From Lingula anatina (taxonomy: Eukaryota; Animalia; Brachiopoda), in the NCBI GenBank assembly GCA_051362555.1, contig CM120641.1:45886401-45950400 (forward strand): DNA of 64,000 bases, written 5' to 3'. Every line of letters starts with the position of its first letter. Position 1 is the stretch's first letter. The notes below the pieces were generated by a model, which was not told the origin of the DNA, made no database searches, and saw nothing but the letters and a program-made list of their open reading frames with translations. Shown here piece after piece: positions 1 through 64,000 of the stretch. A program made the position numbers and the translations under genes.

Positions 1-2405
1 TCCCATTACGCCAAACGGACCACAGAGCAAAAAATAATTTTCCAGATGAGTAAACCGGGGGGTTTGCCAATGTGATTACACGGTTCAGAGGCAAAGTGGT
101 TTCTAAGACCGCAGAAACTAATCAAATTCCTTATGTCTGGTTATGCAGTATTTGTCTGTCCACTGATATCATGAATTAGAGAGAGGGATTAATAGTGCAT
201 TCACTAGTCATTATGAAGATATGATCACTGTGTTGCGTCACAATGTGAAAATAATTATAGCATTCCGTGCCTGTATTTGATGACGTGAAAATGCCAAGCA
301 TTTTGTACGTTTTGCGCAAAATTTATTTGCAATTGTCAAAATCACAATAGTAAATCATTTTAATGATGTAATTTAAATCATACCTGAAATCAAGGGAATA
401 CGTTGCATATGAGTAAAACCAAACAAGAGGACTGATTTGTTCGTCAAAAATGTTAATGAAATATTATTTTGATGCTTAAGGAAAAACTTGTTTGAGAATT
501 TAAAAACCGCTTTATCGTTTGAATAGTGCCTTAATTGTGTACGGAATCATCCTGTACTTGCGAGTGTTTTGTTTGTATTGAGGACTGCTTACCACACGTG
601 ATTTGTCAATGACTGAAAATATTACTGTAGACATAAAGGCAAATATTTGTTTTATTTGTCTTTTAAAATTCTATTTATTTCTTCACTTGTTAATTGAACC
701 AACTTAATACCTATACATTCATCTATCCACTGAAAAATGCATAGCTTAATTAGAAATCTACACCAAACGCTACCCCGCCTACTTTGAATCTACACCACTT
801 CCTCGTTAATATTAGACAAGTGCTTTCAAATTATTGTCTTTAGTGTACTGTTGATAATCCCATGCAAAGTAGAATATAGGTGTAACAACTGAACTTTTAT
901 TTTTCTCTTCAACTCTGGATTATGGTACTTGAACAGCATTTGTACTATAACAGTGTTCAATTATTACCTCATATTTTATAAATGCTGTGTGCATTCTTGT
1001 TTGCGTGCTAGTGTAAACTGAAAAAACTGCTTAATAGGGCTCTGTGTTGCCACCGTTCATTGTATTCTTCTGCCAATTTTCTTTAAATGATATGCTCAAC
1101 TTACTATATTATATTATTCACAACATTATGCAAATAATGCATAACACTAAATTAGCAGTGTTGATTTTCAAAAGCATTCAATTCTTCTGAATCCAAATAT
1201 CCGAATTCGTATTGAATTAGTCTTGAATGCGAATAGTTTATACTGCTCTCTTAAGGAGACGACGCATATTTAGAATACAAACAAAACTGATTTACATATA
1301 TATATATATTCTAAATTGCCCTCTTCCTAATGAGCATTTTTCATATCTAGACATTTTAGAGCCATTTCTCGGCGACGACATCCGCACGAACCGAGTTTAT
1401 CTGTTGTTCCCATGACGACTGCGTCACTCCAGTATGATCAGTTGAAATTCCGTTACGTGCGGTAATTGTAACTTCCGCCTGGGTCGCGATATTTATCTAT
1501 TAAATTCCTCCGTCTCAAGATTACTCCAACATTACGTCGGCACGCTATCGTGTTGATACCACTGGCCAGGTCTTGGGAGAAACTGACACACGCGCGGTCG
1601 CAAAAAAAATTTCACGTGTGAATGCTCGGACACCTCTAGCGTCAGATCCCCATAGATGGACAGTAATTCGAGATGGACAGTGTCCGGTTTGAGCGACAAG
1701 GGTCCTGTCGGAGAGAGACCACAGGCTCGGTGACAAGTGGAGATAAAAAGTAACGGGTCTGAGACATGGAATTAGCGGTCTCCCTATCGTAGATATGTGG
1801 GCTTGATAACGAGGCAGGGACGAGGGGAATATACGTAGAATAATTATGTCGTAGATAAAAACAGTGATTTAGGTGCGTGATTTATACCCTTCTCAAGGAA
1901 GTCAGAAACTAAATCAGGCCTTAATTGTTAGGCTACATCGAGCCCGTCAAACTCCCGTCTATGCACTGGATTCTAGTTCATTTCTTGCGGAATCACTATC
2001 ATTGCCGCGCGCTAAAGGGGCTCATTTACATAGCAAAGAGTGGTTCCAAAACACATAAATGCAACCTTTGATATAGGACGTGAAAAACAACATATATTAA
2101 ACATGCAAAGAACGTTGAAATGAAAGCAATTATTTTCGGCAATGGGTTTTAGTGAGGTGTAACCGGGCCATTTTTGAGTGATAGAGATTGCCGCAATGGT
2201 TAAAATATGTAAACTAGCGGCCCTGATTCCTACCCCTAAAACACGCGCGTGATATTTACAAAATGAGTGGGTATTTAGAAGCATTTATACGACCATGCAG
2301 AAGCTCAACAAATAGACAGTACTTTGGATATACACTCCTATACTGCAAACTTTTCGAAGATGTGTTGATAGGGAAGGTGTAATGCAAAAAAATACGACGA
2401 TTCTT

Positions 2406-2436
2406 TTTGTTTGTTTGTTTGTTTGTTTGTTTGTTT
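2406..2436. repeat. (TTTG)n microsatellite
   Basis: Seen directly. Confidence 0.95.
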
Positions 2437-2526
2437 CCACATAACCTAGAGTCCAAACTGCCAAAAACATACTCATGGATTTATGTGGTAGTAAAAATTA
2501 AATTATTCCTTTAGACTATTCCTGAC

Positions 2527-2528
<2 letters not shown>

Positions 2529-2559
<31 letters not shown>
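2529..2559. repeat. (GA)n microsatellite
   Basis: Seen directly. Confidence 0.95.
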
Positions 2560-2560
<1 letters not shown>

Positions 2561-4598
2561 AAGTCGTTTGGGGGAGGGAGTCGGTTGTTTTTTTACAATC
2601 GAAGCCAGTTACCGGTAGTTACCGGTAGTATATTACCCTGCAAAATCACAGTTATCATACCATGACGTACTATGTAAAAAAAGAGTTCACATCTAAATGT
2701 ATCAATGCAGCCTATGAGATTATTCACCCGCACGTATTGAATAAAGATCAAAGTGGGGAATGAGCATCAAAACGGATAAGGTGGCGAAACGTGTCACAAT
2801 ACAAAACAATTATTTCGACCCATGGTATTTGTTCCCCAAACCACGACACACGCACCTGTCTCTCTGCCATTGGGTAATAACAAATCAAGAGAAGTAAGAT
2901 TTCCTATAGCCCTTGATTTGCTACCATTCTTTCTAAAATATCATTTCGACATATTTGTGGTTAAATGTATGTTTTGATTGAATATGCGTCAATATCTTTG
3001 AAGAAAAACAAGATCCTTTTTCTTCATTGATAGTTTGCGTTTGGGTCAAACTTGTGAATGAATTGAAGGGGTCCATAGGAATAGAACATGTAACTGTGTG
3101 AAAATAAAGCAAAGGATGAAACAAATTCTTTTGCAAGAGAAATTTTGTGTGTGTGTGTGTTTGTTGGGGGGAGAGGGATGATGTAAAAACTGGAAAACAC
3201 GTGATATTTTCAGGGGTTAAAGGGTAGAGATCCCGATATCAAAAATGAATTACATTTGTACTGTACTTCGATCTCCTAGAAAGAACTTGTGTTGAACTGA
3301 TAAGAGCAATTTTCATCATATATGTTTGTTCAAATGTTCTTAATTTGTATCATTATCAATATCTTTTCATTGTATATCATGAAAACATAAATTTTAATGA
3401 ATAATACCGTGAAATATATTGATGAAATTAATGTTTTTTTCTGCTATGGCCCTACAGTAAATATTGTACTGCTCACCTTTACAAGGAAATGAATAAATTA
3501 GAGCCAAGTGCAAAATAAACAAGTCATTCCCAGTGTTTTCCTTTTGGGCTCTAATTAACAAAATAGTAAACAAGAATATGACGATTTTATTGCACCTGAC
3601 TTGCTGATCACATTCTTGTGGTTACACCAACAACAAAAGGTTGGCCATGATCAAAGCAAGAGGAGAAGCGCCAAGAACAATATGTCCGGTCCTAGTAGGA
3701 ACGTAAAATGAACAAGGTAGCGAAGATAATTGAACCACAAGTGAATATGCTATAAAAACATTTTCTGTGTCACCTTTTGTACCATAAGTTGTCAGTTATA
3801 TTTGTCGTGTCCCGAGGGTTCGTAGTTCGTCATCTTCCCCAGTTTTTACAATACCATCTCTGTAGTTGACGTCGCGTTTTTGTCACCGCCAAGGCGTCAA
3901 GTACACAGAAGGAGAGGTGTCAGACAACACTATCCTATTTTTTAAACAAAAACAACTTTTTTTATCTATTGTAGCTTATTTGATTTATGGTTTTACCGTA
4001 GGCGCCTGCTATAGGTCCCTATAAATATAGCGCAGAGAGGAGTGTCAGCTACATATATTTCAGGCATTCGAAGAAAGGTCGAAATTTCAGTTGGGATATA
4101 ATATGAGATAACATTAGAATCACAGATCTGTCTTCAGTTGGGATTTATTTAAGGCCTTATCTTAGATCGCCATTTAGAAACGTGCATTTTCCTATTAAAA
4201 CTTTTCTGAAGTTTCTTATCGACGTTAAAACATGCTATTTATACAAGATGTTCTACGGAGTTTCCACAACCACTTCGCGACAAGAACTTCAAGTGCATAC
4301 TCTCATATAGGCGATCTTATTTCGAGTAAAAACTGGATCAGAAGGTGTCAAAGCGAAAATAATCAGACTTCTGTGTCAGTGATTGATGAGCCGAGCGATG
4401 ATCTCGGAGAGAATGAATTTGTATACAAACAAGCAAAAATGTGTTGAATAGGAGTATAGAAAAACCTCCAACATGACATGACCTAATGTTTTGGCGACCC
4501 CAAAGGAGCAATATCCCGTTTCTATTATATAGTTGAATTCTTCTGGTTTCCAATGCCTCATAAATTGTCGACCCAGTACTAGTAATTCAATACTGCGC

Positions 4599-4600
<2 letters not shown>

Positions 4601-4637
<37 letters not shown>

Positions 4638-4652
4638 CGTGCATGCGTGTGT
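4601..4652. repeat. (GT)n microsatellite with degenerate tail
   Basis: Seen directly. Confidence 0.95.
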
Positions 4653-6299
4653 GCTTGTAAGGGAGTGAGTGAGTGTGTCAGTGTTTTCTTCAGATGAACA
4701 GAAATATTTCCCAGTGGGAAACGCTTTTTAAATACAGGGGGAGCGGCGGGTAGGGGAGCGTAGTGATCCGTGGCGCTCTATTCCTCCCATTTTGCAGTGA
4801 TCTACCTAAATACGTGCTAAAATTGCGCCTCTACCTGCCCCTCCCACTCCTGACCAATTTGACCCCCCACTGGCCAGTACCTGTTACCACCGGACCAAAA
4901 GTGGCCAAAGTCGTGTGGTCACCAATGGACACAAACACGACAGCCAGGTTTGGGTAGGCGTGGTCAGCAAAACTGACTCTACAGCCAAGCATACCTGCAA
5001 CACCTGAGGGTGTTTGAACGTTCAAGTTGTGATGAATATATGGAGGGACTGTCTACTCCTCTCATATATACAGGGGGTATAAACATATCACCTGATATAA
5101 GTGATGGTACCCTGTTCCCTGTAAAGGACTGTCATTTGACCATGGGTATGTATGGATACGGGCAAATGTACAGCATATCCGTATTACAGGGCGAGCTAGG
5201 ATCCAATATAAAAGGACAAAGGCTTATGCTCGATCCTGGGGTCGAGTCATTGAATCATTTCCTTTCAAGTTGTCTGAGATTGATCATAAGTGTTAAAATG
5301 ATACATATGTAACCCTGTCGATCTCTGTCGCTCTCTCTTATATATAGTACATATTCCTAATAAGATCGGCCATATGCCCATGGACAAAAAGATTTATCAG
5401 ATTGCCCGTATCGTATACGACATGACGTGACATGTAGTGTCTTCAGGAGTCGAAAATAACATATTCTTGCGGTAAAAAAAAGGAAAAACTGAGCACTATG
5501 AAACCTGTGCTGCAAAAAGCCTGTACAAAAAGCAGTCGACCGCTGTTCATGTAAACGATATTACACGCTATCATACGTACAATCATACTACGTATAAGAA
5601 GCTCTTGTCAACCCGGTATGTTTCTATTACACCCACATTTGATGTCTTCATTGAGCGAAGAAAATTTGAAACGAGTCATCACTTTTTATATCATCAGTAC
5701 GGTATTAGTTTTCTTTTCTTCTGGGTTTTTAAAGAAAGCATTGATGCGTGATTTTTCCTCTCTCTCTCTCAAAGGAATCATACACCTCGAGGTTTAGAGT
5801 CCTGAATTCTCATTTTACATATGTTTTATCTATTCATCTATAAAACAATATGCACTCTCGGCGAAAAAGAAGCTCGGCACAATATATCAACCATGCTGGT
5901 AAAATGTTTATTAAAGACAATTATAAAAGGGTAAATAAAACCAATAAAATCAAAGTTGACATCGTTTACAATCAAATTACAGGAATTTGAAACAATCATT
6001 CTAAAAAAGCTGTAAAAATAAAACTGCCAAAAAAGGTCTGCCCAAACCAAGTTCATCAGAATTCGGCCATCACATGGAATCAAGGTGAGTGTAAATCACA
6101 TAGCGTCAGTCGAGAGGTATGACACTTGTCATAACAAAATCAACCTCGACACATCAAGACATATACTCGTGGGGCATTCCAGTGCTTGTTATATATCGAT
6201 TTAATATACCCCCCTGTTGTCTTATTCGCAGTATCAAGATAGAGTGTTCGTGGTCCCCCTTCTCACTCATTTGTTATTTGACCTACACATCGAGATGAC

Positions 6300-6983
6300 A
6301 CTAACACGTTAATGGCCCTCGGGCGCTCGAGCTCATTTGGACCAATGGGGATCCAGGTATTGTCCTCATTTGCATATGTATGAGGCTGTCAATGGGACTG
6401 ACAATGGGGGAGATTCCGGTGTCCCTTTAGCACGCAAATTTCCACCATCATATTCTATAGGTCCCACTGGGTTCGCCGCTTCAATATTAGAAAACACTGA
6501 CGGGTCCTTGGCAAGCGCGTTTCCCCCCAGTCGTCAAGAGTGTCGCACTTTGGGAAGGTTTACGGGCACGAGGCGGAAGACTTGAAACGACAAGGTTTCT
6601 TAGTCAAGCGTAGCCCTCAATAGAAACAGGTGAGTACGATATGTTCACACTTGAGTGAGGCTACGGTGCGCGTGATATTGTCCCCCTGTACATGATCGGC
6701 CTTTCCTATGACTGCACATCAGTGGTGATCAGCGTGTCACATCGTGTCCTTTCAGGCGGAACTCTCAACTAAACTGTACTTTGCAGCCCAAGCGGAGAAG
6801 CGTTCACACCGAGTGGAAGGGGGATTTGGTGTCGCTTGACTAACCACTCTCGACATTCTACCTCCAAACACAGCACAGGCAGGTCATACGGCCAGCCAAC
6901 CGAGGCCGGGGGAATACCACCGCCTAGCGAAAATACGAGACTTTTTATCTCCCTGAGCCTGCACCACCGTCCGCACGTTGAAA
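6300..6983 (+). promoter_or_regulatory. CpG-rich putative promoter/5' leader of exon 1a, with paired-domain-like sites
   Basis: Raised GC/CpG. Motifs TAGTCAAGCGTAGCC (6601), TTCACACTTGAGTG (6644) and CGCTTGACTAA (6833). Confidence 0.4.
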
Positions 6984-7062
6984 ATGATGATGGATAGCAC
7001 GTCCTTCGAGCACTTCCAGGAGCTAAAACCCATGATGAACAACTCTGGGAAAATGGGAACAG
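6984..7062 (+). CDS. Pax2/5/8: Candidate alternative first coding exon 1a ([27 protein letters not shown])
   Basis: ATG at 6984, 79 nt (26 codons +1), strong donor CAG|GTAAGA. Phase 1 joins in frame to GC-CAY of either paired exon. CpG-rich, promoter-like upstream region. Confidence 0.6.
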
Positions 7063-10000
7063 GTAAGAAATTTACATATTTTGAGAGGTTTTGGTTTGGA
7101 ATTGTCTCTGGGTATACCATAGCGCTGTGGGAGCTCTCGGTTGACACGTTGGTTTTACCTCAGTGGGAATCTCCGTCACGGGTGCAAGGGGACCAGTCAA
7201 CTGAAAAACAGTAAACAAACGCGACGTGGGATGACTGCCATTGAGTTACCAAGCTGAAATTCACACTTTCTGGTCCATTTAGTGGAAGTAGATGGAATAT
7301 ATTTTATTTCACCTGTAAATTAAAAAGGCAAAAATTCCGTCACGTCGACGCCTGTCTATAAGACGCAGTCGATATTATAACGCTAGCTGGTCAGAGAAAA
7401 TGGGTGATATACTAGGTAAAATATCATTATTCAACACCGAACGAATATTTTAGTGAAGTACAGGTGATTTTGTGATATTTGCTAGGGTTCATTGGTGAAG
7501 GTGGACCTCGTCTGATAATGACATGCACACATCGCTGATCTGTCGGTAACCGCAAATGCAAAACTACCTGGTATTTATACGCGGATTCCACCACTTTCAC
7601 CTTAGTGATGACAGACACCTGTTGATCAAACCTATTAGATTTTAGTTTTTTACTTTAATATCAGCATCACTAACATAATTGTTTTTATTAAATGAAATAT
7701 TTTGAGTATTTATTGAGATTGAATTCAACGATAATAGTAAAATTAAGGGATGCCATGGGGTAAATTTAAGAAAACGAAGGTGTGTTTTGTCATGTTATTC
7801 AAAGGGTTAAACCAGGTATATCACTTGTTTACAAGTTTGACTCTAGGCATTTCAGTTATGTTAATTGTTTCTCTTGTCTAATTGACTAACTTTTACTTAC
7901 TTTCCCTACCAAAACTCGACTTAATTCAGTCACTTTTCGTTGGGATTTTAAACCGCCAAAATGAGATGACGACGCCATCGTCTGCCGCTGAGAAGCATCG
8001 CGGGTCGAACAATATGGTAGCCGATATTGCCCAAGTTTATGTAATTCCCGCTGCGCATTTTGATGGAACTCCGGTGCGAAATATTTTGTTTGTATCATTA
8101 TGAGTTGTTGCGGGAAAAATTTCTCACAGACTGTCACATGATAGGAGTGGTTTATATAATATATAGGAGCCTGCTGATCTTCCTCCATTCAATCCTCGAC
8201 TCTTCTTCTGAAAAGGGTCCCATTGAAATCCGTCCATCAGCTCGACACAATCGTTACGATTTGCTAGAGCGATAATATGATTGTTAATTTGAACAAAATT
8301 GTTTCGGGCCTGGCCTCTGCTGATAATAGCGTGATAAAAACAGAATGGGTGGAAACGGCGTTCCCAGACCGCACAATAGCCCCAACGCTGCCGTTACGTA
8401 ACATCTTCAGGATGAAAGTAGAAACGAAGAATCACGATTCTAAAGATGGACTAGTATTTGTCAGTACGTGCGAGGGCGATGTGTTGACTCAATCAGATAA
8501 GACCGACAATATTGTCCATCCGAAGAAATTGGTGGACGGAGCGGTGATGTACCTTCAATAGGACCAGTGGGTGTGATTAAGTTCAATCATTACAAACTCC
8601 TTTGAAACAAGGTTTTGGGGGATTTTGAAGACAATTTCCAATCCCATCTTTCTTTTTCATACATGATAATCCTTGCAAGCCAAACCTTTCCCAAATTATT
8701 TTCTTTCCATACTACATTAAGACGACCATTTTAACATCTTGGTCCTTTTCATTCTTACGTCACCATATCAATCAGTATCTAGACACCCTTTGAAAGAATA
8801 AGAAATGATATGAAATTCACAGTTTCTTGTAACAGCTTACCAAAATGATCATAAACTGTGCGGTGTCCTGGTTCTAAGTCGTGGCCCACCTATGGGAAGG
8901 TCAACGTGAAATTTTACCTTCGAGTGCCATCCTCGCCTTGTATGGATTCTGAAAAGAAATACTTCACTCTATTATTCTTTTCAAAAACATGCCTTCCATA
9001 CCCGGGGCTTTATTCGTCCAGGGTTTAAATCTGTCAGTATATTTCTAAGGCAGCTGAGGCAGTAAAGACGGGCAAATGGCTCTAATATCTCGGTTAAGCA
9101 GAATCAAGAAGATATTAGAAATCAAAATGTTGTAAATCTCTCTCTTAATGCATCTTTCTATTGTCTGAAGATTTTCAGGTTTTCTAGCGCCTTTCTTAAG
9201 CCTCCCAAGCGCTGACCTTGGACAAATAAAACGAAGCTAATGAAATTATCTCTCCATCGAACTTTTTATTTTGAATTTTAGTGAATATTTTACGGTAATG
9301 TCTATCTGACACGTGGTTATTTTTCCTGAACAGTGATTTCCCTTGAATATTTAAAGGCTGCCAACAAGCCCGAATGCTGAGTTGCCATCATGTAGTAAAG
9401 TCAATTCACCCGAATTACTCAATCATCAAGTAATGAAGGAAAATTAATTCGCCCGCTACTTTATCTACGCTTACATGTCATTTGTTTAACATTACGGGCT
9501 ATACACACTTCTTTAGCGGGTGGGTGACCACAGTTCATTCTCCTGTATATAAGCTTCAATTCACATGGCATTTAAGTAAATCAAATATACACCATTATAG
9601 TGGTGAACTAATGTGTGCCGGTAAATCAAAAAAAGCTTATTAAAATTCATTTATTAGAGTCTTCTGGACATTGTAGAAATTACAAAATATTATTATAACC
9701 CTATTTCAATAATTCACGATTATTTGCAGTTTGAAATCACTTCCTCAAAAATGTTTTCATCTTTTAATAATTAGGCCTGCTTGTACTTTGATAAGCGTGA
9801 TAATGGCAGATAGGTGTGTTAAATTTGTTTACAACGAAGATATTTTTAACTATAATTACTTGAATCACCGTGACTTGACGAAATGATACCCGAACAAATA
9901 ACAACAACAACGTAAATAGGCCCCAAAACTAGTCCATTGCCAGCTGCTCTATTTTTAAGAAATCATAATATTCGACAAGCCATAATGGTTTGTAAAAGTT

Positions 10001-13000
10001 CTAAAGCAAACAACATATGTTTGTTCATCATACGTGATTCTTTCCCTTGAAATCATCAACGTAACCTTAAACAACCAGAGTAACTTAAAACTTTAAAATC
10101 TAAATATCCTGTTTACCAGCATATTACAGAGAAATATAATACGCTGATTTCCCACATTTAAACCTGCAATTCTGTAGCGTGATGACATTCTACAATTGCA
10201 CATAAAATACCTTTGAAGAAGCAATTTTAGCTTTGAATGCTCTGTCAGTATTGAATGTTGGTAGGCGGGTTTAGGGAAACAAAAAAGAAGGATAATTTAT
10301 CATCATGATTGAAAGATAATGGAAAAAATAATGAGGTTTTTTTATTTACTCATTTTAAAATTGTTATCAGTATATCCTTGTTAATATTTTTATTGGTTGT
10401 AAAATCAGTCGTAGGGCAAAACATTTGAAACGCTCCGTTTTTAGATGGGTGTTAGCATTGTAAAATAAGTGTATTTTGTTTTTCTTTTTCATTTATCTTT
10501 GTACAGTTATTATTTAGACAAAATAAAAAAAAACGCTTTATCATCGATATTTGTGTAAAGAGTATCGACTTGAAGGTTTAGTGGGAAAGCCCGGAGGGGA
10601 CCTCGAGATGTAAGGAGTATCTATGGCGCCACGGAGTGCGGGAATAATGACAACGCGTCCATGAACGAAGGACACCTATTATTATCGGCATCGACATGAC
10701 AAATTCTTCAATCTTGACCGCTACTTATGATTATTAACATTTTGACGCTGTCCAGCTTAAGCACACCTTTTGAGCCGCTAATACATACGGGGGGTTCATC
10801 CATCATACCTGGACGACATGTCCACTTGTACTACTTGTAGAGGTATCACAGAAGCGTGGGAAGGGCAGAAATGTTACTGGAAAAATTCAGCTTCCTGTTT
10901 CGCTTCTTTAAAACAGATGCAAAATACGCAAACTCCGTTGTATACTCATTAGAGTGTCTATCTAAAGGAGATGTCTTCATCAAGGCTCTGACCCTAGATC
11001 GCTCTCTTTGATAACCCGTGAGGAGTTGATAGGACAGAGAGGAATTTCCCTGGTGGAATTTTTAAGAGATGCTGCTGGGATGCGTGCACATTTGAAAACA
11101 AAAACAAAATACATTTCTGTCTTTTTAGGTTTCACGTTTTGTCTTGCTCATTGAAATATTCCATCCCATACAGCAGTTTCAAAGTAATGCTTTCTAAACT
11201 TTAACTGTATTGGCTAGTAAACCCATAGGGAAATCGGAAGAAAATCCGTACGTCTTTGCGTGGAACTTCTAAAATGCGTTTTTAAAATAGCAGTTAATAT
11301 ATATCATATTAAATGAATATTTATTTATTAAATTTAACGGGCATATTATCTACAAATGAAATTGATCGAGGTGAAGCAAACCGCTTAACCGCAAAAGCCC
11401 GCTCAGTACATTGCTTTTAAAAGAATCTTCCACGACATGATGAAGGATATACTACGCAGACATAATCATAACGTGGATAAACAGATAAGATGATTTTTAT
11501 TTGAAAGTCCCGTTCCGCATGCTCGCCTAGTCTTCGTGTCGCACGAGCCCTGGCGTGCGGTGGTCATGGCAACGCGGAGTGAGCAGCGCGCAGCGAGGCG
11601 TGTGATGAGGACATAAGAATTCGTGTAAAACTCAGCTTCACGGTCGCGCACCACTGGGCGAGTTCTCTCCAGAGACTGCCAAATAAAATATCGTTTTAAT
11701 AATAACCCAGTGATAAACGCTCATCACCCATCGGCAAACCCCGGGGGATATGAAACTTAACATAACTAAATATTATTTTGATTCAGACGAAATAGGACCC
11801 CGCCTTCGGGCATAGGGAACTCCGCTTGCGATCCAACTTAATCGTATCTATTTGCTGTACGGGGTGATTTGCAAAATAATATTTGGAGTCCATACTAAAT
11901 GACTTCTTCAGCTAAAACCCAACCGACGACCTACATTATCGAACACGGGTGTTATTGTTAGAAAAATCGTCAACAATACCGCCTCTGATTCTACCATTGT
12001 TGTTTATATGAGCTTCTTTTTTTGATATGGATACCCGTCAGGCGATCGACCCGCGAACCCAACCCTTATTTCTACTAACTGATTGTCTGCCACACGGGGA
12101 GAGGCGTCTGTTTCGTCATCACACACCCTGCGATTCACGTGATTTTATTTAAGATTCATGGATCTGGTCGATTTGAACGCGCCCACACAAATACACAGTA
12201 ACCCATGCTGTTACTGAATATAGAGAAGTATTTTACGACCATCACGGGCGATTGGACTTATAGTTATATACTTTATTACGTTTATCCCCATGGATACCCA
12301 AACTGTTATCATTAGATGGAATTTTAGAAACTAATTTGATAATTGTTTTTCATTATTTCCAATATTTTTCATAATTATCATAAAAAGTAGCGGTAGAATT
12401 TTTTTAAAATTTTATGATGAGTTTTTTTAACCATCGTTCTCTGCTTCTTCAAAATGACAGTAAAATGCATACATAAAATCATTCTGATGTCGTCATTGAA
12501 CCGCATTTCGCTTTTAACTCCACGTTATTATCATCCAGTTGTTTTTATTGGTAAACAACTGCGAAATATATAGATGTAAGAAACAAAAAGCGACTATTTC
12601 ATCATAACGCTTTTTATCATTTTCATATTCTGCTACCTTCCATTTTGTCTTTTTTTCGATTATCACCAAGTTGGGGTTAAGATAGTCCCTGATTTAAAAA
12701 AAAAAACTAAATACGCGCTTGGTATACACTTGCTACAGAATATAATTGGACTGAAGTGTTTTATGATCACAAAACTTTTTTTTTTCATTTCCTCATCCAC
12801 ATATTTAGATCGATAAGCTGGTAGCAATCTTTTTTACGGTTTTATTTCTTCGATCAAATATCTTGTTTTTCGTCTTTCTCATAATAGTATGTCAAGGAAG
12901 TAAGATTCATTATAACCGTTGTGTTATTTTGAAAGGGTTGCAAACATGCATTCGAATGTGAAAATTATAATGTTTCGATGTAGATGAGCCGCCCTGACTA

Positions 13001-16000
13001 TTATTCAGTCTCATAAATAATCGCAGACGACCATTAGCCGCTGAATGGAGGAACAACAACCTGACAGCGCGTAAAAAGAGTCCCTGTGAAAATTATTGTC
13101 AATTTACCTTGTTCTCATGCCACAAGTTCAAAGGGCCTCGAGAAAAAGTGTTTATAAAACAAAAACCGGAGGAAAATTCCGTAGTGCAATTTCACTAGCC
13201 CGCGGCCATACTGCAAGGATGGGTCTATATATCTTGCCTATCTCGTCCTATCCGAATCCACCATCTTTGAGAGGTGGTTTAATTTCCTGTTGATAACTCC
13301 AGAAACGTTGACATTGGGGGGAAAATTAAAAGAAAGTAACACGATACGGAATGGGGATTATGCCGCTTGAAATGATAATGGGGAGGAAGTGGAGGTGGGT
13401 CGGGTGAAATTTTCTTGATTTTTATCTGATTATTTCACAGGTGTTTTGGATGGCCATCGGTTTCGGTTGTACGCTTATCTAACCCCTCTTCCCATTCTTC
13501 TTCACCTTTCCTTATCTTTTTATCCCCTGTCCACGCCGATCATGACCTTAGGTATTTATTTTTAAAACTTTCCCTTATTTTTAATTTTTTTTCCTATGGT
13601 AAATCCATGGAAGGCCTGGCGCTATATTCCTCCCTTTCCCATATGTTGTATTGAACTAGTTCACTGTCTCCACACACACTGTCGCTTGTGCAGATATAAC
13701 TGGGTTTAGACACGAATATTATCAACGAAATCTGAAAACTGCAAATTTAGAAAAAGGTGGTGGAAGAGGGACGGTGTCAAATCTTCTAGCTTCCGGCGAT
13801 ACAATTAGTTTTCTGAGGTAAATGACAGGTCTGTCCCCGGGTCGGTGATAAAAATCTCGGGTAAACTTGACGAGTCAGCTCGGAGACAATGTCAATACTA
13901 CGCAAAAACTGAATATCCTTTCGGAAAGAAGATCCTTATTTGTTTAATATTTCTAAATACACAGGCCCTTTGACTTCACTATCTTGCCAAATGAAATAAC
14001 TTGTGATTGCTCGTTTTGAATATAATTATTTCTTTTTTTTTGTGATCACGTTCATTGAAACTATATATCGTTTGTCTCCGACTTTCAATGGCTTCTCATT
14101 CACCTGCAGATGTCGGAATCTTACAACAGAAATCTAGAAACCTCATTACACCAGTTGTCCTTAGATCAATTTTCGGCGCACTGTCGCCGGTTTGTTACCA
14201 TACTTCAAATGAAGGGTGATTACATTTTATATATATAACAAAGCCTTTATTCAAATCCAAAGAAAAAAAAGAAGTTCGGATTGCGGCCCATTTATAGAAT
14301 GGTGGGCTATCAGCCATTTGCGATCGTCGCTCTATACTATACAGGTCTTAACTCCACAGGTGGCGAGGCCTTTCTTATGGCCTCCCTGTATATCTCTCCA
14401 GTTTTAATGGGCTCCGCGTCGAAATTCGAACCCTCTTGGGATTGCGTGTCAAGATCGACAATAATGTCAGTTCGTTCTTTCCTGCAAGGCTCTGTTATAG
14501 AACAGTGAAGTCACGCACGGGGGAAGTCAAGGCAGCCCTCGATAACGGGGCAACACTGTTAAAATGAACAACGTAACGGAGAGTTTGTTTATTAGGGCAT
14601 GCTTAGCTAACCAAGTGTAAACGGAAAACCCCCTTCTTCCATCTTCACTGTTGCTATTTTTACCCACTTTTTCCACGCCATTGCCCTTGCGCTGCATCTC
14701 TCACACCTGGCTGCAAGTATTTTCATCATGTTATGAGAGCTTCCCTAGGTATCGTCTGCTAGACAAATCGTAGGCGCTCTCGAGAGCTACTGTTGCTGTG
14801 CCGAAACTTGTGGTGAACCTTTTTCATCGTCACATGACTCTTTCATTCCAACTTAAAAAAACACAGCAATTTGAGAGGCCAAACAAGCTATCAGTTTCGA
14901 AGGCGCACAATTAGATCGGTTTCTCTTCACCCTTTGGGTTTTTTCTCGGTTTTATATTTTGGCCCCGAGGGCTTCTATTGTCCGCGTGAGCTCGTCATGG
15001 CAGAGATTGATGGAGGAGAGACCCCGGTCGTGATTGCATTTTGCTCTGAAGGTACTCGTCTACCTGGGGGACGGTTTCCCGGGTTCTTCCAATAATTTTA
15101 CCTGGGCCATTAGTCTTAAGGCGCACTGTGACTGCTGTGATTGGACGCCTGGACTCTATTGAAGCGTGGGAAAGAAGACTCCACAAAACTGTCGTCTGCT
15201 TGACGACCAGGCACTGAAGGAATTCATGAATGCACACCTTTTAAGTATTGAATCAATCAAGGGAAACGAATCGTACACACAATGTGGTCATCTCAACGAC
15301 ATGTTCGCACCGAGCGATATAAATCAAATGATGAAATGACCAAAAATGTCTGTAGTTAATAGAAAACGCAAAACAAAGTGGTTTTGTCGGAAATATATTT
15401 TGCTTACACAAAGGCCCATTCACTTCCCATTGTACTTAACTGTCATGAAAGTGGAAATATTACAGTGAAATAAAACCAACTGCAGTATCGCTAAACTCGC
15501 AATTATTAAGAAATTGAGTTGCACCAGTCACGTGATAATTCTCTAACTTCAGTCCCTTGCACGAAGTTGGAGTAACATTTAACAAGAGTCACTTATTTAG
15601 AAGTTGGCGTTGTCCTGAGGGAAGAAAAATCATCAAAACGTCTATGTTGTCTTAAGAATAGTCCTACTTATGTAAAGCGTTGCTCAAAGTTTGTTAACGC
15701 CGTAGGTGTGTCTTGAAACAAGCATAGGTGAATATTTAGGAAGAACCTGCTCTTCCTTGTTATTTTGAAATTAAAATATCATCACGGACTCGAATCTAAT
15801 TAGAGAGCCTTGAATTCAACATACTTTAGGGAAAAATGCACTCAAATTATCATTATAAGAGGACCTTGCTTTGTTGTCGGAGGATGTGGTGTCGATATAA
15901 ATTTTCTCTTGAGCCATTAAAACTTAATGAAGCAAAGGTGATGTTAGACAGGTCGGTCGAGATTTAAATACGGTACTGTGTGCTGCTGCCATCTGGGGGC

Positions 16001-19000
16001 CGATCGGTGAACTAATATTCATTGCTCAATCCCGAGTTTGGCGTTTTTACCCACGATCCTGCATGCAAAGCGGTACGAAACGTGAAACTTGTAACTCGCG
16101 GATCTGACCGAAAATGTATTATGAGCTTTTTTTTACTCACTAGAAGATCCTGCAACGGTGAGAATACTTATCGTTCTGTCGTGCTAAGGTCTATCTGCAC
16201 TTGCACTCCGGTAAACAACGCTGAAAAAAAAGAATCATAATTCCGCGTAGCACACGATTCTTGTACGTGCCACTTGATGGATTTTTATTGGCACGTGAAC
16301 ATATCAGGAAAGAGTACAGAAGCTTAATTTTGAGATAGGAAGTCTGTGAGTTGACTACGGAACGAATGTAGGAAGTTATCTCAAAAATATGAAATACGTT
16401 ACTTGTCAACGGAACAAATGTAGAATATCTCATTTTTGAAACATAAAATAAGCGACCTGTCTTTGGAACGGACGATTATGGGCGATACGTGCTCTGAGAA
16501 GACTTAAACTCTTCTTCAAATTTTTGTTAAAAAAAAAGTAAAAAGGAATTTTTATGCATGGTAAGGTTGTTTGAATTCAGCACAGATGAAATATAATGTG
16601 CAGCGAAATGTTATATTAACCATAATAATATTAATCTTAATACATACGAACTATCTATCATTATTGCTAAAAAATGGTAATTATAAGATTCCAGCTGAGC
16701 TAAGAAAAAAGTGGATTGTCTGCTTTGTTCTTGAGGTTAACCGTCCGGTCATTCATGGATTAGTTTATTTAATTATTCGCATTCGAAGATTTCGGGTGAT
16801 TATTAAGTCGATCACAAATAACGTTGGTCTTGTTTGTTCGATTAAAGACGATCAATTACATGAAACGCCATGTACGCGCCGTCTGTGACTAAACAGCGTC
16901 CTCTTCAGATCGAATGATTTAAATGAAACATGATGACACTTCAAAAAAATTGGATGAAAATTGACTTTAATTGCAAGTGTGCTCGAATATAGCTTGTGTA
17001 AGCCGTCTACACCAATCTGATCATGTGTTTTTGAAATAGTGAACGGGTCAGGAGGAAAGGTGAATCGACACGGCATCTTTACCGAAAACTACAGTAAAAA
17101 GAAATCAAAATTGAAGGCTTAAACCTATAAAAGTGACTTTCTAATCAGAGCATGAAACGCGCATTCGTTGCACTATCCGAACTCTGTCGGCGCATTTCAC
17201 CCAACATGTTGCTTGACATGCAAAAGGATGTTACGTCCCAATGTCTTTGTAAATAAATCTTAAGATATTACAGAGGAATAAAAGACGTTGACATGGATGA
17301 CATAACCAAGAAAATTGAGATGGCATCTGCAATTTCCTGCTAGGCGAAGCCTGAAGCTGACTGAACACCTTTTACAAAGTTAACGCACGAGGCGGGAAAT
17401 TTTAGCCCTTTACAAACGATAATTTAACCCTGATCGCCGAGGGGCGAGGCGAGGCTGGGTTGAAAAGTATTCCCTTCTACACCTACTGTTCGTATAACAA
17501 GAGAAATATGTATTACTTTTCTATGTTAAAAAACTGAACTGCACTGAATATATAAGGTGAGGAATCACGCATGCGTTTTACGAGAACACGACTTTCGGCA
17601 ACTTGTTTTCATCATTTCTCTAGAGACTTTCTCCAAAAAATAAAAGAAGAAAAAATATACAAATTAACCGCTAAGCGTCAACACAGGTGTTTCGACACTT
17701 AAACCACACGACAACATTAAGGGACGCCTTTTAACTAAACTAAGGTGTTTGTCAATCAAGTACCGTTGGTGTTCGCATTAAATAGGTATCCCCCTTTCTA
17801 CGCAAGTTGTCGAGCGTGGCGTACTTTGAAAAAAAGGCTGCGGTTTGACCACTGCGTCTAAGTCCACACCACTGGGGTTGCCTGACCAGAATGGGGCGGG
17901 AGTAGAGTGACGGAGATACACAACTTGTTGCTGGCCGCGGCATAGCTCAGAGGGATTTCAGAGACAGTTTCAAGCCGAGGAGAGTTGTCTGTGCATATAT
18001 CAACACAGGATATCAGTTACATCATTTACATACGATTATTCCACCGCTGGCCCAGGCGAATGTGGGGGAGCGGGCCCTTTAACGTATGAAGTAGCGAACA
18101 TACCGCACATACGTTGCCGATGCGTAGAGTTGACGAAATCTACCTCGAAACCTGACAGTGCATAGATACTAGCCCACAGCTGTGCCGAGAGCGCACGCAG
18201 ACACTCTTTGAACTTTCGGCAGAGCCCTGAGATCAGTTGACGGAAGGAAATTTCGCAGTTTCTGAGCTAACAGGCGGCAGAGGCTGCAGCTTCTTTGCCA
18301 CTGAGCATACAATCAGGCGGGACCTTGGAAAGAGGAGGCCACCGATTAAGTTTAAGCTGTTGAGTGTTGAGTTCCCCCGCACAAAGTTCGCCACCAACTT
18401 CAACCTTTTCATGAATGGTGGAGGTTAGCGCGAGCAGCAGCAACAAGCCAAGCGTGCCAGAGCATCGCCGTGGTGTGATTCCATAGAAATGATGTACATC
18501 AGTGAACCATATCCCTACCAATACAATCCTAAACCCGAGTATTATCACCCGAAACCGACGCAATACGCGGCCTGTGCCTACGAGGACGTCGGCCGGTTCG
18601 CTCACCACGCCGCCACCGCCGCCGGATTTCACGAGGCGTACCACGGGGCCGTGAACCACCACCCCCTTGCTGGCACTTTTTACAGCTACAGCAGTTGTGC
18701 TAAAAGGGGGCGAGCCAAAGGTAGGGGGAAGTTAGTTCCGGGAGCATTGTTTTCTCATTACTTACTTATCATGTGTTGTTTGCTTTGGAATCCTCCAGCG
18801 AGTGCGACGACGATGATAATTGTGCGTCGTTGATCAATCTGGACGAGTTTCTTGCTCAGAATTCTTAATGGCCATGATAATCACTCCGCCCGTGGGGTTT
18901 AATGCACTGATTATAAACGACAGGAGCCAACAAGTCCTTCCCCCTTATAAATAATAATAATAAATTTACACTGAGGTAATATTGGGGATTATTAATATTT

Positions 19001-22000
19001 CACAAAAAGGCGTGAAATAACGACAGTGTGTTTAAATCTCAATCAAATTGTGTTCATATTTATTTAAAACATAACAGAGCTGTTTTGTCAATTTAGATTT
19101 TTTTCAAGTTGGCTGCACTCTTATAGAAGTGATTTACTCCATTAGTGGGATAATCTTTCTTCATTATGCGCCCCTTTTTCAACTTGACCTTTTTGTTTTA
19201 TGCGGGTTTTTGTGTGGAAGCCTCGTGTACACCAGGTTGAAGTAACGAAATGTTCCTTAAATGCATACCAACCTATTTTCTCTCATCTTTATAACCTCTA
19301 GAAAAAGCATACATTTCCCGTTAATGTCAAATTGATACGAGATGATGAAATAAAATGATGGTACGACAGACTTAAATGATTTATAAGGATAAACTAAATG
19401 AATTGGATGTTTGCTATACTGTTATGATTAACCTAAAGTAGCCTCTACTACCGCATCTAGTATATAATCAACTTACCCATAATATAAGAAAATTAGATGC
19501 CAGACTTTAATGTATGTTTTTCTATTCATAAATAACAAGAATTAATATCAGATAATAACTCAAATTGATTGAATTAGGTAAAGCAAGGAAATAGTCGTGG
19601 TTTGTTTACCACTAGATGTCGCTGTTGAATTAAATTGAAAAAATCTCAATTCAATAACAATAATTACAAAACTATCTAAATTTAACTTAACATTAATTAA
19701 TCAGCAAACGTAAAACTATTTTTAAAAACCAGTCGTTCCTATTTTGATTTTGTTCCTTTTATTTCGTTTCCAATTTTTAAAGTTTGTACAACGACCGCCG
19801 CGCACGGCAGACGACATTCACGCACCGTATTACCTGCTGGAGGCAATTGAATAGAAAACGACATTTTGCCGATTTCAAGACAAATTGACATTTTTCGTGC
19901 CATAGGCATTATCACCATACATCGCGGAAGCACTTCTAAAGCCGGCTAGATATATATATAGCGTTAAGTGTAAAACCAGCCATGGCAAGAAAAGATTGCA
20001 TTGTTTTCGTTAAATCCATTGTCAATGATTTTTGCCTTTCCTGTAATTTATTAGAATGTAATAATTAATAGCATGAGTCGTTAAGAGGAGTGTTAAGTTA
20101 CAGCCCGGCCCCCAGAGACGCTATGGATCCCCTTGGAGAGTTGGTACATTTCTCTTAATCTTGACAGGTAAAATGTGAGAAAAACTTGATAATCTAATTA
20201 GGGATTCGTCCTCATTTTTCAACCAGCGTTCACACGCAGTTTCATCTCGCCCACATGGTTTTTGTGTCGTCCTTTGAATTATTTACAGGACAATTAATAA
20301 ACAACACATTTTAAAATTTGATATTTATTGTGTGACAGAGAACATGGCGCTCTATCAGTACATAAAAAAGACAACGTCCTTACGGTCGGATGACGCCTTT
20401 TTTTTCTAACGGATTAGGATATTGAAATTTTCTCGTGATCACCCAGTATACTAACGCGAGAGAGAGGTGATTGAAAACTCCTGGTAATTTGCCGATCACG
20501 CAAAACGATCGTAAAGGTAGGGAGGCCTTCGTACATTCTGGGAAAAAAACAATTCGATTTAAATCGATTCGTTAGGATTGAAGACGAATTTAATCAAAGA
20601 GGAGGGCGCTAAACAATTTTGTGCACAATAGCGAAGCGCTCTTGTGCGTGGTACGCCTGGTAGCACTTGGCGACGCATTCTAGAGTTAACCAAGAATTTT
20701 CACATTTTTCCATGCAAATTTCTCATTAGTTCTATGTTTGAATTAGTAATAAAATGTCAGGTGGCAGGTAGTCATAAGCAAACATGGCTTTCTGGCATGA
20801 ATAGCGCACATGGGAAGAAAGCCCACTTCCCAGTATGTGTGAACAATGAACTTGGTCCCGGTGGTGCGGTATAAATGTTTTATCAATTTAATACTAAGTT
20901 CATTATTTAAACATAAAATCAAGAAAAATTGAAATTTTTTTCTCGGCCATTGCAGCTGGATTTTATTTGAAAAAAAAAAATGGGAATGGATGATAAACGT
21001 ATTTACTCGCATTGTCTTGCCAATTATAGGTTCTGTGTTTCATGACATGATTAAAGAGTTATTCTAAAACAATCTAAGGAACATGATTTGATAAGAAATC
21101 ATCACGTAGGAAAAAATACGCCGTTAGATGAAGCTTAATCACCCGGAACATGACACATTTGGCTGTAAGAATATCGCACTAAATCCAAGAAAACCAGAAA
21201 GAATTAAGATACATAGACCCAGCATTAAGTTCATTCCGAGTTAAGTCATTAGACGCAGACTTATCATTGTTTACAACATTACCCGGCGTAGAGCAGCGTT
21301 CCAGAAAGTTGGACAGAATTTATCACCATTTGACAAAGAATAATATCATTCAATGCAATCGAAGTTCTGCAAACCGCGGTGACATTGAGTTTTTATTATT
21401 GCAAATTCAGACTTCATATTTCCCTTTGGTTGAAAGAGAAGGCAAAACTTAATTCAGATGTAAATACTGATTTCAGGGTTTGGAAATTGAAGAAAAGGGA
21501 ATTCGTTTTTTACTTTCATATACTGTGGGCACGACGTCCAAGTTCAGGTGCAAGGTTGTGGGCGGTAAAACACTTGGGTTAGTCATATTATGGCAATATC
21601 CACAACTTCAATAACTTCCATTTTTTCACATAGAGCCTTTATAACATAAAATGTGACCTTATTTCTGATATTGAAAAAAGGAGAAATGCTTCGAATAACA
21701 GATGATTAAATATCCGATTAGCTGTATTTTATTGCCCTGTTACCGATGTGTAAAAAAATCTCAGTATATTTTTCTTTATTTGAATTCACCAAACAGGAAA
21801 AAATCACCACGCTGTTTATTTTGCATCCGCAGGCAAAGCGCCTCAGTTCGAGATTGGTCTGCTGACAAGTTGGTACACGAATGAACTAAAATTAATTAAG
21901 CAATTAATTTGAGAAAAGTTACTGGTAATGAATTACGTTCGCGTATACACAGTCCAATTTCGAGAATAACAAGGCGGCTAATAATGATGAATGACCGTGA

Positions 22001-25000
22001 GACTGATACAAACGCCAAGCAGTATAAGAAAAGGAGCTGTGTAAGGGCCAGCACGAGATAGTCCTTGTTCCCAGGAATATGATATAAGGGTCTCCGTAAT
22101 ATTGTGGAGTGTTTTATGACTGGTGTTGTACACAGGTTCACTGGTGTAGTTAACATGTGCTGACACATGTCTGGGTTGAGGAAAACATTACGCCCCATTA
22201 CGTGACTCTGTGATAAAGCTTGTTGAGGAATTTCTCGCTGGTCTTTCTCTCAAATTTGCCCCAGGCTACGGTGTCTGTCGTGGGTACCTTTAATTTGATA
22301 GCTCAGACGTGGATTGCATGTAGGGGATTAATTCACTGTACCCGAGCCAAGTTGGAAAAGAAATCCACATTCCTTATGATAAAAGCAAAGAGCCCACGCA
22401 CATTGTAAAATTCTATGACTAAAATATCGCACGACAATACCGAAATTATTTATCATCAATTCAAACATTCTAGCTGGAGATTTATGGGGTATTTTTTTCA
22501 CCAATAAATTTACAAATTTTAAGGATAAAAACTGAAAGGCCAAATCATTAAAATGTCTTTCTCATAAAAAATACCAAGACTGTTTATTGTGTTATGTTTT
22601 GGTTACCAAGATTTTTGCGATTAAAATGATGAATATGTCACTTTTTATATTTATATTCAAACGTCTTTTGAAGAGTGTTTTTTTGTATGTTTTTTTTTGT
22701 CCCATGTTGATTAATGGGCAGGATTTTTTTGTCTACTTTAATTTATTTGTCACTTCTCGCAAGTAAGGGTTATTGTGACGAACTAATTAATTTTATCAAA
22801 AATTAAAATTAAGGGTTTGGAAACCACCGAGTTTAGGTTTGAAGCAGACGATAAACTGACAAATTATCTAACCAGTACCCCAAATGAACTGTGTTTTAAT
22901 CCTGCAAAAAAATCTCATGTTCTTTTTTCATTGACTGGCATTTGCATACATTACAATAGTGTTCATTAAGGTCGCCCGTAAAACGCCTCTGGCTGCTGCT
23001 CTTCTCCAGCCAACAATGACTGCGACAAGGATCCAAGTTACAGTTTCAGAAAAAAGGAAGAACAGTGAAGTGCTGACGGAAATGGAGCGTTGCTCCTCTG
23101 CAACACGATATTTAATGGGAAAAAACGGAAGATAACACAAATACTGGGCAATTTTCAGAACTTGTTTATCACCGCTCTTGCTGCCTATTACTTTTCATAA
23201 GTCCCCATTGTTTTTCGGCGGATACGGCTTGATTAAAAATGTACTTAGATTTCGCGATTTTTGCACTTTGTCTCCTCCTCGCAAAAAAAATTAATAAAAA
23301 CGCAAATTGCTGCTGATCCAAATACGGATTCGAACGCTTTGAAGGCTACCTATCTTTCAACAGTATCGTGTGCGGAATTCAAGTTCTTTTCTTTCGAGGA
23401 AATAAGTTAAACATTTTTCATCAAACCTAACCTGCGGGTTTAAAGTTATTTCATTTCGAAAACCTAATAGGCGACCCACTGAATGTCTGTCCTATAGTCA
23501 TTTCTTTCTTTTTTTAACGACCTGTATATCCCTTTGATCTAGTTGTCAAGGTTTTTTGTGTCAGGTAGCAGGCTTGGCCATTTCTCGGTCATCACCCGGC
23601 GGGGAAGACACTCCATTATGGTTGACTTCCCGTCGTTTTACGGCCGGAGTGCGCTTAAGTGCTTCCCAGTCAGCATAGCCCAGGTCCCAACAATTAGCAT
23701 TACAGCCCGCAATTACGTTCAACATTCCGTGACAGGACTGTCAAGTTATTTCCACGCTTATGATCTTGCTGTTTAATTACATTTAAAATTCCTATAAATT
23801 TTAACTTTAATACCTATGCGGTTTAAATGGAGCGTCCCGCGCTGGGGAGACATTTCTAAAGCTCTAACCATTGATAGTGCTCAAAAGTAAGGACTCCTGT
23901 AGTTTTATTGTCGGTACTTTAGAAATTGAAGAAATAACCTCACAGCTTTTATGTTGCTCTAGTATTTACCTTGGGTTTTTGGTTAGTTTTTTTTCTTGTA
24001 TTTTTGACATGGAAATGTGAATGTCGGTGCACGTTGCAATTCCGCATCGCTGCTTCCATAGTTTTCGAATTAAGTGGGACTTTTCATACTGCCGCGTCTA
24101 ATTCAATCTCAAACTGTCCAATTTCTATTGAACATCTTTTCCACCTAAAACCAATGTGATATATCTCAGTGTTACACTCACCGGGAACAAAGCTTTTCCA
24201 TTTTGTTCTATTTTCTACAACGGCTGCTTTGTGTAGTGGACAGTCACCGTCTACCAGCCGAACTATAACATTTAGTTATTCAAGTTTATATATTAAAATA
24301 ATCAAAATTCAAGAAACGAAACAAAAAAGTTTGAAATAGAAAAACGGTTCAAAAGCCTTGAATTTTATGGGTAAATATCAAAACGGTGATATTTTATCTT
24401 CATGTTATATGGATTCCCTAGGGGATAAAACCAACACATCAGAGGTCTCCAAAGACCGAAGACCTGTTTAACTTATTCAGCCGTACATATATTTTACTAA
24501 TTAAAAAACGATAATGCGCAATAACATCCAAATAACGAAATCGTCCCCGTGAAGCACACGTGTGAAAAGTGGCGCCGCTTATCGATTTAGACCCTATTTT
24601 GTACTCCATGGGGACGCATCGCGCGAGAGGAACTTTTCATCATTTCGCTAAGGTGGCCATGGATTCCTGCGTTTGTGACGATTTTGATAATTTCGTGAGA
24701 AGTTTCAAAATGAAGAAATCCATTATTTTGGCAGAAGATTATTCAGTGGTGACAGAAAATCTAAACCACATACGTCACCGATTTCGTTTGTTTATTTTTA
24801 GACCAGTAGTTCGTATAGTTATCTGTTTGTTAATTTTTTCTGAGCAGATTAATTATTTCATAGGTATTTTTACAAACAACGGCTGTTCTTCATATGAATG
24901 AAAACTTTATATGCAATCTCACAGCTTTACAATTACTTAAAATTATTTTGTTGAAGATGGTTCCCACGGACAATCAAAACAGTATTTTATATTCAACACT

Positions 25001-28000
25001 ATGCATGGATTACAATCAATATACTCGCCCGTTCAATCTTAGTGTGAATGAAATGAGCAAAGGATAAAAGGTACTTTATGAAATGAACCCTCATTGGAAA
25101 AGCAATCAGTCGAATTGGTAATAAATTAGTAATAAAAAATGTCGATATGGTGAGCGTAGACACAGATTTTACAGACAACAGTCCAATCAAGGAGAAGCAA
25201 ATGCAATTGTTCAGCGCGCTAAATCCTTAATAAGCGTGTCATTGTTACAGAGTTGTACGAGCGAAATTGACATTGTATTAGAGAAATTGACAGTGTCGTC
25301 TGTCTATAGAGGCTTTATTAGATGGGATAGGCAAATGATTGAAAACGTCTTTGCTGAGAGTTTTACAATTATTTCCCTAATTTATCCTTCAATAGCACAT
25401 CGCTTTTTCAATAGACAAGCGGAATGGTTAGTTCTTTATCCATCTCATTTCCCGCTGATCCCTGAATAGACTTTTGCACTGTATGTTTGAAAGAAAAAAG
25501 TAATTTCATTGATGTTAGGTCTTTTATCTAATCACCTCTTGCTCTGCACGAGAGCCATAACAGGGAATCCTAATGTTTCCTCATTCTGTAACGCCATTAT
25601 CTCATAAAAATCTGGCGATAAAAACACTATTAGGGCCTTCGCTGTAACTGCATATCTACATCGGGTGTTCTTCACTGCCAAAGACACCACGACGCACTGA
25701 AACTCGTCAAGGAAACGGCTGTTTAAATAAAGATAAAGAGTAAATAAAAATTAATGATTACTGTAAAAATATAACCAGCACATAAGTAGATGTGCCCTGA
25801 CGATTGGAAGGAAGGGTCGAGTAGTAAAGTTCGCAATGCTTGAAAATTAAGTGTCCTGGGAGACATACATCAAACGAGCACTGCACAAAAACAAACTTTC
25901 AGTCAAATTCACTCCGTTTCCTCTTATTTCTACGAATGGAAAATTATGAACTTCCCAACATTCTCCCCATTGTTTTTTTGCTGTTGCCCGGCTTGCGTTC
26001 ACTGGTCGTCTGCTACTGGCCAAGCCGTGCAGACCGAGTGTCGTCTGATCATACAATACCAGGTCGAGGCTCCCCCTCAAAAAGTGAAGTGACACGTGAC
26101 TTGTCATTTGGAACAATCCTCATTGAAAATAAAATGCAGGGAAGAGGAAGCACCAAAGCGGATGATGATATGATCGATGCGATATGATTGACTGGGCCAG
26201 TCTTAGGGGCATTAACTTTTACCCAGAAGCTTATATTATAGCAGTACGTCGATTACGGTATCTATGGTAGTTCTTTTTGAAGTTTCTCGGTTGTGGATGA
26301 GAACACCTGAGTAGCCTGCGCAGCGGTGTCTTTTTATCCGCGGGATCTCAAGTCGGGCGACATTAGTTAAGGTAGCAAGTGTGAAATTGTCGTCACTTGC
26401 GCTCAACTCTACGCACAGCCTCACCATTGAGCGACATTATCTCTCCTGTCAAGCAGGCTGGCCCGACACTTCAGGGCTGGCTGCTGAGGCCTACAGCATG
26501 GATCTAACAACTTCGTATCGATACCACTCTCATCACAACATGATGGACTTCTATCATTCATGTAAGAGTAAGTACCCTATCAGTCTCTTTATGCCATCAT
26601 TGACTTAATCCGTTAGTTAGCACTCACCGGCGACAGCTCCGGCCTCACAAATTGGATTATCTCTGTCGGGTATGTGGTTTATCCTTTCACAATAATTCTC
26701 GACAACAATTCCTTGATCACTGAGGCCGGATTGGTAATTAGTAGCTAAACTAGTAGGTCTGTTGCTGTAGTCGTCGAAGTTGTTTCAGCTATTTAACTAG
26801 CCCGTGGTCAAAATAGTACAACAGATACGAAAACATAAGGTTTAAACAGAGAGAGAAAAATCTCCGTCTTCTCGGTTTCAGTGCTGTTGACTGACTATAC
26901 GCTCAATGCCGGGGAATTTTTTTAAACAGCCATTGCTTGAGCAATTGTGCAACAAAAGTGTAATAGTGCGTTCAGCGTGTGCATTAAAAAGTGGTCATGT
27001 GCATCGGTGACTGCCAGCATGCGTGTTGCTTTAAGAACCCGAGTCAGATCGCTGCTCAGAGCCAACAGGGCTTTAAGGAACACATCAATGGCTCTGTGAG
27101 CAGGAATTAACTACCCATGGCATATTGTTTCGGTTCCAGTCATCTACCTCATATGCAGTTCGGCTTGATGCTAAACAAATTAGGTACGCTATATATATAT
27201 ATATATATATATATTCGCACGTGAACGACTGTGTGTGTTTGTGTGTGTTTGCCTGTGTGTAATGTGTCATAATCTCATTTTCTGGATTTATTTCGTCGTA
27301 GTTAGTGTTCCGATTGAAGAAAAACTTGTGGCGAAACGTAGTGGAACATTAGTTGTAGTATTGCGAATGTGTTAATGTATGTTCATGTAGTCGAAACCAC
27401 ACCGGCGGCGGCCATATTAGTGCTTTAACAGGGTTCACCAGCGTACTACGTGGTGATTGGAAGACGACGTCTTTCCTATGGGTGCACTGATCAACTTGGC
27501 ATTGTTCAGATTTTCACAAGACTGGGACGAAATAGATACATCTGCGATAACGCTTCTATACCAAGTGTACGGAATGGGATGTTTCTTTTCCTCAGCTTTG
27601 TTCGTCTTTTGCACATCGTCTTAAGGCATCTTGTTCTCCATTAGCCGTCCCCTTTGAAATCCCGTGTTTCCAATCTCGTCCGTCCCCATCTCTGTAAACA
27701 ACGCGTTCTGGGGGTATTGTTGGTGGTTGCTGCTCCGTGGAATATTATCACTGTCCTATTTAGAGCGAGATGAATACGCCAAGGGATTGGTGAATTACAC
27801 ACTTAAGGGTCGTCGGATTTGAGAGAAAACCACGTTTAGAATGTTTTATAACAGTGAAATGCGACGTTTCTTTGGGTCTGTCAGGAGTTTGAGTGCAAAC
27901 ATGTTGGTAGTAAACAATTTTGATACAAGAGTTAGGTTACGCTTTCTTTCATCTGCCGGGGTGATTGTTGTGCGCGTCTGTATGACAAGTGAGTTATCTG

Positions 28001-31000
28001 TGGTCGTTGAATCTGTCCCTCAATGGGGAAAACTAAGCGTTAAGAACAAGAAAATGCACAGTCGTTTGGTTGGTATATGTAGCATTAAACTTACCGATCC
28101 TATCAGGTAACAAACGCCGGGTTTTATTTCAAAAGAGTTGCCGTTTTCCTGTCTGTACCGTATTGTGGACGTTATTCTGTAAAACCTTGTACAACATAAC
28201 ACATTGTATACGCATGCATTACCATATGGAATGGCACAATAATATATATGATAATCTTTTGTGAAAGACGAGTTTAAAAATAATATTTCCTGTGATTTTT
28301 GTTTATAATTTATGTTCCTTGCTTTCGTCATGTAATAATTCTTTTATATTTAAGATCTAGATAATTTCAGTGCGGTCTTTAATATCGCCAGAAAAGACCT
28401 TCACGCACAATTTATATATATATGTATATAAAACAAAGAGTATTTATAATTTAAGAAAAATCAAAGGTTGTTATAATTTTACAAAGGTAAACAATCCCAT
28501 AAAAAGCTTACACAGGTCAATTAAGCCAGCAAAATATCCCAAAAATGGTCTGGATGATAGGCAAGCTTAGAACTCTGTCTCCTACCAGTTTTGTATAACC
28601 ATCACTCTCAATCAAATCTAAATTTATTTGCAAGATTTCTAAAACTCACAACTTATAATTGCTGTTAAGGCCGAACTTAATGTACATTTTGTAAGCAGTA
28701 ATGCTATCAATGGTTACCTTTGACTACTTTTAAAATAAAAAATATGTCAATAACTCGCCACATGGAATACCTTAAAACCCAGGTTTTAGCTAGAGGACCT
28801 TTATGCCGTGTAAAAATCTAAAACGGTTATCATTCTTAAATTGCTTCATTTAAAATGATAAGATGTTAGGAATTAATTTTGCAGTAAAACGACCATATGT
28901 GTGAATAATCTGACCTAGGGGCTTGATGTGTGGGTTGCGCTCTAGTGAAGTGCACCCCTCCCTGTCATCCTCCAAAGGTGTCACCTTAAACGGGATATTG
29001 CTGCTAATAACTCCACTGTATAATACCAACACATATGATAGCAAATATGATTAGCAAGAGTCGGTATTCAGCCCAGGGCGACTGACTGTCACCAGGCCCC
29101 GGCGATGGACCAAACTCGTGGCGTGTGTCGTGTTTGGCGGGTTTAATTTCCCTGACGGGTGAATTGACAGATCACGTCAAGAGCAATCATAACTGCCCCT
29201 ATTGTTCCAGTGCAAATGAAATTAAACATATCGAACTGAGATGCTAATTAATTTTCGAAGCTTTTGATATTCATGTTTTTAGTCAGTTTGCTCAATGGGA
29301 AAAATTCCACGTGTTGTCTGTATATTGTTCACTCTATAATCGGATTTTATGTACATATTTATATACAAACATATCTATATGAATAGCATTTATTGCAGAA
29401 AATTGTTGTATATTCAAGCATCCCCAAGTTTCAGCCATATTCTGTCATGTGGTATTTTTTATTTGTTACCACATTATGCTCTCTCAATTCAGGGGTAAAA
29501 AGAGGATCGCTTTCGTTTATATTTTATAATTCCTCCTTTGCTTTTTAGAACATAATCCAATATTAGCCACTCTTGCTATCGACTTATTTAATCATAATAC
29601 GCCATATGCTACCGCTATAATTTGCAGGAGGGTTTCCCCCATTAATTTGGCTTTTTCTTTCCTTGTCTAGGCCACGGCAATCTGAACCAATTGGGAGGCG
29701 TTTTCATCAATGGTAGGCCCTTACCCGATGTAGTGCGCCAGCGTATTATAGAGCTGGCTCAGCAGGGAGTGAGGCCATGCGACGTCTCAAGACAACTACG
29801 TGTCTCACATGGCTGCGTCAGCAAAATTTTATCCAGGTAAATTTTTACAGTTTTCTTACGACTCTTTTAATTTTTCTATTCCTCTTAGGCCATGGTGGTG
29901 TCAACCAGCTCGGCGGAGTGTTCGTCAACGGTCGGCCTCTTCCGGACGCCGTTCGGCAACGGATAGTTGAACTGGCGCAGCAGGGAGTCAGGCCGTGTGA
30001 CATTTCCAGACAGTTGCGCGTGTCACATGGCTGCGTAAGCAAAATATTGGGCAGGTAAATGGGAAATGGGAATTATTCCAGCTAATACGTTCTGCTTGTT
30101 TTAGAAAGTCAACATACCCTTTTTGTAATAAATGAGAGATGGGATTTTTTTTGTTTTGTTAGTTTTTTTGCAAATGGTTGAGGGGTATTTTTTAAAAAAA
30201 GATCTGACAATTCCACGACCCTCATAGAACTGTTCCTTCTTTAGAAATACCTATTTTCAAGCTTTCTAATTTTTATCTCTTTTTCCTTTTACCACAACGC
30301 CTGTAATTAATGTTAAGGGGGAGGGCTACCTTGTTTAAATCCAGTAAAATGTCTGTTCTGTTAAAAGAAACAGATACACTCTTGCAATCTGCAGCCGTAA
30401 CCGAACACCGCTAAACGTCGGGCCTCAACAATACGGTCTTTTAATAACAACACGCAAAAAAGATTTTCTTTAGAAATGCCGGTTTTCAAATTCCGCATTA
30501 CGAAGTAAAGTAGATACTTATTTTCAGCATTTTTGTATCAAAGTTAAAAGAGCAGGATCACATCAAAGCGACTCCCTATAGTGAGTGGAGACGACTGTGT
30601 TTTTTACCGAGGTAAAATAGTCGTGACCTCTACGATTAAACAGCACCTGTTCCAACGTTCGTTCTCTAAAATAATTTTTCTGACCGATGCCAGTTTCTTT
30701 TACCCTGAAATGAGTTAATCTTCAAAGCTGCTACTTTTTCCAACAGCAAAGTCTTGCATCTGAGGCACTTCTTATTGATTATATTGATCTAAAAGGCCTA
30801 AGCAACTGCACCGATATTTCAAAGTCGAATAAAAGACATGAAAACTGCGTTATTTTGTGCCTTTATACAGGAAAAAACTTCAATGGAAACGACGTTTCGT
30901 TGAGGTCAAAGTCAGGCATTCAGCAAATCATTCTGCTAGCTTTATATTACTTCCACTCCACATGACGAGGGCTGAGATATTAATGGTGCCGTGAAGTGTG

Positions 31001-34000
31001 GTGTTAGGAGTCTTTAAAGAGCTATTTTTTCTTTGTAAAATACGGATTTTACCAACCAAACTATTATACTTATTTGTGATATTTTCTCTGGGGCTTTCCT
31101 TCTAGATGATTCATCAAGTATACTGGTTTGTTTTCTCACAAACACAACAATTATACCAGTAAATTATTTTGTTTTCTTCCCCCTCTCCAAGTCCTTTTAA
31201 ACATTTTTAAATATCTGCATTTTTCACTGCTTGTCAGCCTACCGAATTTAAGTGAAAATTATTACCGCTGGAATTGGACTGATTGTTGAGGATTGTCGTG
31301 AAGCTTGCTCCCTATGGCCTGAAGGTGACGAGGAACCCCCTTCCGGCGACAGATCGGAGAGAAAATAAATGACCTGCTACAGCCAATACTTGCACAGATC
31401 AAATAACAAGACAAACATTTCGCCGTGTTGAACTTTATTGTTTTACATTTAATTCGCCCCCTTGTGGTTTGTGGTCTATTAGTTATTCTGGAGAAAAAGG
31501 AAAAAAGAGTGATGGATTGAGAAATAACGCACATTCTTAAATGATTTTAAAGAAATAAAATTAACTCAATGAAACGAATAGAGAGATAAATATTAAGGAA
31601 TAGAGAAAACCTTTTGAAAATGAACATTTGATCCAAAGGCGAAATCATTTTATAGAACAAAAATCATCACAAATAACTAACGTAGCCGACCAAAGGTTTC
31701 TTTAGTGTGGAAAATAGAGACAAAATGTAAGCACTATAACAGGCGAGGGAAATTTATGTCCCTGTCACAGAAATCGAGATTGTCAACGAATATTAAAACG
31801 CTGAACATTTCTTAGTTGCATCTTATTAATTTAATTCGGTTGTTAACACCTGGGTATCGCACTGACCATCGTCCGACCCATGCATCACAACGCCATGGAC
31901 GACCCCGTATCCAGATTTGGTCAGAAGAGCTACGTAACCCAGCGTCCGATAGCTGTTTGATTTATGTCTAATTTATGACATTTTCCTCGTGTCAATCTCG
32001 ACCCTTCGCGCCTCGCATCACAGGAATCCCACAAGTGATAAACAATCACGCATTAATTGTTTATTTATCTGTGTTATTACTCCAAACAACAATACGGCGT
32101 CACGGACACCTTGGCCGGCAGGTCGCAGGTCTCCGTTAGAGTGCCAATTAATCAAACTGATTAGACCAACCGTACCGACTCATGGAGATCAGGGAGAGAT
32201 ACCCGGCACGGTCGCGTTACGGGGTTCGATAGTATCGGGTCCACTCAGGCGCCGGGTCAATCCTTATAGAATAAGATTTTGGTTGTTTGGGAAATAACGA
32301 AGAAGGAAATAACGAGAATCGAAATAAATAATACTGGTCGTAAGAGCACATTTTAAAGATAATAAAATAACTGTGTAGCTTACCTTCTTTTAAACCATAA
32401 TGAAAACCCCGTCTTCTGTGGCACGCCTACTCCTAGAAATAATTTCTTAGAAATAACCACAATTAGCTTCATGAAGTTGTTCTTTATTACGCATTTATAG
32501 ACTTTCATATTACCCATGACATATTCCCATTTCGACTCGGATTATTAAGCAAGCGTGTTTTATTTTCTCCCTTTCATCAATTGTAATAGGGATATTGTAA
32601 TGAAGGCAACTCATCAGATGTGAGGGCACGTAGCAATCCTGATTCCAAAGGAGAGAACTGTATGGTCGTCATAGCAACGCTACATTCTTTCTTTCATTTT
32701 ATACACGCTTTCTAGTCGGAAGCGTAATCAGACACTGTGATTTTTTACCTCGTTTCGCTGATCAGATTTTTTAATAAAACGCTGTAATTTGTCAATTGGT
32801 TGTGAGCTGAGATATAATAACAACAGCACTCGGCCAAGTAAGCCGTTTGTCAGTCAGAATTTGTTGAACACTGAAGTACGGAGGATTTTTGACCGAAATT
32901 CTAATTCTTGCTCCGATATTCTCATATAAGCTCGATGTTTTGTATGATTGTATACAACTGTCATATTTTCAACATCGGATTTTGATTTCAGATACTATGA
33001 AACGGGTTCCATCAAGCCAGGGGTCATCGGCGGTTCCAAGCCGAAAGTTGCCACCCCCAAGGTTGTCGATGCCATTACGAAATACAAGCAAGAAAACCCG
33101 ACGATGTTTGCTTGGGAGATCCGGGACAGACTTCTAGCGGAGGGGGTGTGTTCGCAGGACAACATCCCCAGTGTCAGCTCCATTAACAGGTAACGTCAGT
33201 TAGAGACCATTTCAGATAGCAAGAAAGTAATTATAAACAGTTCACGTCGTTAGGGCACCAATAAAAGATCCATAAAGTTGAGAAAAGGGGAGATTTAACT
33301 CGATGCGTTCTTCTATATGACACTTTCATACATTATGAAATAGAAATACGTATCTAAGTCACGTTTTTGACACCTACGTCGTATAATTACCGCTAAATTG
33401 TCGTCAAATACCTTAGTCGAAACGTCACCAGTCTGCATTTGACAGGGTAGAATTAGAGGGCGTGAGAGGGAACGCCCTTTATGCTTGTATTTACACAATC
33501 CCAAACGAACCCGCTTGATATTATACAAAATGGCATCTTAATATGTGATGCCGAAATACGCTTGAGGCTAACTTTGTTTTGTTCCTTGAAAAACAAGATC
33601 GAAGGGCACTTGTTCATCTGTCAACCCGGCTTTGAATTATTGTTTGAAAGTATTCTCAGAGCGTAATGTTATCTTCGACTGTTGCGTGCAACTTGCTATA
33701 CGTCTTTGGAATCAATAGGCATATGCCTTTTTTTCTGTTTAGGTCTTTTTAATGATATGAGTTGTAATAAATCGCACCTGCAGACTTCAAATCAAAATTG
33801 TGTCCCGGTCGCACTCTTTGGCTTAATAAGTAGAGAATTTGCGCAAGTCCCGTTGCTCGTGCGTTGAAATGTGGAAAAACAATACACCTCATAATTGTTG
33901 AAACTATTTCGGCTTTATTTGACACCTAAGAGGTCAGCACACGTGCAAGAAGAATTTTTTCAGCAAGTTAAAAAGAAACTGTTATTAAGAATTCGTGTCT

Positions 34001-36737
34001 GTTTAGGTTATAAGTTGTCAAAGTGAATAGTTGTGGCAAATGTCTTGTGTACGAAAATTGGAAAGTAGGACGGGTTTTTATTCGATTTAAATAGCGGGAC
34101 ACACAAACAAAGTTTTATTAAGATCGGCAGGCGACGGTATTTTTCCAACATGGTAGCCTACTTCTGCGTTTATGTTATTATTCAATCAAAATATGATTGG
34201 CAATATTTTGCCCCGACAGCGAACGTCAAGGGCAATGAAGTGACATGGTGTGAAAGAAAACAACGTCGCTCATCACAAGAGCAGTAATAAAATCAGAAAA
34301 AGACAAAACTGATGTCTCTTTTAGCTGGCAGATTTTAATTACACGGTGTTCAAACAGAAACAATGTGGAGATGCAGAGGGATTTTTAAAGGCTCATCTTT
34401 CAAAGACTGATGAATTTTTAGCCTGGGTTGCCGTCACATGGCAGTTGATAGGTCTGTAGTGGAGCGGAAGAACTGCAGCAGCTCGAGTAATGCGCCCCCT
34501 TCGCACACCTGCCGGCTTAAACACGAGTAATCCTAGCACTGTAAAAACCACAATTTCCAGAGTCGATGAACAGAACAAACACAACCGACTCAAAAGACCA
34601 AATGAGATAAATAATGAAAAGGACAAGGTATTACCCGGTGACACTCTACACTTTTGAAATTTAGGGGATTCACGATCGAATTAACCTCGTCTTTCATACT
34701 CCAAATCGCAAGCTAGACTTTCTTTCATTTTCTTCTCCCCGCTTTTCTGCCGCTTTAATAAGCAACAATCAATGACTTGATAATGGGAAGAAGTAATGAT
34801 GGAAATTATTATTGGCTCTTTGGGACGAGTGGAAAATGTAGATAGAGAGACGAGACAATACTTAATGCGACGGGGATCAGCGGGGTATGGGCCTTGCTAT
34901 GAAAATTCGATTATCTCCCATTAAAATCTTAATTTTGAAAACTCTTCGACATCATTTCATTAACAGGGTAATAACACTCTACGACAGAAGGTCCTATTGA
35001 GTTAATTGACAATCACATTTAAAGAATAACACTGTGCTCACAAAGAAATCTGACGGGGACTGTTTGCTATTTCTTAATCACTCGCTTACTCCAACATTCT
35101 ACACTTACGGATATTGCTTCGAGGGGAAACGAATTGACTTTCTGACTTTCGAGTTCAGGAAACCAGCCCTTTCAATATTTACTTGGAAATCGCTTTAAAT
35201 AAAAACGACCTGTTATGGATTGCCGTATTATTCAAAGCTTAATAGCAATATTAGATACTTCCTTTGAGACTCGGATGAAGCTGAGAGTGATATGTGTGAT
35301 TTTAGAAAATGTTGTTCGGAAATACGTAACATTATGTGAAGCGTTTCGATTTTAATTAAGTTTTCCATTAAAATGATTTAAATAGACTCAGAAACTTGAG
35401 ATTGGAGACTGTTTAATTCTAAAAGAGATGAATGCAAGAAATTTATTAAAAATGACATCGGTCTCCGAATTTGAACTGCCGATTTAAAGTTTTTCGATTG
35501 AAAGTGTTAAGTAATTACCAAGATAGAGACCACTCTTACAGTTAAAACGCGCACATGCAATAACAATTCGTTTTCCTTTGCGTGAAGTGTCAACAATATT
35601 CCTTGTTAAGTCCTCGGGGTTATTCTGAAGTTCGACTTTCTCTGGGAAACATAAGATATTGATAAAGGCCGGGGCGTAGCACACCGAGACCGCTTCGATA
35701 TTGCCGTTTGGTAAAGGAAAAAGTCATTAATCACTGTCATCGTGGTAGCCGTCAACTACTACACAATACAAATCAAAACTCGGACGACAAAGTGCACAGC
35801 GGCATGTGCAAGTTAATCAAGTACCAGTATCGGGCTTAAAAAGTACGCACTGTTTTAAATGTCAAATCTTCTTTCTGTAATTATTTCTGGAAAATGCACG
35901 CAATGCCAATTAAAAATAACATTAAATGGCATGCTAAAAACCCCTATTGCCTCGTTCAAAGTTATTAAAAGACACAAAGATCCGCTGAAATTACTTACTT
36001 ATTTCACTCTGAGGGTACATTGTTAAATCTTGGATATCTATTTCCGTGGAAATCATACGGCCGAATTTTCATCCATGGAATGAATAGGTGTCAATTTCTG
36101 ACTTATCCGGATTTGCGTAAAATTTCTTACACCTGTCCCAGATCGCTTAGAGAAAGAAAATTAACAAAAAAATTGAAATTGCTTTTTTGTCCTTATTTTT
36201 AAACATAAAAATCACGTATTTCATTTAAGTTTTAGGCCTTTTTAAGCTATTTAACAGATGTAGATACGAATAAATTCAAATCGACATTGATTTAATTACT
36301 ATATCCCATGAGTGTACGTCAACATATATATATTGACATTTACATGCCTCGCTATTCAGCTTTTTCCTCGATATTTTCATTTATCACCCAAGCTTTCACC
36401 CTTTTCTCACAATAAAAAATTCCCTTTCTACAGAATCGTACGTAACAAAGCAGCCGAAAAAGCCAAGAGTCAGTCGCTCCACGGGGGTCAGCCTTCGCCT
36501 GTTTCCCCGGGGAACCCCAGCCCTGTGACTCTCTCCCAGGTGCCGACGAACGCGGACGCCCTGGGTAGACCCGGCCCCTACTCCATGAGCACGATACTGG
36601 GGATCCCCAACCACTCCGTACAACAGGGACAAAACTCCGACATCAATGGAAACAAGAGGAAAAGAGAAGATGGAGGTAAATATTTTTTATTTTACTAGTT
36701 CAGGTTTAATTCTATTTCATCATCATCATCATCATCA

Positions 36738-36792
<55 letters not shown>

Positions 36793-39700
36793 GTGGAGAG
36801 GTTAATATTTTACCAGGAATTAACTCCTCAAAATGGTCATTTTAATTCGCTGTTTATCAGTTCTCATGGATTTTGCAATATTATAATATCCAGAGACAGA
36901 GTTTAACATAAATTATTTTGACATTAAGAAATTAACAGTTGTACAGAGGGGGTTATACAGTGACTCACGTACATTTTCTGACATCATACGAGTTTCAGAT
37001 GAACATTTGATAGCGTCCAAAATCTTTTAACTGTTTCGTCATTGTTTGGTGGACCGAAGGATTGGTAGATTTCGCGTTTGGGTTTTCGTTGGTTTAATAC
37101 TTATTTATTGCTGTAAGATTACGCTCAAGCTTTCACAATTATATTACTCCAACGAAGGACATTTTGTAAACAAAATAAGTTTTTGTAAATATAGATAAAA
37201 TAATCTCTGTATAATAAAAGAAAAACAAGCTGATGTCACTTGAAAAAAATGTATCTACATGCTTTGCGGGGCAAAAAGATCAAAACATTATCGAATGGAA
37301 TAGAGGTATTTCAGCTCGTCTGAATAAAAACACGAAACAAATAACGCGTTAAAATGGATTAAGATCTCAATAAAGCCAGAGAAAGAAGCAACGCGCCACA
37401 GTTTATTTTAACGTTCAAGAGGCACAGCAGTGTTCACCACAAGACCGAAAAAGAAAAAGCCTGCAATTGAGTTTTTTGCTTGGGTGGCTTTGTACAATTT
37501 TCTGCTACAGTGTAGATAGAGCAGAAAACATTAGGGATTCCCCCGAGAGGCGGAGGGAGCAACCCCTCCGTTTGCCTGTCACTTAATGGTAGTTCAATTT
37601 AACTCGATACTCTAAGGATTGTTTCAGTTTAGTAATTAGTATCAGATCTGTCAGTTTAAATTGATGTTTAGCATATTCCGCTAACTTTTTCATTATCCAG
37701 CAAATTCATTGGGCGATCGTCTTAAGCCGTACTATATTATTGCGCTGTCAGAGTCGAAATGATTTTCATTACCGCATTCGCTCAGAATGGTTAACACTGA
37801 TCAATCATGGAGCTTGCATTGGCACACAGACACTGAATCGATACAGAAAACATTATCATCTATCTTAACTGCCAATGCACGCAGCTACTTTTCTCTGGTT
37901 CAGAACCTGAAACATTGGCGGTGTTTTTTTTCTGTTGTCGTAAGAAATTCAATATTTTTGCGGATCACAGCCAAAGAAGGCAGTCGGTACATAGTAAGGC
38001 AAAAATAAACGGCATTGAAATGGGTGTATTGTTACCGAGGTAGCGAAGTTAGCGAAGTGAAGCTTTTGTTTTATTTTGTTTTCTTGTGAGCGGAAGCGAC
38101 CTTTGGCACCTAGAATATGCTATGAGATCGAAATTCGGGTTTTCTTTGATTTAGAAAAAACGAGACATTTAAATTTAGACACTTTACCTGAACTTTAGCT
38201 TATTAAATCAATGTATTAATTGGAAATATTTCACCGAGATTCGAAATGTTGTGCATTTAAATCAGTCACAGAACCTAAGTAATTTTTTTACGTACATCAA
38301 CCATTTTTGTTCACGTTATTGATTGCATTTCTTTATATGGTGTCTTTAGACTTTATACTTATCGTTTCGAGAGTCGAATAATTTTTTCAGCGTCCAAATT
38401 TACCGCATCTTTTCAAAATCGCCAGAAAAAATATTTAGGCATGTCGGTCAATGAAGTTACCCAATGGAAGCGAAAGAACAAAAGGCTGTTTACAGGACAA
38501 AACCTATTAGATATACAACAAGGCTCTTCTTAATTTACCGCTTCATGAAACTTGTGCAGGTGGTGGTTTTAGTCAGGTGCGTCTTTTTTTTAGGGGGGGG
38601 GGGGGTCTTAGCCGTAATCCGATTGTCCCTTCTAGCAAAACAGCTCTCTGGCTTGATAACAACTCTGGACACATCGAAAGGGAATGTATCCATGCAAGAA
38701 AAATTAATTAAAAGATTATTCCTAGCGAATCAGCATTCTGTCAGTATTTATTACATCAGTGGTCGTTTTACCAAGTGGGACGGCTTGCTTGACAAGGTAT
38801 TTTATACGTTTAAGCAGTAATTAAAGTAAAACAACCAGTTGCCAATTGATCAATAGACGTCTTCGCTACGCTGGAGTGGTCACGAGCAAACCATGACTTT
38901 ACGTACTCATTGCAGCAACTTGAAAAACCTCATAATACAATAGTCTACCCGGGGTCTCAACTGGCAAATATATTTTGCTGTAAAAAAATCAAAATTGAGT
39001 TTCATCGGAGACATATCGATTCTATGTTTTGACCCAGAGATTTTGATTGCATTTTGTCGGGGTATAGCTTTTTTTAGGGGGCGCAGGATTGTGTTTCTAG
39101 CATGTAATGCCCCTGGGAGAGGGCGCTAAAGCACACAAGAGGTTCGTGTTATTAGTAACATATTATACACTTTATCAATCAAATATAAAATCATAATGGC
39201 CATTAGACGTTCAAAGAAGCCATTAATACGATGCTCTACGCCTTGCCATCAATTATTTGTGATAGAGAAAGAGAGAGAAGAGGTGGGAGAAGGGGGCGGG
39301 CTATGACCATTCATTTGGTCCGGTTGGTCACGTTTGGCGTGATTATCCAACAAAAATGTTCGTCTAATCGGGCGAACGGTATTGGCATCAAGGTCTCTTG
39401 AAGATAAATGAAAACGAAAGTTATTCACAAATCAAGACGGTTTCTAATTTTCTAATAAAATGCTACTTAATTGAGCAGATGTCTTAAAATGCAAATATTG
39501 ATGACATCTATAAAAACCGAAAGACGAAAGCCAAAGCCAAATTTACGAAATATTTATATCGTTTTGCTAATATAATTTTAACATCAATCGATTTAGATTT
39601 GTCAGTTGGATCACTTTAACATGGCCGACGGCATATAGTATTAGCGACATCGCTCAGTTAGCAACAGTAAATTTTAATACTATTAACGCTAAATTTCTTT

Positions 39701-42700
39701 AGAAATAATGCGTTTATCATTTACGCGCTTTTGTTATGCTTTGTTTTCTAGTGAACGGCCACGGTGAGAATGAAAATGACGGGAGCAGAGATGACCACGA
39801 AGATGCAAGGGATATTGACTCGGTAAGTAGTCTAAGTTAACGTGATTTTGAATGTTTGTGTTTTAGCAGAAGTATCGATTTAGGCAGTCATGTTTAGCAT
39901 TCAACATTTGCAGAGCATTCTGTAGGCACGGGTTTCTATAGAAGACGGTACTTTTGCAGAGAACTTAAAATGAAGCAGATAATTTTACTGCGGAACGCTC
40001 GTGACGATGTAATTGATTCTACTTGTTTAAAATATTTTGTTTAGTATTTAAAACTAATTCATTTAAATAAGAGAGGCAGACAGAGGCTTATGATGAAGTT
40101 TACAGAAGGAGATTAATTTAATTGTGATGCCGGGAAGATGGGATGTTACTGGTTTCAGTGTTACCCTTACTTTTGGATTAGTTTACGTCTGTTTCATCTT
40201 CATAATTACATGGCGTGGAGATGATGGAGCCTTCATGCAATTGATGCTCTTTTAGATGCTCTTTTATTTTCTCTTTCTTTTCATCTTCTGCTAATGAATA
40301 TAGTCAGTTAAATTTTCATGAACAATTATCTTAAGTTTTGAACTTACCGACGATATTCCCTATTCTTGTTTTTTTTCATTCAACTAGAAATTGTTTTACA
40401 CATTTTGAACGGAAAAATCAATCTTTATTCATAAAACTTTCAGTTATGGACATACCGAGGAGCAAAACTTCCAAAGAATGAGGTCGACTCAGGGGACTTA
40501 GCAAACTCTATCGCCAGCACATTTCAAATTCCTTCTTACGGCGGAGGGGGCAGTGGTTCGGCCATGCAGCCGGTGGTCAGTTCGCCCGACGCTGGTGGGG
40601 ACAGTAAATCCCACGAGGTGGTCACCTATGGCGCTGGACACAGCATAGCCAATATGAACACTGCAGTAAATAACTTAACTTCACCGACTGCTGCCTCAGA
40701 AGCTCAAAACAGTTCGTCAGGAAACTATTCCCCTTCACTTGGTAGGTCACCGACCATCATGCTTTCTTCTCTTTTCTTTTTTCCTGTCCTAAACCTTCCT
40801 TCCTTCCTTTATTGATGGATTTTTATAACTTTTCCTCGCCAAAACTTCATCTTTATTGTTGGAGATTTCAACTTTAAACTTTTGTCAACTGCATGTTTGT
40901 TACATGAGGGTGAAGGATAAACATTTTTCAAATTCAAAGACAGAACTTGCTTGATTTTTCTGTTGTCTCCAACCTTATAACAATGGGACCTTTTCATAAG
41001 AGAGTAAAGGTTGAAGTACATGTTTGTAAAATTATTTGATGTTCTTAATGGTCTTGAGCAAAGGATGTTTTGAACTGTCCAGCTTTGTTTTCTGGTCAAT
41101 GTTTTTAACGATGGCAAGGCTGATGTAGCGTTGACAGTCAACAGAGCAGTTAGGTATTGTGTTAAAGCTATGCTAGGAATACCGTTGCTTGACTGTAAGC
41201 CTGCCTGTTTTAAAGCTATCACTTTTAAAAGACGACGTGAAAGCCACTTGTAAAAAGATGAAAATTCAAATTGCAACTTTATTTTATTTTCAAACATTCA
41301 AACTTGTTGCAATTTGTTGAAGAGAGATTTTTCTTACAACTTTCTTTTCAATTGCCTAATTGTTTCAAGTGGGTGCCAATTTATTTTGAAATAACTGGAT
41401 TTCATTTTCAGTCTTTAATGCCTTATCATGTCAACTTGATAATTTTCTAATAATATTTATTTACAATTTTACTGTAAGCTAAAAACAGAAGGAAAGATCA
41501 TAAAAGGGAAAAGAATGACACTTTTTAAATTTATTTAAGAACACAAATTTTCTGAATGCATTGTTTGCCCTGAAGCAATATGTTATGAGGCACTATATGC
41601 AAACTATTTTAATTGCAAAAATCATTTCAAATTTATAATTTCACAAGGCTTTAAAGATGTATAACATGCACACTACTGAAAGATAATAGCTATGGACAAA
41701 AAAGCCTGACTTTTGCAGTTGATGAAAACATTTCCTGATAGAAAATGTAATGAGAAAAAAGAATAAGTTGGTTTTCAAAACATTCTTGGTAATTCATCAT
41801 CAGGCATTGTAGCTTTTCCTTTTTTCTTCTCCTTTTTTATATTTCTTTTTGAAAACGGTATCAAATGCGCTTAAACCTTCAACATTTCCCATCAATCATT
41901 GACATTTTTTTAGAAATTGGGTGAAAGAAAGAAACATTTGGTGCATTCCGACTTCAGAAAAAGTGGTTCTGTTTCACAAATTTTGACATAAAAGCAAGCT
42001 TACAAGAAATTATAGTATAGTATAAATGATGATTAATCATCTGTCACCTGTGTCTTCTGCTCATGTTTCACTCAATATGGGCACACTTAACTTTTTTTTC
42101 ATGTCTTTATTCTCAAGACCTTGTGCCAACGTCTTTGACCCAGGCAGTTGTGAGACCCAAAAGTGGAAAAGGCTGGGAAATTAAAGTTACCTTTTCTACA
42201 CAGTCCCTTTTGAGACCTTGCAGGTTATCTTACATATAATTGGACGATCTGGCCCCTCTTTTCATCCCTCCACTATCAAAAGATACACATGACAGGATAT
42301 TTGTTGCCAACCCCATTTTCTCCACTCATTTTGCAGGACAATACACTGACATTAAGCCATTCGAGCCCATTGCTGATTTTCTATTTGTGTTGTATGTAAT
42401 CATCTGTAATGTGAGCCACCTTACTTTCCCCCAATTCTGTAATTTGGGAGGTGGGGAGAGGGCGATTTGGCTGTCAAACAGCTGAACAGCTGTACGCGTA
42501 ATGAAGATGAACCCTTTTCTCTCCCAATTTTCTCCAATACTCAACAAGAGGCACAGTGCGGCTGTGATTATCTTAATTCTTTTTATCAAATTTACCGTCA
42601 TAGCTTTGTAAGCCTGTCTTTGTCAGGATTTGAAAAATATGGGAAAAAACAAACCCTTAGCTTATTATTGTGATAAGCAATCTTGTTATTTTTCAACAGG

Positions 42701-45700
42701 TGAGGGCTTGACTCATGGGTAAGAAAAAATGACAAACTTTTTAGGGTGAAAATAAACTGCATTATTTTTTCATAATAACCAGTTGACAATACAGCCATTC
42801 AGACATTAAGGAAACCAATTCTGGGTCTAAATTGTTGAGAAAGTATGCATTTTCCAAGATGGGTAATAGCATCAGCTACGCCCATCATTTGACACTTATG
42901 ATCATTGCATACATGTTTATCTGTCAGTGCACCTGTAATTAACAAGGGACAATAGGACCACCTAGGGGGGCAGAGAATTCCACAAAAAACACCCGTAAAG
43001 TTTTTGGTTGAAGCTGAAATTTACATGTAATTAATAACATCGTACCTTTGTGGAAATTGCCCATCAAAGTTAAACATATTTGACTACCATGTTTGAATAT
43101 TGTCTTTTTAAAACCAAAAGCAACAATTTTTTGTTACAGATATCCACTTGAAAATGTTAACAACACAGTGTGTGTCAGATACAACCTATATGATACATTT
43201 TATCAAAATGTTATGTCATCTAGTCATTGGTGAAAGAGAATAGCCAATTTTAATGAATACCCATTGTTGCTGTTTTTATCTGTAAACTAAACTTAAAGAA
43301 TTATCATCAATAAATTATTTCAGATAAATGTTTCTGTTATCTAAAACATTTGCAGAAAATTTATTTGGATTTTTATCACATTTTGCATCTGCATTTAGGT
43401 TCTGTAACACCTATTTATAATCGGATGGATGTTAAAGTATTGGAATCTCATCATTTGGCCGAACAGGGAGCTTTTGGGAGTAAGTGTCATACACAGTTAT
43501 AGCACTAATATCTAGATGGCAAGGGAATAGGCATAAAACGTATGTTACCTAGAAATGCTGAGGAGATAACATAATAGTCTGAGAGTAGAGGAAGCACTAG
43601 TTAAAACAGGTGCCTTTAGATTGGTAACTTGAATAACATTGGGATTGCTAGACAGTTTGTAGTGATAATTTGGTTTTTAAAATCCATATTTTTACCTGCT
43701 GTGTGGATAACCTGCACTTATTTGGATATCTCCATGTCTGAGTGCATTCTTATTTCTGCATTAATATTAAGAAAACAATGGAATAAGATTTTGTATAGAA
43801 AAAATACAATGTAAAGAATTGATTTTTGCTTAAGTAATATGCCCAATGACAAATCAATTTATGGAGTTTTAAACCTTCATTTTAGTTAACCTATTTATAA
43901 AATAGCTCTGTCAATGTATTCATTTGACACAAAAGCAAATATTTTTAGTATTTATTTAATATCATCTCATGCAGAAGATACTATTAAAGTTTTTAAAAAA
44001 ATCATCTAAATTGCAACTAGCACACATTGAATGTTTTGACTGAATTTGTCATTGTTGATTCTTACATAAATTAAAATTAAAACATATACATATTTCCACT
44101 CTTTGGACATAAAATACATACAGTTGTACTTGTTTGACATTATTTTTGATTGGACTCTTAACAGCAAGGGTTATAACTTGTTTTATTATATCATAAATAT
44201 TAATAAATAGATAAGACTGCATCTTTGCTAATTTAGACAGTTAAACTAGTAAAACTAATATGAATCAACAAAATTACACAAAACATGCAATTTTTCTGTA
44301 TATGTCTTTGAATTAGTTTTGTGTTTAATACAGTGCCCTCCAACTTGACACCAGAGTGCATACAACTTGAAATGAAAAAAAAAAACTGCATCCTTGCTCA
44401 CTGTGTAGTCACCTAGTCCCATGCCAGCGCCAACAAAACGTACAAACTATACACCTCATCATTTTCCTTGATTTCAACACAAAAGGATTGTTGTCCTTTT
44501 TTTTATCCATCCCCCTCAAGTCTCCAAACACATAATTTCCTAATTGATTGACATTCACCATCTAAGTAGTTTTCAAGCAGCCCATCCACTCATATTGTTG
44601 TTTTTGTTTGGGTTTCCTATTACTGCTTGATACATCTGACTGGCAGCTTGATTTGAATTTTTCATTTCCTCCTTAGCCTTTTAGTATTCCAGCATAAGTG
44701 ATCTTGGTTGTATTGTACCTCCCTATTCCAATATCTCCCAGTAGATAGAGTTGCAGCAGTGTTTTCCTAAATGGATTTAGTTCCAGTGCCAAACACAAAA
44801 GTCTGATGGAAAAATCTCTTAAATTATTCAGCAAAAAATAGGGTATATGGAAATTAAATTAGGGATGGAGTCGATGAACTGGTTAGAACATAGGGCTCTG
44901 TTGTATTAATTCCTCTTATGTTTGCAGAGCAGATTTTGTTGTATTTATTTTATTTGTTCTCATCAAGGTTTTGTTAGTGATCAGTAGATTTCCTGGTTGA
45001 GATAATGTATCTGCTGTTAAAACCCCATCAATACTGCATGGAGCATATTAATGCATGGCAAAGACTGTTCTTCCATAGAAAAAGATACTGATTAGCCAGC
45101 AGGAAACAACCACCACCATTTATTGATCTTTTCTCCTGCAACTTTTTGTTTTAAGTTTTGTTTTTAGTCATCTAAACTTTTTCAGTTTTCGATTTAGTAT
45201 TTGCTGTTCCATTTTTGTTTGTAGCTAACAACAACAACAACAACACGCCAGCCTCAATTAACAATGTCCCATCATCCCCCATGAAAGTCCAGACCGAGGC
45301 TGCCCAGGCGGTCGAGACCAGCAACGGTAGTTTGACCGAACTGAAACCCATTTCTCAGGGAGTTCCCACTCCGCAATCATACAACAACATTCCGTTTAGT
45401 TCCACAGGGCAGTATTGTAAGTGGACCACAAGTCAGAGAGGCATAGACTGACCTTTTGCTTATTGATACTGACCTCAACTTTCCATAACCCTCCTCTCCT
45501 CTTCCTCACCAACCTCATCCTCATCCTCATGGGGTTTTAATATTTCATTGATGTTCTGGTTTAGGGTCTAACCAACATCCATCCTGCAGAGACACATCAA
45601 CATTATACTTTTACAGTAACAGTCGTAACAATAATATGGCCTTGTTTTGGTTCATGGTTTGATTTGTATTGTTTGTACTAATTATTGTCCTGTAATTAGC

Positions 45701-48700
45701 ACTTAACAAGATTTTATATCTGCATTTTATTAACTTTTTAAATAATTTATTTATTTTCAAATTACACCATGTTGCCCATTGTTTTCATTGAAATTTATCC
45801 ATTTCCCATTACAGAAAGTTAAACAGATCTATAAAAGTAACTAATCTCAAAGAATATTGGTTTATTTCTTAACTGGTTTCCACAAAATTTGGCATATGTT
45901 TGAACCAATAATATAGGCAGTATGTTCAATTTTAGTTTTGTGCAGTATATTATAATTCTGATGAGGAATAGTGTGAGCATATAACTGTTTTCGAAATGAC
46001 TTTTTTGGTTTTGTAAATTATGTTCATTTATTGTTATGGATGCCATTTACACAGTTAATTTTAAATAATACCACAAAAGAAATAAATTTAGTTCAGATAC
46101 AAATTTCTCCCCAATACCTTGTGAGATATAAGAATTTAAAGTGTTTCTGCAACGGGAAATTTAAGAAAAATCATATCAAATCTGAATAGATATATATATA
46201 TCTACAAGTTTGTCCATTTATTTCTGCTTATTTTTCATCTTTGGTACTCTTGGTTTGTATGGTGTTGCTTGCATGTAAATACCAAATTATTGGCTCAAAG
46301 CAATCACAAAGTGGATATCACTTCTCTTTAACATTTTTGTATCTTTGCTTGTAGCATCTAGATAAATTGTTTACAATAGGAATTGTGCGCATCCAAGTTA
46401 TTTTCTACCTTCAAGCATCTACAGCTTTTGTTAATTGAACCTTTCTTGTTTGCTCTGGGGAACTGGGAAGTTAATTTAACAAATTTGTTAAGCATTTTAT
46501 GGCATTGATCAATATTCTATAAGTTTAAACATTCATCAGATGTACTTATTAGAAATTGTAATTTTATAATTTGTTACCTTTCTGTGTGATTCATATCCAC
46601 TTACATACCTTCACTTACGTCATGATTATTTTACAACTTTACTTTCAGTTTAATTCCTAGATCTTGCTACATCATAATGGTTATAAATTAATCATAAAAA
46701 CATTTTCTCTTTCAGCACAAACTAACTACACAGCCAGTCATACATCTTATAGCAATCAACCCATGCCGAGTTTGCCACCTCTGGTTTTGCCTCCAGGCTC
46801 TAGTAATTATGCCACAGGCCCTGTAACAGGTGAGAATTCTAAACTATTTTACAGTAGGCAAAAGTATGATTATGTCGAGTTATTATTTTAGAAATGGGTA
46901 CTGAAGCAAGGATACCCAAAATAGGCAGAACTGTGGTTAAATAGGGCACAATAACCAACCAATCAGAGACTTGGAATTCTTTAATAGGTAATCATTTCTC
47001 ATCTTATTAAGGACTGTTATTCTGTAGGGGAGAGTCTGAGGGTCCGTATGCATACTTCTTTTTATTATGGCTCTTTTTAGTGGTATTATGTGTTTATTAC
47101 TAGATTTTATCAATATTTTTTTTCACAAAGATGGGATGTGAAGGCATTTCGAACAGGGCACACGGCACTTTCTCACAATAAAGGTCCTATTTTCCATCTT
47201 CACTTTGAACAGTAAACACATTTGTCACCATTGAAAATGATGGAAATAAAATACTTAGTCCACATATAGAAAACAATGCAGATATCTGTCCACCACCGCC
47301 CCTGATTTATTGCCTCTCTGTCCGGACAAGACTGACCGGCTTGACCGGTCTGTCACATTCAGAGATTTCCAAGTGATTTTTAAGTTTGAAAACTGAGTGC
47401 AAAAACCTTGGCTAATATATCTGTCACATGGACCTTTCAGGTTACAATGCTTATTTATACATATATGAGGAAATGTTGAAAAGTTATTGATTTGTCATCG
47501 TTTAACTGGTTCAGCTCACTGCTTAGCAGTTTGGATCAGAGCTCTGTCAGTGCAGAAAAGTTTAATTTACCATGTAGTTAAAAAAAAAAAAGAAAAAAAA
47601 ACAATGGAGAAAGTGATCAAGCTTCATGCATTCTGTCATACCAAGTGTCCATTATGTGATGTAACAACCCATATGTTATGAACCAGTAACAGGCGCACAA
47701 CATGAGTAAAGAAAGAGAAAGTTTTCCATCATAGTTTTGAAAACAAAGACTAATTCTGTAAATTGAGAGAAGAGATATAATATTGCCTGTTTATTGTTCT
47801 TTTATTTAAGGATAGAAACTCGTCTTGCATGTATCAAAACTGGTGTTTTATAAACCAATATGAGCTGTAGTTTTATGTCAAACACAAGTATTAAATGAGA
47901 GAAAAGGTATATTGTCTTTTGTTTATTGTTCCCTCACTTAATGACAGGGACTTGGATAAATAGGCACTCACTGTATTGAAAGTTTACATGGGTTAGGAGT
48001 GATAGATCAGCTAGTTTTGGCACCTGTAGTTTGAACATTGAGAAATAATATGAAATCAGGACATGTTAAAGAAAAAAAAAGAAAAAAAAGAAAAAGGAGT
48101 TTATTACTATAAGAATGTTTTTTAAACATCTTTTCATAAGAATTTTTTATGAACAAGTTCATTTGATGTGCTAGCCCATATGTTTACCTTCTCCGAAAAG
48201 AGGTTACAATTCTACTGTTATTTTGGTATTTGGGCATCTAACTTTGAAACAAAGTCTTTGCATACATTGTTCAGGTTATATTTCTTTTTATACAAGTTTC
48301 AGATATCCTCAAGGAGATAATCATTAAATCGTGGCTTTTTTGCTTTGTTATATGGTTAATTAATTTTTTAAGAGTCATTTCTTTGGAGTCATTTCTTATC
48401 GTGGATGTAAATCCATTCTTTTATTTAACTCAAGATTGCACCATGTAGCTGATTTTAAGGTTGAATCAAGGACTTGAGCAGGCGAATTACACAATCACTT
48501 CACATATTAATGTTGTCCTCCATGGCATTCTTAAAATTAATCATAAAGGATGAAGGGTATAGTTGCTACCAGTTGATGGGAGAGGAAGAGAGGCTCCTTT
48601 TCTTTGTGGTCTTTGGCTTCCTTTACATCAATTTTTCCCCACTATAGTTCTGTTATTTGTAAAATAAAGATACCTCTTTGATGCCACCCATATTTTGAAA

Positions 48701-51700
48701 CTGATACCATATCATACCATATCACTGCAAAAAGAAAAAAAAAACACATTGGAAACCACCAATAAGAAGAACAGTTGTTTGAATACAATGATATGACTTG
48801 TGATGGGCGAAGAAAAAAAAAACGTTGATCGGAAACAGTAAACTGTTTGTCAAACTGTGTGGTCTGCTTCTGCCACAGTGCCAGTAATTTACAGGTATGG
48901 TTACAAATACACCTGTGCCGTCTGCTCCTGTGCCATTCATAGTGCAGGCATTTTTCCTAAAGCCAGAATAAAGCAACTGTCCAGAAGAAGAATAGGCATT
49001 CTAATGGAGCAGTTATTTTTCCTTTGTGCTGGTGGTTTATAAAAATGACGAAGGAATGTTTGGCAAAGCAGTAATTGCTGCGGAGAGTTTAAGGAACAAA
49101 TTTAAGTGGCTTAGCTTGAAAAAGATATGCAAAGGTAAAATTTACAAAAAAAAAAAAAAAAAAAAAAAAAAAACGTCTTTAATTCACAAGGTCATGGCTG
49201 GGTCAGATCTCAGTTGGAGGCAGAACTCGTTTTATTTATACCATTTTTTTTCTCTAATTTTCAAAGGTGTGAATATTTTTCGTTCTTTTGGAAAGTACTC
49301 TTTCTATATATGTTATCAATTTGAATTTGAACCATTTTTTATCACTTTCCTTTGAAAAAAAAATGAAAAAGTTTCAATCACTTGTTTTCTACACTGTGGG
49401 ATCTCATGGAAGACAAATGGTGAAAAGCAAATGTATAATTAAGCCTAAAACCCACATAGGAATTAACCACTCGTGAGTCAGCCCAGACAGTTAGAAGTCA
49501 GAAGCATTCCCTGGTGATCTCAGTAATGAAGATCATCATTCTTACATGACTGGCCGTTCTTGGATAGGATAAAAAGTATAACAAACTTAGTGGGTAATAT
49601 GTATTTTCATCTGCCAGTACATTACCCTGTTCTCTGCAGGGGCTAATATAGCTAATAGGAATTTTTTCGGTTACAGTGTGGTAGTCAAGCTGAACCAGAT
49701 CTCATTCACAAGTCTAAAGATGGAGTGCTTTGACTAGGTCTTTGCTTACTAGAGTGCATCATATAGTAACATTAAATGGGGAAGGCTGTCTGTTATTGTG
49801 TGTTCTGCGCTGCTAGGAGCAGAATCAATGGGCCGTGGTGGCAAAATCAGTTGTGGAACACTGGGCATTAGTGTCACTTTCAGACACCCTGAGTCTCTGC
49901 TTTGAATACCATAGGGGAGGGTATATGCCACTGTTAAGGGAATAGTCTGCATGGTTTCAGGCAGAGCACAGAGAGAAAAATACACTAACAAATTTCAAGA
50001 GGTGTTCAGCAATTTTCTAGTGCTTTTCATATCGCTCCATAGCTGAGCTGCAAATCCCACAGACCATTTAATAAATCATTTTTTTCACAGATTTCTTATA
50101 AATGACCATTTTGTGCACTCTGGCACTCTGGGTTTACAGATGTAAATGCTGTTGTTTTATTCATAATGCAAGCACTTTCATTTTCATTTCTCAAGGTACT
50201 GGAAAGACGGGAAAGGCATTCAGTAAAGGATGGTTGGGGAGGGGTTATCTTCAACGTTTGTTTTAGGATATATGTGAGCACACTGAATTGGTTTCTGAAG
50301 CCAGTTTTGAGATATATGAGCTCTGAAGTCTAAAGGTTATTTTGATTCTTATATGTTAGGAGAAATGGCACCACAAGTTTCAGAGACTTGCTAGATGTTG
50401 GCATAAGTTTGTTTGGCAAAGACGCTTGGTTAACTGTTTCCAAATACGTTCTGGCTCCACTACAATAATCAATATAAGTCATGCATGAAAATATCACCTA
50501 TGGAGAATTCATGAAATCTTTATATGACACCGTCTTTTCAAAAAAGTTAATTTTGGAAACAGATTTCAAAGCAAACGACAAATAAAAGAGGTAATGGAAA
50601 AGTTCATTATTTGGCAAAATTTACAAACAGATTTGCTTGATTACGTTGAACAGACAACTTTCATGTTGTTTCAAATTTCTTATTAAAAAAGAAGGAAAAA
50701 GGACTTGAGGTAATGGGTATTAAAGGCAGGCAATTATTAATCAGTAATGGGGAGATATGGTAACAGGTTAAGTTCCTTATAAGCTTAGATGGAAAAAAGT
50801 AAAGCCGCCCTTTTAATACTCAAATTTCTAACCATGCACACTATTCGTTGTAAATAATAATCTTTGCCTCAGCTTGGGCTCATAAATCAAATTTTTAAAA
50901 ATTATTAAAATTATTGAAATTTTAAAAAAATTGCCTGTTATACTTATGTTGTTGGGCTTGGTCTGATATTTCAAAAGCATTGATTTTAAGATTGGCATTC
51001 TAGGTCTAGTTCTAACTAATTCTAAATCTACATGGCAAAATTCTTTTAAATCAACAGTAATTAAGGTTTTCATCTTTTTTTTTTCTTGTTTGAAAGTTTG
51101 ACATTTGTGCTACTCTCCTTCATTCATCCCTGCATTGATTATAAGATTTGGATTCTAAATCTAAATGGCACAGTTCTAATTTATTGTAGAGAATAAAAAG
51201 AGACCAACATTCTTTAAAATCAACAACTTAGTTTTCATTATTTATTTATATATTTTTATTTTTATTTTATTTTTATTTATTTATTTTTTTTTTTTTTTTG
51301 AAAATTTTATATTTGTGATTACATGGTTTCTACCCTCCCTCCATCCCTTGCCCATACTGAATCTGCACAACACTGATGGTATCTAGGTTATTAAGGTTAG
51401 GAGAAGCTGACACCACGTCACTTCCAAGCAATATGAAACTAAACATTCTCTAAACCTGGAGCTGGAGGAAAGATGTTGTTGGATACCACATAACACAATG
51501 ATTTATTGCAACTTCTGATGTAATGAGAAGTTTGAACAAGGTTAGTTTTTTTACTAAGAGATGGTTTGTCCTCTTGCATTTTATGCAACAAACAGCTGAA
51601 ATACCAAATGGTACTGATTTTTTAGATTAAAAGGGTCTTTTAATACAAATGTAATAAAAAATATAGATTAAGAAAATAGTTAAAATCTTACCTTTAAAAA

Positions 51701-54700
51701 CTACAAGTGGCTCAATAATTGCCTGCACAGTAAAGACACATATAACTAATTGTTTGGAATCACCTTTGGCTTGGAGAATGTTTTATGTAAATCATTCAGT
51801 GTGTAATAGATGTTATGTAGCTTAACAAAAGCAACACTGTACGAACCTGACTGCAGTGTCTTTTCGTTAACATGATGTTTGCCATTACAAAATGCGCCCT
51901 CACAACAGCTTTACTGTACTTGGGGCTATATTTAGCTCAAGAGAGGAACAGAATTATAATAGCGCTTTACAACTTTTTTGGCTATTGAGTGCTTGCATTC
52001 CAATAAATGTTTCTATCAGGATGTCTGCGAGGCAGATATGTTGTGTCACACAATATTCCCATTTCGTTAATGTCCCAAAGTGATAATGTGTGTACAGATG
52101 TCTATACAAACAAAATGAATTACCAAATAACTAAATGAATTTGCTTACAAATACGTGGATTTTGATGTTAATCCCTAATAGAGGCATCTTCCTATGACCT
52201 TTCCAGGTCATTCTAGACTTATGATTGTGACATGATTTTATGTGAATTAATATAGTTCACAAGACAAGGGATAAGAAAGGAGAAAAGAAAATTAAGATTT
52301 TCCCACACTTCATTAACTGTGCTTTGATTAATGAGAGAGCAACAGCATTGTCTTGCTTCCAGTGCCGTGGTCCCCGTAGACCAACCTAGCGGCTGATATC
52401 TCTTGGTACAAAACTCCCCTGGCATATTAAGAGTCTTAAACAGTGCTCTTTGCTCTGGGTTAAATGTTAGACTTGTCCCGGAAGACCTCATAATGATTAG
52501 GCTACTTAGAAGTGGTCATTAACAAAAAGATGGACATTATGGCATATTTTTAATGATTTAGGAGGCATTAGCTTAATGGACTTATGTTACCTTTAGCATG
52601 ATCGAATGTTAATTAATGCTACTTAATTTCATTATTTGAAGGACATGGAGGATGTTATTGGTTATTATTTATGTAATATCAAGTGCTGCATTTAATATCT
52701 TAATAACACTCTTGTTAAAATGGAGATAAGGCAGTCAGTGGTGAAGGTAAATAATTTGGAATATAATATCCTGTCATATTAAAAACACTGTCAACCCTTT
52801 TTTGTATTTTCATTTTAATTTTGTCTATTATTTAGTGATTTGTTTGTTTGCTTAATTAATTTGCATTTGTTACTATTATCCGGTCCCTCATTATTCTACA
52901 ACATTAGCATTATTCGACAGTGCTGACCTCTATTGCAAAGTTGTGACAATTATGTGACTCAAAATTTAAGTATATTTCTTGTTATACAAGATATCAAGGT
53001 CATATTGATTTTGAATACAAACTCTAACTATTAACAGAATTTGGTCAGATTCAGCCATATTTGTCTGAAAAGGTCAGCTAGCTAGTACAGCTGTTAGTAC
53101 TTTGTATGTGTATAACTTGTATTCTTTCTTTGTGTTGCATTGGAATGATATAATTTTTCTCAAGGAATAATCAAATGAAACAAGTGTAGGTCAAAAAAAA
53201 ATGAAATAGATAATTTTTTAAAAATCTAATAAATGTACAATGAGATATTTTAAATTGTCAACACTTAGATGTTCTTAAATCTCTTGACATCTTGTTTTAG
53301 CACTTAGAAAAAAAAATGTACTGAATTAACTAAAAGCATACAAGTTGATAATTATTGTAATTTCATAACTGAATTGAAACTGAAACATTTATTTTTCATG
53401 TCACCAGGCAGTGAATATCCCTCATACCCGACAGCTTACTCTCAATACACTGCAGGGTACCCAGACCCAACATGGACAATGCGATATGGGATGAGTAAGT
53501 GTTTTTATTCTTTTATTTATCATGATCTGAGGAACTCAGTTTCAGTAATTGGTCTCTCTCCATTATTTTGTAAATTGTAAATTTTTTTGGACAGTGCAAG
53601 ATGGGCAAATGCTCAAATTTATCACGAATAACCAAAAAAAAACTTCAGTTAGTTTTTTCATTTATATTTAGTTGATCTGAATGAGGTTTTTATTCATTTT
53701 ATTTTTATTATATTTTTATGGGAACATAGATTTTGTATTTGTTTACCTGTGGTAATTCAGTCATTTTAGGCATCAATTGTATGGTCAAAATAATTAAAAA
53801 TAGTTTTATTTACTTCCTACATATCAGAAAAATTTTGAACTTTAACTTCCTTAGAAAAAGAACATGTTTTCACATTTTAGTACCATACTGTCCATTTAAT
53901 TCACACATGCCAAATATCAGGAGTATCTGCTTTCTTGGAATTCAAATCAATTAAAGGCGTGCCAGTAGTCTTTCCTGATGACAGTCACTACTGCGTGTTT
54001 GATCTTTAACTATTTTGTCTTTTGTTTTGTTTTGTTTTGTTTTTTATTTGCATTAGTTACACAACACATATTTCTTTGTATTAAGTGTTTTTTTTTCTAT
54101 TTCTCTTTTTTGGAAGAGAGGGAGGGTTAGGAGTTACATTACCACATTCTTTGGAATTAAATCACACAATCAAAGACATGCACAAAGGATTTTTGTTTGC
54201 CAGTGTCAACTTTAATCTATAACAGAGTCAGAGACTAAACAAATATCAGATAAAAAGGTCTGGCGAGGAATTGCTAGAAGGGAATATCAAAAATACATGA
54301 TGGCAACCTTTCATCTGTTAATTGCCATTATCTGCAGACTGCGATAGCATTAGTATGCAAAGAGTGAACTTCAGATACTTACACATGTTCTTTTCATTTT
54401 TACTCTTTCCATTTTCAAATGATTTATTGCCCGGAAAAAATTCTCTGTCAGTGTTGGCATTCCAAAAATGGAGAAACTGGAATTTTTGGCTTAATTACCT
54501 GTCCTCCAAGTCGGTGAAAAATCCGCCCTTTTAGTAGAAATAACTGATGTATTTATTGGATTTGTACAGGGTTTTGATTGAGCCTGTGCAATGATTTATG
54601 GTGGGTTTTCAAAGCAATTTGCTAATTTCATCCTCTCAGTCAATAAACAACATTTTTGGAAATTTTTTCTGTTACCTCTAAAAATTCTGGCTGTTCACTG

Positions 54701-55096
54701 ATGACAGAAATAAAGGCTGTATAATAAAAAATCTAAATGTGCATTTTCATCATGGTTTTTAAACTGATATTTCACATGGTTCTTTAAAGCTGATAATGAT
54801 ATATTCATATAATTCAAGTAAAATTTTGAACATTGATAACTACAAACATTATCTTGAAAATAGGTCCTGTTTGCAAGGTTGCTGTGCAGCTCACCAAATT
54901 ATTATCAGTGCATCAAAAGATCTATAGGATGGCATATTATTCTGACTGTTACTCAATATTATTTTTCAATTGACCTACATTTAATTTTTTTTTTTATTTC
55001 TTCTCCCTTCTAGATCCGTCCTATTACTACACACATAATGCACGACCAGGTGATCCAGCACCAACAGCGCCAGCTAATGCCGTGTTTAAGTCCTAA
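6984..55096 (+). CDS. Pax2/5/8: Pax2/5/8 paired-box transcription factor, multi-exon gene (overall coding span; alternative first exons, duplicated exon 2)
   Basis: Spliced exons give the paired domain [20 protein letters not shown]...[32 protein letters not shown]...PSVSSINR with Q42/R44/H47, an octapeptide-like YSMSTILG, and a C-terminal GSEY...W..RY / PSYYY tail resembling Pax2/5/8. All junctions are GT-AG and phase-consistent. Exon sum for 1c+2B+3..10 is 1521 nt = 506 aa + stop. Confidence 0.96.
17860..18488 (+). promoter_or_regulatory. Putative promoter/5' leader of exon 1b
   Basis: GC box GGGGCGGGAG (~17893), Inr-like TCAGTT (~18013, ~18233), CpG-rich leader with short uORFs. Confidence 0.35.
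18489..18720 (+). CDS. Pax2/5/8: Candidate alternative first coding exon 1b (Tyr/His/Ala-rich, [12 protein letters not shown]...CAKRGRAK-G)
   Basis: GC3-rich, TF-like low-complexity ORF, 232 nt (77 codons +1), donor AAG|GTAGGG, phase 1. Gives ...RAKGHG(G/N) junction. Confidence 0.72.
26498..26567 (+). CDS. Pax2/5/8: Candidate proximal first coding exon 1c ([24 protein letters not shown])
   Basis: Good Kozak AGCATGG, 70 nt (23 codons +1), donor A|[14 protein letters not shown] resembles the vertebrate Pax2 N-terminus MDMHCK. Confidence 0.8.
27190..27214. repeat. (TA)n microsatellite
   Basis: Seen directly. Confidence 0.9.
29671..29836 (+). CDS. Pax2/5/8: Paired-domain N-terminal (PAI) exon, copy 2A ([56 protein letters not shown])
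   Basis: Polypyrimidine tract + TAG acceptor at 29670, 166 nt open frame, donor AG|GTAAAT. Not shown in the ORF track in this frame. Confidence 0.9.
29889..30054 (+). CDS. Pax2/5/8: Paired-domain N-terminal (PAI) exon, copy 2B ([56 protein letters not shown])
   Basis: Acceptor ttcctcttAG, 166 nt, donor AG|GTAAAT. Near-identical to the canonical Pax2/5 paired domain (part of ORF 29777..30058). Confidence 0.96.
32992..33189 (+). CDS. Pax2/5/8: Paired-domain linker + RED subdomain exon 3
   Basis: tttcAG acceptor, 198 nt, [25 protein letters not shown]...[16 protein letters not shown]...PSVSSINR, donor AG|GTAACG. Confidence 0.97.
36434..36675 (+). CDS. Pax2/5/8: Exon 4: end of paired domain (IVRNK), octapeptide YSMSTILG (36579-36602), basic NLS-like KRKRE
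   Basis: ctttctacAG acceptor, 242 nt, phase 2 to 1, donor G|GTAAAT. Confidence 0.93.
36718..36792. repeat. Compound (CAT)n(TAT)n microsatellite, ~40 nt into intron 4
   Basis: Seen directly. Source of the spurious poly-His/poly-Tyr ORF. Confidence 0.97.
39752..39822 (+). CDS. Pax2/5/8: Exon 5 (acidic, [24 protein letters not shown])
   Basis: ttgttttctAG acceptor, 71 nt, donor CG|GTAAGT. Bridges phase 1 (exon 4) to phase 0 (exon 6). Confidence 0.82.
40444..40741 (+). CDS. Pax2/5/8: Exon 6 ([17 protein letters not shown]...GNYSPSL)
   Basis: ctttcAG acceptor, 298 nt open Ser/Gly/Ala-rich frame (contains ORF 40564), donor G|GTAGGT. Confidence 0.82.
45225..45416 (+). CDS. Pax2/5/8: Exon 7 ([11 protein letters not shown]...LTELKP...TGQY)
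   Basis: tttgtttgtAG acceptor, 192 nt, donor T|GTAAGT, phase 1-1. Confidence 0.85.
46716..46829 (+). CDS. Pax2/5/8: Exon 8 (P/S/T/Y-rich transactivation region)
   Basis: ttttctctttcAG acceptor, 114 nt, donor CAG|GTGAGA, phase 1-1. Confidence 0.85.
49146..49173. repeat. Poly(A) tract (28 nt)
   Basis: Seen directly. Confidence 0.95.
50978..51355. repeat. Degenerate two-copy tandem duplication in intron 8
   Basis: Blocks cattgattwtaagatt, attctaaatctamatggca, attcttt.aaatcaaca, gttttcat and tttgtg...catccct recur in the same order. Confidence 0.7.
53408..53494 (+). CDS. Pax2/5/8: Exon 9 ([29 protein letters not shown])
   Basis: 87 nt, donor A|GTAAGT. Resembles the Pax2 [23 protein letters not shown] segment. 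Confidence 0.88.
   Translation, partial: AVNIPHTRQLTLNTLQGTQTQHGQCDMG
55014..55096 (+). CDS. Pax2/5/8: Terminal coding exon 10 ([27 protein letters not shown])
   Basis: Long polypyrimidine tract + TAG acceptor at 55013. PSYYY matches the Pax2/5/8 C-terminal SPYYY motif. TAA at 55094-55096. Confidence 0.88.
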
Positions 55097-57800
55097 GACT
55101 ATATTCATGTAGTTATCAAACCGTGAGGGATGTAACTTACTGCAAGACTGACGTCGTGTATTGAATGCACGTATGCAAGACTTGGAGAGTTTTATTCCAC
55201 TCTTCAAGATAGACAAACCAAATAAACTACTGTCCTCTGCAAAACTTACAGTTTAATACTGATATTGTTAAAATAGGAATGATATAATGAAAAGTAATTA
55301 TGATAATGTGTATAGAAAGGTATAGATTATGTGTATAACTATATGTTGTTGTCAGGTGCAACATGGGCAGAGATGGAAACATGTAAATCTCAAGGCTCTG
55401 TCTTTTTGCAGCAGCCATGATGACTCAGCATCTTTGTTACACAATTGTAAGTCTTTATAAATGAATGAATGCTTTTACAAGGTGCACAATTCCGTCTGTC
55501 AATGTCACATGGTTGTCCTGAACAGTGGAGTTACAGGGGCCCGGAGAGCCCATGCTTTTTTGTTTTGTTGAGATTCTTATAAGTACCAAAGCTTTGTAAA
55601 AACATTTGTAGTGATTTGTAACTAGAAAATTTTATTTTATTGAATGTAGGTGAAAAAAAACAAACCTTTGTTTTTGACTCTTTTTTTTTTTTTTTGCTTG
55701 TTTTTAGAAGTGGATGAAATACTTATCTCTAGAAGGAGAGAGGAGCTTAATAAGTGGAACGCACTATCCATTTTCTAAGAGTTGTGATATTTATGTTAAT
55801 ACGTAGGCATTTTAACTTACCTGAAGAATTGTTATACACAGATAGTGTATGTTAAAATACAACATGTAAGCACATACAGTGCACATATGTTTCATTATTA
55901 AAAAGAGTCACCATTCAAAAATTATACGCCAGTAGTACTTTTTAGGCCAGGTGGTGCATTTGACTGAAAAACATTTAAATGTGTAACTCGATTAACAAAT
56001 TAGAACCACACTAAGACCACTATCATTAAGAAATGGGAATTGAAACTGTACTTAGTAGTTTAAAAAAACTTTTTCAAATATGTAACTGTATAGTGTAGAA
56101 TAAGACACATTTTATACTTTTAAAAAACAAAATGCAGCCAAAATTATCCATGACAGTGAAGGTGCCAGTTGCCTTACCTTTGGTGTTCCTTGTCAACACC
56201 GTGAGGGGGAATTTAAGACAGATAATCAGCCAAGTTGTGCTGAGTGTGAGGGGTGCAAGCCAAGGGATATAAGGTGTCTAATTAAGCTCCTGTGACAGTA
56301 TGGTGCAAATGAAGGGAGGTACCTGTTTGGTCCCCAACAAATTCGGCAATATGATATTTCTTTGGTGCTGTCCATAAAAGTCTGGAGACATGCTATGGTG
56401 CATATGTGTGTTTAATTGAGTAAGGCTCTCTTTTTAATTTTAATGTCTGGAAAAGACTCGCTGAGCGAGCTACCTGGCCAGCTTAGAACTGAAATCCCCT
56501 CTAGGTGTTAAGTATGTCAATTGGACAATTTTGTAATAAGTTTGTGAAGAACCCACTAGTTTTGAGAAGCACCAACTGGTTTAAGGGTCTTTTTTCTGTT
56601 TTTGGTAGGTTTGCATAGACTGTTTTAATATACTACAGATGTTTCATATGTGTAAATAAGAACATAATTTTATAACCATCATCAGGCACTTAGAGATCAG
56701 AGTTTTGTTATTTTCATTCCCCGAATAACCAACATTTCATCACAAATTATTTGGTAGACAAAAACTGCATTTTTGTAAAGTTATCTGACTTCTGCAGTTT
56801 GCTCTTCAGATTAACATAATGCATTTTCTTGGTGTTTTCCAAGTAACAAGCAATTAAGGTGTAGTTATACAGTTCTGTCCTGGCTCTCCTTTGTGCATCA
56901 TCTAAATTTGTTTTGTTTTTTTTTTTTCTTTAACTTTTTTTTTACCTTGCAAGCCAGTCTTAAGTTTTACTTTCCCTGTATGATCAATTTAGGAATTTCC
57001 ATTGCTCTTTTTATTTATAATTTTATAATTATCAATTTATTTAATAATGTTTTATTTTTCATTCCATATAGAAATAGGAAAAAATACTATCTACCTCTAA
57101 GATATTTGTTTAATGTAGGCAAATTCATGGAGCAGAACCGTTTACTGGTTTTATTTAAGTTCTTGTGTATCTGGCTTTTAAATTTCAAATAGAATAAGTT
57201 GGCTATTGGCCTATACATATTATCAAGAATTGATATTATTTTAGACCATGAGAATATATTTAAGTTCAATTTACCTGTACTTACGAATAAGTAATGGCCT
57301 AGAAACAATGTTTTCTGTTTGTTATTTGTTATGTGCATGTTTAAGATGTATCACAGTGGATATTTAAATCAGTCAGTGTTTTTATTTTTTGACTCAAGCT
57401 TTGGGGATCACTTTCTGATACCCCCAGCAACTAACAGAAGTATAGCTGCAGACGATATATATGCCCGACCAATCAGTGAGCGTCGTAAACATCACGTGAC
57501 CGCATGTTCTTTTCTAATTGTTTTCCTAGCTTTATGTGCAATTTTACCTAAGTGCATAATAAGATATTTTGAAAAATAAAAGCTACAAAAGATTTCTTGG
57601 CGGATATGTCAAGATTCTTAGACACTGTTGTAAGTAGCAACGTACTTTTGTTGTGTAAAAATATTGTTCAACTCCCATTTTCTCTTTTCTCATCATCATT
57701 TACAAGAATAAAAGCTATAATAAAGCCTAGCTTGCACCAGATTACCTTTTTGTTAGTTCTTTCTCCATCTGTTTTAATTTCATCCACTGTTCTCAATAAA
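55097..57800 (+). other. Probable long AU-rich 3' UTR (end uncertain)
   Basis: Follows the stop codon. AATAAA at 55221, 57575, 57707 and 57795. CpG depletion ends near 57.45 kb. Confidence 0.45.
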
Positions 57801-60800
57801 TGAGTAATCAACAGTTGCACGAACGGCTTATAATTCAGGTGCTGCCAAAGCCGTAAACGCTGTCGCTGTGCAAATTAGAACGAAATACACACAAAAAATA
57901 TATGAATAAATAAAGTTACGTGTAGAGGTGTCATTGTCAATGAACGCAGGAACCAGATTGAAACGATCCATAACGCATCCATTAACCGATTTCTTGGAAA
58001 TGAACGATTATGAAGTTTATTTGAACAGATGAATATTATATAATATTTCGAGTACTCAGTGATCTCGGGAAACAATGTGTTCAGGTGGCACTTGTACGTT
58101 ATACGGTAAGAAGCGTTTCAGCTGCAATTAAAAGTACAAAAATGTAAAGTGAAGCATTTCAAAAAGTACTCTTGATAACCGTCTACTCTGAAAACCGTTA
58201 CTTTGAATACTATCCAACCTCTTATCAGTGTCGGTACCAGAATTGTGCTGTAATATGTTAAACGCCGTTTTTGTTTTAAATGCAAAATCAGAATTTTAAC
58301 CCTCTTTTTTTCATTGTATGGTGTATAACTCGAATATTACATCCATATGAAATATTGCTTCGTTCTACAGCTAAAGATATATTTTTTGCAAAACAGTAGT
58401 CCAAATGTATCGACGTGGACAAGTTGGGAAGATATGAAATTAATATCGCTTTATAAGGCACTGTCACTTGAGCCATTTTATTTTCAAAGTTCCCGTTTGA
58501 AAACACCCTTCATAAATTTTCCAATTACATGTTTTTAATGTTATTTCGCTCAAATATCAAAGTCGCAGAAAAAAAAGAAAAATTGTACTTATCTCCCAGG
58601 GGAATTATCTGTCATCAAAACAATTTCATACAAAACTTTTTTAAAAGTTAAAAGCAGGGCTCAGTCTGTGCCGGAGGGCACAAGAGGGTGTCATTAAACA
58701 GAAAGGGGACAAAATGGCTTTATAATAAGTCAGAAACTTGACACTAGAATAATCACCCAAGTCCCTTCGGGGTACTTCTAGAGCATGCGTGATGAAATCC
58801 ATATTTGTAATTTTGCCTGATTTGTGGCGAGAATCGGGGCGAGGAAAATATAAGTTGTGTCAAAAATAGCAACATACATTGGTGTAGATAATACTGTTTT
58901 ATGACTGTATGTATGTAAAAAACCGTGATCATTTTATTTATGTGTCAAATACGAGGAGACGGGTATTGACGTCAGCGTATTTGAGGCAGTAATAGGTCGT
59001 ATTGTGTGGCATCGTACATATACATATATATCTCTAATGCCCTAATAATTGTCTCTCCCTTTATTGTATTGATATGGTTTTGTAAAATGATATTCCGGCA
59101 AAGCAACATCCAGAGTAAATTGCGGTAGATATTTGTCAAGGCATTCTTCGGAGACCGTGATCTTTGTTTTTTCTCCATAAAGCTACTTTTTAAAATTTTA
59201 TCATTTGATGATATAAAAAAAAATTTTTTGTTTGTTTGCATTCTTAGAAAGAGAAATAGGGACAAAGCAAAACAACATGACTTAAATTTTTATTATAGTA
59301 ACAGCTTTATTGTTATCAATCGAATATAAAATGATATAGGTCAACTGTTACGAAGAGTTACTTTAATATCAAACGTCATGAGAAACAAAAGCAAAACAAG
59401 TATTTCAAACTCTTTTTCAATAATGTAAGAAGAAGCATTTACATAAGCTAATAGCCTAGATGCGTTTTGCGCCGATCAAACCTTATAAAATATTGACAAA
59501 AATGTTGTGTTCTTTGCAACACATGCCCTTTTCTTAAATATGATGCAACAATTACTAATTCATAAACACGTGCAATAAAAATTGCATTTTGATTAGAAAT
59601 TACATGAAAAGAAAAGGTCTCTTCAGTGCAAAGTATGCAGTGCACGTGATACCACTATTTCTCATTTAATAATTTTATGCGGCATAGCGGACCCGAAGCA
59701 GGTAAATCTGAAAACAATTTACAATAGTGCGATTAGATATTAAAACTCCAGAAACCAGAAACCATATTTTTCAGGTTTATAGCCTATATATGACACGTTG
59801 TAACGCTCTGGTGATACAGTTTTGTAACTATTTGAAGTTGTAAAAACAGCAATCAATATAACTGATCAAGCTTTTTTACTTGTATTAATTAATTACATAT
59901 ATTCCATTACAATCCGAGCTAAATCTTAACTGACAATAAAATTCCAAAATCAGAGAAATTCAGAAAAAAGTAACGAGGTACAGAAACAATATGCTAAGTT
60001 TTTCGCTAATTTTTGCCCATCATGTTTAAGGTATCACTATGTATAAGTCGTCTTGAAATTCTTAAAAAAAAAAACAATCGGCAAATTAAAGAGAATTTTA
60101 GATCAGCTTAGGAAAAATGGTAATATCATACATTCCTGAATGAATTGGGCTTAAATATATTCAATTTACGTTTTGGTATACGTCAACACCGATGTAGGCC
60201 TAATCATTCTAATCAATCAAATAAATACACGAAGTCTTCAAGGGTACAAAAACAGTCTTGGGGTCAGTCAAATGATGGTGGTATTTAAATAAACTTAACA
60301 TTGTGATGCCATTAACATAAAGAAAGAAAAACAGAAAAAAACTATGAAGGGGTGTATCTAATGTGGAGAGCTTTGAATTCGTGTGTTTTAAAGTTGCGGG
60401 CCTCTCGCTGAATTTCATATCATACAGCTGTACTAAGAAAAACGTATACATTGTTTCACACATATTGAAATAAATAGTATCATTCCTTCAATGACAAAAA
60501 ATTATGTTAAGCCTTTCAAAATTGAATTCAATTTTGAGCAGTTAAAACATTTGTTTGGGGATGTCTTTTATTAACAATGATAAAGATATAACAACAGACT
60601 AGAATATATTATTTACTGAACCGTACACCCAACGATCGTTTTCGAACTAGCGGTATTTTGAAAAAAGAGAGAGAGAAATTTAATTCAAACCAAAAACCAA
60701 TTATGTCATCTTTTCAATCTATTCCAGCCATTCTTTTATGTTATTATAATCTGTTCTTTTTTCTATTTGACTGAATTATTCAGCAGTTACACTTGATTAT

Positions 60801-63078
60801 TCAAGTTTGTGTAACTGATGTAGAAATGCGAAATGATGAATTTCATCCATATGGTTGATTTCTACAAACTGCAGCAACCTCTAAAATTTCCAGATTTCTT
60901 GATTCTCAGATTTGAGGGTAGTTCAGCGAGTTCCTTATTATGTAAATTATGATATCACAACAGATGTAAGTAGATAAACCAGCGGTCCGCGTCCACGAAG
61001 ATCACTCCAGACATCTCGGTAATGTAGCTTGGTATTCTAAAGGATACAGAGACCAAGGTAGAGTCCGTTGTAACAGATACCTGAGTCAGCTCCCCAGAAC
61101 TTCACAGATTTGACACCTTGATCTTTTGGCTATAAAGGTCAAGGGTGTCCGAAGTGGTCAGGGGTTTGGCTTACAAGTTATCTTTCCAGCGATAGTCAAT
61201 ATTTTTGCGGTGTTCATCTGAGATAGTGAGGTTTTGGAATGAGGAAAATTGGCTTAAGCTTTATAGGTGTGCTACTTAGTACAACGGTTTTAGTCATCAG
61301 AAGATGGGTATAGAATCAAAGTTTCACCGTTACATTCTATGCCTGTATAAAGTATTTGCATAGTCCTTATGTTCGAATAATTTGAGATGCAGTTATACAC
61401 ATAAATCGAAAAATCTTGTTAAATCTTGTTAATGATTAAGTTGCGATTTAAATTTTCTGATATATTTTTTAAACTTTTATTGTAAATCAAGTGCACTTGG
61501 TGGCATCTAATATATACTATATTTTATGAAAATACGTTTTTCTTCAGGTACAGTTTATCAGTACAAAGATAGCGGTCACCAAGTGGGCTAAACAGCAGTA
61601 TCACAAAACAAGCTGGAAAAATCGAAACAAGAATTATCGTATTTAAATTGCATTGCTTAAATAGCTACGCCCTGTAAAACAACCTACGAGTGAAACGTCT
61701 TATTACAAATCTGTCATACAAACATTTCCCACTTGTGGTCTCAATCTCCATTCAAATTTTAACAATTTTCAGCGTCCTTGAAAAGAATATTGAATGGCAT
61801 AGTTCTTACATACTTCACAGTAAAAATATGTTAGTTCCATGTGTCTTTTTACACCCACCATAGGCGTGGCTGAACACAAGAAGTGCAAAAGATATCTCTT
61901 TGGTGGTTTCAGTTCGCAATTATTTAAAAATATATTTATTTGTTGAATGCGGCCACTTTGGGAATAAGACAAAATACTTCTTTTCTGAGAAGTAGTGGTT
62001 CATAAGCATCAACTCTTAATTATGGATTTTGTCATTAAATATTATTATTTCTACAACTTTTTATAACATTTTAATTTTAGTTTAACCTTTAATCCGAAAA
62101 AATTTGAGGTTTTGGGAAGATAAGTGGACAATATGACAATGAAGGAAAGAAAGAAACAAACAAACAAAACAAAGAAAGAAACAAAACAAAGGAAGAAAAA
62201 AGAAAGACGCACCCCTCCCTACATTTCATAAGGTTCCTGAAGTTACTGAAGTAATCGTATGCGGACATCAGGACTATTCTGTTGTTTGAAGTGAACACAC
62301 GTCTTCAAATGCCAACTCAGGAAACCATTTCCTACTGCATTTCACCCCTGGCTGCACACAGTGGCTCAAAATTGACGACTCTATCCCCGACACTTGTTGT
62401 AATTCGCCTTTACATCGCCCGAACATATGCTGGACATTTTTGCAGTAAATTAACAGCGTGCCTTTGAGGGGGTCATTGGATGATGCCGCGGAGCACACAC
62501 ACACCCCGCCATCTCCCCTGGACTTCGAATTTTCAACACCTTTAATATTTCAACAGCCCCGTTTAATAATTTCTGAAAAATAACACCTGGTAAATTTAAT
62601 TACGGGAATGGAGGTTCCCATGAAGAGACGGAGGTGTGATGCTGCAGTAATCTCCATGAGGAAACCCTATTTACTGTTGATAGGAATGGTGAAGTATTTG
62701 TGGACATAAATTTTCCTTCTTTGCCAATGTTAATCCAATATTCACGAGTGGATTTCAACTTCATAAGCCTATCAGATACTCAGATTTATGGCCCGAGTTC
62801 AAAATGTTGATGGAAAAAGGTGTACTTGCATACCCTAATAAATCCGGCCTTGTCAGGAAAGATAAACCTGATCTAACTGAGGGCCCTGTAAAACTTTGTC
62901 AATTACGCCGCCGCTGACAAACCAGCGCGGATTGATTGCCCGAGGTGTGATTGAACCGACATGAAACTCGCTACTGGGCTTCAAGAAATCACATCACAAA
63001 GCAGTAAGGACTTTAATTGGAAGGAAGCGAACCCCTCCTCCCCCCCTCCCACCTTCCCCAAGGCAATCTCGATGATAC

Positions 63079-63290
63079 TAAGGCGGGGAGAGATGATCAT
63101 ATAATTGGTGTAATAATCAATACGAGACGTGGATAGTGATTAAATTTTAATCGCAGTAATTTGAAGGAAGCTAAGCTACCCGGAGGCGAACAACCAATAA
63201 AATTAAGGCGGGGAGAGAATATGATTTAATTGGTTTAATAATCATTGTGGGGCGTTGGGGAAGATTAAAATTAAATTACTGTATTTATAC
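63079..63290. repeat. Degenerate two-copy tandem repeat, ~125-bp period
   Basis: TAAGGCGGGGAGAGA...TAATTGGT.TAATAATCA...GATTAAA at 63079 and 63204. Confidence 0.75.
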
Positions 63291-64000
63291 GTGTTTCTTC
63301 TAAATTATCCCGTATTTTGCTGTTCTACAACTCGGTATTTCTTATATATGAAATGACTGTTTTACTGAGACGTGATTTTTCTAAAGATGTACGCTGGAAG
63401 TTGCAGTTAGCTGTTCAAATATAATATTTTCGCGCATATTGAACGAATCCGGGTTGCAATGCAAATTTTTGTAAACGCAACGAACTCATTGTGCCGTCTG
63501 TCACGTGACCAGCCGAGGTCTGCCTTAGAATCAATTGACGTAACAGAGATATTTTTTAACGTTTATAACTTCAGAGGGCATTATCTTTTTCAAAACCTTT
63601 CTTTGCGAGTTATCAAACAAAATAGGATGTTTGTGCACTTGATATTTCGACAGCTTTTCGCGAAATTGTGACCATGAAATCTCTAAGTATTGGAACGTTA
63701 TTCCATTGAAAATGGACAGGTAAGGTCACTATTATGCGAGTTAGTATGTAGGCAACCCTGCCGTAGGGGTCCCATCAGTGTCATCGGAACCCATTTTCAA
63801 AATGACTTGTACACAGAGTACGAACAAAGAAAAAACTAAGATGGTTCAGTGATTATACAGGTTTAATTACAAATTTGTGTATTTTGGACTTTCGTGTCTT
63901 GCATATGAGCTAATCCAACCATCCATTTTAAAAAAGAAAGGCACCGCTGTTTTAAAAATAATTTTCATAATGTAAAGGGTATCCGCCTTATGAAAAATAT

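Follow-up and report, generated by a model that had tools for sequence, protein, structure and literature searches.

A tandemly duplicated, mutually exclusive PAI exon in the Pax2/5/8 gene of the brachiopod Lingula anatina

Mutually exclusive duplicated exons within the DNA-binding domains of transcription factors are an arrangement of a known kind. The E12 and E47 forms of TCF3 (E2A) arise from exons 18a and 18b, which are of the same size, 74% identical and mutually exclusive, and which swap the DNA-binding region of the protein (PMC6120717, in part), while FOXP1 carries tandem-duplicated mutually exclusive forkhead exons with an orthologous event in Drosophila FoxP (PMC8373072 and PMC9013439, both in part). 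For the Pax family the described variants Pax6(5a), Pax8(S) and the medaka forms Pax2.1(2a+) and Pax2.2(ext24+) contain insertions that disable binding by the PAI subdomain (PMC4488758, in part). The paired domain is among the most conserved of animal DNA-binding domains, and the splice variants reported for it disrupt or omit some of its parts. In the present case a single gene of Lingula anatina is found to produce two intact versions of the PAI subdomain, both confirmed in RNA, with the unusual version the commoner of the two. The window analysed is a stretch of 64,000 nucleotides from this brachiopod (GCA_051362555.1, contig CM120641.1, positions 45,886,401 to 45,950,400 of the forward strand), and all coordinates below refer to it.

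A preceding sequence-only reading of this DNA had pointed to the duplicated exon and left its novelty unverified. That novelty proves to be partial: both isoform sets already stand in RefSeq, where automatic annotation has modelled the two copies in L. anatina Pax2/5/8 isoforms at this same locus, and the mechanism is known, whereas the main texts of the open-access literature yielded no paper on mutually exclusive PAI exons in Pax genes or on the Lingula pair. Searched by term, the excerpted texts of PMC13121700, PMC4595640, PMC4999882, PMC5333810 and PMC5356317 contain no Pax exon duplication, and the same holds for excerpts from the main texts of PMC4625944, PMC3759438, PMC9741552, PMC8373072 and PMC5740500. 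Expression of pax2/5/8 in the brachiopods Terebratalia and Novocrania has been described without isoforms (PMC4999882, in part).

The locus and its duplicated exon

The gene at this locus is Pax2/5/8 of L. anatina, the translation of exon 4 giving a 100% match to an L. anatina protein. The cluster of the matched protein holds 12 RefSeq isoforms that bear the names Pax-2, -5 or -8 (XP_013394320-34), and five of these, mapped to the window with tblastn, place coding exons over 6984–55096. The PAI pair is preceded in this set by four alternative first coding exons and followed by a single exon for RED, one for the octapeptide and seven more (Table 1), of which the exon at 39752 agrees with loose read ends behind 36675. 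All four alternative first coding exons are of phase 1 and they are spread over 20 kb; a single first exon had been implied previously, and this is the one point on which the earlier exon picture needs adding to. The exon at 26498–26567 has a second donor at 26561, 6 nt earlier, and the first exons and donors combined with the two PAI exons allow at most 10 different N-termini, and RefSeq contains 9 of these. Towards the C-terminus, one or both of the exons at 43399–43479 and 45225–45416 are skipped in some RefSeq isoforms.

Table 1. Features of the Pax2/5/8 locus in window coordinates.
Feature	Coordinates	Strand	Remarks
Distal alternative first coding exon	6984..7062	+	Phase-1 donor; joins 2A and 2B; loose read ends and a RefSeq pair
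Alternative first coding exon	18489..18720	+	4 of the 12 RefSeq isoforms, each carrying 2A; read coverage, no joint listed
Alternative first coding exon	26498..26567	+	Conserved protostome Pax2/5/8 start; joins 2A and 2B
Alternative first coding exon	27117..27183	+	Two RefSeq isoforms only, of which one has 2A and the other 2B; no read joint listed
PAI exon copy 2A	29671..29836	+	Paired-domain residues 1–56; divergent copy: N4, L5, I13, I27, V39, S55
Intron between 2A and 2B	29837..29888	+	52 nt, GT..AG; 2A donor and 2B acceptor; in-frame stop at start
PAI exon copy 2B	29889..30054	+	Near-consensus Pax2/5/8 copy
RED exon, single	32992..33189	+	Rest of paired domain; acceptor common to 2A and 2B
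Exon 4	36434..36675	+	Octapeptide 36579–36602, then KR-rich motif
Other single-copy coding exons (39752..55096)	39752–39822, 40444–40741, 43399–43479, 45225–45416	+	RefSeq proteins mapped
Other single-copy coding exons, continued	46716–46829, 53408–53494, 55014–55096 (stop)	+	RefSeq proteins mapped

Among solved structures the best relatives are Pax5 and Pax8. The octapeptide has M in place of the usual I at its third position, and the precomputed domains of the Lingula protein include no homeodomain family. The lophotrochozoan form of Pax2/5/8 has been described as an octapeptide followed by a KR-rich motif, without a homeodomain (PMC5333810, in part), and the Lingula gene fits this form in its octapeptide, its KR motif and its lack of a homeodomain.

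The two PAI exons, 2A and 2B, are each 166 nt in length, run from phase 1 to phase 2 and lie 52 nt apart, each with its own pyrimidine tract and AG acceptor and each with a CAG|GTAAAT donor. They are identical at 119 of 166 nucleotides (72%) and differ at the other 47, the differences falling 10, 3 and 34 times on codon positions 1, 2 and 3; 16 of the 54 full codons are the same in both, 31 differ synonymously and 7 non-synonymously. Four-fold sites differ between the copies in 16 of 21 cases, and the Nei–Gojobori proportions are 0.87 for pS, which is saturated, and 0.091 for pN. As a control for chance, 2A was compared with all other 166-nt stretches of the window, which share with it a mean of 41 letters (sd 5.5) and at best 66–67, against 119 for 2B. 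The flanking introns of 2A and 2B retain no similarity to one another except in the splice signals. Because the silent sites of the two copies are saturated, the duplication must be old enough to saturate them; judged by this comparison the tandem duplication is old and both copies are under purifying selection. Among the variants listed from RNA reads within 2A, all five are silent, for which the chance would be about 0.001 if they were neutral.

Only the PAI exon is duplicated. Comparison of the window with itself by blastn returned the PAI pair, one 41-nt repeat near 63.1 kb and nothing else, and tblastn with five whole isoforms gave a single match each for the RED exon and for every later exon. 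The 41-nt sequence is a direct repeat at 63079–63244, its copies being 88% identical and 125 nt apart. The restriction of the duplication to this exon, the coordinates, lengths, phase, acceptors and donors of the pair, and the case for silent-site saturation with purifying selection had all been put forward from the letters of the window, and they hold throughout; a recount of the codon classes reproduces the earlier figures exactly.

Splicing of the two copies

RNA reads from four of nine raw runs (X16, X19, X22 and X24, with 6–30% of each run read) were aligned to 18300–36700, and joints were listed when supported in a run by at least 3 reads with at least 2 starts. Three of the four runs, from two studies, are informative, X19 having contributed 6 reads and zero joints. 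The joint 29836^32992, which links 2A to exon 3, is carried by 7, 0, 12 and 9 reads in X16, X19, X22 and X24 respectively (28 in total) and its counterpart from 2B, 30054^32992, by 3, 0, 1 and 4 reads (8 in total). On the other side, the first exon is joined to 2A (26567^29671) by 0, 0, 5 and 4 reads in the same runs (9 in total) and to 2B (26567^29889) by 0, 0, 3 and 3 reads (6 in total). The 3′ joints thus come from three of the four runs and two studies, and the 5′ joints from one study. A joint of 2A to 2B (29836^29889) is not listed beside these 51 single-copy joint reads, fewer than 3 reads per run being below listing, and no joint that skips both PAI exons is listed in the RNA runs at the same threshold of 3 reads per run; with this threshold and with 6–30% of each run read, double inclusion may occur at low frequency. 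The 12 RefSeq isoforms contain 2A in eight cases, 2B in four and both copies in none. All four single-copy junctions predicted by the sequence-only reading are therefore present in RNA, and the joint that it expected to be missing is unlisted in the reads and found in 0 of 12 RefSeq isoforms. By their equal length and phase, their shared flanking exons and the lack of a listed joint from one to the other, the PAI pair are tandem-duplicated mutually exclusive exons.

The excess of 2A over 2B in the joints to exon 3, 28 against 8, would have a p of 0.001 if the reads were independent, which mates are not. Loose ends with short overhangs add 4 reads to the joint of 2A with exon 3 (X16) and 5 to that of 2B (X22), and with these counted the excess of 2A is better given as nearer 2–3.5 to 1 than as a fixed figure. 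Run by run, and with the tissue unstated, the ratio of 2A to 2B is 7:3, 12:1 and 9:4, with no significant difference between the three (Fisher p 0.28 and 0.32). No regulated use of the two copies was seen among these runs. Coupling of the choice to promoters was considered and rejected, as 2A and 2B alike are found spliced to three of the four first exons when reads and RefSeq are taken together: loose ends before 29669 (8 reads, X22) and before 29887 (5 reads, X24) map to the exon ending at 7062, and the first exon at 18489 is the one paired with 2A alone, in 4 RefSeq models and no read joint.

How exclusivity would be enforced is suggested by the arrangement of the exons. Since 166 nt does not divide by three, inclusion of both copies brings 2B to a stop after 26 codons; skipping both PAI exons and joining exon 1 to exon 3 gives a stop after 47 codons, and either copy read into its own intron is terminated at once. 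Within the 52-nt intron, motifs resembling branch points stand at 11, 22 and 34 nt from the donor of 2A. A distance of less than 50 nt from donor to branch point (in human data) and frameshift with nonsense-mediated decay are known mechanisms of exclusivity (PMC5740500, in part), and frameshift is also given as an enforcing mechanism for mutually exclusive exons in PMC8373072 (in part). In the Lingula gene exclusivity would arise first from the 52-nt intron, the removal of which would be hard because any branch point lies less than 50 nt from the 2A donor, and frameshift with nonsense-mediated decay of the wrong products would act as a second safeguard. Against such a steric step, invertebrate introns of about 52 nt can be spliced. 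RNA pairing was tried as an exon selector and set aside, the fold over 29600–30130 showing nothing beyond chance, and no stable structure, when compared with shuffled sequences (z −0.75).

Two further observations concern the reads themselves. The RNA of one study differs silently from the window at 5 exon positions in 2A, 6 in exon 3 and 5 in exon 4 among those listed, and so many silent differences over 29747–36590 suggest a distinct Lingula population. Intron 3 (33650–36105) is covered by stranded poly(A) reads of X16 on the gene strand at a depth of 2–4, near that of exon 3, and this cover represents unspliced or slowly spliced RNA.

Two versions of the PAI subdomain

Each alternative exon encodes the PAI subdomain, and hence a DNA-binding region. 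With the paired domain numbered as in chain 6pax_A, the copies differ at seven residues, given as 2A/2B: N/G4, L/V5, I/V13, V/A21, I/V27, V/I39 and S/G55. The Pax2/5/8-type residues Q42, R44 and H47 are the same in 2A and 2B, as is helix 3 up to residue 54; positions 42, 44 and 47 are those which we take to separate the DNA specificity of Pax2/5/8 from that of Pax6. For comparison 352 non-Lingula proteins were assembled, and the PAI subdomain was placed in 347 of them, giving 94 distinct segments, a count that takes the best PAI of each protein and leaves out second copies (P0008, P0010) and five proteins. Five of the seven differences (L5, I13, V/A21, I27 and S/G55) are found in other paired domains, L5 for instance in Pax8 and I13 in domains of the Pax3/7 type, while N4 and V39 of 2A occur in 0 of the 94 distinct segments. 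Pax2/5/8-type segments have G4 in 41 of 41 cases and I39 likewise in 41 of 41, and the residue at position 4 varies with the Pax subfamily, being G, E or R.

Set against the commonest PAI segment, 2B differs at 2 places (52/54 identical, with 53/54 identical to a chiton protein) and 2A at 7, Q31 being shared by both, which leaves a 6:1 excess of changes on 2A. Copy 2B would have kept the ancestral sequence, and the changes would have accrued to 2A, for the most part in its N-terminal beta-hairpin/turn (G4N, V5L, V13I) and in the cores of helices (V27I, I39V). An AlphaFold model of 2A shows the PAI subdomain with its three helices at a pLDDT of 81, is unreliable at residues 2–11 where N4 and L5 are sited (mean pLDDT 52), and in a structure search retrieves Pax5, Pax6, Prd and Pax8 as its first four matches. 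Positions 4 and 39 of 2A correspond to Gly7 and Ile42 of PAX6, at which Gly7Arg is associated with total and Ile42Ser with partial aniridia (PMC5956696, in part); these human replacements, Gly by Arg and Ile by Ser, are harsher than those of 2A, by Asn and by Val respectively.

On these data we think it somewhat probable that the two intact, alternatively spliced PAI copies give products that bind the same kind of site and differ only in affinity, stability or partners, the sameness of the site being expected because the two share Q42, R44, H47 and helix 3 as far as residue 54. The two proteins, seven residues apart, would then tune affinity, stability or partner contacts rather than switch specificity. 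The pair has probably lasted because neither form can wholly replace the other: over the long period that saturation implies, a single mutation of a splice site could have dropped a useless copy. Two of the 2A residues, N4 and V39, point the same way, being absent from the 94 other segments and placed at PAX6 positions with aniridia variants. The earlier description of the exons as a switch between two DNA-binding domains is apt to this extent, that two intact PAI versions are used one at a time; the recognition elements, helix 3 and positions 42, 44 and 47, are unchanged and the substitutions are mostly conservative, which does not bear out the remainder.

The copies might instead be near-neutral and redundant, used at a fixed ratio for the same job, with each selected only as part of a dosage-sensitive protein pool. 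The changes are indeed mostly of the conservative kinds V/I, V/L, V/A and S/G, both copies are used at a similar ratio in all three informative runs, purifying selection is by itself no sign of functional divergence, and the 6:1 excess of changes on 2A rests on small numbers. We nonetheless regard redundancy as rather unlikely, the main argument being that a splice-site change could drop a spare copy at no cost and yet both have persisted to silent-site saturation; furthermore, two of the 2A changes replace residues, G4 and I39, that are invariant in the other Pax2/5/8-type segments. If 2A and 2B were equivalent, the pair would be a tidy but ordinary duplicated exon.

The beta-turn region of the paired domain is in contact with DNA and also, in the case of Pax5, with its partner Ets-1. 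A true switch of specificity, in which 2A would read other sites or recruit another partner through its changed beta-hairpin/turn and the exon choice would be regulated by tissue or stage as for TCF3 E12/E47 or FOXP1, could draw on the clustering of three of the seven changes in this region (PAX6 residues 7–19) and on the tabulation of PAX6 Ile29Val with total aniridia, from which it follows that small PAI changes can matter (PMC5956696, in part, for both). N4 and V39 are moreover unique among the 94 distinct segments, position 4 is subfamily-dependent, and the odd copy 2A is the commoner one (28 against 8 joints). Such a switch is nevertheless improbable in our view, as the recognition helix and residues 42, 44 and 47 are unchanged between the copies, L5 is known from Pax8 and I13 from Pax3/7-type domains, usage is alike in three runs, and all but one of the four first exons join 2A as well as 2B. 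Residues Q7, L8 and R41, which are presumably the Ets-contact residues of the paired domain, are likewise identical in 2A and 2B. That the pair is an artefact or includes a dead copy, whether as a mis-assembled allele or paralogue or as a pseudoexon, is barely credible, as the sequence-only reading had argued: Lingula is polymorphic, with 3 in 100 letters differing within 2A in the reads of one study, but the 47 of 166 nt between the copies lie far above the allelic level, both copies are spliced to one and the same RED exon in reads of two studies, DNA runs from three further studies not flagged as the possible source contain 0.63–0.95 of the sampled words from 29640–30080, and RefSeq proteins agree letter for letter with 2A and with 2B, so that the RNA joints of both copies together with these DNA runs rule out mis-assembly and pseudoexon alike.

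Comparison with other Pax genes and with described exon pairs

Outside Lingula, no 2A-like protein above 89% identity was found among the best 120 of 6555 and the best 120 of 261 matches of two word-index searches or the best 150 of 2297 matches of a full HMMER scan, and among the 347 non-Lingula proteins with a placed PAI the best identity to 2A is 48/54. The protein searches were clustered at 90% and 50%, which hides variants, in one search even the Lingula 2A isoforms, and no other brachiopod or phoronid is among the named matches listed. For these two reasons the searches lend weak support to the notion that 2A may be restricted to Lingula. When sequencing runs were compared by the words of 29640–30080, no indexed RNA record was listed as containing them, and a share of 0.05 in four runs of another organism carries no weight as evidence. 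A second PAI-like stretch follows the first in Shaven of the moth Operophtera brumata (KOB72406.1, P0010) and in the open reading frame P0008; the second stretches of these two agree at 31 of 33 residues, and the two PAI copies of P0008 lie 188 codons apart and are 36/42 identical, from which the PAI exon was possibly duplicated independently in moth Pax2/shaven. Other proteins with two PAI matches (P0003–P0007, P0009, P0011 and P0013) were discarded, as they look like repeated or mis-built models of other Pax classes. It may be proposed more broadly that Pax genes diversify DNA binding by means of a duplicated paired-box exon, that the remodelled beta-hairpin (N4, L5, I13) of the major Lingula form changes targets or partners and is switched between tissues, and that the same came about independently in moth shaven; we hold this proposal to be doubtful.

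The Lingula pair is a single-gene parallel to the split of Pax2, Pax5 and Pax8 in vertebrates, and 2A and 2B form a natural matched pair, seven residues apart, for the study of beta-hairpin function. Of the two forms, only one may be caught by a given probe, antibody or phylogeny of Lingula Pax2/5/8.

The moth Shaven gene model resembles the Lingula gene in having a second, slightly altered PAI stretch, but this possible moth copy carries R31 and A36, which KOB72406.1 and P0008 have in common, and is apparently without the beta-hairpin. The FOXP1/FoxP pair is ancient and conserved, whereas the Lingula pair has so far been seen in one species. The exon swap in FOXP1 reportedly changes the DNA motif, as is said to have been found by Gabut in 2011. 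TCF3 and Lingula both have similar exons of equal size (74% and 72% identical respectively), the domain concerned being bHLH in TCF3 and the paired domain in Lingula; for E12 and E47 differences in dimerization and DNA binding and a regulated switch have been demonstrated, while the Lingula pair is known from sequence and from splice reads. Splicing alters the PAI subdomain in Pax6(5a), Pax8(S) and the medaka variants as it does in Lingula, but the Lingula gene trades one complete and intact PAI for another of the same length.
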